Shown: one piece after another, positions 1-64,000 of the stretch
How positions within the stretch are numbered: position 1 is the stretch's first letter
Layout of the letters: each line of letters starts with the position of its first letter
NCBI GenBank assembly: GCA_964432435.1
Contig: CAYSNL010000001.1
Span: 10,511-74,510 of the forward strand
Reading direction: 5' to 3'
DNA from: Candidatus Woesearchaeota archaeon
GTDB taxonomy: Archaea; Nanobdellota; Nanobdellia; SCGC-AAA011-G17; JACPIM01
Length of the DNA stretch: 64,000 nt
Translations under genes and position numbers: made by a program
The notes under the pieces: generated by a model
Database searches by the model: none
Seen by the model: the letters and a program-made list of their open reading frames with translations, nothing else
Told to the model about the DNA's origin: nothing

Positions 1-363
1 CTGCTAAATACAGTGCAAAGATACCTTGGCCAAGAGGAGTATCAAGTTGGTGTCGGGAATGAGAGAACATATCCAGGCACCAGGACTGGATTGGTGTTGG
101 CAACCTATCAAATGGTACCAATACTAACTGAGGTTGATTGTCCAGTTAGTGTATCTACAGCTGATGTGGTGCTAGGCAGGAACATGTATGTGCTAGATAC
201 AGACTACATTGAGATAGCAATAGCGCAGCCTACACAGTATATAGAGAATAAAGACTACTTCGCAGCAAATGCTCTAGTGGTTAGAGGTCTATTGACCACA
301 GCAGGTGAGATGAGGGTTAGGAATATCTGGACACAGGGCAAGATAGCAGACCTTTCTGCATAA
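1..363 (+). CDS. C-terminal fragment of a virion structural protein (possibly major capsid protein); ORF is open to the left window edge
   Basis: Frame 1 has no stop between position 1 and the GTG at 13. Strong hairpin terminator lies immediately downstream, as expected for a highly expressed capsid gene. Product assignment is weak. Confidence 0.5.
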   Translation: MLNTVQRYLGQEEYQVGVGNERTYPGTRTGLVLATYQMVPILTEVDCPVSVSTADVVLGRNMYVLDTDYIEIAIAQPTQYIENKDYFAANALVVRGLLTTAGEMRVRNIWTQGKIADLSA

Positions 364-383
364 GAGAATAAATGCCTGAACAT

Positions 384-450
384 AGGGAGGAAGTAGAAAA
401 TAATTCATAATTTTCTAGATACTACTTCCTCCCTGGTGTTGTTTAATTTA
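384..450 (+). terminator. Intrinsic (rho-independent) terminator-like hairpin
   Basis: 13-nt perfect inverted repeat AGGGAGGAAGTAG (384-396) / CTACTTCCTCCCT (422-434) with additional inner pairing GAAAAT/ATTTTC, followed by U-rich tract GGTGTTGTTTAATTT. Confidence 0.5.
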
Positions 451-465
451 GAGGAAATGTAAAAT

Positions 466-867
466 ATGCCACTGACATTAACAGAAAGAAGACGGGGAAT
501 ATTAGGAGACATTAGGTATGCCACCTATGATGTGGCATTCGATACTTTGTATGCAGCTGGGGGAGAGCCACTGACAGCCGCAAATGTTCAAATGGAATCA
601 ATCTTGCTATTGAAGGCTGATGCCCCAGCAGGATACATCATAGCTTATGATTATACAAATGCTACTTTGAGGGCGTATAGAATCAATGTAGTAGCTGGGA
701 CAGGGACTCAAGGAGTAGATGTAGACTTGATGAAGAGTGGGACCAGCACACTAGAAGTAACTGGAGATGGCACAGCCTTCCAGGTTGCTCTTGGGGAAGT
801 TACGACTAATGCTGATATGTCAACCGACTTAGCCAGCGTGAGAGTTCTTGTGTTCGGTAATTCATAA
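466..867 (+). CDS. Hypothetical virion protein, tandem paralog A (133 aa)
   Basis: ORF with upstream GGAGG-like RBS. About 65% identical to the adjacent 892-1290 product (MPLTLTERRRGI...AFQVALGEVT...LVFGN). Confidence 0.6.
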   Translation: MPLTLTERRRGILGDIRYATYDVAFDTLYAAGGEPLTAANVQMESILLLKADAPAGYIIAYDYTNATLRAYRINVVAGTGTQGVDVDLMKSGTSTLEVTGDGTAFQVALGEVTTNADMSTDLASVRVLVFGNS

Positions 868-891
868 AATATCGGGGAGGTTATTAAACTT

Positions 892-1290
892 ATGCCATTG
901 ACTTTAACAGAAAGACGAAGGGGAATTGCAGGAGACATGCGTTACGCTGTCTATACAGTAGCATTTGACGCTTCCTATGCTTCAGGAGGAGAACCGTTAA
1001 CTCCTGCCACACTGGGATTTGATATAGTTCATTTATTGGAGGCTGATGCTCCAGCGGGCTATAAAGTAGCCTATGATTATACAAACAGAACATTAAGAGC
1101 ATATAGAATTGATGTTGTAGCAGGTGCAGGGGTAGCTGATGGAAATAACACTCTCATTAAGAGTGCCACAAGCACCTTAGAGGTAGCAGGCACTGGCACA
1201 GCGTTTCAAGTAGCCCTAGGAGAAGTTACAGCAACAAATGATATGTCTACAGATTTGGCAGCTGTTAGACTTCTAGTATTTGGAAATTAA
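892..1290 (+). CDS. Hypothetical virion protein, tandem paralog B (132 aa)
   Basis: Paralog of 466-867 with GGGGAGG RBS upstream. Possible decoration or minor structural protein (inference only). Confidence 0.6.
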   Translation: MPLTLTERRRGIAGDMRYAVYTVAFDASYASGGEPLTPATLGFDIVHLLEADAPAGYKVAYDYTNRTLRAYRIDVVAGAGVADGNNTLIKSATSTLEVAGTGTAFQVALGEVTATNDMSTDLAAVRLLVFGN

Positions 1291-1422
1291 AAGTGAAGTT
1301 AAGCTGGTATTTGGATAGGCTAAATACCGAACTAGACCTAATAGAGAAAATGCCTTCTATAAATGATGCTAAGAATTTAGAAGGAAACTTAGGAAGTTTA
1401 TTTCCAACTCTTTTGAAATTTA

Positions 1423-1746
1423 ATGCCTAGACAATATGTTGATCCTGGCACTGCTATGCAGCCATATCCACGCCATCGTGGATTTAATTATACGACAACT
1501 GCTGATACTGCCCAAAATGCTACAACTCTTGGTAGCTCGATGTCTGAAGGGAATAAAGTATCCCTAATTGTAGAGCTCGCTGATCTATATGTAGAGTTTG
1601 ATGCAGATGCTTCTACTACAACAATGTTAATACCAGCAGGCAGCGGATATTTCGATGATGGAATTGTAATAGAGACGCGAATAAGTGTTAGAAATGTAAC
1701 AGCAGGACAGAATGGCAGACTTAGGGGAATAATTTGGGGACGCTAA
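1423..1746 (+). CDS. Hypothetical protein
   Basis: ORF in co-directional gene array; no recognisable motifs. Confidence 0.4.
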   Translation: MPRQYVDPGTAMQPYPRHRGFNYTTTADTAQNATTLGSSMSEGNKVSLIVELADLYVEFDADASTTTMLIPAGSGYFDDGIVIETRISVRNVTAGQNGRLRGIIWGR

Positions 1747-2177
1747 AGTTAGAGGAGAAAATGAAAAAACAAAAGTTAGAGAGCTTAAGCCCAGTTAAAA
1801 AGTCTCGAATTAGGACTACGTCTGGTCCAGCAGAGATAATGCTGCCGGAAGATCCGCCAGTCTTTGTAATAGAGGAAGAGGAGATAGAAGACAAGGGCAA
1901 AATAGCTATATTGATGACAGCCCGTCAGTGTGAATGCGACAATAATGAAAAATGCTCTTGCGAGGAAGAAAAACAAGCGTGTAGCTGCAAAGACTACGAG
2001 GGGCAAGATTTTAATTGCCTAGTTCATGAGGCTAAAGTTGAATGCCCTGTATGCCATACAATAGACACAGAAATATTTATTCCGAATCACCTGCCACCGT
2101 TTAACCACTATCGATGCAGGATTTGCGGCATGTTCTACCAGAGAAATATGGTTGATGGTATGTATATAAGGTACTAA
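1734..2177 (+). CDS. Cys-rich (probable zinc-binding) protein
   Basis: Multiple CxC / CxxC pairs (CECDNNEKCSC, CPVCH, CRICG). Confidence 0.5.
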   Translation: MGTLKLEEKMKKQKLESLSPVKKSRIRTTSGPAEIMLPEDPPVFVIEEEEIEDKGKIAILMTARQCECDNNEKCSCEEEKQACSCKDYEGQDFNCLVHEAKVECPVCHTIDTEIFIPNHLPPFNHYRCRICGMFYQRNMVDGMYIRY

Positions 2178-2179
2178 AA

Positions 2180-2371
2180 ATGCCTAATAGACAGAAATAC
2201 CTGAAAGAAGAAAAATTTGACAATTTTGTTAACAATCATTTTTCTCATTTGGTGAAAAGAGTGGATGGGTTAGACAAGAAAACATGGGCTTCTATGGGGA
2301 TGCAAACATTAGTCGTTGCCTTGATCTTATTCTCCTTGAAATTGATTTTCGATTTAGCTCTAAAGGGGTAA
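2180..2371 (+). CDS. Small protein with C-terminal hydrophobic helix
   Basis: 63-aa ORF; hydrophobic segment LVVALILFSLKLIF. Confidence 0.3.
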   Translation: MPNRQKYLKEEKFDNFVNNHFSHLVKRVDGLDKKTWASMGMQTLVVALILFSLKLIFDLALKG

Positions 2372-2375
2372 AAAT

Positions 2376-3317
2376 ATGACTTGGAGTATTTGGCCATATC
2401 AATGGGAAGGTTGGGAAAGAGACCCAAGCACTAGAATTAACACAATGTTATGGACTGACTGGGCTCCAGTTGATGTGACATTAACTACTCCTGGCACTGC
2501 TCAGAGTCTATATACCATAGCCCCTAAAATACCTGCTGTTAACTTAATAACTAATCCATCGATGGAAACTGGCACTCCTCCCACTGGATTTACATTGAGT
2601 GGCTCTACTCTGGCCCAGAGCGCAACCGTAGCTAGGTCAGGAACTAACTCATTGAGAATAACGCCAGACAATGCCGCTGCTGGAGAAGGAGCCTATTGGA
2701 CAACGCAGTCTCTTGCAGGTGCTGGGCCGGACAGAGAAGTGTTTTTGGTAGCTAGTGGGTATTTTAATGATAATGCCGGTTCTGGTAATGGAGTTCGGGT
2801 CATTATTGCTAATACCTCTGGTGTAGCATTAGCTACAGGGAATACAGTAACACTAGCAGCTAACTGGACTGGTAGGTCAACAGCCGCATTTAGGTTAACG
2901 GGAGTAACGGCTGCCCAATACAGAATTTATTTTGTAACAGCAACACAGTTTGCAACAGTGTTTTATGTAGATGATGTACAAGTAGAACTATTAGAACAAA
3001 ATACAGCGACAGACTATTGTGATGGGGCTCAAGGCATAGATTATGAATGGGAAGGCACCGCCCATGCCAGCAGGAGTCGCAGGCATAGAGGTATCGTAGC
3101 AGTGAGAGGCTATAATTTATATACAACAAGAAATGTGTATATATCCTATGACCAGACAGCAAGCACTACTACTGGCAGGAGAGTATTGGCAGGCACTGAT
3201 TTTTGGAATGATCATCCTATGAATATTAAAAATAGGATTAGCATTATAAATGAATTATCAGGCGAGCAGCCTCGAGTGTTCGGGGAAGTGCTAGGAGTTC
3301 ATTTTGGTAGAATGTAA
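2376..3317 (+). CDS. Virion structural protein with jelly-roll / carbohydrate-binding-like composition
   Basis: 313 aa, Thr/Ser/Gly/Ala-rich, located within structural block; no specific motif. Confidence 0.55.
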   Translation: MTWSIWPYQWEGWERDPSTRINTMLWTDWAPVDVTLTTPGTAQSLYTIAPKIPAVNLITNPSMETGTPPTGFTLSGSTLAQSATVARSGTNSLRITPDNAAAGEGAYWTTQSLAGAGPDREVFLVASGYFNDNAGSGNGVRVIIANTSGVALATGNTVTLAANWTGRSTAAFRLTGVTAAQYRIYFVTATQFATVFYVDDVQVELLEQNTATDYCDGAQGIDYEWEGTAHASRSRRHRGIVAVRGYNLYTTRNVYISYDQTASTTTGRRVLAGTDFWNDHPMNIKNRISIINELSGEQPRVFGEVLGVHFGRM

Positions 3318-3444
3318 TAAATGAACGACATCAAGGGAATCAAACGAGACAAAAAGAAAGCTAATTCTAGAAAAATGAAAGTAACCGGGATTGGGAATAG
3401 ATTGATACAAAGTATTATAAATAATAAATCAAAGAAGGCTAGAG

Positions 3445-3924
3445 ATGCTAATTGATTTTACCCTAAATGAACTCTTGTTTATTGATGATGAATTAACTGC
3501 GTATGATTCTCATTCAGAAGAAATCGTTACTATGAGAATGCCGAATGCAAATCCAGCAACTATTGGGGCTCATTTGGAAACGATTAGAAAGATAGGAGGG
3601 GCGATATTAGAAGCATTTGACAGAAAAACAAATGTAAGTGTAGATTTAGAGTTTTATGAAGTATTGATTATTAGAGAACTGGCAAGGTCAACCAAAACAA
3701 TGGGGGACGAGACTGTAGGATTGAATTTGAAAAGGAAGGTCTATCAAGCATTGCAGCGTATTGAAGCTGAGGAAATGATCCCACTGGAGTTAAGCTACGA
3801 TAATGGGGAAGAGATAATAATGGACAAAACTGCAATACAAGAAAAAATGACTGCTTTCCAGGAGGAGCAGAATAATGCCAGAAACAAAAACACCCGTAAA
3901 AACAAAACCAGTAATAAATCCTAG
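3445..3924 (+). CDS. Hypothetical protein
   Basis: 159-aa ORF, acidic, co-directional. Confidence 0.5.
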   Translation: MLIDFTLNELLFIDDELTAYDSHSEEIVTMRMPNANPATIGAHLETIRKIGGAILEAFDRKTNVSVDLEFYEVLIIRELARSTKTMGDETVGLNLKRKVYQALQRIEAEEMIPLELSYDNGEEIIMDKTAIQEKMTAFQEEQNNARNKNTRKNKTSNKS

Positions 3925-4015
3925 CCCTGAGCCAGTTAGAAGATATGATCCTATCCCAGACCATTGCCCAAGTCAAATTGAGAGAACAATTAGAAGAATT
4001 AGACAAATATAAAGA

Positions 4016-4534
4016 ATGTTTGGATGTTTTAGGGGGCTCTTAAATTCAATGACATATGAAAATATGACAATTGATCAAATTTTTCAATTTGTCTATTACC
4101 GTAGAGAAAAATCTCAGGCCCAGGCTTGGGTAGAGGCCGAGAATGATTTCGCTGTTCGAGCAATAATAGGCAAATGGTTCAAGTATTTAGAAGAAGGGAT
4201 AGCTAATGATAGGTATCCAGATCCTCTAAATACTACAATTAGTCAAGAGCGGGCTGATAAGCTTATAGAAGAATTAGATGCTGATTTTATGATTGAGTCT
4301 GGAAGATTTGCAAATCTTGGAGTAGAGACTGGCCCAGAATTTTTTAGGCTAGAGCCTTATGCTAAACGAGCCTTTGCCCAAGATATTTGGTCTGTAATGA
4401 AGACAGATAAGGACATTGAGATGGAAACTGTGCAACGCCTAAATGCAGGGGAAGAGTTGCCTCCCAAACAATTCCAGTATGAAAATAGTTTTGAAGAGGA
4501 TTATGTGATTGGGCTTAGAGGGATGGAGATTTAA
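4016..4534 (+). CDS. Hypothetical protein
   Basis: 172-aa ORF; its stop overlaps the next gene start (translational coupling). Confidence 0.5.
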   Translation: MFGCFRGLLNSMTYENMTIDQIFQFVYYRREKSQAQAWVEAENDFAVRAIIGKWFKYLEEGIANDRYPDPLNTTISQERADKLIEELDADFMIESGRFANLGVETGPEFFRLEPYAKRAFAQDIWSVMKTDKDIEMETVQRLNAGEELPPKQFQYENSFEEDYVIGLRGMEI

Positions 4535-6035
4535 AATGCCTGCTAAAGTTGAAGAAATAAAAAATGCTTTAATGCAAGACCCTGATTTCAAGCCTCAAGA
4601 AGGCAGAACGAAAGAAGAAAGTGCTTGGGCTGTCGCCTGGTCAAAATTCAAAAATATGAAGAAAAATGCTGAAGTATTGTCTATGCAGGGGGCATTGGCA
4701 AAACAAGAGGATAGCGATGAATCTTCTAATCCATTTATAAATCCCCCTTGGAAAAATGCCGATATAGAAGATGCAGTAGCTCAATATCAGGATTTGCTTG
4801 GAGTAAAGAATCCTGAAGAAGCATATGAGCATGTAAAGAATGACAACCCTAATTTAGAAGACGAAGGACAAAAATGCTGGTTCTGGATAGGGATAAAGTC
4901 AAATGGTCTTCCGACGCCATCTGGAGAAGCTCATGAACAAATGGAGAAATTACTAATGAGTCTATTTGAAACTCTACACAAACAATACTCAGCACCAGAA
5001 AATGATGAGAATGAAGCTGCTGATATACCAAAGCCAAAGCCTAATGAAATGGAAGAAGACAGACACCAAATGCTTGATAAGGCCATTGAAGGATTTCAGA
5101 ATATCCTGAAGGCCAAAACCAAACGTCCAATAATACATCAAGAATCCTCTCCAGGAGTTTTTTTTCCAGGGAGAATGAAACTAAGCGGACAGAAAAGATT
5201 TAATCAAAAATATGGTCGTTGGCCAAAAACAATAAGAAAACAAGATCCTTGGCAAGGAGAAACAGGCCCAAAGAAATCAGGGATGGGCGATGCTAAGTTC
5301 CCAGATTATGCTAAAAAAGACAATCCTGGATATATAGGAAAACATAGAACTGCTGTCCCTCACTTGCATGGAAAACCTGGACAAGCAGGAAGTAATTGGA
5401 AGCCATATTTGAAGGAAAACCTTGATTTAGAAAAGAAGGATAAAGATAAAAAGAAGAAACTAAGTGAATATACAGGATTAATGGTTAGGAAAGAAGAATC
5501 TCCTGCATTAGATTTGTTTGCTAATTTTATGCAAAAAGAATATGGAGTAGATATTGAAAAGAAGGCTATAACTATAAATACTAAACTAGGCTCAGGAAAA
5601 CCTGTGAAAATTAAAGTAGACTCAGTATATGGAAGGCCTTCAGGCGGATATATGCATCCACGATCAGCAGACAAAGGCGGAGCTTTCTTTGTGCCAGTAA
5701 AGAAAGAAGACGAAGTAGAGATTGAAAAGGAGCTGCCTAAACCCTTAAAAGGTCAAAAAATTGTTAGACCAGATAAAATAATTACTGTGCCTAAACCTTG
5801 GAAGCCTTTTATGAAAGGTGGGGCAGGCAGTGGTCGTCATGCTTCGAGAAAAACTATGAGAGTCAGAGCTAAATTCAAGCCTCATACTACTGCATTAAAG
5901 GCAGCAATAGCAGGATATGGCAAAAGTAGAAAGCCCTCAGACTATGCAAAGATAGTGGCAGCATTCAGAGAAAAAGATGTTGCTAGAGCAAAAGTAAAGC
6001 CTTGGTGGCAGGGAATGAGACATCCTATGGATTAA
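4509..6035 (+). CDS. Highly charged Lys-rich protein (possible internal virion / DNA-associated protein)
   Basis: 508 aa with KKDKDKKKK tract and many K/E runs; function inferred only from composition and position. Confidence 0.55.
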   Translation: MGLEGWRFKMPAKVEEIKNALMQDPDFKPQEGRTKEESAWAVAWSKFKNMKKNAEVLSMQGALAKQEDSDESSNPFINPPWKNADIEDAVAQYQDLLGVKNPEEAYEHVKNDNPNLEDEGQKCWFWIGIKSNGLPTPSGEAHEQMEKLLMSLFETLHKQYSAPENDENEAADIPKPKPNEMEEDRHQMLDKAIEGFQNILKAKTKRPIIHQESSPGVFFPGRMKLSGQKRFNQKYGRWPKTIRKQDPWQGETGPKKSGMGDAKFPDYAKKDNPGYIGKHRTAVPHLHGKPGQAGSNWKPYLKENLDLEKKDKDKKKKLSEYTGLMVRKEESPALDLFANFMQKEYGVDIEKKAITINTKLGSGKPVKIKVDSVYGRPSGGYMHPRSADKGGAFFVPVKKEDEVEIEKELPKPLKGQKIVRPDKIITVPKPWKPFMKGGAGSGRHASRKTMRVRAKFKPHTTALKAAIAGYGKSRKPSDYAKIVAAFREKDVARAKVKPWWQGMRHPMD

Positions 6036-6048
6036 TGGGAGAGGATAT

Positions 6049-6588
6049 ATGTCATATGAGTTAGCAGCAGTTGACCCTACAATATTAAATGTAGTTTTTG
6101 GCTTAGTGGCATATCTATTTGTGCAGCTATCAAAGAGTAATAATTGGCGCAAAGCTATGCAATATGTCTATCCTATTGGTATTGCTGTATTTGCAGGGGC
6201 TGCGAAAGGAATGGGAATAGACGCCAAAGTAGAAATAAATGATGTTTTAGGAGTCTTGGGCTCTTCGCAATTAATTTGGGCAGCGGGCAAAATGACTGGT
6301 ATTGGAGAGGCATTGAAGAAAGACGGGATATCTCAAGTAGCAGATTTCTTTAGAAAGTTAGCTAATGATTATTCTACAGATTCTGAGCCAGTAAAAATAT
6401 TTGATCCAAATGGTGTAAATACTGAAGCCTTAGAAAAAGCCAGAAATGAAGTAAATGCAATAAAGTTCTTGTTTGATGGAAAGGCTATAACATTAGAGCA
6501 AGCTAGAGAAATGAAGAAAGCTTGGAATATAAAATACCCTGACCTGGCAATGGTAATGAAGCTACCTGATATAGAAGGCGTTGTATAA
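6049..6588 (+). CDS. Putative membrane protein
   Basis: Two or three hydrophobic helices at N-terminus (VVFGLVAYLFV, IGIAVFAGAA). Confidence 0.5.
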   Translation: MSYELAAVDPTILNVVFGLVAYLFVQLSKSNNWRKAMQYVYPIGIAVFAGAAKGMGIDAKVEINDVLGVLGSSQLIWAAGKMTGIGEALKKDGISQVADFFRKLANDYSTDSEPVKIFDPNGVNTEALEKARNEVNAIKFLFDGKAITLEQAREMKKAWNIKYPDLAMVMKLPDIEGVV

Positions 6589-6594
6589 AGCAAA

Positions 6595-6966
6595 ATGCAA
6601 GTAGAAAAAGTTAAGATAATAGAAAATAAATCATTAGTTACAAAATGTGATTTTTGCTTTGAAGAAAATCAGACAATGGATAAATGTGACTTATGTAGCA
6701 AGGATTTTTGCTGGCAACATGGTAAAGTTTATGCAAGAAAGAGTTATCAAATAACCCCTACACCGATATATACACCTAATACTACATGGGCTCCTCTTCC
6801 TACATGGCAACTTACTGGTGGGTGGTTTGAGAAAACTGATACTTGCTCTGGAACTAGCTCGGTTATAATCAACTATTTTGCTGAAGCCATAATCCTAAAA
6901 CTATGCCAAGAATGCAGAAAACCAGAGTACGACAAAATTCTGGAAATTATTATAGGAAGATCTTAA
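6595..6966 (+). CDS. Cys-rich zinc-finger-like protein
   Basis: CDFCF...CDLCSKDFC and C-terminal CQEC. Confidence 0.45.
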   Translation: MQVEKVKIIENKSLVTKCDFCFEENQTMDKCDLCSKDFCWQHGKVYARKSYQITPTPIYTPNTTWAPLPTWQLTGGWFEKTDTCSGTSSVIINYFAEAIILKLCQECRKPEYDKILEIIIGRS

Positions 6967-6990
6967 ATTTCTAGAGAGATAAAATAACGT

Positions 6991-9900
6991 ATGGGTACAA
7001 TTAGCTGGAAGACAATATTTTTTCCGCAGTTTGAGCCTGGGGGACTACATGCAGTAAACACAGGCGTAAATTCCAGGTCATTAGATGATTTCGAGAGTTA
7101 TACATCCGATGGTGCCTTGCAGGCTATATGGTCTGTTACTGGTGGGGCAGGGGCAGTCACTAGAACAACTGCTGCTAATGCTCTTCAAGGTCAGCAATCC
7201 CTCCAGACAGTTGTAGCTGGCGCTACTGGTACTATCAATAGAGCTATAAATAATAATATATTTGCCTTCCCAGCTGGTGGTAGAATCCGTTATGTATCCT
7301 TTCGGGGAATTGTAACAACTGGAACCAGCGCTATTCGCATTAGGCTTTCTGATGCTTCAGATGCTACATTATATAAAGAATGGGCCTTTACTTTAGGCAC
7401 AGATGTAACCAGAGAGCACGTCGTAGATTTATATTCAGCAGCCGCTGGGTACCAAAATCAGGAAGGGTATCCTGGCCCAATAGCTGAGGGAGCTACTGCG
7501 TGGAATCCTCTCTTAATAGACCGAATAGAGTTTAGGAATTTAGCTGACGGCTCTACATATAGATTTGATGACATTAGATTCTATTATCAATATAGCCTGT
7601 TAGATGCGATTGGCTTCGGCACCGAGCCTGCCACCGATGACGGTGCTGATGGAAGCCTGAATTCAAAAATAAGATACTTAAACAACATAGTCTTACAGCT
7701 CATAGGTTCTACGGATGAGTACAACAAATATGGGCCTGCTGAAGTTAGATTAAATAACTCATACACTTGGGGGCTAGAACTAAAAGGGATGGCCGAACAA
7801 GGCATCCCTACTACTACAGAAATAACTCCAGGCAATTATACAATTGACAGAGTTAGAAATGGTACTACTACTAACATCGTGGCATCAACAGGGGCCACTG
7901 AGGCTGCTGGTTTTATATCAGCAACTTATACTCCTTTAGAAGATAACTGGGTATTGGGGGACGAAATAGTTGTTACCTTTAGCGGAGGTAGAGTAGACAG
8001 TGATACTGATACTGCTGTTACGCCTACTGCTAACATAGGTCTTGGTGCTACGACTATTGCATTAGCAAATGCTGCATTATTCCAAGCAGGGCAAAGAATT
8101 AGAATCTATGATGATTTGACTACAGAATATAACACAGTAGCAAGCGTTGACTCCCCAACTCAGATTACTGTTACTGCTACGGCTAATGCTTATACGGCTG
8201 CTAATAACTTTAGAGTTGTCCTTGTAGAAAGAAATGATCTTCAAACAGCTAGATTTGCAGGTAATGTATCGCATCAACCAGAAATTACTGCTGAATTAGA
8301 AAGATGGGTATTAGCTGATTATGATGACTTTGATTTTGCAGATGCCGATGGCAACAATGAGAGATGGGACACTGGATATATAGCTAACACTGACGGTAGC
8401 GCAGCAGGGGCAGAAGGTGGCACTGCTGACATTAACACTTCTGTTGCTGGACAGGCTAGAGTTAGGGTTGATCCAGATGCGACTCCAACCAGGTCTGCAT
8501 ATGCTATAAAAAGAGACGAGACATTCCGAAGCAGATATTATAGTGTAATGGTAGATGCTGATGTAACACTAAATACTACAGAAGCTACAGCTACATATGC
8601 AGGATTGAGAATATCTGCTGGTGATGTTGATGACCCCGCTAACTACATAATAATAACTAGAGAAGCATCCAGTGGGTTTAATAGAATTTCAGCCCATGCT
8701 GAATTTAATAACATCGCACAAACTGATGTTAATTTTAGCACTACTGATAATGCCGTAGCTTTCAAAATAGAACGCTATGGTAATGTCTGGAATCTATTCT
8801 ACAGCCTGACTCAATACCCGAACTGGGTATGGACCAAACTAACTCAATATGAAGATGCCAATGGGGATATGACATCTGTCACCAGCGCTTATTTATATGC
8901 AGAAAGCGTTGGGACCACCGATACTCAAATTGCCACTGGTGACTTTGACAATTGGAAATATTATATTGGCTCTGGTGCGATTGACCAGATTCTTTCTACA
9001 TTAGTTCTAGCTACTGGTACTTTTACTACCTCATCTGCAACAGTCCCAGCTGACACAGGAAGACTAGAGGGAGACAACTATTGGAATGGCACATTAATAA
9101 TACCTACTAATGGAGTGGCTGCATTCCAGCCAAGAACAATTGTTGCATTTGCTAATGCTGGTGGTGTATTCACAATTGACCCAGAAGCAGTATTTACAGT
9201 TGCCCCAGCAGTTGGCGACGAATATGCTATTGTAGCCTACCAATATCCATTAGAGCCAGGCACAGATGCAACAAGTAATTCTGCAAGTGCCCATGTGGTT
9301 GGAAGCAAGGCAGATACAGCCCAGTATGATGGGACTAGCACAAATAGTTCTCTCGTTAGACTATTACGGGCAGTGCATAGGGGAGAAATATTAGCTAGCG
9401 GGACATTAACTTTATCAGATACCACCAATCCTGCTGATGCTGGGCGAACAGAAGCAGATAATTATTGGAATGGTAGCTGGTTAATGACTACAGCAGGGGC
9501 AGTAGCGTTCCAGCCCAGGCTAATAACAGACTTCCAGAATGCTACAGGGACTTTCAACCTTGACAGCCAGCAGCCATTTACTGCTGCCCCAGGCTTAGTA
9601 GCATATGTTATATTGGCCCCAAATAGTCAACTTGTTCCTACTGCTGATGCTGCTACTAATACTACTCCAGCCCATGTCATTGGCAATAAGTCTGACGCTG
9701 CTAGTGTTACCGCAGGGTCTGCTTCTATTATTGCTAGATTAAGGGCAATAGAAGCTGCTTTGTCTGTCAATACTTCTGCTGGTGGAGAATTTGAGTTAGA
9801 TGGCACTCCAGATTTGTGGGACGCATTAGTAACAGATAGTTCTGCTCAAGCTGACATCACAACATTGACTGGTAATAGAGATGCTGCTGTAATACAAAGA

Positions 9901-11241
9901 ATTGCAGCATTAGTAAATGCATTACAAATAACCGATGCTGGGACTGCCACTGGTTTTGAAGAAGATGGAACTGGTGGAAGACTATGGGAGTCTATAACTG
10001 CTGTAAAGGGGACATTTACAACTTCTTCAGCTACAGTACCTGCTGATACTGGACGGACTGAAGCAAATGATTATTTTAATGGCGACATAATTATACCAAT
10101 ATCAGGTGATGTTGTAAGACAAGCTAGAGTAATTGCTGATTTTGCTAATGCTGGAGGAGTATTCACATTAGATTCTGAACTCCCCTTTACAGCGGTTCCT
10201 GGACTAGTTGACTATGTAATAATACATTGGAAATATCCTTTAGTTCCAGCAGTTGATTCTGCTGCTAATACTACATCTCCTCATGTAGTTGGAAATAAAT
10301 CTGATACTATACCTGCAATGAACCTGGCTCCAGCAAATGATTCTATTGTACGTCAATTAAAAGCTATCTTAGAGAGAGTAGGGGCTACTCCAGCTGACCC
10401 AGACGATTCTATATTAACTAATGTTGGTCAAAGAGATGACACAGCTACTGCTGATTCATTGGCAGATGTAACAACTACATCAATTCAGGCCAAATTAAGA
10501 AGGCTCTTATTACGATTTTCTGCTGATGCATTCAGCTCTACTGTACAAGGAGTAGCTAGAACTGATGTAGAAAATATGATCCAGGGACTAGCTAACTATC
10601 TATCAGCTGCTGGAGCTGCATGGTCTGTAACCGCTAATCCTGGAGCAGCTGCTAGAGATAACCTTGAGCAGACACTAGAAGATTTTGCAGACATGTTAGC
10701 TGGAACTACTGGAATAGTAACATTTCCAGCTGCAGCAGTAGCTGCCAATGGTATCTCAATAGCAGAAGTTTTGAGACATGTAATGGAGGCTGTTGGAGAA
10801 GACACAGCTAATAACGCATTTGCTTCAACTCTTGTAGCTGAAAATGGTGATGGTTCTGCTCTAGAAAGACTTGAAGAAATAAGAGGTAGAACTGCAACTG
10901 GAACATTTACTCAAACAGCTGCTATGGGGACAACTGTAAACACAGTAACAGAAATATCTCCGATTAGGCATGGACAAATAGCAGTAGAATTAGATATAAA
11001 CACATTGATTGCAGCCGCTGAAGGCGGGACAGTAATTGTTAGACTATTAAATATGATTGATGGGGCTACTTTACGAATAATTGACAGGGTTGATTTTACA
11101 ATTGGCGGGGCTAATGAAGTTCATCCTACAGTGAGAGGATGGGTACAAGAGGGCACTACGACAGCCAGGATTACAATTCAATTGAACTCTGCTGTTACTG
11201 TCAATAGGGATATACCATGGAGAATAATTGAGAGTGCATAA
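6991..11241 (+). CDS. Giant tail fibre / receptor-binding-like protein (1416 aa) with three copies of an ~85-aa repeat module
   Basis: Repeated module GTFTTSSATVPADTGR-E-DNYWNG...AFQPR...FANAGGVFT-D...PFTAAPGLV-YVI...TNTTPAHV-GNK-D at about aa 676, 795 and 1010. C-terminal domain shared with the 11763-13133 product. Confidence 0.75.
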   Translation: MGTISWKTIFFPQFEPGGLHAVNTGVNSRSLDDFESYTSDGALQAIWSVTGGAGAVTRTTAANALQGQQSLQTVVAGATGTINRAINNNIFAFPAGGRIRYVSFRGIVTTGTSAIRIRLSDASDATLYKEWAFTLGTDVTREHVVDLYSAAAGYQNQEGYPGPIAEGATAWNPLLIDRIEFRNLADGSTYRFDDIRFYYQYSLLDAIGFGTEPATDDGADGSLNSKIRYLNNIVLQLIGSTDEYNKYGPAEVRLNNSYTWGLELKGMAEQGIPTTTEITPGNYTIDRVRNGTTTNIVASTGATEAAGFISATYTPLEDNWVLGDEIVVTFSGGRVDSDTDTAVTPTANIGLGATTIALANAALFQAGQRIRIYDDLTTEYNTVASVDSPTQITVTATANAYTAANNFRVVLVERNDLQTARFAGNVSHQPEITAELERWVLADYDDFDFADADGNNERWDTGYIANTDGSAAGAEGGTADINTSVAGQARVRVDPDATPTRSAYAIKRDETFRSRYYSVMVDADVTLNTTEATATYAGLRISAGDVDDPANYIIITREASSGFNRISAHAEFNNIAQTDVNFSTTDNAVAFKIERYGNVWNLFYSLTQYPNWVWTKLTQYEDANGDMTSVTSAYLYAESVGTTDTQIATGDFDNWKYYIGSGAIDQILSTLVLATGTFTTSSATVPADTGRLEGDNYWNGTLIIPTNGVAAFQPRTIVAFANAGGVFTIDPEAVFTVAPAVGDEYAIVAYQYPLEPGTDATSNSASAHVVGSKADTAQYDGTSTNSSLVRLLRAVHRGEILASGTLTLSDTTNPADAGRTEADNYWNGSWLMTTAGAVAFQPRLITDFQNATGTFNLDSQQPFTAAPGLVAYVILAPNSQLVPTADAATNTTPAHVIGNKSDAASVTAGSASIIARLRAIEAALSVNTSAGGEFELDGTPDLWDALVTDSSAQADITTLTGNRDAAVIQRIAALVNALQITDAGTATGFEEDGTGGRLWESITAVKGTFTTSSATVPADTGRTEANDYFNGDIIIPISGDVVRQARVIADFANAGGVFTLDSELPFTAVPGLVDYVIIHWKYPLVPAVDSAANTTSPHVVGNKSDTIPAMNLAPANDSIVRQLKAILERVGATPADPDDSILTNVGQRDDTATADSLADVTTTSIQAKLRRLLLRFSADAFSSTVQGVARTDVENMIQGLANYLSAAGAAWSVTANPGAAARDNLEQTLEDFADMLAGTTGIVTFPAAAVAANGISIAEVLRHVMEAVGEDTANNAFASTLVAENGDGSALERLEEIRGRTATGTFTQTAAMGTTVNTVTEISPIRHGQIAVELDINTLIAAAEGGTVIVRLLNMIDGATLRIIDRVDFTIGGANEVHPTVRGWVQEGTTTARITIQLNSAVTVNRDIPWRIIESA

Positions 11242-11244
11242 ACT

Positions 11245-11733
11245 ATGCCAGCATATTTACCAGTTACACTTGAGATAACATTAGATGATGACAATTCTAC
11301 TTTTCTTGTAAAGAGAGGAGGAAGACAGAGAAAGGTGGAGTATAATTCGGAGCAATTCGGTAAAGACATAATAAACTTATTTAAATTAGATGAATTAATA
11401 GTGCCATTGGAAGATGCAAAAATAATATTACAACGTTTTCTAGATTGGGTTAGCATATTAAAGTTTAAATATGGAGCAATAGCGGGCGTAGATTCAACTC
11501 GTAATGTAGTATTTAGTCAAATAAACGGTGAGGCAAGCATTTCTTTTAGTGCAACAAGAGATCTTTCTGTTTCGTATTCTAAAGACACAAATGAGATAAC
11601 ATTCCAAGAGGGAGACTCTCCAACACAGACATCTTTAGCTACAACATATAGAACAACTATAGAACTTCTAGACTGGATAAAACGTGATTTTAGAATTTGG
11701 TGGAATGCTTCTTTGCAAATTACAGTACAATGA
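11245..11733 (+). CDS. Hypothetical protein (possible fibre assembly factor)
   Basis: 162-aa ORF sandwiched between two paralogous fibre genes. Confidence 0.5.
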   Translation: MPAYLPVTLEITLDDDNSTFLVKRGGRQRKVEYNSEQFGKDIINLFKLDELIVPLEDAKIILQRFLDWVSILKFKYGAIAGVDSTRNVVFSQINGEASISFSATRDLSVSYSKDTNEITFQEGDSPTQTSLATTYRTTIELLDWIKRDFRIWWNASLQITVQ

Positions 11734-11762
11734 AGTCCATCATAGTGGAAGGACGGTAAAAA

Positions 11763-13133
11763 ATGGATTCTGAAGTAACAAGACAACTATCACTCCTTAA
11801 AAATAAAGGAGCATTAACTAATGGAGTACCAGTTAGTGAGACTTTCAATAACACTACTGACTCTATGGAGGCCATTGAAGATGATTTATTAGTCCCTTCG
11901 GCTGATTCTGCCACAAATACTAGAGCACGAGATGTAATTGGAAATAAGACAGATGCAGCAGTATCAGTAGCTTCTACAACTGCTAGTGCCATAGCTTATT
12001 TAAAGAGATTAATAACAAATTCAATTATAGCAACAGGTACGTTTACTACCTCTTCAGCAACTGTTCCTGCTGATACTGGTAGAACTGAAGCTAACGATTA
12101 TTGGAGAGGGAGTTGGCTTTTGCCATTGACCGGAGCAGTAGCTTTGCAGCCTAGATTAATAGTAGGATTTGCCAATGCTGGAGGAGTATTCACACTAGAC
12201 GCTGAAAATCCGCTTACAGCAGCCCCAGGATTAGTAACATATGCTATTTTACCTCCAGTATTTCCATTACAGCCTGCTGCTGATGCTACGACAAATACGA
12301 CAACTCCTCATACAGTAGGAAATAAGGCAGACACAGCTTCTTATTCTCGTAACTCAGCTAATTCATTGATGCGGTATTTGAAAGGTTTGCATACAATTGA
12401 GATTGTAGCTAACGGCACTTTTACTACTTCTTCTACAACAGTGCCCGCAGATACTGGCAGAGCTGAAGCTAATGATTATTGGAATGGTAGCTGGATTATT
12501 CCACTAACTGGTTCTGTAGCTCTCCAGCCGAGGTTAATTGTAGACTTTGCCAATGCTGGGGGTGTGTTTACTCTTGACTCCGATCAACCATTTTCTGCTG
12601 CGCCAGGATTAGTAACATATGTGATAGTATCCCCTAATTCTCAACTTGTCCCAGCAGCAGACTCTACTTCTAATCAAACTCCTGCTCATGTAATAGGAAA
12701 TAAGACAGATGCTTCTTCTAGTGGTGCAACAGCCTCTTTAATTGCTAGAATAAAAGAGTTAAGAGATCGAGAAGTTCCGACAGAAACAGGGGCAACATTC
12801 ACGTTTACAGTAGCAATGGGAACAACAGAAACTGATGTCATAGAGCTGTCACCTGGGACAACAATTTTAGAAATTATGTCTCTATATATGGATTTTGTTA
12901 ATGTTCAAGGAGATGCAAATACACCTACAGCGACTGTTAGAAAATATGAAAAAGTTGATGATGCAACATATCGAAGGGTTGATTCAATAACAGTTGCGCC
13001 AAGCAGCGATCCAGCAGTTGAATTCAAGTCATGGACAACTGGAAGAGACACTAAAATTACAGTTCAAATGTCTACGGCATTAAATGCTAATGCAGGAATT
13101 CCTCATTATCGTGTAGTTAGGACGGTAGCATAA
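11763..13133 (+). CDS. Tail fibre-like protein, paralog of the 1416-aa protein (two repeat modules plus shared C-terminal domain)
   Basis: Two further copies of the ~85-aa module (about nt 12040 and 12415) and a C-terminal ~110-aa domain similar to the end of the 6991-11241 product. Confidence 0.7.
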   Translation: MDSEVTRQLSLLKNKGALTNGVPVSETFNNTTDSMEAIEDDLLVPSADSATNTRARDVIGNKTDAAVSVASTTASAIAYLKRLITNSIIATGTFTTSSATVPADTGRTEANDYWRGSWLLPLTGAVALQPRLIVGFANAGGVFTLDAENPLTAAPGLVTYAILPPVFPLQPAADATTNTTTPHTVGNKADTASYSRNSANSLMRYLKGLHTIEIVANGTFTTSSTTVPADTGRAEANDYWNGSWIIPLTGSVALQPRLIVDFANAGGVFTLDSDQPFSAAPGLVTYVIVSPNSQLVPAADSTSNQTPAHVIGNKTDASSSGATASLIARIKELRDREVPTETGATFTFTVAMGTTETDVIELSPGTTILEIMSLYMDFVNVQGDANTPTATVRKYEKVDDATYRRVDSITVAPSSDPAVEFKSWTTGRDTKITVQMSTALNANAGIPHYRVVRTVA

Positions 13134-13134
13134 A

Positions 13135-14646
13135 ATGGCTATATTTGATAAATATAATCTTCCAACACAAATCAAAACAGTTGGCCCAGACAACGATGCA
13201 GATTTCAGCACTATTGGGGCTGCGCTAACAGCTATAACTGATAACACGACTACAAGACGTTATACAATCAAAGTTGCACCAGGTACATATACTGAAGCAG
13301 TGACTATCAAAGACTATGTAGATATTGAAGGGAGCGGGTCAACTACTGTTATAACCCAAGCTGATGCTACTGTTCTTACTCAGACAAATTCAACATTTTT
13401 ATCGAAGATTTCTAATTTAACAGTTCGAGTTTCAGGTGCTGGGGGTGGCACAATAAGTGCTGTTGCTGGGGGCGGGGGAGCTTGCTTATATGAAAATATA
13501 ATCTTTGAAAATACAAAATCAGCGGGGACAATGTGGGTAACAGATACTAATATAGCCTTGTCTAGTTTTGTAGACTGCCATATTTTGCATCAAGGGGCTG
13601 GCGGCACAACAAATGGGTATAGGGCAGCCTCTGGTAGAAGCATACGAATAGTAGGTGGACAAGCTATGGCTACAGGGGGAGATCCAAATATTGGATTTCA
13701 AGCTGATAGTAATGGCGGAATAATAGTAGTTGGGAGCAAATTGGATGCCTGGACTACTCCATTTAATCTTACTGGGGCAGGTTCTAGAAATATCGTAGCT
13801 TCTGGGTGCTCTTTTAGTGCAGGCTTTTCTTTTCCAAATGATCAAATTGCAGTTTATACAGGTAGATCTGATGCTTTATATGGTGATGGTTCTGATGGGG
13901 ATGTAACTATTGCAGCGCCAACAACATTAACTAGGAACATGTATTATAACACTTTAGTAGTTAATGCTGTAATTAGTACTGGTGGATATAGAATCTTTGT
14001 CAGAAACTTACTTAGTGGGACAAGTAGCGTAAATAGAAATGGGAATGCTGCATCTGGGGGAACTGAAGGAGCAGCTTTGGCTAATAGTGCTGGTGGGCTA
14101 GCTGGTGGGCTAGCTGGTGGGGCGGGTGGAATTTCTGGTGGAGCAGGAGCTAATGGATCCAACTTAGCCTCTGGACTTGGCGCTGCTGGTGGAAATGGGG
14201 GGGCAGCTACAGCAGGTGGGGGTGGTGGGACTGGAGGAACCTTTGCTGTGGCTGGAGGAGGGCGACCCAGAAGCTCTGCTCTTCTATTTGGGAGATATGC
14301 AGACCAAGATGAATGGAGAGGGGGAGCAGGTGGGGCAGGAGGTGGGGCTGATGGTAACACTGGTGGGGGAGGAGGAGGAGGTGCAGGTATATTATTTCTT
14401 GCGGCTAGGGAAATTTCTACAGCTTTAACGATTTCCGCTAATGGTGGGGCAGGTGCTAATGGTACTGGTGGAAATGCGGGAGGTGGGGGCGGAGGAGGCG
14501 GAGGTTATGTCGTAGTAATTTCGCAATTAATTAGTCAGTCAACTTTCACAGTTCAAGCTAATGGTGGCACAGCAGGGTCAGGAGCAGGGACTGGAGGAGC
14601 GGGGGTAGATGGGTCAGCTGGTGTAGCTATAATTATAAAGAGCTAG
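13135..14646 (+). CDS. Glycine-rich tail fibre/spike-like protein with beta-helix-like N-terminal half
   Basis: N-terminal NxT/G-rich beta-helix-like repeats. C-terminal half is long poly-Gly/Ala tracts (GGAGGAGG...); this produces a spurious Pro/Ala-rich minus-strand ORF. Confidence 0.65.
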   Translation: MAIFDKYNLPTQIKTVGPDNDADFSTIGAALTAITDNTTTRRYTIKVAPGTYTEAVTIKDYVDIEGSGSTTVITQADATVLTQTNSTFLSKISNLTVRVSGAGGGTISAVAGGGGACLYENIIFENTKSAGTMWVTDTNIALSSFVDCHILHQGAGGTTNGYRAASGRSIRIVGGQAMATGGDPNIGFQADSNGGIIVVGSKLDAWTTPFNLTGAGSRNIVASGCSFSAGFSFPNDQIAVYTGRSDALYGDGSDGDVTIAAPTTLTRNMYYNTLVVNAVISTGGYRIFVRNLLSGTSSVNRNGNAASGGTEGAALANSAGGLAGGLAGGAGGISGGAGANGSNLASGLGAAGGNGGAATAGGGGGTGGTFAVAGGGRPRSSALLFGRYADQDEWRGGAGGAGGGADGNTGGGGGGGAGILFLAAREISTALTISANGGAGANGTGGNAGGGGGGGGGYVVVISQLISQSTFTVQANGGTAGSGAGTGGAGVDGSAGVAIIIKS

Positions 14647-14655
14647 GAGGCTACA

Positions 14656-14916
14656 ATGATTAGGAAAGCGTATATTACAGAGTTTATTGATACTAAAAAT
14701 ATTGCCGAACGTAGTGTCGCTGAAGACAAGGCTTTATCTTATGGATGTACTGAGATTATCTTTGGGATTCCCCCTAGATATGAAAGACTGATTGTTACTA
14801 CTCCTGCTATTATTATAGAAAAAGGAGAAGAAATCTTATCTATTTTACAGGGTGGTTTTAAAGAGAGTGATGCCTTGGCTGAAATAGATAGATTAGAAAA
14901 GGATAATAATGACTAA
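14656..14916 (+). CDS. Hypothetical protein
   Basis: 86-aa ORF with GGAGG RBS directly upstream. Confidence 0.4.
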   Translation: MIRKAYITEFIDTKNIAERSVAEDKALSYGCTEIIFGIPPRYERLIVTTPAIIIEKGEEILSILQGGFKESDALAEIDRLEKDNND

Positions 14917-15091
14917 TTTGGAAGAAAAGCTACAGCAAGCTGTTAAAGATTCCGAAGAACTGCAAAGACAGCTTAGTCAAGTAATGCAAACTCAGAATAC
15001 TTTAACAGTGTTATTGGCTAAAAAACAAGGGGCAATTGAACTATTGCAAAGTATGATTAAAGAAGAAAAATTAAATAAGTCCGATGAGTAA
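14909..15091 (+). CDS. Small coiled-coil protein
   Basis: 60-aa ORF, heptad-like Q/L/E-rich; overlaps neighbours by a few nt. Confidence 0.35.
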   Translation: MTNLEEKLQQAVKDSEELQRQLSQVMQTQNTLTVLLAKKQGAIELLQSMIKEEKLNKSDE

Positions 15092-15308
15092 AACTGTTGT
15101 TTTAACTAATATTATAATCAATAATATATCTTTAAATTTTGATGGTCAAAATATTAATGCTGAAGTAGGGTATTATTTAGCATCTGATACAGACTTAAAA
15201 ATAGAAAAGCGATTCAGGTTTTCATTTATTTCAAATAATTATTTGAATCTGATAAATGAAGCAAAGATAAGTTTATTAAAAGACTTAAAAGAAAAAGAAA
15301 ATATATAA
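15084..15308 (+). CDS. Hypothetical small protein
   Basis: 74-aa ORF, Asn/Ile-rich. Confidence 0.35.
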   Translation: MSKTVVLTNIIINNISLNFDGQNINAEVGYYLASDTDLKIEKRFRFSFISNNYLNLINEAKISLLKDLKEKENI

Positions 15309-15333
15309 AAAATGATCTCTGGCTGAAATACAA

Positions 15334-17415
15334 ATGCATAAGGGATTACAATATTCTCAAAAATATAGTGATGTTAGAAATCTAGTAACAGTGGGAGTTG
15401 GAGGAGAATTTCCTACAGTCACTAGAGCTTTAGGTAGTATATCTGCCTCATCTACTAGTAGATTTACCATACAAGTAATTGGTCGGATTACAGACAACGT
15501 AACAATTCCCAGCAATGTTGATATTGTGGGTCTGGGAGCCTACGCTTCACAAATTGTATCAGGGACAAATGCAACTGCTGTTATTACAACTGGTACTTCA
15601 GCCACAAATTGCAGCATAAATAATTTAGGATTAGTAGCTGGGACAGGGGCTACAGATTTTGCATCAAATGTTTCTGTTTCTGGGGGAGCTATCCTAGATA
15701 TTAGAGATTGTGTATTAACTGCTCAATATACATATACTAGTCAAGCTGATGATGGAGGCAGAGCTTTTTTTACATCAGGGTCTGATGCGTTATTAAGAGC
15801 CTATAATTGCCGAATTGATGGGGTTCAAGTAGGGGCATGGAACAACTCTTTTAATCCATCTGCAAATACTGTTACTGTACAATATTTATATAGTTGTCTA
15901 TTTGATAGAATAGGGTCCATGATAATTCACAATGCAAGTGATGGGAGAATGCAGGCTCATGATTGCTCATTTGGGTCATACAATGATGGGGCATGGGCTT
16001 CCCCGAACAGTCTTGCAGTTGTTTTAAGAGGGACTAGTGGGACGTGCGGGGATGTTTTTCTGACTCATACTAGAAGACTACAATTAAGTAGTGATGTTCC
16101 CAGAATTTTAAACGTACAAGTTGGAGTTAGTAGTAGCACAGCTAGATATTTCAGCTTTAATGATGAGACTATGGCTGAAATTACATTACAGAGCAGTAAT
16201 GCTTCTGCATATGTCATGGATGAGTATGAATTTATGTCTGGAGCTGGAAATCCTACACTACCAGTAGCTATTTATAGTGACATAGCAGGCAGTGGCTCCG
16301 AAACAGAAAGTGGACTATATCGTCTAGCAAATAAGGATGATGCTTCTACTATGCCAGCGGAAGCGATTTGGGTGTTTACTGTTTCAGGAGGGGCTACCCA
16401 AAGCACAGGGTATTTTGCAAGGCGTGGCCTAATGTATTTAGGAAATCCCTCTGGCTCTGGAGTTCAAGAAAGCGGAAACATATATGTAGGGGCAAGTGGG
16501 GTATTGGTGTGGTCTAAGCCCAGAGCAGGAATAATCCAAAAACTGGGAAGACAGCGTCAAGGTGCTGCCGGGATATTACAAATAGAATTAGAACAAGTAG
16601 AGCTAGACAAATATCGTTTTACTTGGGACTCTGCTGGAACTCCCGCGCAGAGCCAAGTTGCATTAATAAATACTGCCAGATTTGCCGGGATTATACAGCC
16701 TGCTGGGACTGGCAATGAAATAAACCCAAGAGTTATTCTAGCCAATGGACTGGTAGAGAGACTGCCTGCCAATGCCTTAAAAAATGGGGCTTCAACTACT
16801 AGCTCTAGGGCAGCAGCTCAAGCAACAGACGGCACTACATTTACATTTTTAAATTCTACTTCCCCCACTGTTAGATGGTATTTTGGGCATGGCAAACCAT
16901 TTGCTGGAATTGACGTTGATCTAACTATTGCTGGCTCATATGGAGCGTTGACTTGGGAATATTGGAACGGGTCTTCGTGGGCTACTCTAACAGAAACTAT
17001 CGGATATGGATTTGCTGCTGATGGGACTACTAGATGGGATGAACCAGCAAATTGGGTAGCTAAAGTGCTAGCAACTAGCGATGAAACAGAATGGGGTGCC
17101 GGAGTGCCGACAGTTGTAGCAAATATTAGACTGTATTGGATACGAATTGGTGCGGCGGCGGTAACGACCAATCCCACCATTGATAGAATGTCTGCTCGGG
17201 GCAAAGCTGTAATTGCAAAGCCTGGAGATGTAACAGAAGTATTAGTAGATACAAGCGATGTAGCCCCAGGAGATATTTTAGTGACTTCCTCAATTACTGC
17301 TGGGAGGGCAATGACAAACAATGCTCAAACAGACGCAAAGAGAATATTAGGAGTAGCATTAGAAGCAAAAACTGGGGGAGCAAACGGAGTAGTTTTGGCG
17401 GAGGTTTTAGCATAA
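15334..17415 (+). CDS. Tail spike/fibre-like protein with beta-helix-like region and a shared ~110-aa domain
   Basis: 693 aa; NxT/G-rich repeats. Domain (FTFLN...WEYWNGSSWATL...RLYWIRIG...NPTIDRM) also present in the next gene and in the 1011-aa protein. Confidence 0.65.
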   Translation: MHKGLQYSQKYSDVRNLVTVGVGGEFPTVTRALGSISASSTSRFTIQVIGRITDNVTIPSNVDIVGLGAYASQIVSGTNATAVITTGTSATNCSINNLGLVAGTGATDFASNVSVSGGAILDIRDCVLTAQYTYTSQADDGGRAFFTSGSDALLRAYNCRIDGVQVGAWNNSFNPSANTVTVQYLYSCLFDRIGSMIIHNASDGRMQAHDCSFGSYNDGAWASPNSLAVVLRGTSGTCGDVFLTHTRRLQLSSDVPRILNVQVGVSSSTARYFSFNDETMAEITLQSSNASAYVMDEYEFMSGAGNPTLPVAIYSDIAGSGSETESGLYRLANKDDASTMPAEAIWVFTVSGGATQSTGYFARRGLMYLGNPSGSGVQESGNIYVGASGVLVWSKPRAGIIQKLGRQRQGAAGILQIELEQVELDKYRFTWDSAGTPAQSQVALINTARFAGIIQPAGTGNEINPRVILANGLVERLPANALKNGASTTSSRAAAQATDGTTFTFLNSTSPTVRWYFGHGKPFAGIDVDLTIAGSYGALTWEYWNGSSWATLTETIGYGFAADGTTRWDEPANWVAKVLATSDETEWGAGVPTVVANIRLYWIRIGAAAVTTNPTIDRMSARGKAVIAKPGDVTEVLVDTSDVAPGDILVTSSITAGRAMTNNAQTDAKRILGVALEAKTGGANGVVLAEVLA

Positions 17416-17417
17416 AA

Positions 17418-18494
17418 ATGCCAAGTCATTTTTCAGCTTGCTGGGTCTTTGATGCTAGTGCAGCAGCATACATTAATAATACTGTAGAATCTTCAACTGT
17501 AGGCGGTACTGTATTTACAGTCTTTGACGCCACCGCTGATTATCTTTATCTCGGAAATGAGACTAGATTTGACTTATTTACTCTATCTATGACAACTTTT
17601 GGGAGTCTGGGAACAATTATTTATGAATATTATAATGGTACCGCATGGACTAGATTTTATCCTAGACACCAATATGACTTTACAATAAATGGTGGAAATC
17701 AATGGGAGAGACTATCAGGGTGGGCAACATTAGCTTTTTCTGGTACAGTGCCTCATGCTGCTACTCCTCCAGATACTACAGCTAGATTTTGGATTAGACT
17801 AAGTGTATCTAGTATTACGACTTCTCCGACTGTGCAAGAAATAGTAATGAGGCCATATGCTGCATATACTGTTCCTGGTGATGTAGCAACACTATTACAA
17901 ATTCCAGCATTTTCTTCTTCAACAACTCCTACATTAGCTACGATTGAAGATTTTATAAACCGTGCTCAAAGTACTATAGATTTTAAGACTAGGGCAAGCT
18001 GGAGACCAAATATTATATTTGATGAGGAGTATGACTTTGACATAAATGGGATCCCATTGCGAAAGTCACATGTTAGAGAAGTAACTAGACTCCAAGTATG
18101 GGACGGAGCTTCGTATCAGACTAGAACTCAAGGAAGAACAAGTGATTATTTTGTAGTTAATGATTTAGGACAAATTTATTTTTCTAGGTTCTTTTTGCTG
18201 CCCGCTAGAATAGTTGGAGGGGGGACCCCAATTTGGGTATGGGGCTTGGGAGAATACAACTATCCAGTTAGAGTTAGCTATATACACGGAAGAGATTATG
18301 ATAGAGATGAGCAAGCTCAAATAATTTGGAATATAGCCACAAAACTTGCTGCCATTGATGTATATACATCACATGATTATTCAGTCTTAGCTGTATCTGG
18401 TTCAGACAGAGTAACATTAGATAGAAAAATAGAAAGCTGGAGAATTGAGACAGACGAAGAAATGGACCGCCTTCGCTCGTGGGATATTCTATAA
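17418..18494 (+). CDS. Virion protein carrying the same shared ~110-aa domain
   Basis: 358 aa; FTVFD...YEYYNGTAWTRF...RFWIRLSV...SPTVQEIVMRP aligns with the domain in 15334-17415. Confidence 0.6.
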   Translation: MPSHFSACWVFDASAAAYINNTVESSTVGGTVFTVFDATADYLYLGNETRFDLFTLSMTTFGSLGTIIYEYYNGTAWTRFYPRHQYDFTINGGNQWERLSGWATLAFSGTVPHAATPPDTTARFWIRLSVSSITTSPTVQEIVMRPYAAYTVPGDVATLLQIPAFSSSTTPTLATIEDFINRAQSTIDFKTRASWRPNIIFDEEYDFDINGIPLRKSHVREVTRLQVWDGASYQTRTQGRTSDYFVVNDLGQIYFSRFFLLPARIVGGGTPIWVWGLGEYNYPVRVSYIHGRDYDRDEQAQIIWNIATKLAAIDVYTSHDYSVLAVSGSDRVTLDRKIESWRIETDEEMDRLRSWDIL

Positions 18495-18944
18495 ATGCCA
18501 AATGAAGTTCTTCCAACTCAGTTAATCAAGAATCTTCTTTCTAATAACTGGAATACTCAAGGAGGCCTTGCCCCTACTCCGACATTCAGAGATGTTGGAG
18601 AGCCTGGTCAGGCAATACGCGTAGACATGAGGCCAGGAGACCAGATTATAATTCGAATGGATATAACAGGAACCGCTGAAGAGCCCATTGGAAATTGGAC
18701 CTATGGGAATCGCTATGTAGATATTGAATTAAAATTTTATACTATGACTAGTAGACAAAGACTACACAATTTAATGCAAGAAGCCAGAAGAGTCTGCCAT
18801 TCTAATATGCATGCTGCTGGAATTAATCCTTTTCACAGATTAAGATACAAGAACTTTGCAGAATTAACTCAGGAGCAAGCAAATATTTGGGAAGGGCGCA
18901 TGACGGTTCGTCTAGAAAGTTTTGGAATACTTCTGGAAGTCTAA
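18495..18944 (+). CDS. Hypothetical virion protein
   Basis: 149-aa ORF; ATG overlaps the preceding stop. Confidence 0.5.
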   Translation: MPNEVLPTQLIKNLLSNNWNTQGGLAPTPTFRDVGEPGQAIRVDMRPGDQIIIRMDITGTAEEPIGNWTYGNRYVDIELKFYTMTSRQRLHNLMQEARRVCHSNMHAAGINPFHRLRYKNFAELTQEQANIWEGRMTVRLESFGILLEV

Positions 18945-18976
18945 TAAGTTATAATATAAAAATGGAGATATAATAT

Positions 18977-28232: not shown

Positions 28233-28718
28233 ATGATAAAGCACCTTAAAATAAATTATCAAATCAAAGCCCAAGAAGTTAAGCTAATAAATGAAGAAGG
28301 AGAATTCAAGGGGATACACCCAATACAGCAAGCCTTAAATATGGCTATGGCATCAGGTCTAGATTTAGTTGAAGTATCTCCAGGAACTTGTAAAATTTTA
28401 GACTATGGGAAATTCATATACGAACAAAAGAAAAAACAGACAAAGCAGAAATTGCAAGATACTTTAGAAATTAGATTGTCTCCCAATATAAATAATCATG
28501 ATGTAGAATATAAAATTAAGCATGCAAAAAGAATCCTATCCCGAGGAGACAAAATTAAACTAATTATAGTCTTTAAAGGCCGTCAAATGCAGCATACAGA
28601 TTTAGGAATTGGATTATTAAAAACTGTGACTGAAAGGCTTATAGACACAGCTATTTTAGCAGATAATCCAAAATTAGAAGGAAAATATCTAAGTGTTACA
28701 GTAGCCCCGAAAAAGTAA
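28233..28718 (+). CDS. infC: Translation initiation factor IF-3 homolog
   Basis: Full-length colinear similarity to bacterial IF3: IKAQEVKL (IRAQEVRL), GLDLVEVSP (GVDLVEISP), CKILDYGKFIYE (CRIMDYGKFLYE), FKGRQMQH (FRGREMAH), TVAPKK (VLAPKK). Confidence 0.85.
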   Translation: MIKHLKINYQIKAQEVKLINEEGEFKGIHPIQQALNMAMASGLDLVEVSPGTCKILDYGKFIYEQKKKQTKQKLQDTLEIRLSPNINNHDVEYKIKHAKRILSRGDKIKLIIVFKGRQMQHTDLGIGLLKTVTERLIDTAILADNPKLEGKYLSVTVAPKK

Positions 28719-28785
28719 ACAATAAGGAGATGACTGTTGGGCGCGTGATTTTTCAGTTTTATATTGCCTAAGATAGGAGATATAC

Positions 28786-29061
28786 ATGGACTTAATTTTA
28801 GAACAAAAAGAGCTGCTTAATGACAGATTTGCAAAGTTAGCTAAAGAATATATAAAAACAGATGCCGGGATATCTGAAGTTGAGTTTATGAACTTTGTCT
28901 ATAATTTTCTTACTGTAGAAAATATTTGTTTAGATGATAATGAAACAAGATCTTTCATGGCTGGGAATATGTGTTTCGGATTTTTTCTTGGACTGGCCTA
29001 TACAAGAAATTTTGGCCTTCCAGAATGGGCCGAAGATATACTAATAGAAAGGATAAAATGA
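28786..29061 (+). CDS. Hypothetical protein
   Basis: 91-aa ORF; stop TGA overlaps ATG of the next gene (ATGA). Confidence 0.45.
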   Translation: MDLILEQKELLNDRFAKLAKEYIKTDAGISEVEFMNFVYNFLTVENICLDDNETRSFMAGNMCFGFFLGLAYTRNFGLPEWAEDILIERIK

Positions 29062-29273
29062 GAAATCCAGCTAGAATTCCAATAGTATTAGGAAAATTAC
29101 AAATAGTCTGGGAAGTAATACCGGATTTACGTCTAATGCAGTTATTAACTAATATAGTAGGATACACTGGATGGAGGGACGACCCGTTTTATTTCGAAGA
29201 TAACAAATTGGAAGAAATGCTAGATGAATGTATAGAGAGAATAAATGAAAGCAAAAGAAGAAAAACGAAGTAA
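29057..29273 (+). CDS. Hypothetical small basic protein (start moved to internal ATG at 29057)
   Basis: Track ORF 28971-29273 overlaps the upstream gene by 90 nt. The ATG at 29057 gives a coupled ATGA junction. Confidence 0.4.
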
Positions 29274-29421
29274 AGCTGGCGATGAGTTAATTGAGGCAGA
29301 AAAAGATCTTAAGTGGAAATTAGGATTTGGAAAAAACCACTTTCTATATAAAATGCAACTCGCCAGAGTTAATGATTTAAGAAAAAGATTAGGGATGCCT
29401 GAAAAGACTTAAAACTTTCAA

Positions 29422-29760
29422 ATGGTAATAGCATCTTGTATTTCTACAGCACGTAAATATAGTAAGTCTTCAGAGGAAAATTATAAGATAACTGCATTCC
29501 TTGTTCGTAATGGTAAGCCATTTTCTATTGCTACAAATCTTGGATGGAAACATGCTGAGGCCAGGTGCATAGACCAGGCGTCCTCAGAAAAGATAAAGAA
29601 TTCTATAATGTATGTTATTAGAATCACAAAAGAAGGATTAGGAATAGCAAAGCCTTGCAAGAAATGCCAAGGTCTAATCAAAGACACTACAATAAAGAAA
29701 GTCTATTATACAACTAACGATAATACATTAGAAACGTGGGAGTTCCATGAAACTGATTGA
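29422..29760 (+). CDS. Small cytidine/deoxycytidylate deaminase-fold protein
   Basis: HAE (WKHAEARCI) and PCxxC (AKPCKKCQGLI) zinc-binding motifs of the CDA superfamily. Confidence 0.5.
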   Translation: MVIASCISTARKYSKSSEENYKITAFLVRNGKPFSIATNLGWKHAEARCIDQASSEKIKNSIMYVIRITKEGLGIAKPCKKCQGLIKDTTIKKVYYTTNDNTLETWEFHETD

Positions 29761-29912
29761 GCTAGTTAAAGAATCAAATTATTGCTATGTATGTTTAAAA
29801 AAAGTTCGTCGGTTCATAAGATATGAATACGATGTACTCCACTATACAGATATTTGCCAAGATTGTCTAAAAGAAGGGTTAGAATTAATTCATATGGAAG
29901 ATATATTGCAAA

Positions 29913-30134
29913 ATGATTAGAATGGCAGAAAAATGGATATATAAGCATCCAGAAATATGGTCTAAATACAAAGGGCTGTGGCTTGCAATTAACAGCTCTG
30001 GGCTTATAGCTAGTTCATTAAATTTTGATGAAGTTTTAAAAATAGCAAGACAAAAAAGCAAAATCCCATTCGTCTTTAAAATTCCGCAGGATTCGTCTAC
30101 AGGTAAAATTTTTTCACCAAAAATAGTAAAATGA
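29913..30134 (+). CDS. Hypothetical protein
   Basis: 73-aa ORF. Confidence 0.35.
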   Translation: MIRMAEKWIYKHPEIWSKYKGLWLAINSSGLIASSLNFDEVLKIARQKSKIPFVFKIPQDSSTGKIFSPKIVK

Positions 30135-30367
30135 TTAGGATAACAATTGAATTAGTTCCTCATGGATATGAAGCTAGAAAGGAAGTAATTGCTAAAGCCG
30201 AAATAGCAAATGATGGCACTGGAACTAACATCAGGGGAAATTATCGGTATAGACTATTTAAAAAAGCGCAGTAAAGTTTTTAGAGAAGGAGAAGTCAAAG
30301 ACTTTCCCAGAAAAAGCTTAGGTTCATGGGACTTATTACACAGAATTTTAAAAAATGCATTAGATAA

Positions 30368-30568
30368 ATGACTCATAAGTTCTGTGAAGCTATACAAGAT
30401 TTTATAGATGGTTATCTTTCTTTGTCAGTAAAACCAAATCAAGTATATTTATTATCAAAAGATTTTCCAGGATTCGGAATTCCTATTTCATATTGCCCAT
30501 TTTGCGGGGATAAGCTAATAGAAAATCCTACGTATAATACAGAACAGAAAGGATTGGCGCCAGCATAA
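30368..30568 (+). CDS. Hypothetical small protein with C-terminal CPFC motif
   Basis: 66-aa ORF; TAAATG junction with next gene. Confidence 0.35.
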   Translation: MTHKFCEAIQDFIDGYLSLSVKPNQVYLLSKDFPGFGIPISYCPFCGDKLIENPTYNTEQKGLAPA

Positions 30569-31048
30569 ATGCCTAACTTTATAGAAATGAATAGATGGGG
30601 AAAAGACCATTGGGGCACATTAGCTTATGCAGAGACTTGCTCTGTAGAAGGACAACATTTACATTTAGAAAGAATGAGATGTGATCCTACAAGACATCCA
30701 TTATTAGCTTCTTCAAGAATTACATATGGGGCAACAAAATACCCTACATATCTAAAAGATGAGGTTCTGCAATCAAATCATGATGATTGGGATTGTTTAT
30801 ATGATGCTGCATGTGAAGGACTTATTACTTTGCATGGTTTTCCAGAAGACTTTGTTATAAACATTGTCCCAGGAAAAAGAGGACAAATATTTCCAAATGT
30901 TAAAAGAAAGAAGAATTCTCTAGGATATGAATGGGGTGGAAAACCAGTAGTAAAATTTACGGAGTTGGGATTTAAAGTTATAGCAGAATTAAGGAAACAC
31001 AAAGCTAATGGTGGTTCATTTGGGACATTTGAATATCAGAAGATTTAA
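30569..31048 (+). CDS. Hypothetical protein
   Basis: 159-aa ORF immediately upstream of the SNF2 helicase gene (TAAATG junction). Confidence 0.45.
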   Translation: MPNFIEMNRWGKDHWGTLAYAETCSVEGQHLHLERMRCDPTRHPLLASSRITYGATKYPTYLKDEVLQSNHDDWDCLYDAACEGLITLHGFPEDFVINIVPGKRGQIFPNVKRKKNSLGYEWGGKPVVKFTELGFKVIAELRKHKANGGSFGTFEYQKI

Positions 31049-32644
31049 ATGATTTCAATCTCATATGAAAAGCCAAATTTTATTCTTTCATTCCCATACA
31101 ATGAAGAAGATTTACGCCTTGTAAGAAGCTTGTCTGTTAGAGAATGGGACAAGAAACAAAAAGTCTGGAAAGTCTATCATTTAGCAATTAAAAGTCTAGA
31201 AGAGCTTAATAATACGGTTTGGTCAAAAGAGGCTCTAGTTGCTAAAGAAACTATCAATAGAATTTTATCTAAATGTATAGACTTTCAATTTAAAAAAGGA
31301 GAAGCCAGAGGATTTTTACGCCCATACCAATCAGCAGGGATTTCTTATTTAGCCTTTGTTAATCGCGGTTTTCTGAATGATGAAATGGGGCTTGGGAAGA
31401 CAGTTCAAGTTATACAAACCTTATTAGACTTAGACTGCCGAAAATCCTTAATTCTATGTTCAGCCACGTTAAAACGCAACTGGGAGAATGAATTTCTAAA
31501 GCACTTTAATATTCAACCATTAGTAATTACTGGAAATGCAGAAGAACGAAAAGAATTATGGAATTCTGATAATAAATTTCTAATAGCTAATTATGATTTG
31601 TTAAATAGAGACTGGGGTATCATACCGAAAAAATGGGATGCAATAATATGTGATGAAGTGATGCATCTCAAAAATCATGCGGCCACTAGAACAAAATTAG
31701 CTAAAAAGCTAATCAGTAAAGTTAGGATCCCATTGTCTGGAACATTGTTTGAGAAAAATATCTTTGAATTTCATTCTGTCTTAGATTGGGCTATTCCTGG
31801 GTTACTTCCGCCTTTTTATAGATATAAATACAGATATTGTGTATTTGATTTCAATGGAAAAGTAATAGATTATAAGAAAGATAAGCTAACAGAGTTATAT
31901 ACATTAACTGCCCCATTCATTCTAAGGCGCACAAAAGACAAAGTATTAACGGAATTGCCTCCGAAGATTTACAATTATGTCCCATTAGATTTAGATGAAA
32001 TGCAAAAAGAGGCTTATAAAGCAATAGCATCAGAGTTTATAGAATGGCTTAGAAAACAAACTGGAACTAATTGGGGATTAAATGCCTTACAAAAAAGGAT
32101 CAAACTAAGACAGTTTGTAGAGTTTGCTGATATAATCAATCTAAAAGTTCCAAATCCAAAATTAGATTGGCTAGATGAAATGTATGAAGCAACTAATAAG
32201 ATGGTAGTATTTTCATTCTTTGATGAATCTATAAAACGTCTTCAAAAGCATTTTAATACTAAATACTATATTTCAGGAAGTGTAGATGCTGACAAAAGAG
32301 TTGGTATAATAGACGAATTCAATGCAGAAGAGAAAGCCATATTAGTTTCTACAGATGCTGGCAAATATGGAGTAAATATTACAGGGGCTGATACAATTGT
32401 GCATTTCGGTTCAGTTGATAATCCAGCGACAATGATGCAGAGAGAAGATCGTCTACATCGTTTCGGTCAAAAATCAATAGTAAATGTATATAATCCTTAT
32501 TACGTAGGGACAATAGACGAAGGCATGATGAAAAAATGGCAGAAAGAGAGAGACAATCTAAAGGAGTTTGAAGAAGGCACTGAACTGATGGCTAAAGTAA
32601 ATTTATCAAGGACTGATTTTGAAAGGATGATATATGGCAACTAA
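31049..32644 (+). CDS. SNF2-family DNA helicase/translocase
   Basis: Motif I LNDEMGLGKT, motif II DEVMHLKN, C-terminal helicase domain. Confidence 0.8.
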   Translation: MISISYEKPNFILSFPYNEEDLRLVRSLSVREWDKKQKVWKVYHLAIKSLEELNNTVWSKEALVAKETINRILSKCIDFQFKKGEARGFLRPYQSAGISYLAFVNRGFLNDEMGLGKTVQVIQTLLDLDCRKSLILCSATLKRNWENEFLKHFNIQPLVITGNAEERKELWNSDNKFLIANYDLLNRDWGIIPKKWDAIICDEVMHLKNHAATRTKLAKKLISKVRIPLSGTLFEKNIFEFHSVLDWAIPGLLPPFYRYKYRYCVFDFNGKVIDYKKDKLTELYTLTAPFILRRTKDKVLTELPPKIYNYVPLDLDEMQKEAYKAIASEFIEWLRKQTGTNWGLNALQKRIKLRQFVEFADIINLKVPNPKLDWLDEMYEATNKMVVFSFFDESIKRLQKHFNTKYYISGSVDADKRVGIIDEFNAEEKAILVSTDAGKYGVNITGADTIVHFGSVDNPATMMQREDRLHRFGQKSIVNVYNPYYVGTIDEGMMKKWQKERDNLKEFEEGTELMAKVNLSRTDFERMIYGN

Positions 32645-33242
32645 CAAAACACAGTTAATTAGTCTAGATATAGAAACAAGCACTAGTGATGTAAATACAG
32701 GAGTCTTGTTATCCATAGCAATGGTTAGTTTTAACACAGGAGATAGAATAGAAAAAAATATCAGGCATCGTTATTTGTCATTAACTCCTGAAGCGATGAG
32801 AGTTAACCAAATTGATACTTTGATGCTAGACTCTGATACAAGAGATCCCTTAGAACAAGCAGAGGAGCAGCTAATGTGGTGGTTGGATAGAAATACTAGC
32901 CCAGAGCTGTCATTGTCTAGACTACAGCCAATCCCTGTCGGAATGAATGTAGGGTCCTTTGATATGCAGTTTGTAAGGAAATATCTTCCACAAATTTCTA
33001 AAAAATTCGGATATAGAAGTCTTGATTTGAATGCGCTATTCTTTGCAGAAGCATTAAAGGAGAATGAGGACTTCACAAAACTAAAAACTAGATACTATGA
33101 ACCAGCTATGGAATTTGCATCAAAAGTTGTGCCACACTTAAAAAAGCACAACCCATTATTTGATTGTTATATAAATTGTAGTCTATTGTCTCAAGTAACG
33201 AAGGTTGTACCAAAATGGATGTCAGAAGTAAGCATAAAATAG
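32634..33242 (+). CDS. DEDD-type 3'-5' exonuclease-like protein
   Basis: Exo I-like motif LISLDIETS near N-terminus. Confidence 0.45.
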   Translation: MATNKTQLISLDIETSTSDVNTGVLLSIAMVSFNTGDRIEKNIRHRYLSLTPEAMRVNQIDTLMLDSDTRDPLEQAEEQLMWWLDRNTSPELSLSRLQPIPVGMNVGSFDMQFVRKYLPQISKKFGYRSLDLNALFFAEALKENEDFTKLKTRYYEPAMEFASKVVPHLKKHNPLFDCYINCSLLSQVTKVVPKWMSEVSIK

Positions 33243-33649
33243 AAGACTACAATGCTTTAGATTTGAAAGAATATTGGCGCAAGCAATATAATAAGAAACA
33301 TAAAGAAGATTATTCTACCCACGGATATGGTGGCACAGAATTAAAGAATCTAAAGCAATTACTACAAGATTATGATGTCTATACTATTTTACTTGCAATT
33401 CCAGCAGCCCTAGAAGAATGTAATTCAATAAATATTTTTTGCTCAGAAATTGAAAAATACATTACTAACTATGAGTTCCCAAAAGCAGTGTTTTATTGTC
33501 TCACAAAAGGAGATAAAGAAATACAGCATAAATTACAGGATTTATTAGTTTTAGAAGCAAAGTGGTTACCAACAGCAAATGATTTGAAAAGAAAAGGAAC
33601 TATTGCAAGTGAAATTTATGAATGGATAAATACTTTAAATTTGGACTGA
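33215..33649 (+). CDS. Hypothetical protein
   Basis: 144-aa ORF. Confidence 0.45.
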   Translation: MDVRSKHKIEDYNALDLKEYWRKQYNKKHKEDYSTHGYGGTELKNLKQLLQDYDVYTILLAIPAALEECNSINIFCSEIEKYITNYEFPKAVFYCLTKGDKEIQHKLQDLLVLEAKWLPTANDLKRKGTIASEIYEWINTLNLD

Positions 33650-33909
33650 TTAATGCCAACTAGAGTTTATAAATGCCCAAATGGTCACATCATGGAAGTT
33701 AAAGAAGACTGGACTAAGCAATTAGAAATATGTCTAGTTTGTAAACAATCTGTCAAACGTATTCCACAATCATTTACCTTTTTTATGGAGAAGAAATAGA
33801 ACATGTTTAAATGGAAAGCAAAATGAACAACTTGATAATTTGCAAATGCACTCACTATAAAGCCCATCATTACAATGCCTATGGGAACCTAAAAAGGTGC
33901 TTGTGAAAC

Positions 33910-34371
33910 TTGCACGGTAAAACGTGTGACTGCCCCCAGTTCCAAGAGGATGCTTCTACGCTGACCTTGCGAAGTGTCTTCGCCTCTGTCTCTACCGTTG
34001 AGGCACCATCAAAAACTAATCCACTTGCAGATAGAGTGAAATACTTAGAAGAACAGCTTATTATTGCGGATAAAGATACCGCTACTCTAAAGGCTTGGGT
34101 TACTGACTTGCAATCAATGGCTGATGTCTTAAAGAAGCATATAGAAGCCTGTCCCAAACATCCAATGAGTGACTTGACAAAAGAATTGTGTCAACTACGG
34201 AAGGCTGCCGAACAGGTCAGAGAAGAATACAACATGCTAGCGGGTTACGTTAGTAAGGCATGGGACATAATGGGTGGTGCAGGCGATTTTGATTCTATAT
34301 ACTCGGATGTCTACCTAGCATTGGAAAACGCTAATGCCTTCTTGAATAATCCCAAACAGGAGAACCAATGA
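33910..34371 (+). CDS. Hypothetical protein (5' end lies in a locally GC-rich island)
   Basis: 153-aa ORF; helical, coiled-coil-like C-terminal part. Confidence 0.4.
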   Translation: MHGKTCDCPQFQEDASTLTLRSVFASVSTVEAPSKTNPLADRVKYLEEQLIIADKDTATLKAWVTDLQSMADVLKKHIEACPKHPMSDLTKELCQLRKAAEQVREEYNMLAGYVSKAWDIMGGAGDFDSIYSDVYLALENANAFLNNPKQENQ

Positions 34372-34408
34372 TGTTAAGGTGGGCAGATCAGTTATCTAAA
34401 GGCGTTTA

Positions 34409-35629
34409 ATGGAGTCATATAACTATATAGAGTCAGGAATTGTCTTTTCATTAAAAGACAGAAGATCATTAGAGAAGTTTAAATACCAAAGTAAAGATTT
34501 CTCGGTTCACCAAAAAACAATAGATTTTGTATTAAACTATTCTGAAAATTATGAGAATTTTCCAACTGAAGCTCTATTATTAGAGAAATTTCCAGACCTT
34601 GATAAAAATGCCGTTGGATTAGACATAGAATATTGCCTCCAAGAATTTGACAAACAACTAATATTCCGGAAGACAGTAGAAGTAATAAATAGCAATAAAG
34701 ACCTATTAAAATCAGAGCCTAAAAATGCCATAAAGAAAATATTGTCCGGCCTGGAAGACGTAGAATTATCATTTGATGATGACATAGAGATATATGACAA
34801 TGGGGCACTCAGTAGGTTAGAAGACTATAATAAAAAGGTAGAATTACGGAATAAGGGACTAAAAACACTAGGCATTCCAACTAGCTTCAAAACAATAAAT
34901 AGAACTACAATCGGGTGGATGAAAGGAGATTTAGTTTCTATCTTTGCTAGGCCTGGCATTGGAAAAACTTTTTTATTGATTCATGCAGCAGCAGTGGCCT
35001 ATAAATTTGGGTTCAAGGTGTTGTTCATTTCTACAGAGATGTCCAAAGCTGCTATCAATGCTAGGATGGATGTAATGCTAGGGAAGATGTATGGATATGA
35101 CTTTTCACACACGTCAATTAGGAGAGGAGAAGGCTTAGATAAAGAAAAATACAAGGAATTCCTAACAAAGCTAAATTCAAAGCGTCTAATAGTTTTAGAT
35201 AGCATAGAAAGAAATGCTATAACATATAATGGGATAGCCTCAAAAGTTAGGAAATATAAACCAGACTTGCTAGTTCTAGATGGGATACAATTAATAGCTT
35301 CTGAAAAATCATCAAATGCTGTATGGGAAAAAATGTTTAACTTATTCTATGGCATAAAGACCCTATCATTATCATCACAAATAACTAGCATTGTTTCTAC
35401 TCAAGCGAATAGAAAAGCTGCTGATTTATTTGTACCGCCCAAAGTCGCAGAAGTAGCATTTGGAGACGCTTTAATACAAGCATCAGATTATGCTATGTCT
35501 CTATGCAGAGTCAGAAATGAACCCTTACAGCTATTAGTGCAATTTCAAAAATTTAGGGATGAGGCCTTTCCCGCCGATTATGTAACAATGCATTGGGACG
35601 TAGATAAAGGAGATATAAAAGAAATATAA
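34409..35629 (+). CDS. DnaB-like replicative DNA helicase
   Basis: Walker A ARPGIGKTFLLIHAA followed by FISTEMS, as in DnaB RecA-like domain. Confidence 0.8.
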   Translation: MESYNYIESGIVFSLKDRRSLEKFKYQSKDFSVHQKTIDFVLNYSENYENFPTEALLLEKFPDLDKNAVGLDIEYCLQEFDKQLIFRKTVEVINSNKDLLKSEPKNAIKKILSGLEDVELSFDDDIEIYDNGALSRLEDYNKKVELRNKGLKTLGIPTSFKTINRTTIGWMKGDLVSIFARPGIGKTFLLIHAAAVAYKFGFKVLFISTEMSKAAINARMDVMLGKMYGYDFSHTSIRRGEGLDKEKYKEFLTKLNSKRLIVLDSIERNAITYNGIASKVRKYKPDLLVLDGIQLIASEKSSNAVWEKMFNLFYGIKTLSLSSQITSIVSTQANRKAADLFVPPKVAEVAFGDALIQASDYAMSLCRVRNEPLQLLVQFQKFRDEAFPADYVTMHWDVDKGDIKEI

Positions 35630-35838
35630 TGCCATATCTTGAAATTCCATATGAATTAGCAGATGAAATAGCGGATTGGGCGGGTGTCTATGGGGGCCAT
35701 GATGAAATATGTAATCCTAGACAAAGAATACAAGATAAATGTAGAATCTGTTTTACTGAAGAATTAGTAGATAGAATTAAAAAAAGTGTGGAGAATGAAG
35801 AAAAATATTATGCAATGTATCTTAGACCTCCTATATAA
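35629..35838 (+). CDS. Hypothetical small protein
   Basis: 69-aa ORF coupled to the helicase gene. Confidence 0.4.
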   Translation: MPYLEIPYELADEIADWAGVYGGHDEICNPRQRIQDKCRICFTEELVDRIKKSVENEEKYYAMYLRPPI

Positions 35839-35846
35839 TACTACAT

Positions 35847-35921
35847 GGCGGGGTGGAGCAGCGGCAGCTCGTTGGGCTCATAACCCAAAGGTCGTTGGTT
35901 CGAATCCAACCCCCGTCTCCC
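35847..35921 (+). tRNA. tRNA-Met (anticodon CAU); anticodon stem has the three G-C pairs typical of initiator tRNA. A lysidine-type tRNA-Ile2 cannot be excluded
   Basis: Acceptor GGCGGGG/CCCCGTC. D-arm GAGC-AGCGGCA-GCTC. Anticodon arm TTGGG-CTCATAA-CCCAA. T-arm GTTGG-TTCGAAT-CCAAC. Confidence 0.75.
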
Positions 35922-36307
35922 AAGACAATAATTAAAACTTTAAGAGCATAAAGGAGATGTAAAATGGAAAAACAACGCAACAAAGAAGTCCGAATTTTAG
36001 ACGACAAAGAAGGTAGTGAGCTTTTCTATTCATGGATGAAAGAATTGACATTAGACCAGCAAAACTGTATAAGAATATTCCTAAGATCAAATGATTTTAA
36101 ACATGAGTAAAACATAGGATTAAAATGAAGAAACAAACAACACATCATATTCCTAATTCAATAAAAAAAGACTTACCAAATCCTAATTGCAAATGTGGTA
36201 AACCAATGCGGATTGTGATTCAACCAGGCCAACATATTCATCCATGTCCCGTTCATCCAGACAAAGCCGTGTATGGCTTAAATATAATTTATAGAAAACC
36301 ACTAAGA

Positions 36308-36385
36308 GCAGCAATAGCTCAATTAGGTAGAGCAGATGTCTTATATACATCCAGGCTGAAGGTTCAAATCCTTCTTGCTGCACCA
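36308..36385 (+). tRNA. tRNA-Ile (anticodon UAU, reads AUA), with encoded CCA
   Basis: Acceptor GCAGCAA/TTGCTGC. D-arm GCTC-AATTAGGTA-GAGC. Anticodon arm GATGT-CTTATAT-ACATC. T-arm GAAGG-TTCAAAT-CCTTC. Discriminator A then CCA. Confidence 0.7.
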
Positions 36386-36457
36386 GTTAAATTAACTATT
36401 GGAAAATGCCCCTAGAACCTCCTAGAATGAAATCTGCAGGGGTTCTTTAAAAGAGTT

Positions 36458-37342
36458 ATGGTAAACTACTTAGACTGGGTTAAAAAGATTGGAATTGATG
36501 GTCGTTTTAGTGGAAATGAATACATAGCCTGCTGCCCATTACACGGAGAGAAACATCCTAGCTTTAGTCTCAATTTACAAACAGGGTTGTGGAATTGTTT
36601 TTCTAATTGTGGTGGAGGGAATTTTGTCTCTTTAGTTCAAAAAGTATATGATGTTAGCTTATTAGAAGCAACTAAACTAATATCTGATGAGATGCCTGGA
36701 CAGATAAATTTCGACTTAGACATTGAAGAAGACAATACAAATTTAGTGCTTCCAGAGGTTAAATTCCCATTTGTTAGAAATAATTTTCCAAAATGGATAT
36801 TAGATAGAGGCTTTACCAAAGACATACTAACTAAATGGAAGTGTGGCTTTAATCCAGATAGTGGTTCATTTGTAATTTCAGTATATGATGAAAAGAAAAG
36901 ATTAGTTGGTTGGATATGCCGACAGCCTAATGGAAAAGAGCCAAAGTACATAAATTCTACGGGTCTAGAAAAATCAAAAATAGTTTTTGGCCTATATAAT
37001 ATTAAGCAGAGAAGAATAGTATGCGTAACAGAGGGGGCATTAAATACAATTTGGTTAAATCAACATGGTTTTTCTTCAGTGGCAATTTTAGGGGCAAGAC
37101 TATCAAGACGACAGGAGGAACTTTTATCAATAGCACCAATAACTGAACTAATTATTTGTTTAGACAATGATGAAGCAGGAAGAAAAGGAAGAGATGAAAT
37201 ATATGCCATAATGAAAAAATACTTTCAAATATCATTTATACAAATCCCAAATGAATACAATGATGTTCAAGACATTAAAGATCCAAAATTACTGACAAAC
37301 ATAATTAAAAACAGAACAATGTTCAAAGAAGGAGTTATTTAG
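36458..37342 (+). CDS. DnaG-like DNA primase (zinc finger + TOPRIM)
   Basis: CHC2-type zinc finger CCPLHGEKHPSFSLN near N-terminus. Confidence 0.75.
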   Translation: MVNYLDWVKKIGIDGRFSGNEYIACCPLHGEKHPSFSLNLQTGLWNCFSNCGGGNFVSLVQKVYDVSLLEATKLISDEMPGQINFDLDIEEDNTNLVLPEVKFPFVRNNFPKWILDRGFTKDILTKWKCGFNPDSGSFVISVYDEKKRLVGWICRQPNGKEPKYINSTGLEKSKIVFGLYNIKQRRIVCVTEGALNTIWLNQHGFSSVAILGARLSRRQEELLSIAPITELIICLDNDEAGRKGRDEIYAIMKKYFQISFIQIPNEYNDVQDIKDPKLLTNIIKNRTMFKEGVI

Positions 37343-38086
37343 ATGCCTGGAATTAACAGAATAAAGTCAGAAGCAGCAGACGAGAAATCACAACAATCTA
37401 GTTCAGAGCTCTGGCCAAAAGATGGAGATGAAGTATTTGGCCTAATAGTATCTGACGGGAATGATGATAATGACTTAAGATTTGATAAGTTCTATACCCA
37501 TTCTGTCCAAGGAAAAAGAGATGATGGCTCGAATCTTTGGAAGAATTCTCTCTGCCCTTCTAAAGAGGAAGAAGTATGTAAACTATGTGATAAGGATGTT
37601 AGACCAGCGAGAAAATTTGGGTTTTGGATGTATGTAAATTATATTTTACATAAAGAGAAGAAGAATGATTCCTGGGAAGCTGTGAAAAAGAGGGCCTCGG
37701 GAGAAGTACAATATAAAGAAGACATAAATGACTTTAGAGTATTTTCTCATGGGTTTGGGTCTAAAGACTATCTTTTCAATCAAGTTGTAGATATATTCAA
37801 TGAGTATGGTTCATTGAATAAATATGTTATTAGAATCAAAAGGACAGGTTCTGGTATGAAAGATACATCTTATGCTATAACCAGTACCACTAAAATATTT
37901 GAGCTGCCAAAAGAAATGCAGACTAAAGTGAAAGAATTGCCTGGGATTAGAGAATTCTTTAAAAAGCAATGGTCTCCTAGAGTTCAAACATCAGAAGACA
38001 ATAAAGATGCTAAATTATTAACTCAAGAAAATGATGAACTAGGTTTGGGAGATATAGATGAAGACCCTACAGAATCTTTGTTTTAA
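37343..38086 (+). CDS. Putative ssDNA-binding protein
   Basis: Acidic C-terminal tail ending in Phe (DELGLGDIDEDPTESLF), as in T7 gp2.5 and T4 gp32. Cys cluster CPSKEEEVCKLC. Position after primase. Confidence 0.45.
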   Translation: MPGINRIKSEAADEKSQQSSSELWPKDGDEVFGLIVSDGNDDNDLRFDKFYTHSVQGKRDDGSNLWKNSLCPSKEEEVCKLCDKDVRPARKFGFWMYVNYILHKEKKNDSWEAVKKRASGEVQYKEDINDFRVFSHGFGSKDYLFNQVVDIFNEYGSLNKYVIRIKRTGSGMKDTSYAITSTTKIFELPKEMQTKVKELPGIREFFKKQWSPRVQTSEDNKDAKLLTQENDELGLGDIDEDPTESLF

Positions 38087-38184
38087 ATTTTCTGAGTTAT
38101 AATCTAGTTCTTTAGTTCATTATTTTATAGTTTAATAGATGATTATAAGATAAGAATATTTATTTATAGTATAGTCCAAAGCAT

Positions 38185-38300
38185 AAATAGGTCCATTATG
38201 GCGCAACAGGACCTGTATTAGTATATATAAGGACCTGTATTGGACTCATTAGAGCACAAGACCTATAATGGACCTAATGGTATATAGGACCTATACTAGA
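38185..38300 (+). repeat. Iteron-like array of GGACCT-containing repeats
   Basis: GGACCTGTATT at 38209-38219 and 38231-38241; inverted copies TAGGTCCATTATGG (38188-38201) and ATAATGGACCTA (38265-38276); GGACCTATAC at 38288-38297. Flanked upstream by a very AT-rich 100 nt. Confidence 0.5.
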
Positions 38301-38313
38301 TTGAATAGAATAA

Positions 38314-39513
38314 ATGATTAATTTACTATATGATCTACAGCTAAGCGTATTAGACTCATTAGATGACGGGAATTTTATTATGACTACGGACTCTAATGTA
38401 AATGTAGCCACTGTATTGATAAAAAATTTACTTAATTTGTCTAATAACATAAAAATTTATGTTTTAGTGCCGCCAAAGTCTAAAATCCTAAACTTTAAAA
38501 ATTATTTATTAAGTGACATACAATCTTCCAATTTAGACTTTATTGAGTACAAATATTATGGAAATCCGTTCGTAGATAGGATGTCCTTTTTTAGTCGAGA
38601 TTTAATTCAATCTCTGAAGAACTTGAAAGTTGATATTGTCTATACTAATGATCCATGCAAAGTTCTGGGGTATAAGACAGTGCTATATAGTCTATTATCA
38701 AAACCGGTTCCAGTGATGTCCAGAAATCACTGGGTGACCGGAAAGACAGACTATAAGGTTCCACAATACATTGACTTTGCTCTTAGACAATGCGAAGGAG
38801 CTTTGTATTCTGATAATGCTACTTTCAATTCAAAATTTGCTGTCGATTCATTCTTATATAATGCAGAACAATACTTGAATAAAGAGACGATAGAGTCACT
38901 GTCTAAAAAATTAGATCATATAGAATGTGTAGACATAGATAAAATTGATCAATATAGAACTGATGAAAAGTTTGATGAATTTACTATGATTTTTGCAAAT
39001 AGACTTAGTTATTACACTGGATGGAAAGAGACATTAGACGCTATAAATAGACTATGGAAAAGACGAAAAGATTTTCAAGTCATAGTCCCAGACCCTGGAA
39101 ATAAATTCAAACAAGAAGACTTATTTTCTGAATATAATTTTATTAAGACAGTGAATAAAGATACTTGGACTCATGAAGATTACATAAAAACCTGTTGGAA
39201 AGTAGATGCCTGTATAGGTAACCATAAATATCCGGCTACTTGGGGCGGACTGGCTATAACAGAACCAATGGCAGCGTACAGTATTCCTATTATTCCTAAA
39301 AGACACGCTTATTTAGAAATGTTTGATTCAGACTCTCATTCTTTTTTTACTGATGAAAATGATCTTATTAGAGCCATTGAATTTTATTTAGACAATAGAG
39401 AAATTTTAGAGAAAGATAAGCTAAGAGCCAGAGCCTTTTGTGAAAAGAATCTTTCACCTCAAAAATTTGCTGAATTTATTTTAGATAAGCTTAATATGCT
39501 ATGCATATCATAA
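38314..39513 (+). CDS. GT-B (GT4-like) glycosyltransferase
   Basis: C-terminal WGGLAITEPMAAYSIPII matches the GT4 E-x7-E motif (EGFGLPVLEAMACGTPVIA type). Confidence 0.6.
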   Translation: MINLLYDLQLSVLDSLDDGNFIMTTDSNVNVATVLIKNLLNLSNNIKIYVLVPPKSKILNFKNYLLSDIQSSNLDFIEYKYYGNPFVDRMSFFSRDLIQSLKNLKVDIVYTNDPCKVLGYKTVLYSLLSKPVPVMSRNHWVTGKTDYKVPQYIDFALRQCEGALYSDNATFNSKFAVDSFLYNAEQYLNKETIESLSKKLDHIECVDIDKIDQYRTDEKFDEFTMIFANRLSYYTGWKETLDAINRLWKRRKDFQVIVPDPGNKFKQEDLFSEYNFIKTVNKDTWTHEDYIKTCWKVDACIGNHKYPATWGGLAITEPMAAYSIPIIPKRHAYLEMFDSDSHSFFTDENDLIRAIEFYLDNREILEKDKLRARAFCEKNLSPQKFAEFILDKLNMLCIS

Positions 39514-40436
39514 TAACTGGTTGTGATAAAACTGGAAAAAGTTTTTTGGCTAGAGAGTTAAGCAAACGTTTATATTTTCCAGTTATCAATAGGCTAGTTC
39601 CAAAACAAAATATTTTTATAGAATGTATTGACACGTTAACTGAATTAAAAAGTCCAATGATAATAGATAGATTTCATATAGATGAAGAAGTCTATGGACC
39701 AATAAAACGTGGAAAAAGTAGATTTGATTTTAGACAATATAAGATAATAGAGCTTTTGATGTTGATGTTAAAAACAGTTAATGTTTATTGTATAGATTCG
39801 GAAAGTTCAATTCAGTCTAGAATAAACTTATCAAAAGAAAATGAATACATATCTAGTAACGAAGTCAACATAATTTTACGGTCATATGATAATTGCTTAA
39901 GGACCAGTATTTTAACTTGGAATACGTATAAATTAGGAGATGATATTAGTCCATTAGTAAGTTTGATACAAAAACAAACACTGAATTTAAGACGCAGACT
40001 TAATTTTTTGTCCTATAGGACAATAGGAAATTTACTCGGATCTATTTTAATAGTTGGAGATAGATATGGAGACAAATTATTGCCACCTCTAATTCCATTT
40101 GGTAATAATGAGCCAGGACTAAGATTATTTTTAGCTTTAGAAAAGTCTAATCTGTCTTGGTCTGATATAATAATAACTAACTCAATTAAATTAAATAAAA
40201 ATGAAATCGGACTAGAAATTGACAATAAAAAAGCTTTAATTGAAGAATGTTCTTTGCCGAATATAAAAGTCATAGTCTGTTTGGGAAATAACGCGTATAA
40301 TAATGTATTGGCCATTAAACCAAAAATTTCGAACAATGTCATAATAAACAAAATACCTCACCCGAGTGCTTGGTTTGTCTATCAAAATAAATCCATAGAA
40401 AGTTATTCGAGACTAATAGATGCAGCAATACTTTAA
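39501..40436 (+). CDS. P-loop (deoxy)nucleotide kinase-like domain fused to a UDG-superfamily-like domain
   Basis: N-terminal IIITGCDKTGKSFLAREL Walker A. C-terminal IPHPSAWF (HPS motif B of uracil-DNA glycosylase fold) preceded by ILIVGDRYGDK in the motif A position. Confidence 0.45.
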   Translation: MHIIITGCDKTGKSFLARELSKRLYFPVINRLVPKQNIFIECIDTLTELKSPMIIDRFHIDEEVYGPIKRGKSRFDFRQYKIIELLMLMLKTVNVYCIDSESSIQSRINLSKENEYISSNEVNIILRSYDNCLRTSILTWNTYKLGDDISPLVSLIQKQTLNLRRRLNFLSYRTIGNLLGSILIVGDRYGDKLLPPLIPFGNNEPGLRLFLALEKSNLSWSDIIITNSIKLNKNEIGLEIDNKKALIEECSLPNIKVIVCLGNNAYNNVLAIKPKISNNVIINKIPHPSAWFVYQNKSIESYSRLIDAAIL

Positions 40437-42384
40437 AAAATCAATGACGTTGGTTAAGTCTAAATTAGACTTTTCAGATCTTTTAAGGTTTATTGCAAAG
40501 TCACAAAGCCTAGTCATAGATACTGAGACTTCAGGTCTAAGACTATGGCAAGATGATTTTGTGTCTGCTATTGGGATTGGAGATATAGACAGACAATTTT
40601 TTCTAGATTTGCGTCCTGATTGTTTGGATTATGAAATTAGTTTAAGTGAACTATTTGACTCTTTAAGAAAGACTAAAGTTATTATTGGCCATAATATAAA
40701 ATTTGACTTAGCCGGCCTATTAAGACTAGGATACGAGGTTCCAGATAATCAAGAAATTCATGACACAATTGTAATGGCTAGGTTGTTATCAATAGAAAGA
40801 TTTCCTAAGTTAGGTCTCACTCCTTTAATCCAACAGTACATTTCAGAGTTTGGTAGTCAATATGATATAGACTTTAAGCAGTTCTTAAAGACTAATAAAA
40901 TAAAGCTGTATTCTCAGTCCCCTAGTTTAGAGCTTGGGATCTACTGTTTAAATGATGTTTACTATACAGCTAGTCTATATGAAAAATTTAAACAATCATT
41001 AGTTTCTTTAAACTTGGTTGGACTTTGGAATCATGAGATTAAAGTAACTAAGACAGTTTGGAAAATGGAAAAACAAGGAGTTTTAATAGACAAGAAATAT
41101 TGTAGCACGGCCTTAAGTGTAATTAGCTTAAAGTCTAAGCAATTGGAGTCTGAAATTAACGAAGTGGCTGGTGAAGATGTAAACTTAGGAAGTAACAAAC
41201 AGCTATCAAAATTTTTTAGGGGTCTTAAATTAGAGGCTCCAACAAAAACTAAGAAGGGGGGCGAAAGTTGGGGAGAGGCTTCTTTAATTTTATTAGACCA
41301 TCCAGTAGCTAAGAAATTGTTATCTTGGAGAGGACTTCAAAAATTAAAGACATCATATTTTGAGACATACTTAGAAAGAGAAAGTCCATTACATTGCTCA
41401 TTTAAAAACTGGGGTACTGTTACTGGACGGTTTTCTTGTGTTGATCCTAATTTTCAACAGCTACCTAAAGAATTGACTAAAATTTTTGATGAAGATGAGA
41501 CTAAAGAACTGTCAGAATTTCAAAAGGCTGCCATAGCCTTAGTGAAGGCTGATAAAGAACGCCAAGGAGGCGGTAAACTTTTAATAAAGTCTGTGTCTTC
41601 ATATGAAGATGATATATTTGATGAAGAGAAACACATTTCTGCTAAGAGGTCTATAGTTCCTAGAGATGGAAATGTTTTTCTTAGTTTTGACTATTCTCAA
41701 ATGGAACTTAAGATTTTATTTTTTTATCTAAACAATGATGAAGCTAGACAATATTTGAGTGATCCAGACTGGGATGGGCATTCTTGGGTGGCCACTAAAA
41801 TTTGGGGGATTTCAGATAAAGATCCTAGTTTTCCAGCTTTCCGAAAATTAGCCAAGGCTATAAACTTTGGAATTATATACGGAGAAGGTGATAGACTATT
41901 AGCGGCTCAACTAGGGAAGACTGTTAACGAAGCTAAGAAGTTTAGAGAAGAGTATTATGCTAAAATTCCTGGAATAAGAGATCTGATTAATGGGATTCAT
42001 AAAAAGGTACAGACTAGAGGATATGTTTTCAATTACTTTGGACGGAGATATTATGCAGACCAAGACAGAGAATATGTTTTATTAAATTATTTAATCCAAG
42101 GAACGAGCGCTGATTTAATTAAAAATAGAATGGTGGCGATTGATAATGATTTAGAATTAAGGTCTATTGGACTAAAGCTAATCTTACAAATTCATGATGA
42201 ACTAATTTTTGAATGTCCAAAAGATAAGATTGATTATTCAGTTAAACTAGTTAAACAGATTCTAGAATTTCCAGTTCTAAAGGTTCCATTGGCCTCTAAA
42301 GCATATATTCACTATCCTAGTTTGGCTAGTAAATTTGATTATGGATTAAATTGGAGAGATAATGCTGGACTTTCAATCAATTGA
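40420..42384 (+). CDS. Family A DNA polymerase (Pol I-like) with 3'-5' exonuclease domain
   Basis: Exo I LVIDTETSGL; motif B RKLAKAINFGIIYG; motif C LQIHDELIFE. Confidence 0.9.
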   Translation: MQQYFKKSMTLVKSKLDFSDLLRFIAKSQSLVIDTETSGLRLWQDDFVSAIGIGDIDRQFFLDLRPDCLDYEISLSELFDSLRKTKVIIGHNIKFDLAGLLRLGYEVPDNQEIHDTIVMARLLSIERFPKLGLTPLIQQYISEFGSQYDIDFKQFLKTNKIKLYSQSPSLELGIYCLNDVYYTASLYEKFKQSLVSLNLVGLWNHEIKVTKTVWKMEKQGVLIDKKYCSTALSVISLKSKQLESEINEVAGEDVNLGSNKQLSKFFRGLKLEAPTKTKKGGESWGEASLILLDHPVAKKLLSWRGLQKLKTSYFETYLERESPLHCSFKNWGTVTGRFSCVDPNFQQLPKELTKIFDEDETKELSEFQKAAIALVKADKERQGGGKLLIKSVSSYEDDIFDEEKHISAKRSIVPRDGNVFLSFDYSQMELKILFFYLNNDEARQYLSDPDWDGHSWVATKIWGISDKDPSFPAFRKLAKAINFGIIYGEGDRLLAAQLGKTVNEAKKFREEYYAKIPGIRDLINGIHKKVQTRGYVFNYFGRRYYADQDREYVLLNYLIQGTSADLIKNRMVAIDNDLELRSIGLKLILQIHDELIFECPKDKIDYSVKLVKQILEFPVLKVPLASKAYIHYPSLASKFDYGLNWRDNAGLSIN

Positions 42385-43249
42385 TTCTGCCTATACTGAG
42401 ATATTAAACATCTTAGATAAAGACGGATTTTTAAATAAGAGACGAAATGGAGAAGTAAAAGAATGCTATCATTTAATGATGTGTTTGTCTAATCCAAGAC
42501 ACAGAGTAATTCAAAATTCAAGCAGAAAGATAAGTCTATCAATGTTAGTCGGAGAATTTTTTTGGATTTTGTTTGGTAGAGATGATTTGGATTTTATATC
42601 CTTCTATAATTCAAAAATGATTGAATACTCCGATAATGGAAAGTCTTTATTTGGGGCATATGGAAAGCGTTTGACTAGTCAATGGTCTGGAGTTATAGAA
42701 AGAATCTTATCTGATAAACTAACTAGACAGGCAGTATTACCGATTATAGATAAAAGTGACTCTACGGCTATGACTAAAGATTTTCCATGTAATAATCTTC
42801 TTCATTTTTGGAGTCAAGACGGCACTAGTCTAAATTTAACCGTGTATATTAGATCTCAGGATATGTTTTTAGGATTTCCGTATGATGTTTTTCATTGGAC
42901 AATGTTTTTAGAGAACATGGCTATGACTTGTAATATGAGACTTGGGAAATACTATCATATAATGCAAAATTGTCATTATTACATTAAAGACTATGAAAAA
43001 GTTCAGTTGATAAAACAAGCTAATAGTTTTGTTAGTTTACCAATGAACTCTATATTAGAAAGTTGTTTTGATAAGTCTGTAGAAAATAGACTAATAGAAT
43101 CAGAATCAAAAACTCGGCAGAACGGGGTTTATGTAAACTTATTCGATGAAAAGTCAATTTGGTCAGACTTTATAAAAATAGTTCAGCATAGAAAAAGCAA
43201 TAAAAAAGTTTCTTTATTTGATGGAGCTTTAACTAATGTCTATAGATAG
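42362..43249 (+). CDS. ThyA-family pyrimidine C5-modifying enzyme, predicted deoxycytidylate hydroxymethylase
   Basis: Aligns with thymidylate synthase: FGAYGKRLTSQW (YGKQWRAW); DFPCNNLLHFW (APCHAFFQFY, catalytic Cys retained, PCH to PCN); RSQDMFLGFPYDVFHW (RSCDVFLGLPFNIASY). The substrate-specifying Asn is replaced by Asp, as in T4 dCMP hydroxymethylase. NCHYY (DTHLY). Confidence 0.65.
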   Translation: MLDFQSIDSAYTEILNILDKDGFLNKRRNGEVKECYHLMMCLSNPRHRVIQNSSRKISLSMLVGEFFWILFGRDDLDFISFYNSKMIEYSDNGKSLFGAYGKRLTSQWSGVIERILSDKLTRQAVLPIIDKSDSTAMTKDFPCNNLLHFWSQDGTSLNLTVYIRSQDMFLGFPYDVFHWTMFLENMAMTCNMRLGKYYHIMQNCHYYIKDYEKVQLIKQANSFVSLPMNSILESCFDKSVENRLIESESKTRQNGVYVNLFDEKSIWSDFIKIVQHRKSNKKVSLFDGALTNVYR

Positions 43250-43580
43250 ATTATTCAAAGATCAAGTTAGATTTACAGATAAGATCATTAATGATTTAAG
43301 TGTGAATGTATCTAAAACTGAGTTAATAAAAGAATATTTGCTGTCTTTGCATGATGAACTATCAGAAATTCTTCATTGCACAAATTGGAAATGGCATAGA
43401 GAAGATTACGGATCAGACATAGACTATGAGAATTTATATGTGGAATTAATAGACACACAAAAGTTTTTATGGGGGCTGATGCATATTTGTGGAATGGACA
43501 TAAATAAGTTTGAAGAAGTGTATGATAAGAAAAGTAAAATTGTAGAAGAGCGTTTAATGAAATTGAAAGGGAAACAATAG
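43236..43580 (+). CDS. MazG-like all-alpha NTP pyrophosphohydrolase (candidate dCTP/dUTP-clearing enzyme)
   Basis: 114 aa all-helical with acidic cluster (ELSEILHCTNWKWHREDYGSDIDYEN...ELIDTQKFLWGL); position between the ThyA-like gene and ThyX. Confidence 0.45.
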   Translation: MSIDRLFKDQVRFTDKIINDLSVNVSKTELIKEYLLSLHDELSEILHCTNWKWHREDYGSDIDYENLYVELIDTQKFLWGLMHICGMDINKFEEVYDKKSKIVEERLMKLKGKQ

Positions 43581-44363
43581 TTGAGTCAATTAATTCTACC
43601 TAAGGTATTCATCATAGGAGAGTCTAAGATTGATTCTGTTGGTTTGCAACAATTATTAAACCATTTGAGTGTTCCTGCATGGAAATCAGATGCTGACACC
43701 GATGTAGAAAAACTTCTGGAAGTCTATGGAAGGGCTTGCTATAAGTCATTTGATGTTATTCTAAATCCTAATTTAACTCGTGTAAGAAAGCACAATGATG
43801 AATACATAAAGAACATTATAGAAAAAGGAGACGGTAGTGTATTAGAACATGGTATGATTAATTTCTTTTTTGCTGATGTGAGTAGAGTTTTTACCCATGA
43901 GTTAGTTAGGCATCGTGTCGGAACAGCCATAAGTCAAGAGAGCTTAAGATTTGTTAGATTGACAGATTTGAACTGGTACGCCCCAATTTGTATTCAAGAG
44001 GATGTTCAGGCTATGGAGATTTTTTCAAGGACACTCAATAGTTTAAGTCAACTTCAAAAAGACTTGGCAGACCTATATAATATAGATAACATGTCTTTTG
44101 AGAAGAAAAAGGAATTAACTTCAGCTTTTAGACGTCTTGCCCCTGATGGGTTAGCTACAAATATCGGGTGGTCTGCAAATATTAGAACAATTAGACATGT
44201 ATTGGAGATGAGGACTAATCCCTCAGCTGAGGAAGAAATCCGATTAGTCTTTTCTCAAGTAGGAAAACTAATGAGGGAAAGATATAAGACGTTGTTTGAT
44301 GACTATGAGACCGAGATTGTTAATGGAATTGATTGGTACAAAACTAAACATAGAAAAGTATAA
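43581..44363 (+). CDS. thyX: Flavin-dependent thymidylate synthase ThyX
   Basis: ThyX signature RHR-x7/8-S: HELVRHRVGTAISQES; TTG start. Confidence 0.8.
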   Translation: MSQLILPKVFIIGESKIDSVGLQQLLNHLSVPAWKSDADTDVEKLLEVYGRACYKSFDVILNPNLTRVRKHNDEYIKNIIEKGDGSVLEHGMINFFFADVSRVFTHELVRHRVGTAISQESLRFVRLTDLNWYAPICIQEDVQAMEIFSRTLNSLSQLQKDLADLYNIDNMSFEKKKELTSAFRRLAPDGLATNIGWSANIRTIRHVLEMRTNPSAEEEIRLVFSQVGKLMRERYKTLFDDYETEIVNGIDWYKTKHRKV

Positions 44364-44375
44364 GGAGATCTAGAA

Positions 44376-44606
44376 TTGCAAGAGCCATTAAGTTTTGAAA
44401 AAATAATTACTGACTGTAGAGAGAAGCTGACTAAACTTCAAGCCACACTCGAGAGTGTACATCAAATAATATTGACCATATCTCAGTCTTATTACTGGAC
44501 TCCTGAATGGCAAGCCAAAGAGAAACGAGCAGACGAGGATGCTCGGGCTGGAAGGTCAAAACAGTTCAAATCTGCCGAAGAATTGATCAGGGAGTTGAAG
44601 TCATAG
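44376..44606 (+). CDS. Hypothetical small protein
   Basis: 76-aa ORF with GGAGA RBS. Confidence 0.35.
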   Translation: MQEPLSFEKIITDCREKLTKLQATLESVHQIILTISQSYYWTPEWQAKEKRADEDARAGRSKQFKSAEELIRELKS

Positions 44607-44766
44607 TCTATGCCCGAGTGGACATTGGGGAGCTCAGATGGCTTCAAGGCTGATTATAAGGCAAAGCCACCGATGTTCAGCCGAGGAAATATGAATAAGG
44701 CTCAAATGATTGATGATGTAGAAGATGCTATAAGCATTCTTATATGTGCTTTATTGAGGAATAACC

Positions 44767-45246
44767 ATGGTAAATAGACCTTCATGGGATGATTACTTCT
44801 TGGGGATTGCTAAAGTTGTAAGTAGCAGGGCTTCATGCCCTAGGGCAAGCTCAGGATGTGTTTTAGTTCTAGATAAGAGAATTTTGTCTACAGGTTATAA
44901 TGGGGCTCCTGTTGGAGAAAAGACGTGTTTAGATATAGGATGTAATGTAAAAGACAGACATTGTGTCAGGGCAGTACATGGCGAAAGAAATGCCATTTTG
45001 TGGGCTGAAAAATATTTTTCAGTAAAGCAACTAAAGGAAGCGACTTTGTACGAATACTATGCAGCTCATAGCGATGAATCAGTAAAGAATTATTATCCTT
45101 CTCAAGATTCTGTAGAGTCATTAGACTTTTTTCCGTGCAAACCATGTAAAGAATTGATGTTAGATAGAAAAATCAAAGAAGTAATTTGTCAATATGGGAA
45201 TGGAATTATAAAAGTCTATAAGAACTATCATATTGGAGAAAAGTAA
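44767..45246 (+). CDS. Deoxycytidylate (dCMP) deaminase
   Basis: HGERNAILWA (HAE-type zinc ligand motif) and FPCKPCKELM (PCxxC). Confidence 0.75.
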   Translation: MVNRPSWDDYFLGIAKVVSSRASCPRASSGCVLVLDKRILSTGYNGAPVGEKTCLDIGCNVKDRHCVRAVHGERNAILWAEKYFSVKQLKEATLYEYYAAHSDESVKNYYPSQDSVESLDFFPCKPCKELMLDRKIKEVICQYGNGIIKVYKNYHIGEK

Positions 45247-45390
45247 AATGGGAAATATTCAAGATTTATCTATTTATGATCCAGATATTTGGCTTAAGAT
45301 GTGTGTGACTTTAAAGATTGAGCTGCCAGACGAGGTTTGGAAAAAGTATATAGATGGCCTATATCCTAGTTTATTTTTTAGGGGGTAGAA

Positions 45391-45594
45391 ATGTCGCAAG
45401 CTTATAAGTGTGATATGTGTAAATGTTTATTTGATTATAGACCAACAAGAGAATTAGAGTTTTCAGAGCATTACGGGCCAGAGCCTGATGCTAAGAGAGT
45501 TCATGCAATAGCTGAAATGAGAGGTGATTATTGTAGAGATTGCTTAGCGGAGATTTTAAGAAATAAGATAAATTATTTGGGAAGACAAAAATGA
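45391..45594 (+). CDS. Small zinc-ribbon protein
   Basis: CDMCKC...CRDC. Confidence 0.35.
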   Translation: MSQAYKCDMCKCLFDYRPTRELEFSEHYGPEPDAKRVHAIAEMRGDYCRDCLAEILRNKINYLGRQK

Positions 45595-45658
45595 AAGAAA
45601 AGATTGGTAAAAAGCTAAATTTTGACCCATTATTCGGAGAAGACGGGGAGTAAATAAA

Positions 45659-45871
45659 TTGGCAAAAATTTCTCAGCAACTTTCTTTTACATTTAGAATC
45701 GGGGTAGATCAAAAAGGTCAATTTGCCAAAGTCACAGTACAAATTGATGAAATAGATACAGAATTACCAATAAAGGAGCAATTAGAGAAAGTTGATGGCG
45801 CTCTAGATAAAGTCTGGGCATACATAAAGAAGAAAGTTGATGCCCAGATAGATGAAGTATTAGATAATTGA
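45659..45871 (+). CDS. Hypothetical small protein
   Basis: 70-aa ORF; TGAATG junction with next gene. Confidence 0.35.
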   Translation: MAKISQQLSFTFRIGVDQKGQFAKVTVQIDEIDTELPIKEQLEKVDGALDKVWAYIKKKVDAQIDEVLDN

Positions 45872-46687
45872 ATGAAATCTTATTCTTTGTTAAATATAAC
45901 TGGGAATAAGAGAAGCATAGCAGACCAAATTTTTTCTATTTTACCATTAGATTGTTCAGGATTAACTTATGTTGATCCATTTTTTGGGTCTGGAGGAGCA
46001 TATTTCAATGTCTCAAGAAATTTTTTAAGCTATGAGTGTTCTGATTTATTTCCGCTTATTATAAATTTTATATGCCAAGATTTTTCAAATGAAATTTTAA
46101 GCGATTATTATAACAAAGTAACACAAAAATGGGACTTCCATAATAAAGATGCTTATTATAATTTTAGAGAATTTTGGAATGAAAATAGAGAAAAAGGTCC
46201 TAGAATTAAATATATAGGTTTTATGCTTTTAGCGGGAGCATGTATTAATGGTCTATATAGATTTGGCCCAAATGGTTTTAATCAGTCGTATGGAAATAGG
46301 ATAATGAAGAAAGAACAACTTTTAGACTATAAGAAACATATTAAGTCTAATAGTAGTTTTTCAATAAAGAATTTTTTAGACATAGTCCCGTCTAAAACTT
46401 CAGTATTGTATTTAGACCCCCCATATTCTGATACAGGGGCTTTAACTCAAATGTTTGGATTTTGGGAATTGGGTTTGGCGCAAGATTTAAATCTTATAAG
46501 ACTAATTAAGTCTCAAGATGAGTGTAACGGTAAGTTTATTCTTAGCACTATTAAAAATTCTTTTTTACATAATGAATTAAAAGACACATTTAGAAATATT
46601 GACATAAAGAAAACTTATAAAGTAAGTGTAGGAAAGCATTTAGCTTCGTCTCATGAAGAAATTATAGTTACAAATCTAGGAGATTAA
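45872..46687 (+). CDS. Dam-like N6-adenine DNA methyltransferase
   Basis: Motif I DPFFGSGGAYF and motif IV LYLDPPYSDT. Confidence 0.75.
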   Translation: MKSYSLLNITGNKRSIADQIFSILPLDCSGLTYVDPFFGSGGAYFNVSRNFLSYECSDLFPLIINFICQDFSNEILSDYYNKVTQKWDFHNKDAYYNFREFWNENREKGPRIKYIGFMLLAGACINGLYRFGPNGFNQSYGNRIMKKEQLLDYKKHIKSNSSFSIKNFLDIVPSKTSVLYLDPPYSDTGALTQMFGFWELGLAQDLNLIRLIKSQDECNGKFILSTIKNSFLHNELKDTFRNIDIKKTYKVSVGKHLASSHEEIIVTNLGD

Positions 46688-46689
46688 TC

Positions 46690-47625
46690 TTGTCGAAGAA
46701 GAATGATTCAATAGAAGAATTGCTAAAAAACGGCTTAATGAAATATGGCTCCGATAAGAGTTTGTTATTCGATAGGGTAGCATTTGGGATAGAGTCGTTA
46801 GACAAGCTAGTAGGCGGCGGGATACCTAAAAAGAGAATGTCATTGTTTACTGGCCCCCCAAGTTCAGGGAAATCATATTTAGCATCACAAGCTGTAGTTA
46901 GTGAACAAAAGAATGGTGGAGTAGCAGCTTGGATAGATACGGAGTTATCTTGGGATCCAGTTTGGATGGAAAGATGTGGGGTTGATATTGATAAAATTTA
47001 TTTAGTTCAGCCGACAACAGGAGAAGAAGCATTTGATACGATTAAAGTGTTAATGAATGAAAAAGTAGGAGTTATTGTTCTAGACAGTATTGCAGGAATA
47101 GTCCCGACAGCGGTGCAAGAAGAAGATTTTTCATACAATCCTGTAGCATGGCAGGCTAGGTTTGTTAATCAATCTATTCCTAAACTATTTCCTTCATTAA
47201 AGAACGGGTCAGCCTTAATCGTAATAAATCAAGTCCGTTCTAGTCTTGGGCCCGTGTCATTAGATAATATGCCAGGAGGAGTGGCACAGCAATTCTTTGC
47301 ACATTTCATATTGCAGATTAGGCGAGAAGGCTGGATAGAAGATGCTGATAAAAACAAGATGGGGTTTGACATAAAAATAAGTTGTAAGAAAAGTAAGGTT
47401 GGAGGACAGCCGTATCAATCTTGCACAGTCCCATTTAGACTAGAAGGTGGGATTGATCTTTTGGAAACTGTCATCAGAGAAGCATTAGACAAAGGTATAA
47501 TAGAACAAGCTAGGGCTTGGTTTAAATGGGGAGATCTTAAAGTGATTGGGATGAAAGGAGTTAAAGAATATTTGATAAATAATCCAGATAAAAAATTAGA
47601 GTTGGAAAGTTTAATCAAAGAATAG
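46690..47625 (+). CDS. RecA/RadA-family recombinase
   Basis: Walker A FTGPPSSGKSYLASQ, RecA-like core; TTG start. Confidence 0.65.
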   Translation: MSKKNDSIEELLKNGLMKYGSDKSLLFDRVAFGIESLDKLVGGGIPKKRMSLFTGPPSSGKSYLASQAVVSEQKNGGVAAWIDTELSWDPVWMERCGVDIDKIYLVQPTTGEEAFDTIKVLMNEKVGVIVLDSIAGIVPTAVQEEDFSYNPVAWQARFVNQSIPKLFPSLKNGSALIVINQVRSSLGPVSLDNMPGGVAQQFFAHFILQIRREGWIEDADKNKMGFDIKISCKKSKVGGQPYQSCTVPFRLEGGIDLLETVIREALDKGIIEQARAWFKWGDLKVIGMKGVKEYLINNPDKKLELESLIKE

Positions 47626-47813
47626 AATTAAATATGACTTGTCAATCTTGTAGTGGAAAGCTTACAGCGGTTAAGTCACTGCTGGAATCTAATGATTTTA
47701 CTGCAGTAGTTTTCTATAAAAGAATTGATAATAATAATAAGTATCCAATATATTGGTGGTATGATTGCTATTTGTGGGGCAGTTATTTGGACAATAATTG
47801 GGAGTTTATATAA

Positions 47814-48140
47814 ATGAATGGAAAAGGCTGGGTATTAAAATCTGCTGTCATGGAAGCTACTAAGTCATTACCTTTAAGAGGATGGATAGAAAGTCAGCCA
47901 TATAAGAATTCAATTCCATGTATAGTCCAGCCAGGAAAGAAAACAACTAGATTAATTAAAGAAAATGAAATGGCAGTAGAGATTATGCCTACTTGGGGGA
48001 AGTGTGTGTTAGTTGTGCCAAGAGAAGCTGTAGATATAGAGGTTCATTTAAAATCAGTGTCTATTCCATATAATCTATATTTAGAAGTGTCAAGATATGT
48101 TGGATTGGGGAAGTGTATAGGTGACAAAAGAGGTGGATGA
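47814..48140 (+). CDS. Hypothetical protein
   Basis: 108-aa ORF. Confidence 0.4.
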   Translation: MNGKGWVLKSAVMEATKSLPLRGWIESQPYKNSIPCIVQPGKKTTRLIKENEMAVEIMPTWGKCVLVVPREAVDIEVHLKSVSIPYNLYLEVSRYVGLGKCIGDKRGG

Positions 48141-48224
48141 ATAGATGATAGAGATTGTAATAATAACGTGTCTGGGTTTTACGGTAGGCGTGCTTTTGAG
48201 TAAGTTAGCTAGCACTAAATATAA

Positions 48225-48527
48225 ATGATAGCTAAAGACCATACCAAGCAAGAAAATCTTATTGCTGATGTATTATCAAATCTTGGAATTAGATATGTGC
48301 AACAATACAATATAGGTCAATATACCGTAGATTTATTTTTGCCAGAATTAAATTATGTGATTGAGGCAGACGGAGTGTACGGTCATTTTAAGAAGGGAGA
48401 TATAAAAAGAGACTTTATATTAGTATCAGACTTTGGAATAGACAAGGTAATTCATACTACTGAGAATACATATGCGGATATTCTTAAAAGGATAAAAGAA
48501 GAATGCCTGGAATTAGAAGACTCTTAG
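48225..48527 (+). CDS. Small PD-(D/E)xK-type endonuclease-like protein (DUF559/Vsr-like fold)
   Basis: VDLFLPE...VIEADGVYGHF arrangement (D...E.DG..H). Confidence 0.4.
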   Translation: MIAKDHTKQENLIADVLSNLGIRYVQQYNIGQYTVDLFLPELNYVIEADGVYGHFKKGDIKRDFILVSDFGIDKVIHTTENTYADILKRIKEECLELEDS

Positions 48528-49231
48528 GAGAAATATCTTCCAAACTAGTAAAAGAAGCAACCCCAAAAGATTCGTGGCTGATAAAAAAATTAGATGATTC
48601 TTTAGCAGCAATTCCTAATAGGCAATCTAGTGGGGGGGTATTTTATCCTTCTTCATTGGGGAGTAAGTGCGATAGATTTCTCTATTATCATTATAGAGGT
48701 CTAATTCCACAAGAGCCAATTAGTGCAAAATTAAGAAGAATTTTTGATCATGGTAATGTTACTCAGGATAGGTATCAAAAATATTTTGAAAAATTACGAG
48801 TTTTAATTTCTTGTGAGTTACAATTAAAATATTCTAATCCGCCAATTTCAGGTAGAGCAGATTTTATTCTTCAATATGCTGATGAAGAAGGAAAGAAAGA
48901 CCCAATAACAGGTATTATTAGATACACATTTGAAAATTATATTTTGGAGTTTAAGACAATAAATGATACTGGCTTTAAGAAATTAACAAAAGCAACCCCA
49001 GACCACGAAGCACAGTTACAATGCTATTTGAACATAGCAAATTTAACTAAGGGCGGGGTACTATATGAGAATAAAGATAATCAGGATTTGAAGCTATTTT
49101 CAACAGAACGGAATGTTGAATGGTGGAATACTATACTGGATAGGTGCAGAAAAGTAATGAATTTGCAAATTCCTCCAGAAATTGTTGAGCCACATGATAA
49201 GTATTGTAAATGCTTGTTAGTGAAAGGATAA
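48503..49231 (+). CDS. Cas4/RecB-like PD-(D/E)xK nuclease with Cys cluster
   Basis: ILEFKT (ExK) core; Cys at N-terminus and C-terminal CRKV...CKCLL consistent with an Fe-S Cas4-like nuclease. Confidence 0.4.
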   Translation: MPGIRRLLGEISSKLVKEATPKDSWLIKKLDDSLAAIPNRQSSGGVFYPSSLGSKCDRFLYYHYRGLIPQEPISAKLRRIFDHGNVTQDRYQKYFEKLRVLISCELQLKYSNPPISGRADFILQYADEEGKKDPITGIIRYTFENYILEFKTINDTGFKKLTKATPDHEAQLQCYLNIANLTKGGVLYENKDNQDLKLFSTERNVEWWNTILDRCRKVMNLQIPPEIVEPHDKYCKCLLVKG

Positions 49232-49232
49232 G

Positions 49233-49520
49233 ATGTCTAAAAAGTACACTATTGAATATTCTGTTGATATAGAGACATTGACAGAACGCGTAGTTATATT
49301 TTGTCGGGATGGTGCAGATATTTATGTTGCTTCACCGATGAGTTTTACTAAGATAGATGAGGCAGAGAGAATCATTCCTACATTAGAGGCTCGACTTGGG
49401 GAATTAGAAGGGCTTAAAAGAAAATTAACATCTAATTCAGAAGCATTAGAAGCAGAGTTAAAAGCCACTAAGTATCATCTTGAAGATATACGAAAATTGT
49501 TGGATTTGAAAAATGGGTAA
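49233..49520 (+). CDS. Hypothetical coiled-coil protein
   Basis: 95-aa ORF. Confidence 0.4.
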   Translation: MSKKYTIEYSVDIETLTERVVIFCRDGADIYVASPMSFTKIDEAERIIPTLEARLGELEGLKRKLTSNSEALEAELKATKYHLEDIRKLLDLKNG

Positions 49521-50166
49521 TGATAAACTTTTACCTAACCAAGTCTATGTAGTAGACAAAAATACAAAGGCGAAATGGATTTATGATATAGATCCAGAAG
49601 ACTTTGACTTGATTGCTACTCGTGGCGTGAGAGATGAGTATGGAAATATAACCTTAGAAACTCCATATTTAGCTGCATTGAAATATTGGACAGTAGAGAA
49701 AGCAATGAATACAGCTGACTTGTATGTAAAGGATTTAAATGTTCCGTCTATTGATATAAAGATAAAGGAAAAGCCTCCAGTAGATTTATCTCAATTGCAC
49801 AATAGCACTAATGACCAATTAGCAGAATATCTAGCATTTTTTGGGGGTTATCGAGCATATTTGGAGACCCAGTTATCTTATGTAGAGGCAAAGAAAGGTA
49901 TATTAGAATCTTCATTTGAAGAGGGGCTTTCTAAGATGTTTTATACTCTTGGGGATAAGTATAAAGATAGCAAAAAGCCATTGAAAGAAGCAATGCATGG
50001 AGAAAGTATGCAAATGAATCCATCATTGAAAAAGATAAAGCAAACTCTAATAGAGACGGAGGCTATATATAATAGAATACGTGGACTTAGAGATTCATAC
50101 AAGGTGGCATGGGATACAGTTAGTAGAGTAATAGCATTAAGACTGGGGTCTAAGGAAGGAGTATAA
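49513..50166 (+). CDS. Hypothetical protein
   Basis: 217-aa ORF. Confidence 0.45.
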   Translation: MGNDKLLPNQVYVVDKNTKAKWIYDIDPEDFDLIATRGVRDEYGNITLETPYLAALKYWTVEKAMNTADLYVKDLNVPSIDIKIKEKPPVDLSQLHNSTNDQLAEYLAFFGGYRAYLETQLSYVEAKKGILESSFEEGLSKMFYTLGDKYKDSKKPLKEAMHGESMQMNPSLKKIKQTLIETEAIYNRIRGLRDSYKVAWDTVSRVIALRLGSKEGV

Positions 50167-50174
50167 GTATTTAT

Positions 50175-50342
50175 ATGACTGAGGATGGGAGCGGCAAGAA
50201 TTATAGACTTTATGAAGATCTTTTAATTGCAATTGATAGGTATCTTCCAGAAGATAGTAATATTTTACCGGCAGATATTGTTGATATAATTTTGCCTACC
50301 ATTAAGAAGTCTATTGAAATTCTAGGATATTTTACATCTTGA
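50175..50342 (+). CDS. Small hypothetical protein (55 aa, below ORF-track threshold)
   Basis: ATG at 50175 to TGA at 50340-50342 on the + strand. Fills a gap otherwise covered only by a minus-strand ORF. Confidence 0.3.
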   Translation: MTEDGSGKNYRLYEDLLIAIDRYLPEDSNILPADIVDIILPTIKKSIEILGYFTS

Positions 50343-50438
50343 TCATGTGAGGATAGAGGAGGAGAAAAAATGAATGTTAGTTCCTCTTTCAAAAACTCTA
50401 ATCGAGAAATTTGAAGATTATACCAATGGGTAGTTTTT

Positions 50439-50696
50439 ATGAATAAGCATAGGTCTTTTCTCAAAGATAGTAAATTAGTAAATAACTGGTACTGTCCAAA
50501 ATGTACAGTCTATGTGGATGTAAGACGGTATAAAGAATCAGCAAGAAATAACATGATTCTTTATGAAAGAAATGACTGTGAAAAATGCGGTATGACGCTG
50601 TATGAACTTATGCCATCATATTATTGTGTTAAATGCGGTAAGCTAGAAGTTCTAAATTCTGATTTTCTGTGCAAAGGATGTGTGACAAATGGATAA
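50439..50696 (+). CDS. Zinc-ribbon protein (three CxxC pairs)
   Basis: CPKCTVY...CEKCG...CVKCG...CKGC. Confidence 0.4.
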   Translation: MNKHRSFLKDSKLVNNWYCPKCTVYVDVRRYKESARNNMILYERNDCEKCGMTLYELMPSYYCVKCGKLEVLNSDFLCKGCVTNG

Positions 50697-50815
50697 AGAA
50701 AATTTGTTTGAAGTTGAGGATTTAATTTCATACATTGAGCTTGCCTGTGGGGCATTAAGATATGCTCAAATGCAATCAAATCAAGCTTTATGGGAAAGTA
50801 TTTTGGATGACATAA

Positions 50816-51343
50816 TTGGTTCAGCTAACCAATTGCAAGAGGCTGGACTTGAAGAAAGAGAGTAATTATTACATAGGCGTAGACTGTAGCTCCAAAAGCA
50901 TTCATTGCGTTAGTCTAAATGATAGTGCGAAGATAGCTTTCATAGCCTCATTTAAAACTGATAAAGAGGGTTTAGATGAGCGCATGTATATGTTATATGA
51001 TGATCTAATAAAGTTCGTTGAAGATAATTTATACATATTTAAGCATAAGGTTATTGTAGTAGTAGAAAATTCCATTTATATTCAGAATGTGAGAGCAACA
51101 ATTGGCATATCTCAAACGGTAGCAGCATCAAAGCTTGTGTTTAACAAATTTGGGGCTGCTGTTTTTGGGATTGACAATAAGTCCTGGAAAAAGGACGTAT
51201 TAGCTTCTGGTAAGGCAGAGAAAAGCTTGATAAAAAAATTTGCTCTTACAAAATGGCCAGATGATTTAAATGAAACAATGGATCAAGACTTTTTCGATGC
51301 AGCCTGTATAGCATATTACGGTTTTAGTAAGTTTGGTAAATAG
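50816..51343 (+). CDS. RuvC-like Holliday junction resolvase
   Basis: N-terminal YYIGVDCSSKS (first catalytic Asp strand) and C-terminal FFDAACIAYYG (RuvC D-AADA-A motif). Confidence 0.5.
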   Translation: MVQLTNCKRLDLKKESNYYIGVDCSSKSIHCVSLNDSAKIAFIASFKTDKEGLDERMYMLYDDLIKFVEDNLYIFKHKVIVVVENSIYIQNVRATIGISQTVAASKLVFNKFGAAVFGIDNKSWKKDVLASGKAEKSLIKKFALTKWPDDLNETMDQDFFDAACIAYYGFSKFGK

Positions 51344-51346
51344 GCG

Positions 51347-52498
51347 ATGACTAGAATATTTATAACTTCAAAAGAATCAACACAGGCCCCGACTTTAGAG
51401 TCAGAAAATATTAAGCCAGTGATGATTGATATTTTTTCTCATAGACTGACGTCGTATAATGCATTTAATATGCAAAGAGCTCTTGCTATTGAAGATTTAG
51501 TGCGTAAATATAATAAATCTATTCATACAACAGAAGTTGTTTTGAGTCCTACTAATGAGATTAAATTTAATGATATTAATATAGTGAAACATGGGGCGGC
51601 AATTTATGCAGAGGATTTGCAGGGGTCGTCTATGATAAATTGCTTAATTTTTAAGAACCTAGAAGTTATTTCTATTAGTTTTGATATATATAGATTAACT
51701 AGCGCCGTTCGCTCAATAAGCATTACACATGTTGGAAAAAGAGATGAATGTCTTAAGTCTATTTTAGAATATTTTAATAGTTTAGGGTTTTCTACTGATT
51801 CTGGAAAAGATAATAAGACCACTGTCATATATGGATTTCCTGGGGAAAGAGGTCCCAGAACAGTGGCCAGGGATTTTATTAAATTACCATTTAAAGATAT
51901 TAGAAAAAACTATTCAATGGAGACTCAAAGTAAGATTGGTGTCTTGATTGCTCAATTAGCTGATGCCGCTGTAAAAAGTGGGATTGTTATTTTCAATGGG
52001 CCAGTTGGCACTGGGAAAAGCTATTTAATCAGATCATTATTGTCAGATTTATCAAGTCGTCAAAGCATTGTTTTGTCTCCCCCCGAATATTTTCTAAATG
52101 ATATTGGAATGATGCAATCAGTAATAGCTGAGTACCCCAAGTCATTTGTAATTTTGGAAGACTTGGGAGAAATGTTAGCTATTGATGGCAGCGCTAGAAG
52201 TGCTAGTATTACATCAAATTTATTGAACGCCACCTCAGGTCTCCTATCTTTACTGTCAGATACAATTTTTATTCTTACTTTCAATCATGACATAGGAAAG
52301 CTTAATCCTGCATTTTTGAGACCTGGGAGGTGTTTGGGAAAAATTGAAATTGGAAATTTGTCACTTGATTATGCTCAAACTTTGACTAAAGTAAAGTTAG
52401 TTAGACAATCTTATTCTTTAGCTGAAATATATGAAATTAATCGTACAGGAAAGGATATTGAAAATTTTTCTGATAAGGCTTTAGGACTTAAAAGATGA
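51347..52498 (+). CDS. AAA-type P-loop ATPase
   Basis: Walker A FNGPVGTGKSYLIRSL; Walker B-like VILEDLGE. Confidence 0.6.
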   Translation: MTRIFITSKESTQAPTLESENIKPVMIDIFSHRLTSYNAFNMQRALAIEDLVRKYNKSIHTTEVVLSPTNEIKFNDINIVKHGAAIYAEDLQGSSMINCLIFKNLEVISISFDIYRLTSAVRSISITHVGKRDECLKSILEYFNSLGFSTDSGKDNKTTVIYGFPGERGPRTVARDFIKLPFKDIRKNYSMETQSKIGVLIAQLADAAVKSGIVIFNGPVGTGKSYLIRSLLSDLSSRQSIVLSPPEYFLNDIGMMQSVIAEYPKSFVILEDLGEMLAIDGSARSASITSNLLNATSGLLSLLSDTIFILTFNHDIGKLNPAFLRPGRCLGKIEIGNLSLDYAQTLTKVKLVRQSYSLAEIYEINRTGKDIENFSDKALGLKR

Positions 52499-52926
52499 AA
52501 ACATGGTATTTATCATATAATAATAAAGACGAGTTTGAAATTAATATTGGGACAAAAAGTTTAATCTTGACATTTTTATCTGATATAATAGATTTTATAA
52601 ATCATAATGTTTTAAAGTATGTCCCGATGGTGCCATTTCCAATTATTCATTGGGGAAATTGGATTTGTGAAAACAAAAGGATACATTTTCACATGTCATA
52701 TAATTGGTATGGATGGAGCATTGGAGATATATTGTGTATGACTTTAGAAGGCTATTTGTTTAATAAGTCATTGGACAATGAGAGACAGATACTTAGTTTT
52801 AGTGTATCAGAGGAAGACTTAGCTAAATTTTATGGGAGAGATGCTGATTTTATTCAGGAGTGCAAAGAAAATGATAGAAACTATGTCCCCAACAAGTTTG
52901 GAAGTGCAAAAGAAAATAACAAATAG
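52495..52926 (+). CDS. Hypothetical protein
   Basis: 143-aa ORF; ATGA coupling with the ATPase gene. Confidence 0.45.
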   Translation: MKTWYLSYNNKDEFEINIGTKSLILTFLSDIIDFINHNVLKYVPMVPFPIIHWGNWICENKRIHFHMSYNWYGWSIGDILCMTLEGYLFNKSLDNERQILSFSVSEEDLAKFYGRDADFIQECKENDRNYVPNKFGSAKENNK

Positions 52927-53097
52927 TTGTGTAGTGCCTGAGTGCACCAGCAGACAAAGCAGGTCGAACAATAAAGTAGGATTATGTTTTAGGCACGCAG
53001 AATGGTTATACTTTTTGCTATGGGCTTTACCTAGAATTACATTAGAAAAACAAGCAGAATCAGGTTTGTGGACTCCTGAGAAGAAAGGATAGGAAAT

Positions 53098-54585
53098 ATG
53101 TATCAAGTCATCGGGAAAAATTATATAAATGGTCAATGGGTGGAGCTCAAGAATCATTTTTATTCATTAAATCCGTCTAATACAAATGAAGATATCGGGA
53201 TTTTTCCTCAGTCTGTATATTCTGAAGTAGATTTAGCTGTTGAGGCTGCAAAAGATGCCTTTAGATCTTGGAAAAGTTTGTCTAGAATTAATAGGGCGGA
53301 GTATTTTAATGCATTTGTAAAAAATGTGGAGAAAAATTTTGATGAACTTGTGCATTTAATGTGTAGGGAAAGCGGAAAACAAATAAATGAATGCAAAGCT
53401 GATGTAATTGAAGGGATTCATATGGCTCAATATAACTTTGGTAGAGCAAGGATGCCATATGGAGAAGTAATGGCATCAGAAATTGCTAGTAAGGATGCAT
53501 TTATGTTGCGAAAACCAAAAGGGGTAATCGCAGCAATAACTCCTTGGAATTTTCCGTTTGCTATTCCTTTATGGTTAATTATTCCATCTTTGCTAGAAGG
53601 AAACACTGTTGTATTCAAACCGTCAGAAGACACTCCTGCTGTAGGAGAATTTTTAGTTAAAATGTTTGATGAAGTTAGTTTACCCCCAGGAGTATTAAAT
53701 CTAGTTCAGGGAGATGGGGGGACTGGATGGGATTTAGTTACAAATACTGATATTAAGGTAGTGTTATTTACTGGCTCCTATGCTGTTGGGTCTAAAATTA
53801 GGAAAGAATGTGCTGGTTCTATAGACAAAATGGCAGTGTGCGAGATGGGCGGGAAAAACGCTATTATTGTGTTGGAAGATGCAGATTTGGATTTAGCAGT
53901 AAATGCATGCATTTTAAGTGCCTTCAAAACTGCTGGTCAAAGATGTGTATCTGCTTCCAGATTGATAGTTCATAGGTCTATTTTGAAAGAATTTGAGGAT
54001 AAATTTGTAAATAAGGCTAAAAATTTAATAGTTGGGGATCCTCTTGATTCAAGCACCTTTATGGGGCCAGTAATAAATCTAGAGGCTATTAATAAAATTT
54101 TGTCTTATAATGATATGGCTCGGAAAGAGGGTGTTGAAATATTATTAAATGGTTCCAGACTTGTAGAAGGGAAATATTGGGATGGGTATTTCATGTCTCC
54201 ATTTGTATATGAAACGGAAAATAGATTTTCTAAAGTCTTGAAGGAAGAGGTGTTTGGGCCTCATGTGGCTATTATCCCATTTGATACATTAGAAGATGCA
54301 GTCAGTCTATATAATAGTACTGATTATGGTTTTGCATTAGCTGTAATATCTAATGATTATCGTAAGATTAAATATTTACAGCAGAATTGTGATTTTGGAG
54401 TGGGATATGTAAATCTTCCCAGCATAGGCGCAGAAGTTCATTTGCCATTTGGTGGTACAAAGAAGAGTGGTTCTGGGATGCCTTCAGCCTCTGCTTTAAT
54501 TGATGCTGTAACACACAGAGTAGCCTGGACTGTTAACTATGCAGATGAAATTCAATTAGCCCAAGGATTAAATGCAAAGGTATGA
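53098..54585 (+). CDS. NAD(P)-dependent aldehyde dehydrogenase
   Basis: ALDH Glu site CEMGGKNAI, Cys site FKTAGQRCVSASR, cofactor-binding FTGSYAVGSKI, and WNFPFAIP. Confidence 0.9.
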   Translation: MYQVIGKNYINGQWVELKNHFYSLNPSNTNEDIGIFPQSVYSEVDLAVEAAKDAFRSWKSLSRINRAEYFNAFVKNVEKNFDELVHLMCRESGKQINECKADVIEGIHMAQYNFGRARMPYGEVMASEIASKDAFMLRKPKGVIAAITPWNFPFAIPLWLIIPSLLEGNTVVFKPSEDTPAVGEFLVKMFDEVSLPPGVLNLVQGDGGTGWDLVTNTDIKVVLFTGSYAVGSKIRKECAGSIDKMAVCEMGGKNAIIVLEDADLDLAVNACILSAFKTAGQRCVSASRLIVHRSILKEFEDKFVNKAKNLIVGDPLDSSTFMGPVINLEAINKILSYNDMARKEGVEILLNGSRLVEGKYWDGYFMSPFVYETENRFSKVLKEEVFGPHVAIIPFDTLEDAVSLYNSTDYGFALAVISNDYRKIKYLQQNCDFGVGYVNLPSIGAEVHLPFGGTKKSGSGMPSASALIDAVTHRVAWTVNYADEIQLAQGLNAKV

Positions 54586-54628
54586 AATGGATTTGTAGTA
54601 GTAGATTTATAGAACCGGAAGTATTTTA

Positions 54629-54865
54629 ATGATATGGCAAGATATTGTAATAATGATTGGCCAAGTCTTATTTTCAATTTCGTTAATTCCAATTTTGCGG
54701 GCTAAAACTAAGCCTCCAAAGTTTACGTGTTTTTTAACAGCCAGTATTTTAGGCAGTTTCTTTATAACATTTGGGACATTGTCTTTATGGATGTCAATGT
54801 TTTCATGTCTCCTAAATGGAACTTTATGGTGTTGGATAGGATTACAGAAAGGCATAAGAATATGA
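54629..54865 (+). CDS. Small integral membrane protein
   Basis: 78 aa, two hydrophobic helices; ATGA coupling to the HAD gene. Confidence 0.35.
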   Translation: MIWQDIVIMIGQVLFSISLIPILRAKTKPPKFTCFLTASILGSFFITFGTLSLWMSMFSCLLNGTLWCWIGLQKGIRI

Positions 54866-55419
54866 ATATAGCTATAGATATTGAAGGGACTGTTGCTGAT
54901 GTGCACGAAGCATTTTTACAATGGTTTAATACTAAGTATGACACTAATTTTACGATTAAAGATATTGACAATTGGAATATAGCAAAGACAAAATTAGGAA
55001 TAACAACATCAGAGTTTATTGAATCTCTTAGAAAGCTATGGAAACAACAATGCACTATGACTTTGACAGATAGTAATATCCCAAAGATAATTGATAGGTT
55101 AATAGATTCAGGGCATAGAATTTATTTTGTGACTGCTCATTATGAGGTCGCGCCACAAATTATTGATTGGATTAATAAGAATAGACTAAAACATTCGGGC
55201 TTCATGGCTGTAAAGAATACAGAAGTAAAGAAGATTCTTTCATTTGATTTATTTATTGATGATTGCCCATTATTAGTGGAATCTTTAGGGCACCGACTTT
55301 TTTTATATAATAGACCATATAATACAAATACAAAAGCTATTAATCGTTTTACTGATTTTTCAGAATTAACTAATCGAATAAACATGTGGCCAAGGAGGGG
55401 AGAGAATGAAAGCTTGTAA
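54862..55419 (+). CDS. HAD-superfamily phosphatase / 5'(3')-deoxyribonucleotidase-like
   Basis: N-terminal DxDxT motif MNIAIDIEGTV. Start set to the ATG at 54862 rather than the track start 54727. Confidence 0.55.
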   Translation: MNIAIDIEGTVADVHEAFLQWFNTKYDTNFTIKDIDNWNIAKTKLGITTSEFIESLRKLWKQQCTMTLTDSNIPKIIDRLIDSGHRIYFVTAHYEVAPQIIDWINKNRLKHSGFMAVKNTEVKKILSFDLFIDDCPLLVESLGHRLFLYNRPYNTNTKAINRFTDFSELTNRINMWPRRGENESL

Positions 55420-55801
55420 GACTGAGATAAATATTAGCTGTGAGTGCTCAGGAGATAGTTGTTCATTGAAGGCATTGGAATCCTATCGAAAATTCATTTG
55501 GTGTGATGCTGTAGATTGTGTTTGGAATATGAATCCCTTACCCTTTAAGAAATATGTTCAAGTTAATGATAATTTTAAGTCCTTGCCTAATGATAATGTC
55601 AAGGGATTATGCACCAGGCAAGAAATTAGATTAACAGCTAGAGAAGTTGAGACATTGCGTGTTAAACATAAATTAGCAGGTTGTGCAGTTCGAAGTGATA
55701 AAAGAATAACAGGTCATATGGATTGGGGAAAGTTTCCTGAAGGGGGGAACATCCCAGATCCAGTTGATCCTGCTATTGGTGGTTCTGAGTTATTAGGATA
55801 G
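55406..55801 (+). CDS. Cys-rich hypothetical protein
   Basis: 131-aa ORF. Confidence 0.4.
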   Translation: MKACKTEINISCECSGDSCSLKALESYRKFIWCDAVDCVWNMNPLPFKKYVQVNDNFKSLPNDNVKGLCTRQEIRLTAREVETLRVKHKLAGCAVRSDKRITGHMDWGKFPEGGNIPDPVDPAIGGSELLG

Positions 55802-55802
55802 T

Positions 55803-56315
55803 ATGTCTGACGATTACACAGAAGATCAAAGAAAATTCGCTTTAGATTTATACCTAGACGGCATGACAGCCGTGAAAATTGCTCGTAGGTTTTCTAGTGA
55901 GTATAATTCTTTGATTAGGGCATCAACAATTACTCAATGGATCAATAAATATGAATGGAAGAATATTAGAGCAGAATTGCGTAATCAAGCTATTGCAGAA
56001 ATAATGCAAAGAAACAAAAGCTCTCTTATTAAGACTTCTGAAGAGCATGCTAAGACATACCGAAAATTGTGGAAAAAGGGGGAGGAAGCCCTAGAAAGAG
56101 AAAAAAGTCCTGCTAAAATTCTTGACCCAAGCGATGCTATAAAAGCAATAGATGCGGGAATACAGGGAGAGAGGAAAGTAATTTTAGGCATTGTTAATAT
56201 GAAATTTGTTCAGGATGTCTTAGGGGTAATTGTAGAAGAAGTTAACGATCAAACTGTATTAAACAAAATAGCTATTAGGCTGAAAAAACTAGCTTCAGAA
56301 ATGATGGAAGGTTAA
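55803..56315 (+). CDS. Putative terminase small subunit (HTH DNA-binding)
   Basis: HTH-like N-terminus (DLYLDGMTAVKIARRF) and position directly upstream of the large terminase gene. Confidence 0.4.
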   Translation: MSDDYTEDQRKFALDLYLDGMTAVKIARRFSSEYNSLIRASTITQWINKYEWKNIRAELRNQAIAEIMQRNKSSLIKTSEEHAKTYRKLWKKGEEALEREKSPAKILDPSDAIKAIDAGIQGERKVILGIVNMKFVQDVLGVIVEEVNDQTVLNKIAIRLKKLASEMMEG

Positions 56316-56495
56316 AGAAAGTGAGAGTCACTGATTTGGATTTAGAACAATTTATTGCACAGTGCAAGTCTTGTAAGGATACTTTTGTAATTGATTATGT
56401 TAAGAGATATAAATATTTTGAAAGTCAATTAGCTTTTACAGTAAGAGATGGTCAATTTAGACATAGATGTGGTGGATTGATTAGGATTTTTACAA

Positions 56496-58121
56496 GTGTC
56501 CCAATCTCTTTTGACATACAAACAAGCACTAACTAATCTAGCTGATAGTTTATTAACTAGAGACGAAAAGTCCATCAAAATAGGTGGATTTTATGAATTT
56601 GTAAGGGATATTTGGTCTAAAAGTTATGAGCATCCTGAGCGTTTCAAGATGTTCCACATCGAAGTAATATGCCATGATGTAGAAGAAGCATTAGCTACTG
56701 GTAAAAATTATGTTTGTGTTCTTCCTCGAGGGTTTTTAAAGTCAACGGTGCCTGGATATGCTTTTTGTATTTGGCGTTTATTGAAAATGGGAAATTCAGA
56801 CAGTACAATTCTTTATACATCATTTTCAGATGGGATGAGTCAATACCATATATCTGAAATGAAGAAACATATAAGGCGTAATCCAATTCTTTCTGAATGG
56901 ATGATAGACAGGAGTCCAAATGCTGACTTTTCATTTAGATATTCTGTAAATGGATTCCAAAAGAATATTTTACATGGTGGGGTTTTGTCATTCAAAAGAG
57001 GGACCCACGTAGATGGGGCAGTGGTGGCGGATGATCTCTTACAGGACCCAGATAATCCAGCCAGGCCTACAGAGATATTAAAGGTTGAAGAATTTTTCTT
57101 TTCAGAGACAATGTATATTCCTAATCCAGGAGTGCCAGTCTTTGTATTAGGGACTCCCTTATTACCGGACGATCTATTATCAAAGCTTAAAAAAGATGAT
57201 CGTTTTTTGTATCGTTTTATGCCGGCCTTAGACCCAATTCCAGGAAGAAGAGTTTTAGCCCCAGAAATTAGAGATGAAGCCCAGTTGTTAAGAGAAAAAG
57301 CTGCAAGACCTCACGCTTTTGCAGCAGAAATGATGCTATCTCCTATGTCTTCTGTGAAGGGATATTTTACTGATACTGATATTAGTAGATGTGAAAATAA
57401 AGATTTAGCATCATTTGATCCATACAAAGAATGGGATTTTAACAGTGAGTTTACAGTTGCTGGGTTTGATGTGGGAAAAAAGAGGCACCCCTCTCATCTA
57501 GCTGTTTATGCAAGTAAAGGAGGTGTACTGAAACAAGTTCATCAAGTATTTCTAGATGGATGGGATTATAATATTCAAAAAGAATATTTAAATACAGTAG
57601 CCAAAAATTTTGCTCTTGATGTAGGATACTATGACAGCACCAGAGGAGAATTAGACGATAGGGGGCTAGATTCTAGGTGGAAGTCATTAAATTTTACCTT
57701 GAAAGACAAGAGAAAAATGGCCCAGGTGTTTGAAGAATTTGTTCAATCAGGAAATTTATCTCTTATTGTTGATGAACGTCAAAAATCGCAAATATTGGCA
57801 GTGGATAATGACTTAGATGCAGCAGAGAGTCCGCTCGGGCATGGAGATTCATTTTGGTCTAATGCTTTAGCATTATTAGCATACAAAGACAAGACAACAG
57901 TTGGGACGCAAGATGTTGGAAATGTTCAGGATATATTTGGAAACGATAAGACTAAAGAAAATATTAATTTTAAAGAATTTGTGCAACCAATAAATTTAGG
58001 CACAGGATGCCCTAATTGTAAAGAATTTGTAGGCTGGATAGAAGAAAGAAAATTATGCTTGATTTGCCAGCATAGATGTAATGATAATTGTATTCATACT
58101 GGAGAGAAAAATGGGGGCTAA
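56496..58121 (+). CDS. Terminase large subunit
   Basis: Deviant Walker A of terminases (VCVLPRGFLKSTV), acidic nuclease-like C-terminal half; GTG start. Confidence 0.55.
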   Translation: MSQSLLTYKQALTNLADSLLTRDEKSIKIGGFYEFVRDIWSKSYEHPERFKMFHIEVICHDVEEALATGKNYVCVLPRGFLKSTVPGYAFCIWRLLKMGNSDSTILYTSFSDGMSQYHISEMKKHIRRNPILSEWMIDRSPNADFSFRYSVNGFQKNILHGGVLSFKRGTHVDGAVVADDLLQDPDNPARPTEILKVEEFFFSETMYIPNPGVPVFVLGTPLLPDDLLSKLKKDDRFLYRFMPALDPIPGRRVLAPEIRDEAQLLREKAARPHAFAAEMMLSPMSSVKGYFTDTDISRCENKDLASFDPYKEWDFNSEFTVAGFDVGKKRHPSHLAVYASKGGVLKQVHQVFLDGWDYNIQKEYLNTVAKNFALDVGYYDSTRGELDDRGLDSRWKSLNFTLKDKRKMAQVFEEFVQSGNLSLIVDERQKSQILAVDNDLDAAESPLGHGDSFWSNALALLAYKDKTTVGTQDVGNVQDIFGNDKTKENINFKEFVQPINLGTGCPNCKEFVGWIEERKLCLICQHRCNDNCIHTGEKNGG

Positions 58122-60354
58122 TTTAACACCACAAGCAAAATATATTTTAGAGCAAAGATATTTAAGACGAGATGAGAATGGAGACATTATTGAAACTCCA
58201 GAACAATTGTTTGAACGAGTGGCAAGGGCAGTCTCTAATGGAGAGCCAATAGAGAGTGACAGACAAATATATTTTCAAAGATTTTATGACTTAATGACTT
58301 CATTGAAATTTTTGCCTAATTCTCCTACATTGGTAAATGCTGGAGTAGAAGGAAAAGGTTGCCTAAGCGCATGTTTTGTTTGCTCCCCCGAAGAAGACAC
58401 GATGGAGTCAATTTTACAAACACAGAAAGATTGGGGGATGATAGAGAAATGGGGTGGCGGAGTAGGAATAGGCTTAAGCATTATTAGGCCAAAAGGTGAC
58501 AGAATCAGTACCACTCACGGAAAGGCATTAGGGCCAGTAGCAATAATGCATATGTTGTCTACAAATGCAAAGCATATAACACAGGGCAGCTTTCGTCTCG
58601 GGGCCCATATGGCTCAATTAGCTGTTTCTCACAATGATATTTTTGAGTTTATCCACTGTAAAGACAAAGATGATACATTAGAGAATTTCAATATTAGTGT
58701 ACAGATAACTGATGAGTTTATGCAGGCCTTAGAAAAAGGGGAGGACTGGCATTTAGTGAATTCTAAAAACAATGAAGTAATGCAGACAATTCCAGCCAAA
58801 CAATTATGGCAGGAAATATGCGGGTCTGCTTGGAAAACAGGAGATCCAGGAGTAGTATTCATAGACCGGGTATGGGAAACAGCCCCAAATCCACAATTAG
58901 GGGGGATTCAGACGAGCAATCCCTGCGGGGAGGAATTTCTTGAAAATTACTCAAATTGTTGTCTCGGTTCCATAGATTTAAGTAAATTTGTTATTGAGGG
59001 AAAGTTTGACTTTGAGGATTTTGATAGAGTAGTTTATTTAGCAATTAGATTTTTAAATGATGTAATTGAAGTTAATACATTCCCAATTCCCCATTTACGT
59101 GAAATGAACTTGAAGACTAGGCGTATTGGTTTGGGAGTAATGGGGTTTGCCGATGCATTGATAAAATTAGGGCTGCCATATGACAGCGAAGCTGCATTAG
59201 GAATGGCTAGATTGATAGGAAAAAAACTAAAAAATTCAGCATGGTTAGAATCTTTTAGATTGGCTGATGAAAGAGGGGCATATTCTGAGTATAAAAATTC
59301 TAGCCTCAAGTATGAATTTAAAAATAAGCCAGTTAGAAATTCTAGTGTCATAACCATAGCTCCTACAGGCACGATTTCGAGATTGGCTAATTGTTCCAGC
59401 GGCATAGAGCCGTGTTTTGATTTAGCTTATTGGTCTAATATTTTATGGACAGATCATGATGGGAAAAGCACTAAATTTCTTGATGTCCCATCTAGTGTGA
59501 AAGACGTACTAGAACGAGATTGGGGGGCGGAGAAAGTTAATGAAATTTTAATAGCTATTGCTAATAATCCAGAGAAAACCCGAGCAATTCTGAAAGCATA
59601 TTATGGAATTAATGCAGACATATTTAGAACAGCAATGGAAATATCTCCTGAATGGCATGTAAAAATGCAGGCGGCATGGCAGGAGAATGTAACAAATTCT
59701 GTATCCAAGACAATAAATCTTCCAGAAGATGCTACTGTAAATGATGTATCCGAGGCTTTTAAATTAGCTTGGGAATTGAAGTGCAAAGCTGTGACTGTAT
59801 ATAGGGACAAATCAAAGTCTATGCAAGTATTAAATAAGGCAGAAGGACTTAGTGAATTAGTAAAAGTTATAGACAATATAAAGCTAGTTGTCAAAGACAG
59901 GCCTGCGGTAATGACTGGAGTTACTGAAAAAGTAAAGACTGGGCACGGAAATGCTTATGTAACAATCAATTTTGAAGGTACAGACCCATTTGAATTATTT
60001 ACTACGTTGGGGAAAGCTGGGGGCTGTGACTCGGCAAATTTAGAAGCAATATCTAGATTAGTATCATTAGCTTTTAGATATGGAATTGATACAAAAGAAG
60101 TAATTGCACAGCTAAAAGGCATTACTTGCTGCCCAGTATGGAATGAAGGCACAATGATAAAATCAACGGCAGATGGAATAGCATATGCAATATCTAAAAA
60201 TGTATTAAAAGAGGATGAAATAAGTTATAATAATAAAATAGGTGGGTCTATAGAGAAAAATGGGCATTTAGTATGCATACAGTGTGGAGGAGAATTGATT
60301 CGTAAAGAAGGTTGCATTGTTTGTAAAGATTGCTCTTGGACTCGTTGTGAGTAA
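58111..60354 (+). CDS. nrdJ: Ribonucleotide reductase catalytic subunit (class II-like, adenosylcobalamin-type) with C-terminal zinc ribbon
   Basis: Active-site loop SNPCGEEFL; N-terminal LEQRYL. C-terminal CIQCGGEL...CIVCKDC zinc ribbon. Start moved to ATG at 58111 with GGAGAG RBS. Confidence 0.8.
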   Translation: MGANLTPQAKYILEQRYLRRDENGDIIETPEQLFERVARAVSNGEPIESDRQIYFQRFYDLMTSLKFLPNSPTLVNAGVEGKGCLSACFVCSPEEDTMESILQTQKDWGMIEKWGGGVGIGLSIIRPKGDRISTTHGKALGPVAIMHMLSTNAKHITQGSFRLGAHMAQLAVSHNDIFEFIHCKDKDDTLENFNISVQITDEFMQALEKGEDWHLVNSKNNEVMQTIPAKQLWQEICGSAWKTGDPGVVFIDRVWETAPNPQLGGIQTSNPCGEEFLENYSNCCLGSIDLSKFVIEGKFDFEDFDRVVYLAIRFLNDVIEVNTFPIPHLREMNLKTRRIGLGVMGFADALIKLGLPYDSEAALGMARLIGKKLKNSAWLESFRLADERGAYSEYKNSSLKYEFKNKPVRNSSVITIAPTGTISRLANCSSGIEPCFDLAYWSNILWTDHDGKSTKFLDVPSSVKDVLERDWGAEKVNEILIAIANNPEKTRAILKAYYGINADIFRTAMEISPEWHVKMQAAWQENVTNSVSKTINLPEDATVNDVSEAFKLAWELKCKAVTVYRDKSKSMQVLNKAEGLSELVKVIDNIKLVVKDRPAVMTGVTEKVKTGHGNAYVTINFEGTDPFELFTTLGKAGGCDSANLEAISRLVSLAFRYGIDTKEVIAQLKGITCCPVWNEGTMIKSTADGIAYAISKNVLKEDEISYNNKIGGSIEKNGHLVCIQCGGELIRKEGCIVCKDCSWTRCE

Positions 60355-60365
60355 AAGGAGATGAA

Positions 60366-60632
60366 ATGGACGGATTACAAATAGGTAGAATAGTTCATTA
60401 TGTATTATGGCCTCATGAAACAAATCATGGTTTTCCAGAACATAAGGCAGCTATAATAACTAATCTTTTTGGCAATGATGGTCTAGCTAATTTAACTGTT
60501 TTTATGGATTGGTCAAATGATAAAAAAGACTCTCCTGGAGATGCTATGAGTGGCCCATTATGTTGGGCAACTTCCAGACCATATAGTGAAGAGCCAAAAC
60601 CTGGAACTTGGCATTGGCCAGAGAAAGTGTAG
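60366..60632 (+). CDS. Hypothetical protein
   Basis: 88-aa ORF with AGGAG RBS. Confidence 0.4.
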   Translation: MDGLQIGRIVHYVLWPHETNHGFPEHKAAIITNLFGNDGLANLTVFMDWSNDKKDSPGDAMSGPLCWATSRPYSEEPKPGTWHWPEKV

Positions 60633-60641
60633 AGGAGATAT

Positions 60642-61148
60642 ATGCCAATAGGAGATAATTTAAGTCGGGTAGACCAGCAATATATAGCAAAAAAAGATGA
60701 TAAGAATACTTGGCGTATTTTGAATTTGTGGCACCCAGAATTAAAGAATTTATCCTCTGGTGAAGATGATGTTCCAGACAATCATCCTGCGGTAACTATA
60801 TTGACAGAGGGGGCATTTTTGGCTCTAGTAAAATCAGCAGTACAGGAAGGGGTAATTCAAAATGCTGTAATGTCTGCTGAAGTGGCACATGATAATTGTG
60901 TTAAAGGGAAAGACCTTGATATATTGTATGATAAAATAGGTAGGGCTGAGGTTGAAATAAATTTTCTTACTAAAAGTGTAACAGAAAAATCTGCGGCTAT
61001 TAAATTATTGGAGGATGAAAATTCATTATTAAAACAAGAAAAGCCTAGATCAGAAGCATTTGAGACTACAAAGTTAGTGGTAGACTCTCTAGTACGATTA
61101 GCCGGGATGAGTAATTTAAAAGATAAGGATGAAAGGAATAAGACTTAA
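60642..61148 (+). CDS. Hypothetical coiled-coil protein
   Basis: 168-aa ORF. Confidence 0.45.
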   Translation: MPIGDNLSRVDQQYIAKKDDKNTWRILNLWHPELKNLSSGEDDVPDNHPAVTILTEGAFLALVKSAVQEGVIQNAVMSAEVAHDNCVKGKDLDILYDKIGRAEVEINFLTKSVTEKSAAIKLLEDENSLLKQEKPRSEAFETTKLVVDSLVRLAGMSNLKDKDERNKT

Positions 61149-61162
61149 TATAGAGAAATAAT

Positions 61163-63082
61163 TTGAAAATATCAGAATATCTTCCAGAGTTACCTGGTCT
61201 AATGCAGCAAGAGCAAAGATTAACTTCTCTTGCTGATCAATTGTCTCTAATAAAAGCTGATTCAGATACATATCGTGCCCCGTCCCTTGGCCTCGATACA
61301 ATTATAAATACCTGGCTTAGAAATCAGTTAGTATATCGCCAAAATATGATGACTGATTTAATGAGAATTTCTAAAACTATAGAAGAAATACGAGCGCCGA
61401 TTCATCATATAACTGCCGAAGTATTTCGTAGGGGTATTTCATGGAAGCCAAAATTCGCTGTTAAGTGCCAGGAATGCCAGACAGAATATAATGATGTCAT
61501 GAAAGAATGTCCTAAATGTCATTCTACAGACCTAATATCTCCAGATGAAGGACAGAAGAAAAAATTAGAAAGTTTTCTTATTGACTGTAACATATTTGAT
61601 AATAGTTTAGAAGAAGTTTTAAGACAGTTTAATTATGACTTAAATGCACTTGATGATGCATTCCTGTATCTCGTTAAAGAATACATGGCTGCTGAAGACG
61701 GAAAAATTAGATCTAAAGTAATCGAAGTGAGGCGATTGGATCCAGCCTTTATGGAGTTTGATTTAGATCCACAAGGTCTTCCTAAGAATAAGTCATTTCT
61801 TTGTTATATTCATAGAGATATAAATGTAGCCACAACTCCTGGGGCTTGTATTGAATGTGGCAGAACATTAGTCCCAGCAATGTATAAATACTATCACAGA
61901 AATAAGCCGATGTATTTGCTTGATACTGAAGTGATACATTCTTCAAAATTTGACCCGAGCGAAACTTACGGTTGGAGCCCCATATTAACTATTTTTGAAA
62001 AGGCAATGACTATTATCGGCATGGATCGTAATATGTATCGTTATTTCTTTGAGCGCAAAATGCCTGCAGGGATGATAATGGTGTTTACGGATAACCCAGA
62101 GAGTCTTATAAAAGAACGGGCAGAGTTAGCCTTAAAGACTAGACAAGACCCAAATTATATTCCAATGGTTGCTGTATCGTCTAAAGGAAATCGTGGAAGA
62201 GTGGACTTTGTAAAGTTATTTCATACATTACAAGAAATGGACTATATGCCTGTAAGAAATGAAATAAGAGAGAGAATAGCATCTATGTGGGGAGTTACCC
62301 CAGCTTGGCAAGGTGCCCCAGATGCATTTGGTGGTATTTCAAATCAGACACAACAATTAACAGTGATGTCTCGTGTAGTAGAAACAGATCAGAGATTATT
62401 TCACGATAAAGTTTTTCCTAGAATTATGGATTCATTTGGAATAACTGATTGGGAGTTAGAGCTTCCCATACCAGAAGAGAAAGCAGAAGCTACCAGAATT
62501 TCATTTGCTCAGCAAAAAATTAGTGCAGCAAATATGCTTCTCCAAATGGGCTTTGATGTAAAGGCTAAATCTCAGGAAGTCGGATTAATTGATATTGATT
62601 TTGTAGTATCTGGTGAAGCAAAGAAGATAGATTATAGTTCAATGATGGGTGGAGGACAAGGGGGACTAGGTGGAATGGGGGGAGAAGGACTGCCAGGAGG
62701 GATTCCTGGATTAGAATTACCTGAAGAAGAGCAACCAAGTCAAAACCAATCACAGCAATACCCTGAACAAGGTTTGAGACTAATGGAAAAAGCACACGGA
62801 TGGGCAGACCAGATATTAAAAGCTGGATATTTTCCGATGATAAAACAAGTAAATCCAGTTGGGCCTGTGATTTGGTTTACTCAAAATAATACTGATTATG
62901 TGGCTAAGTTTGATAATAATATTTTGAAGGATATAAGTAAGGCAATCTTTCCCCGACTTCATGCACATGACGGTCGTCCTCCTCATGATCCAAATATTCC
63001 CCATAATACAGTAGATAGAAAATTACAGAGTGACAGCAAGATTTTCGAAGCAGAAGAGCCAGACGAAGTTGATAATGAATAG
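61163..63082 (+). CDS. Candidate portal protein (639 aa) with inserted zinc ribbon and Gly-rich acidic C-terminus
   Basis: Size and position downstream of terminase genes. CQECQ...CPKC ribbon. C-terminal GGGQGGLGGMGGEG then acidic tail. Confidence 0.4.
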   Translation: MKISEYLPELPGLMQQEQRLTSLADQLSLIKADSDTYRAPSLGLDTIINTWLRNQLVYRQNMMTDLMRISKTIEEIRAPIHHITAEVFRRGISWKPKFAVKCQECQTEYNDVMKECPKCHSTDLISPDEGQKKKLESFLIDCNIFDNSLEEVLRQFNYDLNALDDAFLYLVKEYMAAEDGKIRSKVIEVRRLDPAFMEFDLDPQGLPKNKSFLCYIHRDINVATTPGACIECGRTLVPAMYKYYHRNKPMYLLDTEVIHSSKFDPSETYGWSPILTIFEKAMTIIGMDRNMYRYFFERKMPAGMIMVFTDNPESLIKERAELALKTRQDPNYIPMVAVSSKGNRGRVDFVKLFHTLQEMDYMPVRNEIRERIASMWGVTPAWQGAPDAFGGISNQTQQLTVMSRVVETDQRLFHDKVFPRIMDSFGITDWELELPIPEEKAEATRISFAQQKISAANMLLQMGFDVKAKSQEVGLIDIDFVVSGEAKKIDYSSMMGGGQGGLGGMGGEGLPGGIPGLELPEEEQPSQNQSQQYPEQGLRLMEKAHGWADQILKAGYFPMIKQVNPVGPVIWFTQNNTDYVAKFDNNILKDISKAIFPRLHAHDGRPPHDPNIPHNTVDRKLQSDSKIFEAEEPDEVDNE

Positions 63083-64000
63083 TTGTGAATGTGGTTGTGG
63101 TATAGAGTGTAAGAAGAGATTTGTTCATAATCATCAGAAAAGGAATGTTCATTTATCTGTTGAACACAAAATAAAACTTAGGTTGGCTGGATTGGGAAGA
63201 AAACAGTCTAAAGAGACAATTGAGAAGAGAGTTGCTAAGATAAGAGGAATAGCATGTTCTGAAAATACTAAAAGCAAAATTAGCGAGACATTAAAGAAAT
63301 ATGAAATTACTAAGGTTCATCGGGATGCTCTTTCTAAGTCTAAATATGGGAGGGTATTGAGCGAAGAGCATAAAAATGCTATTAGATTAAATCGTCCAGA
63401 TTTTTCAGGTAATAAACATCCGATGTATGGCAAGCATCACTCAGAATCTACTAGAATTAAAATGTCTTTGTCTCAAAAAGGAAAGAAACATTTATATGCA
63501 TATAAGTTTTCAGAAAAAGATAAAGTTAAAATATCTATAGCTAGAAAAAGTAAGAAATTATCGGAGCATCATATTGAAGCACTGAAAAAGTCTTGGAATA
63601 ACCCAGAAGTAGCAGCTAGAAGATTATTTAGTATTTTAAGAAGTAATTTTAATAGACCCAATAAATCAGAAACAAGGTTGTCTTTACTTTTATCAGATTT
63701 AAATACAGACTTTAAATATGTTGGCAACGGAAGTTTTATTATTGATCATAAAAATCCAGACTTTGTAAATAAAGAATCTAAGAAAATAATTGAGTTACAA
63801 GGTTGTTACTGGCATGGCTGCAAAATTTGTTTCCCAAATTCTAAGAAATCAAATAATTTTCCAGATCGTCAACAAATTTTTAAACCTGCTGGATATGATT
63901 CAATAGAAATCTGGGAGCATGAATTGAAGAGTCCAGAAGTAGTAATTAGCAAAGTTAAGGATTTTAATAGTTTAGATGAAATTGAAAAGGCATGTAAAGA
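63075..64000 (+). CDS. Homing-endonuclease-like protein with NUMOD3 repeats and Vsr-like PD-(D/E)xK domain (3' partial, runs off window)
   Basis: ATG at 63075 overlaps the portal stop (ATGAATAG). Repeated EEHKxKI/ESTRIKMS NUMOD3-like helices. C-terminal IIDHKNP...ELQGCYWHGC resembles Vsr DGCFWHGH. Confidence 0.55.
   Translation, partial: MNSCECGCGIECKKRFVHNHQKRNVHLSVEHKIKLRLAGLGRKQSKETIEKRVAKIRGIACSENTKSKISETLKKYEITKVHRDALSKSKYGRVLSEEHKNAIRLNRPDFSGNKHPMYGKHHSESTRIKMSLSQKGKKHLYAYKFSEKDKVKISIARKSKKLSEHHIEALKKSWNNPEVAARRLFSILRSNFNRPNKSETRLSLLLSDLNTDFKYVGNGSFIIDHKNPDFVNKESKKIIELQGCYWHGCKICFPNSKKSNNFPDRQQIFKPAGYDSIEIWEHELKSPEVVISKVKDFNSLDEIEKACK

Follow-up and report, generated by a model that had tools for sequence, protein, structure and literature searches.

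A complete IF3 homologue with a trimmed linker and N-terminal loop in a tailed phage genome of at least 110 kb

The stretch of DNA analysed here, called the window in the following, comprises 64,000 nucleotides deposited under the name Candidatus Woesearchaeota archaeon (GCA_964432435.1, CAYSNL010000001.1:10511-74510). Nearly all of its genes are located on the plus strand, with a coding density of approximately 96%. They include genes for a tail tube protein, TerL (56496-58121) and the portal protein (61163-63082), for replication and nucleotide metabolism, i.e. SNF2 and DnaB helicases, primase, a family A DNA polymerase (PolA), RecA and ribonucleotide reductase, and for ThyX, a ThyA-like enzyme, two deaminases and a Dam-like methylase. 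The contig reaches at least 10 kb further upstream, where RtcB and RlaP are encoded, and approximately 10 kb further downstream, where it carries genes for an ADP-ribosyltransferase-domain protein, a NUDIX protein and another SNF2 helicase. The flanking genes are phage-like and nearly all on one strand across approximately 94 kb, and the DNA is that of a tailed phage whose genome measures at least 110 kb.

The ORF scan of the window gave an uninterrupted, infC-like reading frame of 161 amino acids at positions 28233-28718 on the plus strand, which starts with ATG and ends with TAA. Its product carries both domains of translation initiation factor IF3, the N-terminal domain (NTD) at residues 7-71 (28251-28445; IF3_N, PF05198, E 3.6e-23) and the C-terminal domain (CTD), which is the 30S-binding and anti-association domain, at residues 79-160 (28467-28712; IF3_C, PF00707, E 1e-25). 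Between them lies a Lys-rich linker of residues ~58-78 (28404-28466), which the alignment places 4 residues below the cellular length. The comparison with the infC family, suggested as a check by the earlier note, returned IF3 proteins as best matches. The NCBIfam equivalog TIGR00168 (infC) scored 155.3 bits over model positions 4-169 of 170, at a curated cutoff of 60 bits, and PHROG 9787, annotated as 'translation initiation factor', was matched over profile positions 2-168 of 168 with E 9.7e-37. The top PDB matches of the protein are full-length IF3 chains (5me0_Y, 6.6e-35; 8jsg_A from E. coli, 1e-30). An AlphaFold2 model built from 46 aligned homologues reached a mean pLDDT of 90.5, and Foldseek superimposed its CTD on the crystal structure 1tig with a TM score of 0.91 and an rmsd of 1.2 Å, and its NTD on 1tif with 0.85 and 1.0 Å. 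Hence, Pfam, TIGR00168, PDB and the AlphaFold2 model agree with the initial description of a complete IF3 homologue with both domains, and the presence of such a two-domain protein in a phage genome is confirmed far beyond chance. That the gene is phage-encoded, as also claimed from the sequence before, follows from the tail tube, TerL, portal and replication genes around it and from the PHROG 9787 match. Binding to the 30S subunit, the timing of expression and a benefit to the phage are roles that we infer for the protein.

The sigma-factor-like gene that had been noticed nearby is indeed present at 27491-27955 on the plus strand. It encodes 154 amino acids with region 2 only (Pfam PF04542, Sigma70_r2; PHROG 351 at 1.4e-6) and is the conserved upstream neighbour of the IF3 gene. 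Between both genes lies an ORF for 71 amino acids (27933-28148, plus strand), for which a PHROG profile search gave no match, but whose position is kept in a related phage. In addition, a possible ORF for a hydrophobic leader of 32 amino acids can be read from the sequence at 28138-28236 on the plus strand; it is preceded by GGAG at 28125-28128, 9 nt ahead of its ATG, and its TGA stop overlaps the IF3 start codon (ATGA). This ORF is tentative, because the database gene caller left it uncalled. The IF3 gene itself carries no Shine-Dalgarno motif, whereas most genes of the window are preceded by AGGAG-type motifs. The overlap in the absence of an own Shine-Dalgarno motif suggests that translation of IF3 is coupled to that of the upstream ORF. 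A scan for promoters and terminators between 25.5 and 31.5 kb gave counts no different from shuffled sequence, so no signal above chance delimits a transcription unit.

A single orthologue of the phage IF3, with 68% identity, was found on a 10.8-kb contig (L009) from another sequencing run. This contig carries, in the same order as the window, genes for a TSCPD protein, a tRNA, small ORFs, the sigma-like gene, a 74-aa ORF (3856-4080 of L009), IF3, a deaminase and an SNF2 helicase. The order of sigma-like gene, small ORF and IF3 is therefore kept in both phages; the sigma-like orthologue is 67% identical, and the IF3 ATG likewise overlaps the stop codon of the upstream 74-aa ORF. The codon comparison of both IF3 genes gave a dN of 0.20 and a dS of 1.88, i.e. 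a dN/dS of approximately 0.11, a value that is approximate as dS is near saturation. This ratio indicates clear purifying selection on the phage IF3 gene. The phage clade is sampled by these two members: a search with IF3 gave no orthologue above 52% identity other than that of L009, the sigma-like protein matched only itself and its L009 orthologue among 5.8 billion proteins, and no relative of the SNF2 helicase was found in IMG/VR. Furthermore, megablast of 25 kb around the IF3 gene gave no match at the DNA level to 50,697 phage records, among which there is hence no sequenced close relative.

These data also bear on the question whether a bacterial infC was mis-assembled or mis-binned onto a phage contig, or whether a captured gene is decaying there. 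The identical IF3 protein appears in NCBI as MBI2020092.1 on a 109,932-bp contig that is filed under the bacterial MAG name 'Candidatus Daviesbacteria bacterium', and some of the 'phage' IF3 matches in the databases are clearly bacterial DNA, e.g. with a thrS-infC arrangement, which could speak for such an origin. However, the gene order around IF3 was assembled independently from five sequencing runs and recurs in the diverged second phage, and the phage-like flanks and the low dN/dS also stand against it, as does the fact that no cellular IF3 exceeds approximately 50-52% identity. Moreover, the GC content of the gene (31.7%) and its GC3 (24%) equal those of its neighbours, which argues against a recent capture or a chimera. 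We therefore rejected mis-assembly or a passenger gene as an explanation and consider it extremely improbable. The Daviesbacteria label reflects MAG binning only.

Next to the L009 orthologue, the best matches are cellular IF3 proteins with at most 50-52% identity, the best of which (P0003) comes from Treponemataceae MAGs and sits in the normal infC-rpmI-rplT arrangement. Generally, bacterial IF3 proteins (infC; 1TIF, 1TIG, 5LMN, 5ME0) share 40-52% identity with the phage protein and resemble it in the two-domain architecture, the predicted domain folds and most of the mapped residues. In contrast to them, the phage copy is phage-encoded, lacks an N-terminal extension, has an ATG that overlaps an upstream ORF, carries 4-residue deletions in a loop and in the linker, and differs non-conservatively at the equivalents of K94, F117, R129 and E134. 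Chromosomal infC loci are characterised by the infC-rpmI-rplT context and by an autoregulated, often non-canonical start, whereas the phage gene starts with ATG and stands outside such an operon.

IF3 genes of phages represent a known class (GAP32, Atu_ph07, huge phages, PHROG 9787). They are annotated in jumbo phages such as GAP32, CBB and their relatives, with genomes of 337-378 kb, in Atu_ph07 and Phosso of 470-490 kb and in huge phages of 460-735 kb. Like the present protein, the jumbo- and huge-phage IF3s (Cronobacter phage GAP32, Agrobacterium phage Atu_ph07, Sinorhizobium phage Phosso, the LR7565xx genomes, PHROG 9787) are full-length and encoded alongside tRNAs and translation genes, but those genomes span 340-735 kb and their IF3s have linkers of 26-28 residues and normal loops. 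The gene beside IF3 codes for a Clp ATPase or ClpS in Atu_ph07, Phosso and GAP32, but here for the sigma-like factor. More similar in genome size are two IMG/VR phages (UViG_3300042518_001152 and UViG_3300047666_001259, 106 kb), in which IF3 also occurs in a ~100-kb genome among clear phage neighbours, namely genes for endolysin, helicase, a T5-type DNA transfer protein and homing endonucleases. The linker of one is likewise short (21 residues), but both differ from the present phage in their neighbours and strand organisation, have a full-length NTD loop and show 35-39% identity. Among the other viral IF3s as a whole, identity to the phage protein is 26-42%. As the identity to the jumbo-phage proteins is below that to cellular IF3, the gene looks like an old acquisition, which to judge from these comparisons was probably made independently of the jumbo-phage ones. 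Phage IF3 has been viewed as a probable factor for the redirection of ribosomes (Al-Shayeb et al., 2020, PMC7162821; PMC7824862), while according to a paper from 2025 the function of IF3 in phages cannot be stated (PMC11895373).

For a closer comparison at the residue level, we used the best 120 IF3 matches, which comprise the two phage orthologues and 118 other, cellular proteins, together with 11 other viral IF3s. The E. coli residues compared were those implicated in 30S binding and fidelity, in part according to the literature. All nine of them (Y70, Y75, D106, K110, R112, R116, R131, R133, R168) are either identical in the phage protein or replaced from R to K. Identical in the alignment are Y70, Y75, D106, K110, R116 and R133 (Y58, Y63, D90, K94, R100 and R117 of the phage protein), whereas R25, R66, R112, R131 and R168 correspond to K17, K54, K96, K115 and K151. 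The equivalent of R99 is S, as is also the case in Geobacillus, and that of the variable Q33 is F25. The contacts of the NTD to the elbow of the initiator tRNA, made by R25 and R66, aid the discrimination of start codon and initiator tRNA, and R25 has been called invariant in IF3 (PMC9723500). Among the best 118 other matches, R is found at the position of R25 in 86% and K in none.

Two deletions of 4 residues each set the phage protein apart. The loop between beta3 and beta4 of the NTD reads SPGTC in place of the usual SPNAxPPVC and consists of 5 residues, compared to 8-9 in the 118 cellular and 11 viral IF3s; it directly precedes the equivalent of the elbow-contacting R66. The linker segment from Y58 to E79, with the Lys-rich sequence YEQKKKQTKQK, counts 22 residues vs 26 in all 118 other best matches, and is modelled as a helix (58-70) followed by a coil (71-76). 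Only the two phage orthologues among the best 120 matches have either deletion, and both carry the two. We also considered that a short linker and loop are a general phage adaptation, which was rejected, because 10 of the 11 other viral linkers have 26-28 residues (21 in the one IMG/VR phage) and the loop is full in all 11. Hence, the trimming is a peculiarity of one lineage and no general phage trait. Furthermore, the two phage proteins have shared substitutions in alignment columns with 97-100% conservation among the homologues. The equivalent of E. coli K94 is L here and L or Q across the two phage proteins, compared to K in 118/118; that of F117 is I in both (F in 118/118), and that of E134 is Q in both (E in 116/118). 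In addition, the equivalent of R129 is V in both (R in the three aligned cellular references).

The short linker and loop together with the changes at near-invariant positions raise the possibility that the protein does not act as a plain IF3. A changed or relaxed proofreading could bias initiation to phage mRNAs and/or to the tRNA-Met of the phage, and would make initiation partly private to the phage. In E. coli, shortening of the linker is reported to lower fidelity and to lead to mis-decoding of the start site (Ayyub et al., 2017, as cited in PMC8266586), and mutations of the NTD elbow contacts lower fidelity as well (PMC9723500). Both deletions are common to the two phage orthologues and absent among the 118 cellular and 11 viral IF3s, except for the one short-linkered viral protein. 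However, the changes at the elbow-contact residues are only conservative (R to K), and the linker is a flexible segment whose natural length varies from 21 to 28 residues among viral IF3s.

The earlier note had mentioned three tRNA genes nearby, including an initiator-like tRNA-Met. ARAGORN and Rfam identified four in the window, all on the plus strand: tRNA-His(GUG) at 26458-26529, tRNA-Leu(UAA), which decodes UUA, at 26579-26662, tRNA-Met(CAU) at 35847-35920 (Rfam tRNA, 66.3 bits) and tRNA-Ile(UAU), which decodes AUA, at 36308-36385. The first two lie 1.6-1.8 kb upstream of the IF3 gene and the last two 7-8 kb downstream. In the phage genes, UUA represents 48% of the Leu codons and AUA 43% of the Ile codons. 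The match of tRNA-Leu(UAA) and tRNA-Ile(UAU) to these dominant codons is the usual pattern of codon compensation, and the fit to AT-rich codons hints at a host with a higher GC content than the phage.

The initiator-like character of tRNA-Met holds for the body of the molecule. As in bacterial initiator tRNA-fMet, the molecule has A11:U24 and, in the anticodon stem, three G:C pairs (G29-31:C39-41). Unlike in bacterial initiators, which are mismatched at this position, the acceptor end is closed by a G1:C72 Watson-Crick pair, followed by G2·U71 and with U73. The 1:72 mismatch is the determinant of initiator tRNA for formylation and against binding of EF-Tu, and initiator-type tRNAs that lack it are poor formylation substrates in E. 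coli and able to elongate. Since an initiator-type body is combined with a paired 1:72 position, tRNA-Met is initiator-derived but without the defining mismatch. A pattern scan of representative genomes for the 5' half of this tRNA gave at least 118 cellular tRNAs; the pattern required G1, and tRNAs of the CPR were not fairly sampled. Among the at least 118 tRNAs listed, position 1:72 is unpaired in all, with G1 opposite A72 in 116 of 118, G2:C71 is found in all and A73 in all but one, and the 3' ends read CCCCGCA or CCCCGCT. The closest of the matches listed is an initiator tRNA from a Chloroflexia MAG, which is identical to the phage tRNA at positions 1-49. The combination of a D-loop with CGGC and a T-loop of the TTCGAAT type was found only in Chloroflexota-labelled MAGs among the listed matches whose labels were checked. 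The at least 118 genomic loci carrying these initiator-type tRNAs were also searched with the phage IF3 by tblastn, and no infC was found in them.

With regard to a modified initiation, it is relevant that tRNA-Met retains the G:C pairs that are inspected by IF3 and that it differs from all of the at least 118 listed cellular initiators across positions 1:72, 2:71 and 73. Nevertheless, tRNA-Met and IF3 are tied by theme only, the genes lie approximately 7 kb apart, and no tRNA-Met was seen on the short (10.8-kb) related contig L009; in addition, the start-codon usage of the called genes is ordinary. Weighing these points, we consider an altered specificity of the phage IF3 rather unlikely. The more specific assumption that the compact IF3 and the closed G1:C72 tRNA-Met together constitute a phage-private initiation, possibly independent of formylation and with altered proofreading, which would favour phage over host mRNAs, is one to which we give little credence.

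It had also been proposed that the viral IF3 remodels initiation such that the ribosome tolerates GTG or TTG starts of phage genes, with ThyX, RecA-like and TerL genes as examples. Such starts are plausible and partly well supported in the window (RecA 46690, ThyX 43581, TerL 56496, portal 61163, ORFs 20342 and 44376), and AGGAG precedes those of RecA and of the ORFs 20342 and 44376. But non-ATG starts are not enriched, because the 89 database-called genes of this phage start with ATG in 80 cases (90%), with GTG in five and with TTG in four. A share of 9/89 is ordinary for bacteria. Moreover, AUG, GUG and UUG are all canonical starts that escape discrimination by IF3 (review PMC4611024), so the TTG and GTG starts provide no ground to invoke IF3. 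IF3 rejects AUU, AUA, AUC and similar codons; hence additional normal IF3 would tighten rather than relax the choice of start sites. The proposal is thus not upheld, and we regard a tolerance of this kind as very unlikely.

Downstream of the phage IF3 gene, in place of rpmI-rplT, lie short phage ORFs and a gene for dCMP deaminase. In E. coli, the autorepression of infC by IF3 acts through its non-canonical start codon. Given its AUG start and the absence of rpmI-rplT, the phage gene should escape such autoregulation. This raises the question whether unregulated, excess IF3 contributes to the shut-off of the host, in that it represses weak or non-canonical host mRNAs (leaderless ones, and infC if it has a non-canonical start) and keeps the ribosomal subunits separate, but spares phage mRNAs that combine AUG with a strong AGGAG motif. 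IF3 does repress non-canonical starts and leaderless mRNAs (PMC9723500; PMC4611024), and many phage genes carry strong AGGAG motifs. On the other hand, of the bacterial infC genes examined, the closest has TTG instead of AUU as its called start codon, so the logic of infC repression is not universal. Moreover, such a shut-off would follow from ordinary IF3 activity as a side effect and would not amount to a mechanism of its own. A shut-off function is therefore, in our view, improbable.

We consider it fairly probable that the phage protein supplies IF3 activity to the host 30S subunit during infection, outside the autoregulation of the host and as part of a package that supports translation. 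According to this assumption, IF3 would be expressed, along with the phage sigma-like factor, from the block of small genes that separates the tail and replication modules. Its synthesis would be free of an autorepression of the type known for host infC, due to the AUG start and the lack of rpmI-rplT, and apparently coupled to that of the upstream ORF. The protein would bind the host 30S subunit in the manner of the host IF3, with the CTD at the h44/h24/h45 interface, where it would block joining of the 50S subunit, and with the NTD touching the elbow of the initiator tRNA. In this way, 30S subunits that are free and competent for initiation could be kept in supply, which would permit fast and accurate initiation on phage mRNAs as host expression declines. 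The supporting set would comprise IF3, the four tRNAs matched to AT-rich codons and the RNA ligase RtcB.

Regarding the host, the aldehyde dehydrogenase (ALDH) of the phage has its nearest named relatives in Chloroflexi, Nitrospirae and NC10 at approximately 60% identity, with 61-63% for Chloroflexi. Together with the type of tRNA-Met, these relatives suggest that the host is probably other than Daviesbacteria, possibly a member of the Chloroflexota. As the ~110-kb contig filed in the Daviesbacteria MAG derives from a phage, the genes on it, IF3 and ALDH among them, should not be regarded as part of the metabolism of Daviesbacteria.

Reports of IF3 genes in phages go back to the first jumbo phages of the GAP32 type and to the huge-phage survey of 2020. 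The present example demonstrates that IF3 is not limited to phages larger than 200 kb, and that in this lineage the gene is under strong purifying selection and fixed beside a phage sigma-like gene. As a small and naturally trimmed variant, the protein would be convenient for biochemistry, and if its proofreading is altered, it would represent a natural tool to study how the linker and the NTD of IF3 set the fidelity of start-site selection.

In the window, a candidate mini-ORF for a hydrophobic peptide of 32 aa (28138-28236), which begins MKDKIIFFIVFLAAILIISL and has a GGAG motif of its own, overlaps the IF3 start with its stop codon, whereas the related phage contig L009 lacks this mini-ORF and there a 74-aa ORF directly abuts IF3. 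Both phages have in common a free-standing TSCPD-domain protein (101 aa, window 25906-26211), which is encoded just ahead of the block of tRNA, sigma-like and IF3 genes. In three cultured jumbo phages, Atu_ph07, GAP32 and Phosso, a gene for a Clp ATPase or a ClpS-like protein immediately adjoins IF3, and this recurring Clp-IF3 neighbourhood contrasts with the sigma-IF3 pairing of the window phage.

The tRNA-Met(CAU) at 35847-35920 has an initiator-type body with three G:C pairs in the anticodon stem and A11:U24, and its positions 1-49 are identical to the initiator of a Chloroflexia MAG among the matches listed. However, its acceptor end is closed (G1:C72, G2·U71, U73), while in the related cellular initiator tRNAs the 1:72 position was unpaired in 118 of the 118 matches listed, with G1 opposite A72 in 116 of them. 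Two further tRNAs read the top phage codons for their amino acids, namely tRNA-Leu(UAA) at 26579-26662 for UUA (48% of Leu) and tRNA-Ile(UAU) at 36308-36385 for AUA (43% of Ile). Bacteria seldom carry an Ile tRNA with the UAU anticodon, with which the lysidine modification is not needed.

A dense set of genes for nucleotide metabolism and DNA modification was observed at 38314-47625, 54727-55419 and 58081-60354. It comprises a glycosyltransferase-like and a UDG-like gene, PolA, a ThyA-like enzyme, ThyX, a second deaminase, a Dam-like methylase, RecA, an NT5C nucleotidase and a ribonucleotide reductase with a fused TSCPD domain (58081-60354), and it may represent a pathway for modified-base DNA. 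Furthermore, a full-length aldehyde dehydrogenase (53098-54585; Pfam Aldedh, E 3e-135), an unusual auxiliary metabolic gene of this phage, has its nearest named relatives in Chloroflexi, Nitrospirae and NC10 at approximately 60% identity.

The exact IF3 protein is also found as MBI2020092.1 on a contig of 109,932 bp, which was deposited within a MAG of 'Candidatus Daviesbacteria bacterium'. The approximately 94 kb that we inspected of this contig are phage DNA. Its placement in the MAG probably reflects either an artefact of binning or a link between phage and host that had gone unrecognised.

Beyond the window end, approximately 1-4 kb further on the same contig (L132, 13395-16395), a 679-aa protein with a DUF192 and an ADP-ribosyltransferase exotoxin domain, possibly a host-modifying enzyme, is followed by a NUDIX hydrolase. 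On the other side, approximately 5-7 kb before the window begins (L131, 2172-2468 and 4265-5419), an RlaP-like nucleotidyltransferase and an RtcB RNA ligase are encoded, which represent an RNA or tRNA repair function and fit the theme of translation maintenance in this phage.

Follow-up and report, generated by a model that had tools for sequence, protein, structure and literature searches.

The interval between the DnaB-like helicase and DnaG-like primase genes of the analysed window (the whole stretch of DNA, 64,000 nucleotides) carries two tRNA genes, tRNA-Met(CAU) and tRNA-Ile(UAU). The explanation of the locus that we favour, at a confidence slightly above even, is that tRNA-Ile serves AUA/UUA supply, that tRNA-Met is an elongator-like molecule derived from an initiator, and that a 56-codon gene upstream of tRNA-Ile has lost its stop codon. 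Phages often encode tRNAs, and the locus is for the most part ordinary phage biology; its one rare feature is a tRNA-Met altered in its last three bases. An AT-rich phage supplying tRNAs for A-ending codons and a gene caller running an ORF through a tRNA gene are both already known and routine.

The source is an uncultured AT-rich phage with ~35% GC and a size of roughly 110 kb. Coordinates are those of the window, and all features described lie on the forward strand. Pfam and PHROG matches of the flanking genes bore out the placement of the two tRNAs between helicase and primase in the preliminary description. The left flank is a DnaB-like replicative helicase (34409..35629, MBI2020104.1 in the source's own naming; Pfam DnaB_C at 2.6e-20, PHROG 19 at 9e-43), and the right flank is a DnaG-type primase (36458..37342; Pfam Zn_ribbon_DnaG and Toprim, PHROG 47 at 2.9e-48). 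The replication module around the locus is phage-typical and of the lytic type, and no integrase was found among the proteins scanned from the window contig. The locus sequence is the same in two independent SRA assemblies and the NCBI record.

Between the flanking genes lies a putative lineage-specific accessory block, made up of ORF69, tRNA-Met(CAU), ORF48, a Cys/His-protein gene and tRNA-Ile(UAU). None of the three small ORFs of the interval gave a family match in Pfam or PHROGs, among them ORF69 (35629..35838), which is missing from the sister phage L262, and ORF48 (35964..36110). A direct-repeat search returned a 17-nt pair (family D1) that flanks the segment of ORF69 and tRNA-Met on both sides. 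Its first copy, ATAAAGGAGATATAAAA, lies inside the 3' end of the helicase gene (35604..35620), and its second, ATAAAGGAGATGTAAAA, in the ribosome-binding region of ORF48 (35948..35964). The repeat could mark a cassette junction, or could be a convergent ribosome-binding sequence. A further motif, AAATGCCCCTAGAACCTCCTAGAATGA (36404..36430), is located 3' of tRNA-Ile and ahead of the primase gene, and is conserved in L262. It occurs once in the whole window, contains the promoter-like -10 element TAGAAT, and overlaps a promoter-like match at 36399-36428.

In relatives whose helicases are 47-50% identical, the helicase-primase interval is devoid of tRNAs. The sister phage L262, with a primase 77% identical, has only the homologous tRNA slot, in which the tRNA at the position of tRNA-Ile contains stem mismatches and scores 45 bits. 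Homology to L262 starts about 2 nt 5' of tRNA-Ile, such that 2-4 spacer bases align and the upstream cassette does not. Searches of GenBank phage DNA with the 3.7-kb locus (megablast), tRNA-Ile (blastn) and the 96-aa ORF (tblastn) gave no match, and the primase query gave no confirmed relative in IMG/VR.

Both tRNAs are bona fide. The two clean cloverleaves noted earlier were called by ARAGORN, and scored 66.3 bits (tRNA-Met) and 66.9 bits (tRNA-Ile) against Rfam RF00005 (gathering threshold 29 bits), with E ~1e-12, full-length alignment and no non-canonical pairs flagged.

The tRNA-Met gene (35847..35918; 35847-35920 by ARAGORN; anticodon CAT at 35879-35881) combines an initiator-type body with an elongator-type acceptor end. 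The initiator-like character and paired 1:72 attributed to it previously were confirmed by inspection of the sequence and of its Rfam alignment. The anticodon arm, UUGGG-CUCAUAA-CCCAA, contains the three G-C pairs of initiators (G29-C41, G30-C40, G31-C39), and the D stem, GAGC/GCUC, provides A11:U24, a mark of initiator tRNAs. At the acceptor end, the 1x72 mismatch is replaced by the Watson-Crick pair G1:C72, and G2:C71 and A73 are replaced by G2.U71 and U73, with C3:G70 kept. The stem is a perfect 7 bp, without disabling mismatches. The molecule is not a standard elongator either, since 1:72 is paired but the three G-C pairs are kept and position 73 is U. CCA is not encoded, the trailer being CCCAAG. 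Identity to approximate E. coli reference sequences was 82% for tRNAfMet and 61% for elongator tRNA-Met. A lysidine-type tRNA-Ile2(CAU) was considered and rejected, as the body is of the initiator type and identity to E. coli tRNA-Ile2 (likewise an approximate reference) is 56%. U73 may weaken charging of tRNA-Met by MetRS.

Nucleotides 1-50 of tRNA-Met are identical to those of a Chloroflexia G1xA72 initiator in L190 (67/72 positions overall), and its T-arm is the same as in an Elusimicrobia initiator. Compared with cellular G1xA72 initiators, it differs at positions 71-73 and beyond, and in one compensated T-stem pair; positions 71-73 are UCU, where G1xA72-type initiators have CAA. A G1xA72 initiator is normal in several phyla, and G1 as a phage-specific change was accordingly rejected. 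G1 of tRNA-Met is ancestral, and the distinctive part is UCU at 71-73. The G1xA72 initiators of Chloroflexota, Dormibacterota and Acidobacteriota share with it the CAU anticodon, the three G-C pairs and A11:U24, whereas the window tRNA-Met has G1:C72, G2.U71 and U73, without encoded CCA. UCU at 71-73 could also be mere junction sequence from imprecise capture.

This acceptor end is rare. Among 76 viral initiator-like tRNAs, G:C at 1:72 was found once, in the window's own tRNA, U73 and G2.U71 were found in three each, and A73 in 73. The cellular G1-type initiators showed G1xA72 in 105/110, G:C at 1:72 in 3/110 and A73 in 110/110. Four viral contigs contain initiator-like tRNAs that share an identical 41-nt core with tRNA-Met. 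A pattern search of 241 million metagenome records, with a pattern that matched the window tRNA-Met itself when checked, returned only two further tRNAs of the same design, one of which is located at a tRNA integration junction beside an integrase.

We hypothesize that tRNA-Met was derived from a cellular G1xA72-type initiator by the change of 71-73 from CAA to UCU. This change would close 1:72 and remove the 1x72 mismatch, G2:C71 and A73, which are used by the formyltransferase and the initiation pathway. The determinants of the formyltransferase are the 1x72 mismatch, 2:71 and 3:70, and a Watson-Crick 1:72 makes the initiator a poor formyltransferase substrate that joins elongation (PMC6393288). 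By analogy with E. coli genetics, we infer that tRNA-Met is poorly formylated, binds EF-Tu and is usable in elongation, mainly as an extra elongator Met-tRNA; because the three G-C pairs are kept, it is possibly dual-use. The E. coli Watson-Crick 1:72 initiator mutants (PMC6393288) share with it the initiator body and the closed 1:72, but they are engineered, whereas the window tRNA-Met is natural and phage-borne, with G2.U71 and U73 in addition.

The first alternative sees in tRNA-Met a host initiator gene whose copy was captured imperfectly or is decaying, with homology ending at nt 70, junction sequence for the last three bases, and little or no function. We regard this as unlikely. In its favour are the clustering of the differences at 71-73 and beyond, save the compensated T-stem pair, the lack of an encoded CCA, the 17-nt direct repeat that brackets ORF69 and tRNA-Met, and the integrase-adjacent location of one metagenomic look-alike; tRNA genes that are partial or hybrid at such junctions are known to trouble annotation (PMC9897764). 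A random dinucleotide would pair with G2 and G1 in about 25% of cases, and the closed stem is therefore no strong sign of selection. Against this alternative are the perfect acceptor stem and the full 66-bit cloverleaf, which contrast with the mismatched 45-bit tRNA of L262, and also the lytic-type replication module and the lack of an integrase among the scanned contig proteins.

A second alternative, to which we give a rather low probability, is that tRNA-Met is still an initiator, which starts translation without formylation or with residual formylation, and tops up or replaces the host pool, for example after VapC-type cleavage of tRNAfMet. Every feature outside the acceptor end is kept as in cellular initiators, including the three G-C pairs, A11:U24, the anticodon arm and the body. 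Unformylated initiation is possible, for example with IF2 overproduced (PMC6393288), and compensation of tRNA-targeting defences by phage tRNAs is a published hypothesis (PMC10264068). However, each of the three determinants at the acceptor end (1x72, 2:71 and 73) is altered, and in E. coli a Watson-Crick 1:72 leads to EF-Tu diversion and exposure to peptidyl-tRNA hydrolase (PMC6393288). In addition, phages are reported to be generally without a tRNA-fMet gene in settings where this tRNA is a VapC target (PMC10264068), and the unchanged anticodon loop of tRNA-Met would offer no escape from an anticodon-loop nuclease.

The tRNA-Ile(UAU) gene (36308..36385; anticodon TAT at 36342-36344) has A73 and an encoded CCA, and its minimum-energy fold is a cloverleaf. 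Its anticodon loop, CUUAUAU, has 7 nt with U33 and A37, as expected in sequence for tRNA-Ile(UAU), and the same loop is present in 25/118 viral Ile(UAU) genes. Direct decoding of AUA without lysidine, as proposed in the preliminary description, is consistent with the sequence; the label "rare" did not hold for phages, as at least 120 such genes are present in IMG/VR viral contigs. Genes for tRNA-Ile(UAU) are rare in bacteria only. The earlier suggestion of AUA supplementation agrees with codon usage: counting phage genes alone, AUA accounts for 45% of Ile codons (32.8 per 1000) and is the eighth most used codon of the phage. Of the Leu codons, 46% are UUA, and a second tRNA cluster (26458..26662; ARAGORN, Rfam) contains tRNA-His(GUG) and tRNA-Leu(UAA).

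We infer that tRNA-Ile(UAU) and the tRNA-Leu(UAA) at 26.6 kb together allow heavily used A-ending codons to be decoded directly, bypassing the host lysidine synthetase in the case of AUA. Because tRNA-Ile(UAU) genes are common in viral contigs, the AUA part would be ordinary codon supplementation. It is not obligatory, since the relatives L001-L008 have AUA usage equal to that of the window phage, yet lack a tRNA in the interval. The T4-like phages likewise encode a tRNA for AUA in an AT-rich genome, but theirs is a lysidine-type tRNA-Ile(CAU) that needs host TilS (PMC1524935), whereas in the window phage the UAU anticodon would bypass the modification. Reading of AUA by UAU without lysidine is a property of tRNA-Ile2(UAU) of Mycoplasma mobile and tRNA-Ile(TAT) of Lactobacillus plantarum and L. 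casei, which have A37 and A73 in common with the window tRNA-Ile (PMC3575796). Unlike these, the window tRNA-Ile is phage-encoded, is not detectably related to them in sequence, and would rely on the IleRS and ribosome of its host. Charging of a UAU tRNA and discrimination between AUA and AUG depend on a pocket residue of IleRS (Arg or Trp) and on the ribosome, and with the Trp-type anticodon pocket of E. coli IleRS a UAU tRNA is charged at 1.1% relative kcat/Km (PMC3575796). If the host IleRS has a Trp-type pocket, the window tRNA would by analogy be poorly charged.

That tRNA-Ile(UAU) is poorly charged, or is a defence countermeasure replacing cleaved or acetylated host tRNA-Ile, and is not mainly for codon supply, seems to us improbable. 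We know of no defence system aimed at tRNA-Ile2. Phage tRNAs have been proposed to counter tRNA-depleting host defences (PMC10264068), an E. coli-type IleRS charges UAU poorly (PMC3575796), and the relatives with equal AUA usage manage without a tRNA at the locus. However, the Ile-UAU and Leu-UAA tRNAs of the phage fit its most used A-ending codons, and the set UAU, UAA and UCU recurs in viral contigs, as predicted by rare-codon supply.

The tRNAs found most commonly at the same locus as viral tRNA-Ile(UAU) are CAU tRNAs, Leu(UAA) and Arg(UCU). The nearest neighbour was a CAU tRNA in 20/64 cases, compared with 10% expected. Of 27 CAU tRNAs less than 1 kb from a viral tRNA-Ile(UAU), 26 have a paired 1:72, and 23 have G1:C72 with A73. 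In the usual viral tandem, the UAU tRNA is followed by the CAU tRNA at a distance of 1-24 nt. The window does not fit this arrangement, as its CAU tRNA precedes the UAU tRNA by 388 nt, and ORF48 and the Cys/His gene intervene. The likeness to the IMG/VR tandems therefore consists in a tRNA-Ile(UAU) with a same-locus CAU tRNA whose 1:72 is paired; the tandem CAU tRNAs (Met or Ile2) have A73 and an elongator-like body, in contrast to the initiator body and U73 of the window CAU tRNA. A UAU anticodon can misread AUG, and competition by tRNA-Met lowers the misreading (PMC3575796). A plausible benefit of tRNA-Met would be competition at AUG against the wobble-capable UAU anticodon. That the two tRNAs form a kit for AUA/AUG decoding, in which an initiator turned EF-Tu-competent through 71-73 only is paired with tRNA-Ile(UAU), is a speculative extension for which we would claim only a small probability.

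The ORF at 36125-36415 (96 aa), described previously as reading through the tRNA-Ile gene, exists and spans the whole tRNA, the start of which coincides exactly with codon 62. The suggestion that its C-terminal part is non-coding was supported by 40 homologues, but the part concerned is 40 residues (57-96) and not one third. The ORF is not wholly spurious, as its N-terminal 56 residues represent a real conserved gene (36125..36292; 41 homologues), encoding a small Cys/His protein with the motif PNCKCGKP..PGQHIHPCPVHPD..YGLNIIY. The ORF was assigned to a Cys/His family (CxCGxP..PGxHIHPCPVHPD..YG; 41 homologues, 71 representative clusters) by profile search (E = 6e-18) and presence of the core motif; C24, G35, H37, H39, C41, P42 and H44 are invariant in the family alignment. 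Neither an alignment-derived pattern nor a degenerate DNA pattern for HIHPCPVHP gave a match in IMG/VR, which apparently lacks the family in the patterned form. A strict association of the Cys/His gene with a following tRNA was rejected, a tRNA lying 10-64 nt downstream in only 3/9 contexts. An AlphaFold model of the 56-aa core with 30 homologues was too poor (mean pLDDT 65.6, pTM 0.26) to justify a fold search.

Of the 41 family members, 33 stop 12-16 residues after CPVH, corresponding to codons 57-61 of the window ORF, which instead continues for 52 residues beyond CPVH. According to the family alignment, the expected stop site is the 15-nt spacer AGA AAA CCA CTA AGA (36293..36307). All five of its codons are sense, so the frame runs on for 40 codons through tRNA-Ile, to the first in-frame stop at 36413. 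The resulting read-through extension (36293..36415; 40 codons and TAG) covers the spacer, tRNA-Ile and the 3' flank, and is present in no homologue. On sequence grounds, we judge that it is probably not genuine coding sequence. A sequencing or assembly error as the origin of the long ORF was ruled out by the identity of two SRA assemblies and the NCBI record. An alternative genetic code or stop recoding was unsupported, as the window genes end normally in TAA, TAG and TGA, and AGA is a common sense codon in them.

The 56-codon gene would thus have lost its stop at the junction with tRNA-Ile. Terminator prediction over 35400-36700 returned none, and because none is predicted between the gene and tRNA-Ile, the two are probably co-transcribed. 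Cleavage by RNase P at 36307/36308 would leave an mRNA without a stop codon, so that the 96-aa product would be at most a minor, fortuitous species. Gene-caller ORFs through tRNA genes are a common annotation artefact, and as in these the C-terminal 40 codons merely translate the tRNA gene and its flanks; unlike in these, the N-terminal 56 codons are real, and the overlap would stem from stop loss at a cassette junction. We consider it very improbable that a functional protein of the full 96 aa is produced, or that the overlap couples translation of the gene to tRNA maturation: the frame is open across the tRNA in three independent assemblies, the upstream ORF of L262 also ends inside the tRNA (TAG at tRNA positions 8-10), and a few family members (P0038, P0040, P0042) have long C-terminal extensions, but the tail is found in 0/40 homologues, those three tails are unrelated to it, its sequence is fully accounted for by tRNA constraints, one open frame of three through a tRNA gene is unremarkable, and RNase P processing would cut the mRNA before any stop.

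This position should be annotated as a tRNA and a 56-aa gene that has lost its stop, and not as a 96-aa protein. To our knowledge, an initiator body with a closed 1:72 is known mainly from E. coli mutagenesis, where it moves the tRNA out of initiation and into elongation; in tRNA-Met, an initiator body with closed 1:72 and U73 occurs naturally. If it is expressed and charged, it would mean that phages exploit the initiation-to-elongation switch, and it would offer a natural test of the three G-C pairs in an elongator context. Were the proposed pairing of the two tRNAs true, the UAU tRNA, possibly with an unmodified U34, would read the abundant AUA without host TilS, and the extra elongator Met-tRNA would win at AUG, resulting in less substitution of Ile for Met; this would also explain why elongator-ended CAU tRNAs are the commonest immediate neighbours of viral tRNA-Ile(UAU). 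The frequency of tRNA-Ile(UAU) in viral contigs and its common proximity to a CAU tRNA suggest a testable rule on how AUA and AUG decoding are kept separate when lysidine is bypassed.

Four tRNA genes, all on the plus strand, were called by ARAGORN in a search of the whole window: tRNA-His(GTG) (26458-26529), tRNA-Leu(TAA) (26579-26662), tRNA-Met(CAT) (35847-35920) and tRNA-Ile(TAT) (36308-36385). The Met and Ile genes matched the Rfam tRNA model over their full length with 66.3 and 66.9 bits, respectively (gathering score 29; E about 1e-12), with 0 non-canonical pairs, and the minimum-energy structure of tRNA-Ile is a cloverleaf. The pair lies between genes for a DnaB-like helicase (34409-35629) and a DnaG-type primase (36458-37342), as the preliminary description had placed it. 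Since the tRNA calls, the flanking genes and the overlap of tRNA-Ile with a 96-aa ORF (36125-36415) were all confirmed, that description is right in all details; its interpretation of the locus is also backed, and the finding is real.

The source genome has the gene complement of a large lytic phage, with SNF2 helicase, DnaB, DnaG, SSB-like protein, UDG-like protein, family-A DNA polymerase, thymidylate synthase and ribonucleotide reductase, and every gene lies on one strand. Comparison with GenBank phages revealed no near match to the locus, the best identity of the helicase to GenBank phage proteins being only about 24%. The presumed structural module (window 1-26000) contains ten large ORFs (including 1416 aa and 1011 aa) with essentially no PHROG match, and the virion module is very divergent. 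Exact window proteins (MBI2020104.1, MBI2020106.1) also occur on a ~110 kb NCBI contig labelled "Candidatus Daviesbacteria bacterium", and are present in Logan assemblies SRR12113430 and SRR12113420, in both of which the region is identical to the window. Given the phage-type gene content, the Daviesbacteria (CPR/Patescibacteria) MAG label probably either reflects a binning artefact or points to a CPR bacterium as the host. A full-length aldehyde dehydrogenase (53098-54585; Pfam Aldedh, 452 bits) lies within the replication/nucleotide-metabolism module, and may be an auxiliary metabolic gene.

The 96-aa ORF runs through the whole of tRNA-Ile, the first base of the tRNA being the first base of codon 62. 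Its C-terminal third had been taken as probably non-coding, and the tail is indeed shared by no homologue. Residues 1-56 (36125-36292) fall in a real, conserved but unnamed small Cys/His family (core CxCGxP..PGxHIHPCPVHPD..YGxxxxx*), for which an indexed database gave 41 hits. When 1.84 billion representative proteins were searched exhaustively the family formed 71 clusters at 50% identity, and it has no family match in Pfam or PHROG. Members, about 50-65 aa long, are encoded among small ORFs on large phage-like contigs, with a tRNA gene 10-64 nt downstream in three of nine gene contexts. The 56-aa core gave a poor AlphaFold model, too uncertain for use.

In 33 of the 41 members the stop lies 12-16 residues past CPVH. 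The corresponding positions in the window are codons 57-61, AGA AAA CCA CUA AGA (36293-36307), which coincide exactly with the 15-nt spacer ahead of tRNA-Ile and include no stop codon, so the frame stays open across the tRNA until a TAG at 36413; neither of the other two frames is open over this stretch. In the sister phage L262 (Logan SRR22388038; primase 77% identical), a different upstream ORF, ORF55, also ends within a tRNA, its TAG being tRNA positions 8-10; evidently, ORFs next to this slot tend to make use of the next available stop codon. No terminator was predicted between the Cys/His gene and tRNA-Ile, so the two are probably co-transcribed, in which case RNase P cleavage of the co-transcript would yield an mRNA that lacks a stop codon.

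IMG/VR relatives with helicases 47-50% identical have the order helicase, small ORF, primase, without a tRNA, and the tRNA-bearing block is lineage-specific. In L262 a single tRNA-like gene fills the slot that directly precedes the primase gene, and both tRNA-Met and the Cys/His gene are missing; homology with the window starts about 2 nt before the tRNA 5' end, whereas the cassettes that lie farther upstream show no relationship. The L262 tRNA (L262:986-1061) differs from the window tRNA-Ile in the acceptor stem by a compensated pair (A3:U70 to C3:G70), and has a 9-nt anticodon loop (UCAUUAGAG), anticodon- and T-stem mismatches and a score of 45 bits with Rfam. ARAGORN called it 'tRNA-Stop (tta)'; possible identities are a tRNA in decay or an unusual decoder of suppressor or frameshift type. 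Directly 3' of the slot, a 27-nt motif with an internal CTAGAA direct repeat, AAATGCCyCTAGAACyTCCTAGAATGA, is conserved (window 36404-36430, its single occurrence there; L262:1074-1100); it overlaps a promoter-like -10 element, and may be a primase promoter or operator. A 17-nt direct repeat, ATAAAGGAGATrTAAAA (35604-35620 and 35948-35964; 16/17 identical), brackets exactly tRNA-Met and the preceding small ORF69 (35629..35838). This repeat may mark cassette insertion by microhomology, or, its sequence being ribosome-binding-like, the copies may be just two similar ribosome-binding sites.

AUA accounts for 45% of Ile codons (32.8 per 1000 codons, the eighth most used codon) and UUA for 46% of Leu codons, so the phage Ile(UAU) and Leu(UAA) tRNAs match heavy codon demand, and the proposal that an AT-rich phage supplements AUA decoding agrees with the count. 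In bacteria AUA is normally decoded by a lysidine-modified CAU tRNA, with UAU tRNAs the exception (PMC3575796). The lysidine type is also that of T4-like phages (PMC1524935), whereas the window phage carries the UAU type. A generic tRNA-Ile(UAU) pattern scan of IMG/VR found at least 120 loci, 118 of these confirmed by ARAGORN; the preliminary description of this tRNA as rare therefore holds for bacteria, with the UAU anticodon confirmed, but not for viruses. Among the matches listed, the tRNAs commonest in the same locus were CAU, Leu(UAA) and Arg(UCU), and the closest viral gene agreed with that of the window at 60/78 positions. A blastn search of GenBank phages gave no match, and the gene has no close relative in either set. 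UAU is charged poorly by E. coli-type IleRS, and can misread AUG unless the ribosome or tRNA-Met competition prevents this (PMC3575796); for this phage both effects would depend on the host.

Neighbours were examined for 106 distinct viral tRNA-Ile(UAU) genes among the IMG/VR matches listed (L263-L381), of which 64 had another tRNA within 1 kb. The nearest tRNA was CAU in 20/64 (31% versus 10% expected; binomial p about 3e-6, a rough guide as the loci are not independent), and lay directly downstream in 19 of these 20. A tandem in which a CAU tRNA lies 1-24 nt downstream of tRNA-Ile(UAU) is recurrent (e.g. L271, L279, L287, L302, L340). The 27 CAU tRNAs within 1 kb included none of initiator-like type; 1:72 was paired in 26, and G1:C72 with A73 was present in 23. 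These partners, elongator Met or lysidine-type Ile2, are not paralogues of the UAU tRNAs. The window combines the same two functions, but in another layout and with an initiator-derived CAU body. We hypothesize, following a remark in PMC3575796, that an extra elongator Met-tRNA might limit AUG misreading by UAU.

The tRNA-Met has the initiator hallmarks of three G-C pairs beside the anticodon loop and A11:U24, yet G:C at 1:72; the three G-C pairs and the paired 1:72 had been noticed in the preliminary description. Over a 41-nt core it is identical to initiator-like tRNAs of other viral contigs. Among 76 distinct initiator-like tRNAs from IMG/VR, 1:72 is mismatched or weakly paired in all but one, the sole G:C being that of the window; A73 is present in 73 and G2:C71 in 72. 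The textbook initiator form is C1xA72. When GTDB species genomes were searched for initiator anticodon arms combined with G at position 1 (loci L143-L261), G1 initiators proved to be normal in Chloroflexota, Dormibacterota, Acidobacteriota and others, with G1xA72 kept in 105 of 110 parsed and A73 in all 110. The closest cellular relative, a Chloroflexia initiator (L190), is identical over nt 1-50, including the D-loop AGCGGCA, and differs only in one compensated T-stem pair and at positions 71-73 (UCU in the window, CAA in L190). A search of 241 million metagenome records with a validated design pattern (GGCGGGG...CCCCGyC plus the initiator arm) gave only two loci, one adjoining an integrase. 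Judged from these viral, cellular and metagenome comparisons, the oddity is real and rare, and it is limited to the three terminal nucleotides.

Two other arrangements were seen. In two genomes of the GTDB scan (L235 and L249) the mismatch is shifted to 2:71, with U2xC71 and G1:C72. A tight array at L245:3378-3702 (JBAZLK010000002.1, a 'Patescibacteria group' MAG) comprises Glu, UGA-reading tRNA(UCA), tRNA-Met and Thr(AGU), and resembles a phage-type array that includes a suppressor tRNA; its tRNA-Met has an initiator body and a fully paired acceptor stem (G1:C72, C2:G71).

The main rival explanation is that UCU at positions 71-73 may be junction sequence left by imprecise capture; by chance, pairing to G2 and G1 would be expected in about one case in four. 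In E. coli, the 1x72 mismatch, with 2:71 and 3:70, directs formylation, bars EF-Tu and shields from peptidyl-tRNA hydrolase, and an initiator with a Watson-Crick 1:72 is a poor formyltransferase substrate and is active in elongation (PMC6393288). The locus is mostly ordinary, consisting of phage tRNAs that serve A-ending codons, plus an ORF whose annotation was carried on across a tRNA gene. Its sole unusual element is a natural initiator-bodied tRNA-Met with closed 1:72, G2.U71 and U73, a rare variant. By analogy with the E. coli effects of a closed 1:72, this tRNA-Met would most likely serve as an elongator or have a dual use.

Follow-up and report, generated by a model that had tools for sequence, protein, structure and literature searches.

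A 227-bp intergenic region of a phage genome carries a unique, ordered array of about eight predicted protein-binding sites with a GGACC core, lying beside the most meltable DNA of the sequence available to us. The region spans positions 38087-38313 of the window, by which we mean the whole 64,000-nucleotide stretch analysed here. We consider that the array is best explained as a phage replication origin, consisting of iterons and an unwinding element and used for theta-type or early replication. On sequence evidence we would give this reading a probability of about 0.42; an operator-controlled promoter ranks next. The two readings need not exclude each other, to judge by plasmid iterons, which often bury a promoter.

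Results

Genomic setting

The window is part of a phage-like contig of ~93 kb, which corresponds to SRR12113430_915 in the Logan assembly. The identical sequence is present at NCBI within a Candidatus Daviesbacteria MAG (proteins MBI2020107 and MBI2020108). All genes of the window are carried by the plus strand. For genome-wide counts we used 82.6 kb (88%) of the ~93-kb phage genome, rebuilt from overlapping loci. The genes that define the setting of the intergenic region (hereafter, the gap) are:

34409-35629, plus strand: DnaB-like helicase (DnaB_C-type, 406 aa), 2.5 kb 5' of the gap; family scan
36458-37342, plus strand: DnaG-like primase; family scan
37343-38086, plus strand: gp2.5-like single-strand binding protein (SSB), 5' neighbour of the gap; SSB matches to PHROG 1192/1607 and alignment with relatives
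38314-39513, plus strand: glycosyltransferase (GT), 3' neighbour of the gap; Pfam Glycos_transf_1, with a score under the curated cut-off

The initial annotation had placed the gap immediately downstream of helicase, primase and SSB genes, and the family matches at these three loci agree with it. In full, the block on the 5' side consists of an SNF2 helicase, the DnaB-like helicase, the DnaG-like primase and the gp2.5-like SSB, whose C-terminal tail is acidic and has LF as its last residues in the alignment with relatives. The GT has 34 homologues at E <= 1e-5, together with a source name of 'glycosyltransferase'. Its N-terminus, MxxLxDLQLSVLDSLDDG, is conserved in a 48%-identical homologue; this supports the start codon at 38314, and therefore the gap of 227 bp is real. 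The GT is the first gene of a block devoted to DNA modification, polymerase and nucleotide metabolism, and is followed by a P-loop kinase fused to a UDG-superfamily domain, a family A DNA polymerase (PolA), and ThyA-like, MazG-like and ThyX proteins. No other sizeable gap is found between 33.9 and 45.6 kb.

The repeat array

The hexamer GGACCT is not generally enriched in the window, where eight copies are observed against 14.4 +/- 4.0 in shuffled sequences. A stretch of only 104 bp (38189-38292) accounts for five of these. The 82.6 kb of phage sequence contain 11 copies, these five included, and hold no second cluster; only one other copy is intergenic. Such a concentration was not reproduced in any of 2,000,000 random placements (analytic estimate, ~6e-9), and the composition of the gap itself predicts 0.02 copies. 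Among all hexamers, GGACCT at the gap forms the strongest cluster of the 82.6 kb (P~1e-8), the runners-up being coding repeats. A genome-wide motif search had been proposed with the initial annotation as a check on random occurrence; its outcome for the 82.6 kb is a motif that is clustered at the gap only and is not randomly placed.

The elements of the array and the adjoining DNA are:

38073-38173, no strand: candidate DNA-unwinding element, the 100-bp window of lowest stability in the 82.6 kb; nearest-neighbour stability scan
38167-38199, minus strand: left arm, composed of ATAATGGACCTA (38199-38188), the 10-nt spacer TTTATGCTTT and GGAC-TATACTA (38177-38167); alignment, inverted repeats
38209-38219, plus strand: central direct repeat A, GGACCTGTATT, an exact 11-mer
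38231-38241, plus strand: central direct repeat B, GGACCTGTATT, an exact 11-mer, 22 nt after A
38242-38256, plus strand: near-copy GGACTC with the 14-mer GACTCATTAGAGCA (38243-38256), overlapping a sigma70-like -35 hexamer
38259-38264, plus strand: near-copy AGACCT, directly 5' of a TATAAT hexamer
38265-38298, plus strand: right arm, composed of ATAATGGACCTA (38265-38276), the 10-nt spacer ATGGTATATA and GGACCTATACTA (38287-38298); alignment, inverted repeats

Exact GGACCT occurs in direct orientation at 38209, 38231, 38270 and 38287 and in inverted orientation at 38189-38194. Three near-copies, AGACCT at 38259 and GGACTC at 38242 (both direct) and GGACT-A at 38172-38177 (inverted), bring the total to five exact and three near copies between 38172 and 38292. 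The five direct and two inverted copies counted initially are reached only if near-copies are admitted; the exact count is four direct and one inverted. The two identical 11-mers 22 nt apart were found as described, at 38209 and 38231, and the palindromic pair proved to be a perfect 12-nt inverted repeat, TAGGTCCATTAT at 38188-38199 and ATAATGGACCTA at 38265-38276.

The two arms are mirror images of each other and share the pattern ATAATGGACCTA-N10-GGAC(C)TATACTA. Local alignment of the reverse complement of the left arm with the right arm gives a score of 43, which was reached by none of 2000 shuffles. Identity between the arms is 12/12 in box 1 and 11/12 in box 2, and only 3/10 in the 10-nt spacer. 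Because the boxes are conserved and the spacers are not, selection appears to have acted on two recognition boxes per arm and not on a continuous stem. A box-spacer-box pattern of this kind is the signature of protein binding sites and points to these, rather than to a hairpin.

From left to right, the centres of neighbouring sites are 17, 20, 22, 11, 17, 11 and 17 bp apart. The spacings of 20, 22 and 11 bp place four consecutive sites on one face of the helix; the 17-bp intervals, which are located within and beside the arms, are out of phase. The 65-bp centre between the arms is 57% A+T. No tandem array was detected in the gap by TRF. Of the 17 bases at 38237-38253 in the gap, 16 recur in the GT coding sequence at 38347-38363, which resembles a local duplication. 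Two short Logan contigs end within the gap, which we judged not to be significant.

The AT-rich tract

As stated in the initial annotation, the gap begins with about 100 nt of very AT-rich DNA: 38087-38187 is 81% A+T. In a nearest-neighbour scan of the 82.6 kb, the lowest stability fell in this tract at each of the window sizes 50, 100 and 150 bp. The 50-bp minimum is at 38119-38169, and the 100-bp minimum has a stability of -1.008 kcal/mol per bp, compared with a genome mean of -1.248 +/- 0.069, i.e. ~3.5 SD above the mean. The only hairpin of the tract is no better than those of shuffled sequences (z -0.06), and no intrinsic terminator was found at the gap. The tract is lateral to the array, outside the left arm, and not between the opposed arms. 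The gap thus combines the two sequence features by which iteron origins are recognised, clustered short repeats and an adjacent AT-rich unwinding element.

Initiator genes, host-factor sites and strand asymmetry

Pfam and PHROG scans of the neighbouring genes revealed no initiator of the Rep, O or RepA_N type. Two neighbouring ORFs of 144 aa (conserved in the relatives L222 and L223, see below) and 153 aa have no Pfam or PHROG family match; their single-sequence AlphaFold models are of low confidence (pLDDT 61 and 52). In neither the helicase nor the primase does Pfam show a clear additional domain for DNA binding. Neither a DnaA box (<=1 mismatch) nor an IHF consensus is present in 38000-38400, but such sites are not obligatory for phage origins.

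The GC3 skew has a change point at 40.4 kb with a log-likelihood ratio (LLR) of 28.6 (23.6 at the gap), above all 1000 gene-order permutations. At four-fold degenerate sites there is no significant skew boundary: the best LLR, 6.8, falls short of the 95th percentile (7.2), and the gap itself scores 4.9. Since the step is lost at four-fold sites, it reflects the codon and amino-acid usage of gene classes and carries no replication signal, and we discarded it as evidence for replication.

Promoter-like sequences

A consensus scan, which is the sole basis of the following assignments, returned three promoter-like sequences associated with the array:

38241-38269, plus strand: sigma70-like promoter TGGACT-17-TATAAT, 10/12 consensus matches, facing the GT gene
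38269-38297, plus strand: weaker promoter-like sequence TGGACC-17-TATACT, 9/12 matches, inside the right arm
38168-38195, minus strand: mirror promoter-like sequence TGGACC-16-TATACT, 9/12 matches, in the left arm and pointing into the AT tract

Relative to the best of these matches, GGACC-type sites fall on the -35 hexamer (38242), in the spacer (38259), just after the -10 hexamer (38270) and at about +10 to +15 (38287). The region contains eight promoter-like matches compared with 6.2 +/- 2.8 in shuffles, which is no enrichment, and the three sites are therefore leads only. Arrangements of the type TTGnnn-N17-18-TATAnn can also be seen by eye in other gaps of the phage genome. No member of a phage RNA polymerase family was recognised among the large proteins scanned; the only such protein found is a sigma-like protein with a sigma70 region 2, encoded by the phage itself at 27491-27955. 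We considered GGACCT as a general promoter motif for this protein and rejected the idea, given that the motif is not dispersed and has only one other intergenic copy.

Comparison with related phages

Searches of phage and plasmid records with 36000-40500 (megablast) and with the repeat part, 38150-38313 (blastn), gave no match. In IMG/VR, patterns with several GGACCT copies were matched only by coding repeats of the collagen-like type, GGA-CCT (Gly-Pro). Nothing was found when GTDB genomes were scanned for the arm pattern, nor when the same genomes were scanned for relatives of the SSB.

The sole SSB homologue from the protein search, L009, is 55% identical. Its equivalent gap is 121 bp long and contains no GGACCT array; it shares GACTCAATAGAGCA with the phage gap at 13/14 bases, a match equalled in 5 of 300 shuffles. 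The nearest PolA relatives, L222 and L223, are 47-49% identical and syntenic. L222 has the SSB, a 124-bp gap without such repeats, and then PolA; in L223 there is no gap, the SSB overlapping a kinase-GT-UDG module. A GGACCT cluster at the equivalent position is thus absent from all three relatives examined.

We also collected 80 metagenome and four IMG/VR loci with SSB identities of ~36-44%. The next gene could be read in ~60 of them; it mostly abuts or overlaps the SSB gene and is usually PolA. In other phages a dUTPase_2 gene invariably lies just before the GT homologue and overlaps it, and homologous GT-UDG-like modules elsewhere run on from the preceding gene without a gap or regulatory region. 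The possibility that the gap is a decayed dUTPase_2 gene was rejected, as tblastn with dUTPase_2 proteins gave no match in it. Having no counterpart in relatives, the array is lineage-specific, and conservation neither supports nor refutes a function; with so little sampling of the lineage, the comparative evidence is slight.

Discussion

A replication origin as the preferred reading

The eight or so sites of the gap are probably recognised by one sequence-specific DNA-binding protein, with GGACC as the core and GGACCT-RTA as the extended site. If the gap is an origin, this putative phage protein would coat the array, comprising the two mirror-image arms of two boxes each and the two 11-mers spaced by 22 nt, and by bending or wrapping the DNA it could bring about the opening of the AT tract at 38073-38173. 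The DnaB-like helicase, DnaG-like primase, gp2.5-like SSB and PolA, all of which are coded around the site, may then assemble at the opened tract, where replication would start. The sigma70-like promoters that lie within the arms, including one directed into the AT tract, may assist through transcriptional activation and may also drive the downstream operon. Transcriptional activation operates at the origins of T7 and lambda.

The proposal of the initial annotation that the gap is an origin is strengthened by the unique repeat cluster, the least stable AT tract, the mirror-image layout and the surrounding replication genes, the site being located between the helicase-primase-SSB block and the polymerase block. 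The uniqueness of the cluster also counts for an origin, since more than one such locus would be expected of a dispersed promoter motif. The proposal is weakened by the searches described above, which yielded no initiator, no DnaA boxes, no skew signal at four-fold sites and no cluster in relatives. It is also weakened by the good promoter match buried among the sites, for which an operator accounts just as well.

Ori-lambda, P1 oriR, RK2 and pPS10 have direct repeats about two helical turns apart and a lateral AT-rich unwinding element, and the iterons of P1 and F also bury a promoter. The phage gap similarly has direct sites about two helical turns apart beside a lateral AT-rich element. Its conserved unit is 6-12 bp long and occurs in mixed orientation, however, whereas the iterons of lambda-type and theta-plasmid origins are uniform direct repeats of 17-22 bp; moreover, no gene for an O- or RepA-type initiator adjoins or contains the site, and DnaA boxes are absent. 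In the P4 ori, an octamer core repeat in both orientations beside an AT-rich stretch is bound by the replication protein. The short core repeat of the gap is likewise present in both orientations beside an AT-rich stretch. P4, on the other hand, needs a second cluster (crr), of which there is none in the 82.6 kb, and its alpha protein fuses primase, helicase and DNA-binding domains, a fusion that is not seen here.

The origins of SaPIs contain 6-12 penta- or hexanucleotide iterons just 3' of the replication genes; two or more iterons on either side are oppositely directed, and an AT-rich segment is associated with them (PMC9371898). The gap resembles them in having about eight hexamer-core sites 3' of the helicase, primase and SSB genes and two sites per arm in opposite orientation. 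The AT-rich region is central in SaPIs, whereas here the centre has 57% A+T and the AT tract is lateral, and in SaPIs the Rep helicase loads itself and carries a winged helix at its C-terminus, whereas the helicase here is DnaB-like and encoded 2.5 kb away. Assignment to the SaPI-type pri-rep-ori family fails on these two points, the non-central AT region and the lack of a winged-helix Rep.

Every T7 origin contains a promoter (PMC8373140). As in T7, whose primary origin combines phi1.1A/1.1B with an AT-rich region, the phage has a gp2.5-like SSB with an acidic, aromatic-ended tail, a family A polymerase, a DnaB-family helicase and a primase, and a promoter-like element (9/12, by consensus only) directed into an AT-rich tract. 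The differences are that no single-subunit phage RNA polymerase was recognised here among the large proteins scanned, that the phage's promoters are known only as matches to a sigma70-like consensus, and that T7 origins have no iteron array. Assignment to the T7 type fails because no phage RNA polymerase was found among the large proteins scanned.

Other explanations

The initial annotation had mentioned binding sites for a phage regulator as an alternative to an origin, and this idea gains support from the GGACC-type sites that cover the -35 hexamer, spacer, -10 flank and early transcribed region of the best sigma70-like match, which has a perfect TATAAT. In this case the gap would be the operator-controlled promoter of the GT operon for DNA modification, PolA and nucleotide metabolism: a phage repressor or activator would bind the GGACC sites cooperatively and occlude or recruit host RNA polymerase at TGGACT-17-TATAAT, so timing middle-gene expression, with the AT tract serving as a UP element or being plain intergenic sequence. 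A promoter is to be expected in the only sizeable gap of this part of the genome; the similar TTGnnn-N17-18-TATAnn arrangements in other gaps and the phage's own sigma-like protein also speak for one. There are precedents in the phage P2 C repressor, whose operator has a pair of direct half-sites, spaced by 22 bp, on the two sides of a promoter element, and in parC of plasmid R1, where arrays of 11-bp repeats flank the promoter. The direct repeats of the gap, phased at 11 and 22 bp, flank or overlap a putative core promoter in the same manner as P2 O1/O2 and the R1 ParR-parC system. The gap differs from both in its mirror-image arms, and no cognate repressor or ParR/ParM gene was found; it also has more sites than P2, and eight sites over 125 bp are many for a simple operator. 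Among the ~75 of ~93 window ORFs scanned, no HTH or RHH regulator was detected save the sigma-like protein and a weak TerS-like HTH. (Many small ORFs in the window belong to no family.) Further points against an operator are that the promoter-like matches do not exceed those in shuffles, that the least stable DNA of the genome is left unexplained beside the array, and that GT-UDG-like modules in other phages manage without a gap or regulatory region. On balance we regard an operator as somewhat unlikely, though as the most serious competitor of an origin.

Considerably less probable is that the gap has little or no function and is the scar of a module junction, created when a DNA-modification module was inserted between the SSB and PolA genes, with the repeats as by-products of recombination or slippage. 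That an insertion took place is suggested by the distant relatives, in which the SSB gene usually abuts PolA, so that the GT and kinase-UDG genes together with the gap appear as inserted DNA; the 16/17 match between the gap and GT coding sequence also fits a scar. Decay or slippage would hardly produce eight ordered and oriented copies, perfect 12-mers and 11-mers and mirror symmetry, and the gap is neither a tandem array nor a dUTPase_2 remnant. It also has a 14-mer in common with the L009 gap despite the SSB protein identity of 55-60%. A shade less credible still is a nucleic-acid structure element. Base pairing between the arms, either within the SSB-GT transcript or within single-stranded DNA, would yield a long imperfect hairpin, which might act in RNase III-type processing or stability, in attenuation, or as a signal for single-strand initiation. 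T7-like phages do process polycistronic mRNA at intergenic hairpins, and the predicted folding is strong: 38087-38313 as RNA has -61.5 kcal/mol (z = -4.9), 38160-38305 as DNA has z = -4.8 and the minus strand as RNA has z = -5.4, no shuffle folding as well. However, an inverted arrangement of binding sites automatically gives a strong folding z-score, which is therefore not evidence for an RNA element. The 10-nt spacers of the arms (3/10 identity) would remain unpaired in a 10 x 10 internal loop, a hairpin has no need of four central direct copies and exact 11-mers, and the gap has no Rfam match and no intrinsic terminator. We give least credence to another kind of single-copy cis site, be it pac, attP with arm-type integrase sites or a partition centromere. 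All three consist of short repeats that are clustered, run in either orientation and frequently lie in AT-rich DNA. The TerS-like (a weak match), TerL and portal genes are found at 55.8-63.1 kb, ~18-25 kb away, and no integrase, ParA, ParB or ParM was detected in family scans of the window or in precomputed Pfam annotations of the flanks; the distance of the packaging genes and the lack of integrase, ParA and ParB argue against pac, attP and parS, as does the position in the middle of a replication and nucleotide-metabolism block.

Implications

A more far-reaching idea, to which we attach little weight, is a combined origin and switch of an undescribed kind in a phage binned with CPR bacteria. 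The mirror-image arms, each with its promoter-like element, would load the replisome in both directions and at the same time gate the operon that hypermodifies the phage's thymidines, and the GGACC core might be readable after modification, each strand of it having only a single T although the genome is otherwise rich in A+T. We know of no phage origin that has been mapped in CPR bacteria (Candidatus Daviesbacteria group). The architecture is of a familiar type in an uncharacterised lineage, and its value is practical rather than conceptual. If the gap is an operator, it would mark where a thymidine-hypermodification and polymerase operon is controlled. If it is an origin, it would provide a 230-bp handle for building a replicon and for tracking how an uncultivated phage lineage of ~93 kb replicates, and one with which the initiator protein might be fished out by DNA-affinity methods.

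Phage content of the contig and its packaging genes

The contig was deposited at NCBI within a Candidatus Daviesbacteria (CPR) metagenome-assembled genome (proteins MBI2020107 and MBI2020108, locus tags from HYS94_01685 onward). Portal and TerL genes, a replication module and a head-closure-like match give it the content of a phage. Either this is a phage of CPR bacteria, or the contig was misbinned. Neither relatives of the gp2.5-like SSB nor the mirror-image two-box arm pattern of the repeat array turned up when GTDB representative genomes were scanned. L007 and L008 are short contigs that come from other runs within the same project; both end inside the array, at window positions 38213 and 38291; given the lengths of these contigs, such breaks are statistically unremarkable.

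The packaging block (55803-63082) is broken up by metabolism genes:

55803-63082 (within the block): TerS-like gene, weak Terminase_5/HTH match
56496-58121: TerL
58081-60354: ribonucleotide reductase with TSCPD domain
61163-63082: portal

Just past the window end lie a NUMOD3 endonuclease-like gene and a gene for a protein with an ADP-ribosyltransferase domain. A 503-residue ORF (13135-14646) contains clusters of GC-rich repeats, CCACCAGC and GCCCCACC, at 14089-14560, where the GC content is 47% compared with about 35% overall. These repeats probably encode a repetitive structural protein, perhaps rich in proline and glycine.

Probable DNA-modification and nucleotide-metabolism genes

A probable thymidine-hypermodification and nucleotide-metabolism module lies mainly downstream of the gap:

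38314-44363, also 29422-29760 and 44767-45246: glycosyltransferase, kinase-UDG, PolA, ThyA-like, MazG-like, ThyX and two dCMP-deaminase-like genes

The P-loop kinase and the UDG-superfamily domain are fused in a single protein encoded within 38314-44363, and the ThyA-like protein is a possible dUMP hydroxymethylase. The glycosyltransferase, UDG-like, polymerase and ThyA-like set is also present, in varying order, in unrelated phages (L010, L011 and L140), in which the polymerase belongs to family B.

Third-position GC skew rises from ~0.14 to ~0.33 near 40.4 kb (region about 39500-45000). This step is significant against gene-order permutation and shows no significance at four-fold degenerate sites, for which reason we rejected it as a replication signal; it marks a gene-class or codon-usage boundary. 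The glycosyltransferase gene also shares a short sequence with the gap: the 17-mer GTATTGGACTCATTAGA (38237-38253) is identical at 16 of 17 bases to coding sequence at 38347-38363, which encodes the conserved SVLDSL motif. The match may reflect a local duplication or recombination microhomology.

Expression genes and a repeated upstream motif

Several genes of the window relate to transcription and translation:

27491-27955: sigma-like protein, 154 residues, matching a PHROG sigma factor and, in Pfam, sigma-70 region 2 (E 1.2e-7)
28233-28718: phage-encoded homologue of translation initiation factor IF3, both domains present (IF3_N, E 3.6e-23; IF3_C, E 1e-25)
26458-26662, 35847-35920 and 36308-36385: genes for four tRNAs, namely His, Leu(UAA), Met and Ile(UAU)

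A 96-residue ORF at 36125-36415 is probably not a gene, because it encloses tRNA-Ile. In L009, the relative with a 55%-identical SSB, a tRNA-like sequence apparently lies 5' of the primase gene, as seen by eye only.

The 154-residue protein is probably a phage sigma factor. A 22-nt motif, AATAAAAGTGTAAAGTAGAAAA, occurs three times in locus L137 (5890-5911, 5951-5972 and 6848-6869; two copies exact, one with three mismatches), outside the window and ~2.7-3.6 kb before its start. The copies lie directly 5' of the Shine-Dalgarno sequence and start codon (ATG) of genes, probably late ones, located shortly before the window. The motif is a candidate for a late promoter or a leader element, and the phage sigma-like protein may be what recognises it.

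Follow-up and report, generated by a model that had tools for sequence, protein, structure and literature searches.

A candidate T4-style pathway for cytosine hypermodification among the replication genes of an uncultured tailed phage

Between positions 38314 and 46687 of the 64,000-nucleotide stretch of DNA that was analyzed (the window), genes for nucleotide metabolism, DNA replication and glycosyl transfer lie side by side, which raises the question of whether cytosine is here hydroxymethylated and then decorated with a sugar. An earlier note on this DNA had listed these genes as co-directional, and ORF calling recovered every one of them on the + strand; the note gave their number as seven, but its own listing holds the following eight.

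38314..39513, + strand: GT-B/GT4-like glycosyltransferase (GT), 399 aa; candidate DNA 5hmC glycosyltransferase
39501..40436, + strand: kinase-UDG fusion, 311 aa; N-terminal YorR/thymidylate-kinase-like P-loop kinase and C-terminal family-4-like UDG-fold domain
40420..42384, + strand: family A DNA polymerase with a 3'-5' exonuclease domain (Pfam DNA_pol_A)
42362..43249, + strand: ThyA-superfamily enzyme (ThyA paralog), 295 aa; 5-hydroxymethyl-dCMP (5hm-dCMP) synthase signature
43236..43580, + strand: short all-alpha NTP pyrophosphatase (NTPase) of the dUTPase_2 family, 114 aa; candidate dCTPase/dUTPase, T4 gp56 homolog
43581..44363, + strand: ThyX flavin-dependent thymidylate synthase (Pfam Thy1, TIGR02170)
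44767..45246, + strand: dCMP deaminase (Pfam dCMP_cyt_deam_1, phrog_174)
45872..46687, + strand: Dam-family N6-adenine DNA methyltransferase (Pfam MethyltransfD12)

The module belongs to a replication operon carried by an uncultured tailed phage. Its gene set is tightly packed: the six genes from 38314 to 44363 overlap successively by 13, 17, 23 and 14 nt, and the last pair (NTPase and ThyX) abuts. No virion or cell-wall genes adjoin the GT gene. The favored reading, to which a probability of roughly 0.65 is assigned, is a T4-style two-stage hypermodification of cytosine, in which 5hmC would be made via an Asp-type ThyA enzyme and a sugar would then be added, with dTMP coming from ThyX. Sequence comparisons, predicted structures and the gene context in relatives support this reading well, and both the base and the sugar are predictions. 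It agrees with the central proposal of the earlier note, and the ThyA residue code and the synteny of the GT gene described below are the evidence that upholds it.

Thymidylate supply and the predicted nucleotide stage

ThyX, as had been claimed, accounts for dTMP: the protein matches Pfam Thy1 (1e-33), exceeds the TIGR02170 equivalog cut-off (88.7 versus 87.9 bits) and shows an RHR...S motif in its translation. The dCMP deaminase is identified by Pfam dCMP_cyt_deam_1 (3e-14) and phrog_174 (7e-31). Because these two enzymes make dTMP independently, the ThyA paralog would be free for cytosine chemistry. The polymerase matches Pfam DNA_pol_A (2e-73), DNA_pol_A_exo1 (3e-16) and phrog_17 (2e-98). 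The Dam protein matches Pfam MethyltransfD12 (1e-24) and, at 111.6 bits, falls slightly short of the TIGR00571 cut-off of 114.85; it is a separate second DNA modification, peripheral to the cytosine pathway, which would add N6-methyladenine.

The ThyA paralog matches PF00303 in Pfam (7e-20), and its closest PDB sequence match is the CMP hydroxymethylase MilA (5b6d, 4e-20). In an alignment to E. coli ThyA, residues D140, C143, D167 and D175 occupy the positions of L143, C146, D169 and N177. The catalytic Cys is thus present as C143, an acidic residue (D140, in TKDFPC) stands at the L143 position, and Asp175, within GFPYDVF, aligns with both E. coli N177 and T4 gp42 D179. This last substitution is the Asn-to-Asp change of dCMP hydroxymethylases that the earlier note had pointed out. 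T4 gp42 has the same residue pattern (L143D, Cys146, retained D169 and N177D in E. coli numbering). According to the published residue code, whose limited experimental set consists for the most part of Straboviridae enzymes with a few others, N177D directs ThyA homologs to dCMP, an acidic L143D/E admits water and results in a hydroxymethyl rather than a methyl product, and D169N leads to 5-hydroxy-dCMP (PMC13326640). At all three of these diagnostic positions, the ThyA paralog has the residue of a predicted 5hm-dCMP synthase. The relationship to characterized members is remote (15-32% identity), and that to T4 gp42, with which it is only ~15% identical, is not detected by BLAST.

Three other assignments of the ThyA paralog do not fit its sequence. 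A 5-hydroxy-dCMP synthase of the RB69 gp48/DLP3 gp80 type needs Asn at D169 and is contradicted by the retained D167; the equivalent column is invariant (Asp) across all relatives aligned. Asp at both 177 and 143 speaks against a thymidylate synthase ThyA, and the protein falls far under every NCBIfam thymidylate synthase cut-off (top score of 65 bits versus a cut-off of 327). In contrast to the Asp of the ThyA paralog, a ViI-type dUMP hydroxymethylase would be expected to resemble ViI-like BSP101, which has Asn177.

The NTPase by itself gives no match in a Pfam scan and matches phrog_173 at 5e-6. Its orthologs score 27.5-35.4 bits against Pfam dUTPase_2 (cut-off of 22.9), as compared with 25.4 for T4 gp56, and the ortholog of one metagenomic relative (L004) is 37% identical. 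The NTPase profile matches the dimeric dUTPases 2cje/1w2y (2e-5) and aligns to T4 gp56 with an hhalign probability of 83% (E=9e-6); the metal-binding ExxE...ExxD motifs (E41/E44 and E70/D73) are invariant. Judged by these sequence comparisons, the NTPase is a short dUTPase_2 member homologous to the T4 dCTPase gp56, and the idea that a MazG-like protein had replaced gp56 non-orthologously must be given up. It is a candidate dCTPase/dUTPase, whose sequence does not tell dCTP from dUTP.

In the fusion protein, the kinase spans about residues 1-165 and the UDG-fold about residues 170-311. The kinase domain has a P-loop (GCDKTGKS) and a DRF motif, the profile of the fusion matches YorR (2axp, E=8e-17), and Pfam Thymidylate_kin (PF02223) is found in 6 of 15 homologs. 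Foldseek searches with an AlphaFold2 model (pLDDT 90.7) relate the N-domain to YorR (3kb2, TMt 0.76) and the C-domain to family-4 UDG/UdgX (1vk2, 1ui1, 4zbx, UdgX). With a Pfam UDG score of 27.3 bits (cut-off of 24.3), these results are in line with the P-loop kinase-like protein fused to a UDG-fold that had been described. The T4 gp1 dNMP kinase family was rejected, as gp1 has no tblastn match in the window and 1dek/1del are absent from the top 50 fold matches. The fusion is the sole nucleotide-kinase-like P-loop protein in the window, and its kinase domain is a candidate 5hm-dCMP kinase. YorR-like kinases may, however, do something other than phosphorylate a modified dNMP, since DLP3 and RB69 carry one besides a gp1-type dNMP kinase.

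In canonical family 4 UDGs, motif A reads GE[AG]PG and four Cys residues bind an Fe-S cluster. Across the 15 homologs of the fusion, motif A instead reads G[DE][KR]YG and no invariant Cys that could be an Fe-S ligand is found, whereas the elements PFG, TN and HPS are invariant. The canonical motif set is therefore lacking, despite the fold and profile match. A function in replication or repair, at the margin of the cytosine pathway, is more likely for the UDG domain, and its most likely role would be uracil-type base removal at the fork and/or docking of the kinase on the replisome.

Residue signatures and homology suggest the following first stage. The NTPase would cleave dCTP (and dUTP) to the monophosphate, and the ThyA paralog would use methylene-tetrahydrofolate to convert dCMP to 5hm-dCMP. 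The YorR/TMPK-like kinase domain would form the diphosphate and a host NDP kinase the triphosphate, so that the family A polymerase, which must accept the modified dCTP, could place 5hmdC where dC would go. The dCMP deaminase would give dUMP to ThyX and balance the C and T precursor pools.

The glycosyltransferase and alternative readings

Against Pfam Glycos_transf_1 (PF00534), the GT gives E=4.4e-5 at 23.5 bits, below the gathering score of 26.4, and against QTMAN_N it gives E=4e-4; a precomputed PF00534 match is present in 9 of its 33 homologs (40-55% identity). Structure prediction, by which the earlier note had proposed to check the 38314-39513 product, yielded an AlphaFold2 model with a pLDDT of 92.6 and a GT4-like GT-B fold of two Rossmann domains. 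The top Foldseek matches in the PDB are GlgM (6tvp), 7qsg, MshA (3c4q), BshA (3mbo) and SPS (6kih), with E about 1e-12; the probability is 1.00, and TM values to MshA, BshA, 7qsg and GlgM are 0.64-0.73. The GT is thus confidently modeled as a GT-B/GT4 enzyme, in which the first Glu of the GT4 EX7E motif is seemingly replaced. The T4 alpha-/beta-glucosyltransferase family was rejected on the basis that the GT lacks a Pfam AGT match and is similar neither to the AGT-family protein of phage G nor to T4 b-gt, as expected from the earlier suggestion of a GT4-type enzyme in place of these. The module contains no NDP-sugar biosynthesis gene.

Homologs of the GT adjoin a kinase(-UDG) gene at all 16 loci for which downstream sequence is visible. 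ThyA homologs at the GT loci show D/C/D/D in 13 of the 13 that include the active-site region, a 14th (L015) being cut by the contig end and left outside this count, and a dUTPase_2 gene is also present at most of the loci. The polymerase belongs to family B in six GT-kinase contigs with genes listed (L011-L017) and to family A in the window. Chance does not account for the clustering, since at least 12 non-identical contigs, with two polymerase families between them, carry this gene set. Two contigs (L014 and L017) have the GT, kinase-UDG and PolB genes with no ThyA homolog within the visible 10 kb. Groundwater and soil are among the metagenomes that yielded the contigs. At the loci examined, the only ThyA homologs in synteny with the GT family are of the predicted 5hm-dCMP-synthase type, and this synteny points to DNA 5hmC as the acceptor of the candidate GT. 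In the second stage suggested by conserved gene context and fold, the GT would act after replication and move a sugar from a host NDP-sugar to the 5-hydroxymethyl group in DNA.

An unlikely alternative, though the one with the strongest claim, is that 5hmC DNA is made while the GT acts on a protein, small molecule or nucleotide, in which case the base would be plain 5hmC or would be further modified by an unrecognized enzyme. GT4 enzymes, including the PDB matches, mostly work on lipids, sugars and small molecules, and the GT is sub-threshold for the Pfam family. Moreover, phage AXL3 has the kinase-UDG, ThyA and NTPase genes with no glycosyltransferase named in its published gene list or in the 19-kb stretch examined, and its DNA is already broadly restriction-resistant. 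However, the GT gene translationally overlaps the kinase-UDG gene, their constant adjacency in the relatives falls within replication/nucleotide modules of both PolA and PolB phages, and virion and cell-wall genes are not adjacent. In addition, L004 has another set of GTs (an RGP-family protein) in the GT slot, as would be expected of swappable DNA sugar writers. A somewhat more doubtful reading would make the kinase-UDG the DNA-level partner of the GT, and so more than a 5hm-dCMP kinase with a uracil repair enzyme attached. Within duplex DNA, the UDG-fold could flip or recognize the modified pyrimidine and hand the base to one of two partners. One is the GT; the other is the P-loop domain, by which the hydroxymethyl group would be phosphorylated in the way that 5-HMUDK phosphorylates that of 5hmU. 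In a milder version, the UDG domain would physically tether modified-dNTP synthesis to the replisome. Such a partnership would explain why the GT and fusion are neighbors at every locus examined, and why a YorR-like kinase occurs in the GT clusters of RB69 and DLP3 despite their gp1-type dNMP kinase.

The product of the ThyA paralog may also differ, although the odds are put at a shade less again: it could be 5-methyl-dCMP (as in XP12), 5-hydroxy-dCMP (RB69/DLP3) or a ribonucleotide (MilA), and the GT may or may not act on that base. The remote identity to characterized enzymes, the CMP enzyme MilA as top PDB sequence match and the limited experiments behind the diagnostic code all leave room for this. 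By that code (PMC13326640), L143D speaks against methylation and the kept D169 against 5-hydroxylation; the setting in an operon for DNA replication that also encodes a dNTPase and a dCMP deaminase favors a deoxynucleotide substrate, and a methyl group would give the tightly linked GT nothing to attach a sugar to. It is most improbable that thymine is modified instead, by dUMP hydroxymethylation followed by a DNA-level kinase and transferase as in ViI, M6 and SP10. A P-loop kinase is indeed present, ViI-like dUMP hydroxymethylases are, phage G aside, the best-scoring cultured-phage relatives of the ThyA paralog, and UDG domains accompany the polymerases of T-hypermodified SP-15 and YerA41 (bioRxiv 10.1101/2025.03.26.645540). 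Against these points stand the specificity residue, which is Asp here and Asn in BSP101; a TMPK/YorR-like kinase, for which tblastn at E<=1e-3 gave no match to M6, ViI, SP10 or PhiW-14; the phage's own ThyX for dTMP; and Pfam and NCBIfam scans, which found no aGPT-Pplase or PLP enzyme among the module proteins. A thymidine hypermodification system (dUMP hydroxymethylase, 5-HMUDK and aGPT-Pplase) was rejected on this evidence, and two-stage modification of cytosine is retained as the preferred reading.

Relation to known modification systems

Phage UDG domains coupled to replicative polymerases have been described as PolA-UDG fusions of the SP-15/YerA41 type and as UDG in trans (bioRxiv 10.1101/2025.03.26.645540). 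The window shares with these phages a type-4 UDG fold next to a replicative polymerase and modified pyrimidines, here predicted, but its UDG is joined to a nucleotide kinase and not to the polymerase. A closer architecture is found in the 5-hydroxycytosine clusters (arabinosyl-/hexosyl-) of RB69, Acinetobacter phage DLP3 and Rhizobium phage RL38J1 described by Lee et al., NAR 2026 (PMC13326640), which contain a ThyA homolog, a YorR/TMPK-like kinase and GT-B/GT4-like DNA GTs, with the dCTPase encoded elsewhere. The PDB neighbors of the GT (3mbo, 3c4q, 6kih and 7qsg) and kinase (3kb2) are identical to those of the window proteins, and the GTs there are DNA arabinosyl- and glucosyltransferases. 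In contrast to the window enzyme, which keeps D169, the ThyA homologs of these clusters have D169N and make 5-hydroxy-dCMP with flavin; their kinase has no UDG fusion, and their NDP-arabinose/Galf biosynthesis genes are absent from the window module.

Stenotrophomonas phage AXL3, Bacillus phage G and Actinomycetia phage DSL-LC01 share a full-length kinase-UDG (gp29 in AXL3, gp315 in phage G) beside an Asp-type (D/D) ThyA and a dCMP deaminase, at an identity of only 22-33%, and AXL3 also has the NTP-PPase, ThyX and PolA. None of the three has a homolog of the window GT; in phage G, the kinase-UDG and Asp-ThyA are paired with a T4-family DNA alpha-glucosyltransferase. In the records of all three, these genes carry the labels thymidylate kinase and thymidylate synthase; plain thymidylate synthesis is the interpretation given in the AXL3 paper. 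Of 37 restriction enzymes tested, only two A/T-only ones cut AXL3 DNA, and all 35 with G/C sites were resisted. If the pathway is confirmed, the genes of all three phages need re-annotation, and the unexplained resistance of AXL3 DNA gains a concrete candidate cause. Confirmation would also establish a new, environmentally widespread family of DNA sugar-writing enzymes and add a kinase-UDG accessory to known cytosine hypermodification routes. Such enzymes could be used for 5hmC labeling and for making restriction- and CRISPR-resistant phage DNA.

With the glucosyl-5hmC pathway of T4, the module shares the logic and most enzyme superfamilies, including a ThyA-fold enzyme with the gp42 residue code and an NTPase in the Pfam family of gp56; T4 also encodes a dCMP deaminase (cd), a separate thymidylate synthase (td) and Dam. 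The two differ in that the window has a YorR/TMPK-like kinase with a UDG domain where T4 has gp1, a GT4-like GT without a match to the T4 alpha-/beta-GT, and ThyX where T4 makes dTMP with the ThyA-type Td; the window polymerase belongs to family A, and the window genes form one overlapping operon. The T4-like concept is already well known, and the advance lies in the parts and their distribution, not in the principle: what is new relative to T4 is a different sugar-adding enzyme and an undescribed kinase-UDG fusion.

Gene layout of the proposed modification module

The genes across the window are co-directional and low in GC (about 30-42%), and they include a large replication and nucleotide-metabolism block together with a weak portal match. 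NCBI files identical proteins under a metagenome-assembled genome labelled "Candidatus Daviesbacteria bacterium", where they lie on a contig of about 110 kb; three sequencing runs, assembled independently of one another, yielded the same stretch. IMG/VR lists three related contigs as viral, and the window is treated here as an uncultured tailed-phage genome. Its features of interest are as follows.

2376-25291, +, ten large ORFs, including products of 1416 and 1011 aa
26458-26662 and 35847-36385, four tRNA genes: His, Leu(TAA), Met and Ile(TAT)
27491-27955, +, sigma-70 region-2 protein
28233-28718, +, complete translation initiation factor IF-3 (Pfam IF3_N and IF3_C)
29422-29760, +, second cytidine/dCMP-deaminase-family ORF (112 aa)
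38314-39513, +, glycosyltransferase (GT)
39501-40436, +, kinase-UDG fusion
42362-43249, +, ThyA paralog
53098-54585, +, aldehyde dehydrogenase
54727-55419, +, NT5C-type 5'-deoxynucleotidase
58081-60354, +, class II-like ribonucleotide reductase with a TSCPD domain

The earlier note had read a T4-like hydroxymethyl-plus-sugar cytosine pathway from this region. All eight genes that it named, the GT, the kinase-UDG fusion, PolA, the ThyA paralog, a 114-aa NTPase, ThyX, dCMP deaminase and Dam, are present where it placed them; its list of eight holds, although it called them seven. Between the start of the GT gene (38314) and the stop codon of ThyX (44363), neighboring genes share 13, 17, 23 and 14 nt in turn, and the last pair abuts; this string is operon-like. 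A promoter and terminator scan of 37300-47800 returned hits at chance level only, and none of 50,697 phage records matched the 8.4-kb region in a megablast search. Dam is a separate modification; GATC sites number 105 where shuffled sequence averages 199, a gap that probably reflects one-strand versus two-strand counting.

Upstream, the ten large ORFs are essentially without a PHROG match, one matching a family of unknown function, and this presumed virion module is very distant from catalogued phages. The best matches of IF-3 among representative genomes (about 45% identity) are almost entirely from Sphingobacteriales/Bacteroidota and not from CPR bacteria. This kinship points weakly to a Bacteroidota host, against the CPR label of the NCBI record, and the 'Candidatus Daviesbacteria' label may therefore reflect mis-binning.

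The ThyA paralog and nucleotide supply

The ThyA paralog matches Pfam Thymidylat_synt at 7e-20 and falls far below every NCBIfam thymidylate-synthase cut-off. Its closest solved sequence relative is MilA, a CMP 5-hydroxymethylase. The top-scoring "thymidylate synthase" entry in the PDB, which we take to be the N229D mutant of the L. casei enzyme, scores best because the paralog has Asp at that position. Lee et al. (NAR 2026, PMC13326640) calibrated a residue code by experiment, numbered as in E. coli ThyA, in which N177D specifies a dCMP substrate, L143D/E a hydroxymethyl rather than a methyl product, and D169N marks flavin-dependent 5-hydroxy-dCMP synthases. Positions were read from an alignment with E. 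coli ThyA and T4 gp42.

Residues of ThyA-family proteins at positions 143, 146, 169 and 177 (E. coli numbering)
E. coli ThyA: L, C, D, N
T4 gp42: D, C, D, D
Window ThyA paralog: D (D140), C (C143), D (D167), D (D175)
ViI-like BSP101: D, C, D, N

With D140, C143, D167 and D175, the paralog therefore carries the gp42 pattern. The Asn-to-Asp change proposed earlier is correct, D175 aligning with E. coli N177, and two further diagnostic positions agree with predicted dCMP hydroxymethylation. The BSP101 combination of Asp143 and Asn177 is as expected for a dUMP hydroxymethylase. The same residue code disfavors the alternative that the paralog yields 5-methyl-, 5-hydroxy- or ribo-products. A ThyA-based pattern scan of IMG/VR returned nothing.

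ThyX exceeds its equivalog cut-off and the dCMP deaminase assignment is clear, so that dTMP can be supplied without the ThyA paralog, as had been proposed. A module for thymine hypermodification, a further alternative, is contradicted by this encoded ThyX, by Asp175 of the paralog and by the fact that no homolog of 5-HMUDK or aGPT-Pplase turned up among the module proteins.

Taken alone, the 114-aa protein has no Pfam match, and a single-sequence PDB search gave only noise, so that a profile was needed. Three of its orthologs, as well as T4 gp56, score above threshold for Pfam dUTPase_2; the ortholog in the closest relative (L004) is 37% identical. A four-sequence profile matched dimeric dUTPases at 2e-5 and aligned to gp56 with 83% probability (E=9e-6), and the ExxE and ExxD metal motifs are invariant. 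We therefore group the protein with the T4 dCTPase/dUTPase as its compact homolog, and its description in the earlier note as a MazG-like, non-orthologous stand-in for gp56 was wrong, since both belong to the dUTPase_2 family.

Other nucleotide enzymes lie outside the operon-like string. The second deaminase-family ORF is about 15 kb upstream of the module's deaminase. The aldehyde dehydrogenase (452 bits) is unusual for a phage and is followed on its 3' side by the NT5C-type nucleotidase, which, with the ribonucleotide reductase, may feed the same nucleotide economy as the module.

The glycosyltransferase, the kinase-UDG fusion and their conserved pairing

The GT is just below threshold for Pfam GT1, and tblastn against phage records gave zero matches. 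A model built from 32 homologs (pLDDT 92.6) matches retaining GT-B/GT4 enzymes at E about 1e-12, with MshA (3c4q), BshA (3mbo), the mannosyltransferase 7qsg and sucrose-phosphate synthase (6kih) as structural neighbors. The same PDB neighbors have been reported for DNA glycosyltransferases, proven or proposed, from DLP3, RB69 and RL38J1. The T4 alpha-GT and beta-GT are unrelated to the window protein. The phage G alpha-GT, tried as a relative, is also unrelated. The nearest viral models belong to an uncultured Caudovirales protein and to GTs of Arthrobacter phages, that of Kitkat being the best viral structural match; the SP-15 GT and a cyanophage DNA alpha-GT lie farther down the list. In the record of Arthrobacter phage KeaneyLin, no GT is found near the ThyA homolog.

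The N-terminal half of the fusion carries two motifs that typify thymidylate-kinase-like enzymes, the P-loop GCDKTGKS and DRF. SPbeta YorR is matched at 8e-17 by a profile built on 15 homologs, six of which also match Pfam Thymidylate_kin. In the AlphaFold2 model (pLDDT 90.7), the fusion can be superposed on YorR (TMt 0.76) as well as on UDG/UdgX structures of family 4. In the UDG half, for which a single-sequence PDB search gave only noise and a profile was needed, the elements PFG, TN and HPS do not vary, motif A has the form G[DE][KR]YG, and no Cys is conserved across the aligned homologs. From what is known of the UDG superfamily, we take the invariant Asn to suggest that the pocket is of the uracil type and not of the cytosine type, and an Fe-S cluster is presumably absent. 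Assignment of this domain as aGPT-Pplase was rejected because that family has a helix-hairpin-helix fold. The 64 kb encode no nucleotide-kinase-like P-loop protein other than the fusion, and a T4 gp1 homolog is absent. A YorR-like "nucleotide kinase" is similarly placed in the cytosine-glycosylation clusters of DLP3, RB69 and RL38J1 (PMC13326640).

The strongest evidence for a functional link comes from comparative context. Contigs with GT homologs were scanned using profiles of four module proteins. In 16/16 loci with sequence downstream of the GT, the following gene is the kinase(-UDG), two of them having a homing-endonuclease-like insert between the pair. Among the ThyA homologs of these loci, all 13 that cover the active-site region show the D/C/D/D pattern; a 14th, in L015, is truncated where the contig ends. 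Most GT loci also carry a dUTPase_2 gene, usually immediately upstream of the GT. This synteny argues against a GT acting on a non-DNA target. The six gene-listed GT contigs (L011-L017) encode a family B polymerase versus family A in the window, so the module has been kept regardless of which replicase accompanies it.

Several of these relatives bear selfish elements. HNH-like and NUMOD3 ORFs split the GT from the kinase-UDG in L011 (3649-4104) and L017 (11268-11786), and the family B polymerase of L011 contains an intein with LAGLIDADG domains (5096-8992). L017 has the GT, kinase-UDG and PolB with no ThyA homolog visible; it also encodes a 113-aa protein matching Pfam dGTP_diPhyd_N (5955-6296) and a separate ORF matching the dUTPase_2 profile (8100-8519).

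L004 retains the kinase, UDG, PolA, ThyA (49% identical), dUTPase_2 and deaminase, with kinase and UDG as separate genes in contrast to the fusion in the window. The GT is replaced by an RGP-family protein (5268-6236; 184 bits; UDP-arabinopyranose-mutase-like) and a 356-aa protein (6967-8037) with no detectable family. The latter shows no detectable kinship to the window GT (hhalign probability 0.7%). Such a replacement is the "swappable sugar module" arrangement that typifies DNA hypermodification, and the gene content hints at an arabinose-type decoration.

Proposed pathway and known systems

Based on signatures and homology, the dUTPase_2 enzyme would convert dCTP (and dUTP) to the monophosphate, the ThyA paralog would convert dCMP to 5hm-dCMP, and the kinase domain would produce the diphosphate, which host NDK would raise to the triphosphate for incorporation by PolA. 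The deaminase and then ThyX would take dCMP to dUMP and dTMP. Synteny and fold suggest that the GT may glycosylate 5hmC after replication with a host NDP-sugar as donor. Phage PolA-UDG fusions offer an analogy for the UDG domain, which may excise uracil-type bases at the fork and/or tether the kinase to the replisome; it is improbable that the fusion acts at the DNA level as the partner of the GT.

Cultured phages give indirect support, from experiment and from gene context, for modified cytosine DNA made by the kinase-UDG/Asp-ThyA core. A full-length fusion adjoins an Asp-type ThyA and dCMP deaminase in three of them, where the records name the fusion plain "thymidylate kinase" and the ThyA 'thymidylate synthase'.

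Cultured phages with kinase-UDG and D/D-type ThyA
Stenotrophomonas phage AXL3: gp27-30 and gp50; also NTP-PPase, ThyX and PolA
Bacillus phage G: gp313-319; Pfam AGT (T4 alpha-glucosyltransferase family) gene in the same cluster
Actinomycetia phage DSL-LC01: GT and UDP-galactopyranose mutase about 7 kb downstream

Only 2/37 restriction enzymes cut AXL3 virion DNA, both with A/T-only sites, and its authors read the genes as ordinary thymidylate synthesis (PMC7504290). By the published residue code, the genes of all three phages are probably 5hm-dCMP pathway genes, which would explain the restriction resistance of AXL3 DNA. The window GT family and the kinase-UDG fusion, which are strictly paired, may be new, as a narrow full-text literature search found no description. 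GT4-like DNA glycosyltransferases are already documented (PMC13326640; bioRxiv 10.1101/2023.12.21.572611), and the pathway type itself is the textbook one of T4, its principle established.

Follow-up and report, generated by a model that had tools for sequence, protein, structure and literature searches.

Why would a phage that encodes its own flavin-dependent thymidylate synthase also carry a gene for a protein resembling thymidylate synthase (TS)? Both genes lie in the contig of an uncultivated phage, within a 64-kb stretch of DNA that we analysed whole and refer to as the window. The TS-like gene occupies positions 42362..43249 of the forward strand. The flavin-dependent enzyme, ThyX, is encoded two genes downstream at 43581..44363 (+), where the initial annotation had placed it; its product matches PF02511 (Thy1) with an E value of 1.1e-33 and scores 88.7 bits against TIGR02170, for which the cutoff is 87.9. 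To judge from its sequence, the TS-like protein most likely converts dCMP to 5-hydroxymethyl-dCMP for the replacement of cytosine in the phage DNA. Cytosine replacement is a well-known strategy by which phage DNA escapes restriction.

The open reading frame begins with ATG and encodes 295 amino acids. The homology to TS proposed in the initial annotation is far beyond chance, as the protein matches the Pfam family PF00303 with an E value of 7.4e-20 (71.6 bits; gathering score 24.3) and phrog_5131 with an E value of 1.4e-50. An AF2 model (pLDDT 96.6) was matched by Foldseek to many TS structures with a probability of 1.00, and the PF00303 score, the fold, and the catalytic cysteine place the protein in the TS superfamily. 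The top match among solved structures is MilA, the CMP 5-hydroxymethylase of mildiomycin biosynthesis (PDB 5B6D, 5JNH), both in a phmmer (HMMER) search of PDB sequences (E 3.9e-20, with TS at about 1e-13) and in Foldseek (E 2.5e-24, TMq 0.86, 295-297 columns). The protein superposes on MilA over its full length and includes the extra all-helical C-terminal domain that is a feature of CMP hydroxymethylases, with modeled helices at residues 208-219, 238-254, 266-279, and 288-294. Sequence and model together indicate that the catalytic apparatus and fold are intact.

The protein is a relative of the TS family, but ThyA paralog, as it had been called, is too loose a term for it: no ThyA is encoded in the window, and identity is only 21% to E. 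coli ThyA and 15% to T4 gp42. Membership in the T4 gp42 orthologous group was rejected on the latter value, obtained with MAFFT, and on a BLASTP E value of 0.011 over 44 residues, and the functional assignment therefore rests on marker residues and context rather than orthology. Public records usually label the relatives of this protein "thymidylate synthase", but an ordinary divergent TS, redundant with ThyX, is hardly credible here. Asn177, His147, and Leu143 of E. coli TS are all replaced (by D175, N144, and D140), the C-terminus is the MilA-like helical domain instead of a TS tail, and the NCBIfam TS equivalog models reach 27-65 bits against cutoffs of 108-427. The characterised enzymes among its nearer relatives are all hydroxymethylases (a ViI-like enzyme at about 100 bits, SPO1 gp29 at 30% identity, and MilA at 75 bits).

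The residues of the active site bear on the substrate. The catalytic cysteine, reported as retained, is Cys143 (codon 42788..42790, +), the equivalent of E. coli C146 and T4 gp42 C148. It lies in DFPCNNLLHFW, which begins at residue 140 (codons 42779-42793 translate to DFPCN), and its column is invariant in our family alignments, including one of 168 sequences. R28, E65, Y100, R122, C143, R164, S165, D167, H205, and Y207 correspond to E. coli R21, E58, Y94, R126, C146, R166, S167, D169, H207, and Y209, and E65 and Y100 are also the counterparts of Glu60 and Tyr96 in T4 gp42. Cys143 is followed by Asn144 where TS has His147. This PCN in place of PCH had been singled out, and it is present as described, but it is not peculiar to this gene: the residue after the cysteine is Thr in 123 of the 168 nearest representatives, Asn in 37, and His in none, and SPO1 gp29 also has PCN.

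Asp175 (codon 42884..42886, +) occupies the pyrimidine-specificity position, equivalent to E. coli N177, L. casei N229, T4 D179, and MilA D186. It is part of FPYDVFH, which begins at residue 172 (codons 42875-42889 translate to FPYDV). HMMER pairs the query segment flgfpyDvfhw with flgvpfDiasy of the L. casei N229D variant and gavsDvfsf of MilA, and three MAFFT alignments place Asp175 in one column with E. coli N177, T4 gp42 D179, and the Asn of SPO1 gp29 and of the ViI-like enzyme. None of these alignments puts an Asn of the query at this position, and the original reading of it as Asp stands. The column holds Asp in T4 gp42 and MilA and Asn in E. coli ThyA, SPO1 gp29, and the ViI-like enzyme; within the family it is invariant across a 75-sequence alignment, and 164 of the 168 nearest representatives carry Asp. 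Because so many have Asp and none has His after the cysteine, the combination of PCN and Asp is not unusual and appears typical of a large metagenomic family. A metavirome study had already, and independently, singled out residues 147 and 177 as the pair with the strongest association with viral contigs that carry modified cytosine (PMC8670742).

The same column bears on a dUMP hydroxymethylase that would feed thymine hypermodification, the role of SPO1 gp29 and the ViI enzyme. No characterised phage relatives score higher against the query, with which they have TRQAV, TKDxPCN, and a long C-terminal extension in common. Both, however, carry Asn at positions 177 and 165; the corresponding residues of the query are Asp175 and Ile163. 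The window would also make ordinary dTMP through ThyX, and the HhH glycosylase-fold transferases that accompany 5-HMUDK were not seen in it with Pfam and PHROG profiles. We consider a dUMP hydroxymethylase very unlikely.

With a cytosine nucleotide as the favored substrate, the product may be read from two further positions. According to published rules, Asp or Glu in place of L143 marks a hydroxymethyl product and D169N a 5-hydroxy product (PMC13326640). The query has Asp140 (codon 42779..42781, +) at the position of E. coli L143 and T4 D145, and Asp167 (codon 42860..42862, +) at that of E. coli D169. The acidic residue, the retained Asp167, and Asp175 are together the combination expected of a dCMP hydroxymethylase, the L143 rule being a correlation that was checked against one methyl-type homologue, that of the 5mC phage PaMx74 (Asn at this position by alignment), whose activity has been deduced from relatives. 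Retention of Asp167, seen also in 162 of 168 relatives, argues that the protein is not a flavin-dependent 5-hydroxy-dCMP synthase of the RB69 gp48, DLP3 gp80, or HY126 type, whose product leads to 5-hydroxycytosine that is then glycosylated through an ether link. The phages with such synthases resemble ours in the TS fold, Asp at 177, an acidic residue at 143, and the adjoining glycosyltransferase and dNMP kinase genes, and the solved enzyme 9iqc is detectable as a structural relative at Foldseek rank 27. Its match is nevertheless far weaker than that of MilA (TMq 0.61 and phmmer E 4e-10), and we give a 5-hydroxy-dCMP synthase very little weight.

More substantial, if still improbable, is a dCMP methyltransferase (5-methyl-dCMP synthase), as in the Xanthomonas phage Xp12 and the Pseudomonas phage PaMx74, in which hydride transfer from tetrahydrofolate would proceed as in TS and 5mC would replace C. 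Asp at 177 is common to such enzymes, and the engineered N229D TS is a dCMP methylase (PDB 1njc; PMC8670742). In a further study, Asp-type TS homologues beside a deaminase, an NTP pyrophosphatase, and PolA made 5mdC in 5/7 tested cases, and the same neighborhood is found in phages making 5-methyl-dC (bioRxiv 10.1101/2024.12.05.627091). Against this, position 143 of the query is Asp, as in every known hydroxymethylase, and not Leu as in E. coli or Asn as in PaMx74, and, as noted above, the nearer characterised relatives are all hydroxymethylases. The neighboring genes, discussed below, also disfavor methylation.

The sugar preference of a 5-hydroxymethylase may be judged by comparison with MilA, in which Lys133 and Ala176 are the ribose determinants; changing both, to Arg and Ser, abolished CMP activity and reversed the preference to dCMP (PMC5175136). 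Arg122 and Ser165 of the query are of the deoxyribose type. A CMP hydroxymethylase comparable to MilA or BcmA, whose hmCMP would go into a small molecule or RNA, would account for the fact that MilA leads the solved structures in both the sequence and the fold comparison, the C-terminal helical domain included. It is very doubtful in view of the two replaced determinants and of the gene's place in a phage between a DNA polymerase and dNTP-pool enzymes, and a MilB-like N-glycosidase was not found in the window with Pfam and PHROG profiles.

The neighborhood of the gene is consistent with a dCMP hydroxymethylase. Immediately upstream, a family A DNA polymerase with a 3'-5' exonuclease (40420..42384, +; PF00476, E 2e-73; PF01612, E 3e-16) would incorporate the modified dNTP. 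It is preceded by a fusion (39501..40436, +) of a dNK/TMK-like P-loop kinase (residues about 1-160) with a family-4 UDG-fold domain (about 175-300). The fusion matches Pfam UDG above the gathering score (E 4e-6) and phrog_761, a thymidylate kinase family, and its profile finds YorR (PDB 2axp, E 6e-24), deoxynucleoside kinases, TMK, and family-4 UDGs (E 2e-5) in the PDB. Full-length orthologues have 49-52% identity in the phage contigs L012 and L013 and 24% in gp315 of Bacillus phage G, and there are 17 clusters in all. We predict, by analogy, that the kinase acts on 5hm-dCMP as the functional counterpart of T4 gp1, to which no similarity was detected.

Further upstream, a gene at 38314..39513 (+) encodes a GT-B fold, GT4-like (retaining-type) glycosyltransferase that is predicted to glycosylate 5hmC in DNA. 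Its Pfam match, to Glycos_transf_1, is weak (E 4e-5), while its AF2 model (pLDDT 92.6) matches GlgM, glycogen synthase, MshA, BshA, and PglA in Foldseek with E values down to 4e-13. In other phage contigs, orthologues with 40-55% identity adjoin genes for the kinase-UDG fusion and a TS-like protein. No similarity in sequence to T4 alpha-GT or phage G gp313 was detected, nor was there a match in the phage genome collection, so the DNA target is proposed from gene linkage.

Downstream of the TS-like gene is an all-alpha NTP pyrophosphatase of the dimeric-dUTPase and T4 gp56 class (43236..43580, +), a putative dCTPase/dUTPase. It matches phrog_173 (E 5e-6) and dimeric dUTPases of the PDB (E 2e-5), its orthologues match PF08761 (dUTPase_2), and hhalign aligns it to T4 gp56 with a probability of 83% (E 8.7e-6). 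Its sequence suggests that it removes dCTP from the pool. Beyond ThyX, the presumptive source of phage dTMP, a dCMP deaminase (44767..45246, +; PF00383, E 3e-14; phrog_174, E 7e-31; 35% identity to phage G gp317) would supply ThyX with dUMP, as an analogue of T4 cd. Several of these genes argue against a dCMP methyltransferase. The linked glycosyltransferase needs a hydroxyl acceptor, and the separate ThyX removes the need for a route from 5mdC to dT by deamination. PaMx74 also has a DHFR gene beside its enzyme, as methyl-transfer chemistry requires, whereas tblastn found none in the 64-kb window.

Taken together, the homology, the fold, and the residue identities that we observed, along with gene linkages that recur in other phages, point to a folate-dependent hydroxymethylase of pyrimidine C5 with specificity for dCMP, working in a module like that of T4, and we put the probability of this reading at roughly 70%. 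The original proposal, that the enzyme acts on a cytosine nucleotide as T4 gp42 does and not on dUMP, is supported by the alignments, the marker residues, the structural match to MilA, and the neighboring genes. We infer the substrate, the product, and all downstream steps as follows. Cys143 would attack C6 of dCMP, and the methylene group of 5,10-methylene-tetrahydrofolate would pass to C5; the exocyclic methylene intermediate would then be captured by water instead of being reduced by hydride, yielding 5-hydroxymethyl-dCMP and tetrahydrofolate. Asp175 may read the N3/N4 face of cytosine and exclude uracil, Asp140 would stand in for the hydrophobic Leu143 that in TS shields the intermediate from water, and Arg122 and Ser165 would favor the deoxyribose form. 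The kinase domain of the fusion would phosphorylate 5hm-dCMP, the gp56-like pyrophosphatase would clear dCTP and give back dCMP, PolA would incorporate 5hm-dCTP, and the GT4-like glycosyltransferase would decorate 5hmC in the DNA, with dTMP coming from the dCMP deaminase and ThyX.

The module recurs in other phages. The closest homologue of the TS-like protein is in contig L005, where the locus is syntenic, and a similar gene cluster is present in phage G. Orthologues of the pyrophosphatase, glycosyltransferase, and kinase-UDG fusion (34-55% identity) also adjoin Asp-type TS homologues in the PolB phages L012, L013, and L097; these TS homologues belong to a different, T4-like subclade and agree with the gp42-type signature at each of the 14 marker positions. 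A viral metagenome study linked, by experiment, the co-localisation of a TS homologue, dCMP deaminase, PRA-PH, and PolA to cytosine modification in viral DNA, and most TS homologues in such clusters carry dCMP-type residues (bioRxiv 10.1101/2024.12.05.627091). It is tempting, if tentative, to see in the gp56-like pyrophosphatase, GT4-like glycosyltransferase, kinase-UDG fusion, and Asp-type TS homologue a mobile, uncharacterised cassette for cytosine hypermodification that has been joined to PolA or PolB and to two subclades of dCMP hydroxymethylase. The glycosyltransferase might then represent a new family acting on 5hmC-DNA, and the UDG-fold domain might serve a new function: it could anchor the synthesis of modified dNTPs at the replisome, for instance, or recognise or flip the modified base in DNA. 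A CPR bacterium is a possible host of the phage.

If our reading is correct, cytosine in this phage would be replaced by 5-hydroxymethylcytosine, probably glycosylated, which would make the DNA resistant to many restriction enzymes and some CRISPR-Cas systems and would bias both the sequencing of such genomes and their binning. This gene is a further example of the known hmC strategy and not a new kind, and it leaves current understanding unchanged: earlier work on viral metagenomes has already described the replacement of Asn by Asp, the loss of His147, and the neighboring deaminase, NTPase, and PolA genes. To the known dCMP hydroxymethylases it would add a lineage that is divergent and MilA-like, and it points to two uncharacterised partners that may be of use in enzymology or biotechnology, the GT4-like candidate family of DNA glycosyltransferases and the conserved kinase-UDG fusion.

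The predicted reaction is that of T4 gp42 (PDB 1B5E), and the logic of the T4 hmC pathway, which comprises gp42, the dCTPase gp56, the dNMP kinase gp1, alpha- and beta-glucosyltransferases, cd, and td, is shared. The markers of T4 gp42 and the query are alike in kind (E60/E65, D145/D140, C148/C143, D179/D175, the D169 equivalent kept, and His and Tyr for the 3'-OH), and gp56 is a detectable homologue of the phage NTPase. The two systems differ in that R127 of gp42 is Gln in the query, the residue after the cysteine is Thr in T4 and Asn here, and the C-terminus of gp42 has 28 residues where the query has an 88-residue helical domain. T4 gp1 is unrelated to the kinase with its fused UDG-fold domain, and T4 alpha-GT is unrelated in sequence to the glycosyltransferase; T4 obtains dTMP from the ThyA-type td and replicates with a family B polymerase, whereas the present phage would use ThyX and has a family A enzyme. 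MilA resembles the query in having Asp at 177 and 143, no His after the cysteine, and the extra C-terminal helical domain, but it has Lys133 and Ala176 for its ribose preference in place of Arg122 and Ser165, and it is a Streptomyces enzyme of secondary metabolism rather than the product of a phage replication-module gene. SPO1 gp29 and ViI, which also have Asp at 143, differ at positions 177 and 165 and in feeding 5hmU and thymine hypermodification.

The Asp177 TS homologues of the MetaGPA metavirome studies have the same 147/177 signature and the same deaminase, NTP pyrophosphatase, and PolA neighbors; many of the tested enzymes made 5mdC, and the available portions of these studies do not describe the kinase-UDG fusion or the GT4-like family (PMC8670742; bioRxiv 10.1101/2024.12.05.627091). 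Among cultured phages, the closest homologue is gp319 of Bacillus phage G (31% identity, E 1e-45), with Asp at both 177 and 143. Its sole annotation is thymidylate synthase, and we found no experimental data on it in the literature. Its cluster includes the alpha-glucosyltransferase gp313, which is not detectably related to the glycosyltransferase described here, the "thymidylate kinase" gp315, and the dCMP deaminase gp317. As in our phage, gp315 joins a kinase to a UDG-fold domain, and a dCMP deaminase gene adjoins.

The thymidylate synthase (TS)-like gene is a single open reading frame of 295 aa with an ATG start, lying at 42362-43249 (+) exactly as the initial annotation had placed it, and its first 23 nt are shared with the 3' end of the gene for a family A DNA polymerase. 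Both peptides quoted for it, DFPCNNLLHFW and FPYDVFH, were found, beginning at residues 140 and 172. Against NCBIfam the protein scored 27-65 bits, with cutoffs of 108-427, placing it far under every thymidylate synthase equivalog model. In pairwise HMMER alignments, the Asp proposed to set specificity pairs with the mutated residue of Lactobacillus casei TS N229D, and likewise with the Asp of MilA, the CMP 5-hydroxymethylase of mildiomycin biosynthesis. Three MAFFT alignments, built from E. coli ThyA, T4 gp42, SPO1 gp29, a ViI-like enzyme, phage G gp319, MilA, the Pseudomonas phage PaMx74 homologue and metagenomic homologues, likewise put Asp175 in the E. coli Asn177 column. The E. coli ThyA sequence used matches all literature numbering (W80, Y94, A142, L143, C146, H147, Q165, S167, C168, D169, G173 and N177). 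Asp occupies this column in T4 gp42 (D179, verified), MilA, phage G gp319, PaMx74 and all close homologues, and Asn in E. coli ThyA and both dUMP hydroxymethylases. HMMER and MAFFT alike therefore gave Asp at the specificity position; Asn, which the initial annotation had named as the refuting outcome, was not obtained.

Under experimentally anchored rules (Lee et al. 2026, PMC13326640), N177D confers dCMP specificity, hydroxymethyl rather than methyl products go with an acidic residue at L143, and the flavin-dependent 5-hydroxy-dCMP synthases are recognized by D169N. With Asp175, Asp140 (position 143) and a retained Asp167 (position 169), the protein shows the 5-hydroxymethyl-dCMP (5hm-dCMP) synthase pattern under these rules. 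The preference of MilA for ribo-CMP is due to Lys133 and Ala176 and is reversed by K133R/A176S (Zhao et al. 2016, PMC5175136); the corresponding residues here, Arg122 and Ser165, are of the deoxyribose type. The reading of the gene as encoding a cytosine-nucleotide enzyme is thus supported by the alignments and by the other marker residues. A 5-hydroxy-dCMP synthase, a dUMP hydroxymethylase, a CMP hydroxymethylase and an ordinary TS were also considered, and each fails a defining residue test.

An exhaustive HMMER search returned 106 cluster representatives of this family at E <= 1e-30 and 4,616 at E <= 1e-10. Asp is present at position 177 in 164 of the 168 nearest sequences and at position 143 in 163, and Asp169 is kept in 162; the catalytic Cys is followed by Thr in 123, by Asn in 37 and by His in none. 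SPO1 gp29 has PCN too. The combination of PCN with Asp, which the initial annotation had pointed out, is indeed present, but it is common among these relatives and is not unusual. Yang et al. 2021 (PMC8670742) had earlier singled out 147 and 177 as the pair of positions with the strongest association to cytosine modification among metavirome contigs.

An AlphaFold2 model of the protein, built on 75 homologues, was very confident (pLDDT 96.6). Its top PDB matches were seven MilA chains (E down to 2.5e-24, TMq 0.84-0.86), with the match spanning the full length, C-terminal helical domain included. Canonical TS (TMq ~0.67) and the flavin-dependent dCMP monooxygenase 9iqc (TMq 0.61) ranked lower.

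The DNA carrying this gene is clearly a phage genome. All substantial ORFs lie on one strand, and the window encodes a large terminase (56496-58121), a portal (61163-63082), ribonucleotide reductase, SNF2 and DnaB helicases, primase, PolA, a RecA/UvsX recombinase, a Cas4-like nuclease and four tRNAs (His, Leu-TAA, Met and Ile-TAT; located at 26458-26662, 35847-35920 and 36308-36385). We also identified a sigma-70 region 2 protein (27491-27955, +) and a full-length translation initiation factor IF-3 (28233-28718, +; Pfam IF3_N E 4e-23, IF3_C E 1e-25). A complete aldehyde dehydrogenase (53098-54585, +; Pfam E 3e-135) may be an auxiliary metabolic gene. A database entry identical to the TS-like protein, annotated as hypothetical, comes from a 109,932-bp contig of a Candidatus Daviesbacteria (CPR) MAG. 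When the aldehyde dehydrogenase was compared with GTDB species genomes, its closest cellular relative was a Dehalococcoidia MAG (57% identity) and CPR relatives were not found; this host scan was uninformative, and we therefore take the Daviesbacteria label as a binning assignment only. The 14 kb around the TS-like gene had no megablast match among 50,697 phage genomes, so a close cultured relative is absent from that set.

The TS-like gene has the following neighbors. Upstream are a GT4-like glycosyltransferase (38314-39513), a kinase-UDG fusion (39501-40436) and PolA (40420-42384); downstream are an NTP pyrophosphatase (43236-43580), ThyX (43581-44363), which as previously noted lies two genes away with the pyrophosphatase between, and a dCMP deaminase (44767-45246), followed by a Dam-type methyltransferase and a RecA-like recombinase. 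The pyrophosphatase is an all-alpha protein of 114 aa whose family is homologous to the T4 gp56 dCTPase/dUTPase (hhalign probability 83%, E 8.7e-6) and to dimeric dUTPases. The link to gp56 emerged solely from profile comparison, as nothing in the neighboring proteins or the whole window was matched by BLASTP and tblastn when T4 gp1, gp56, alpha-GT and beta-GT served as queries. Elsewhere in the window are a second cytidine/deoxycytidylate deaminase-fold protein of 112 aa (29422-29760, +) and an NT5C-type deoxy-pyrimidine 5'-nucleotidase (54727-55419, +; Pfam E 4e-9). Nucleotidases remove canonical dNMPs in some phages with substituted bases, and by analogy this one could help to clear a canonical dNMP from the pool.

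The only serious alternative is that the enzyme is a dCMP methyltransferase making 5-methylcytosine (5mC), since the same neighborhood is documented for 5mC-making phages. The TS homologue of PaMx74, a reported 5mC phage that serves as a methyl-transfer control, also has Asp at 177, but it differs in having Asn at 143, Pro at 147 and DHFR alongside. Methyl transfer is opposed here by Asp140, by the linked glycosyltransferase, by ThyX and by the missing DHFR, which was not found in the 64-kb window by tblastn using E. coli FolA and PaMx74 Frd as queries, a search of limited sensitivity. Dihydrofolate is a product of neither hydroxymethylation nor ThyX, in keeping with this apparent lack of DHFR.

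The fusion at 39501-40436 (+) joins a dNK/TMK-like P-loop kinase and a family-4 UDG-fold domain in one ORF. Profile searches relate the kinase to SPbeta YorR (E 6e-24) and to deoxynucleoside and thymidylate kinases, and the C-terminal domain to family-4 uracil-DNA glycosylases, with GNNEPG as motif A and HPS as motif B. The architecture is kept in 17 protein clusters at 40-56% identity, for example in contigs L012 (4058-5059), L013 (11224-12138), L097 (2085-3017) and L002 (3474-4469); a more distant instance is Bacillus phage G gp315. In the window, L012, L013 and L095 the fusion gene immediately precedes that of a family A or B DNA polymerase, and in L097 a TS-like gene sits between the two. 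A glycosylase-fold partner also occurs in thymine hypermodification, and we considered whether the kinase might act on DNA like 5-HMUDK. Because its profile matches are to small-molecule deoxynucleoside and thymidylate kinases, we provisionally favor a predicted mononucleotide kinase.

The glycosyltransferase (38314-39513, +) belongs to a family of more than 30 clusters (40-55% identity) for which no sequence similarity to the phage DNA glucosyltransferases already known could be detected. No match was found by tblastn among the 50,697 phage genomes at E 1e-3, hhalign against T4 alpha-GT and phage G gp313 gave nothing meaningful (probabilities 12% and 2%), and a profile search of PDB sequences yielded just one marginal GT1 match (E 0.07). 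Fold comparison was therefore needed, and the model (pLDDT 92.6) has a GT-B fold nearest to retaining GT4-type enzymes. The family is a candidate new DNA glycosyltransferase family.

The closest homologue of the TS-like protein (49% identity) is on L005, which is syntenic with the window: kinase, a glycosyltransferase-like RGP protein, UDG, PolA, TS-like, dUTPase_2-like and dCMP deaminase; here the kinase and the UDG are encoded separately. The intervening protein (5268-6236) is of the reversibly glycosylated polypeptide family (Pfam PF03214), which suggests that this phage differs in its sugar chemistry. The glycosyltransferase (49-55%), kinase-UDG (49-52%, full length) and NTPase (34-39%) also have orthologues that occur together in phage contigs with a family B polymerase. 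The adjoining TS homologue there belongs to a different subclade, 26% identical to ours, and carries the gp42-type signature at 14/14 marker positions, Asp included. Across six contexts of the glycosyltransferase and kinase-UDG pair (the window, L012, L013, L095, L096 and L097), a complete TS-like gene lies within two genes of the pair in four (the window, L012, L013 and L097); L096 stops within a TS-like gene, and none was present in the 8 kb fetched for L095. Of the contextual arguments for a single pathway acting on a C5-modified cytosine nucleotide, the strongest is that the same accessory genes are linked to two different Asp-type TS lineages.

In such a pathway, the enzyme would carry out folate-dependent hydroxymethylation of dCMP, with Cys143 as nucleophile, Asp175 picking the base and Asp140 letting water reach the intermediate. 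The fused kinase would phosphorylate the hydroxymethylated product, the gp56-like NTPase would clear dCTP, and PolA would incorporate the modified nucleotide, which the GT-B enzyme would glycosylate after replication; dCMP deaminase and ThyX would supply dTMP. Overall, the observation made in the initial annotation is confirmed, and homology, residue identities, fold and gene linkage support its interpretation.

For Bacillus phage G, the nearest cultured relative (31% identity), the literature searched held nothing relevant on DNA modification; this phage resembles ours in its kinase-UDG architecture, dCMP deaminase and nearby glucosyltransferase. The TS-like protein is a predicted, divergent addition to a known enzyme class, in a gene neighborhood that studies of viral metagenomes had described before. 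Less expected are the conserved kinase-UDG fusion and a glycosyltransferase family without prior characterization.
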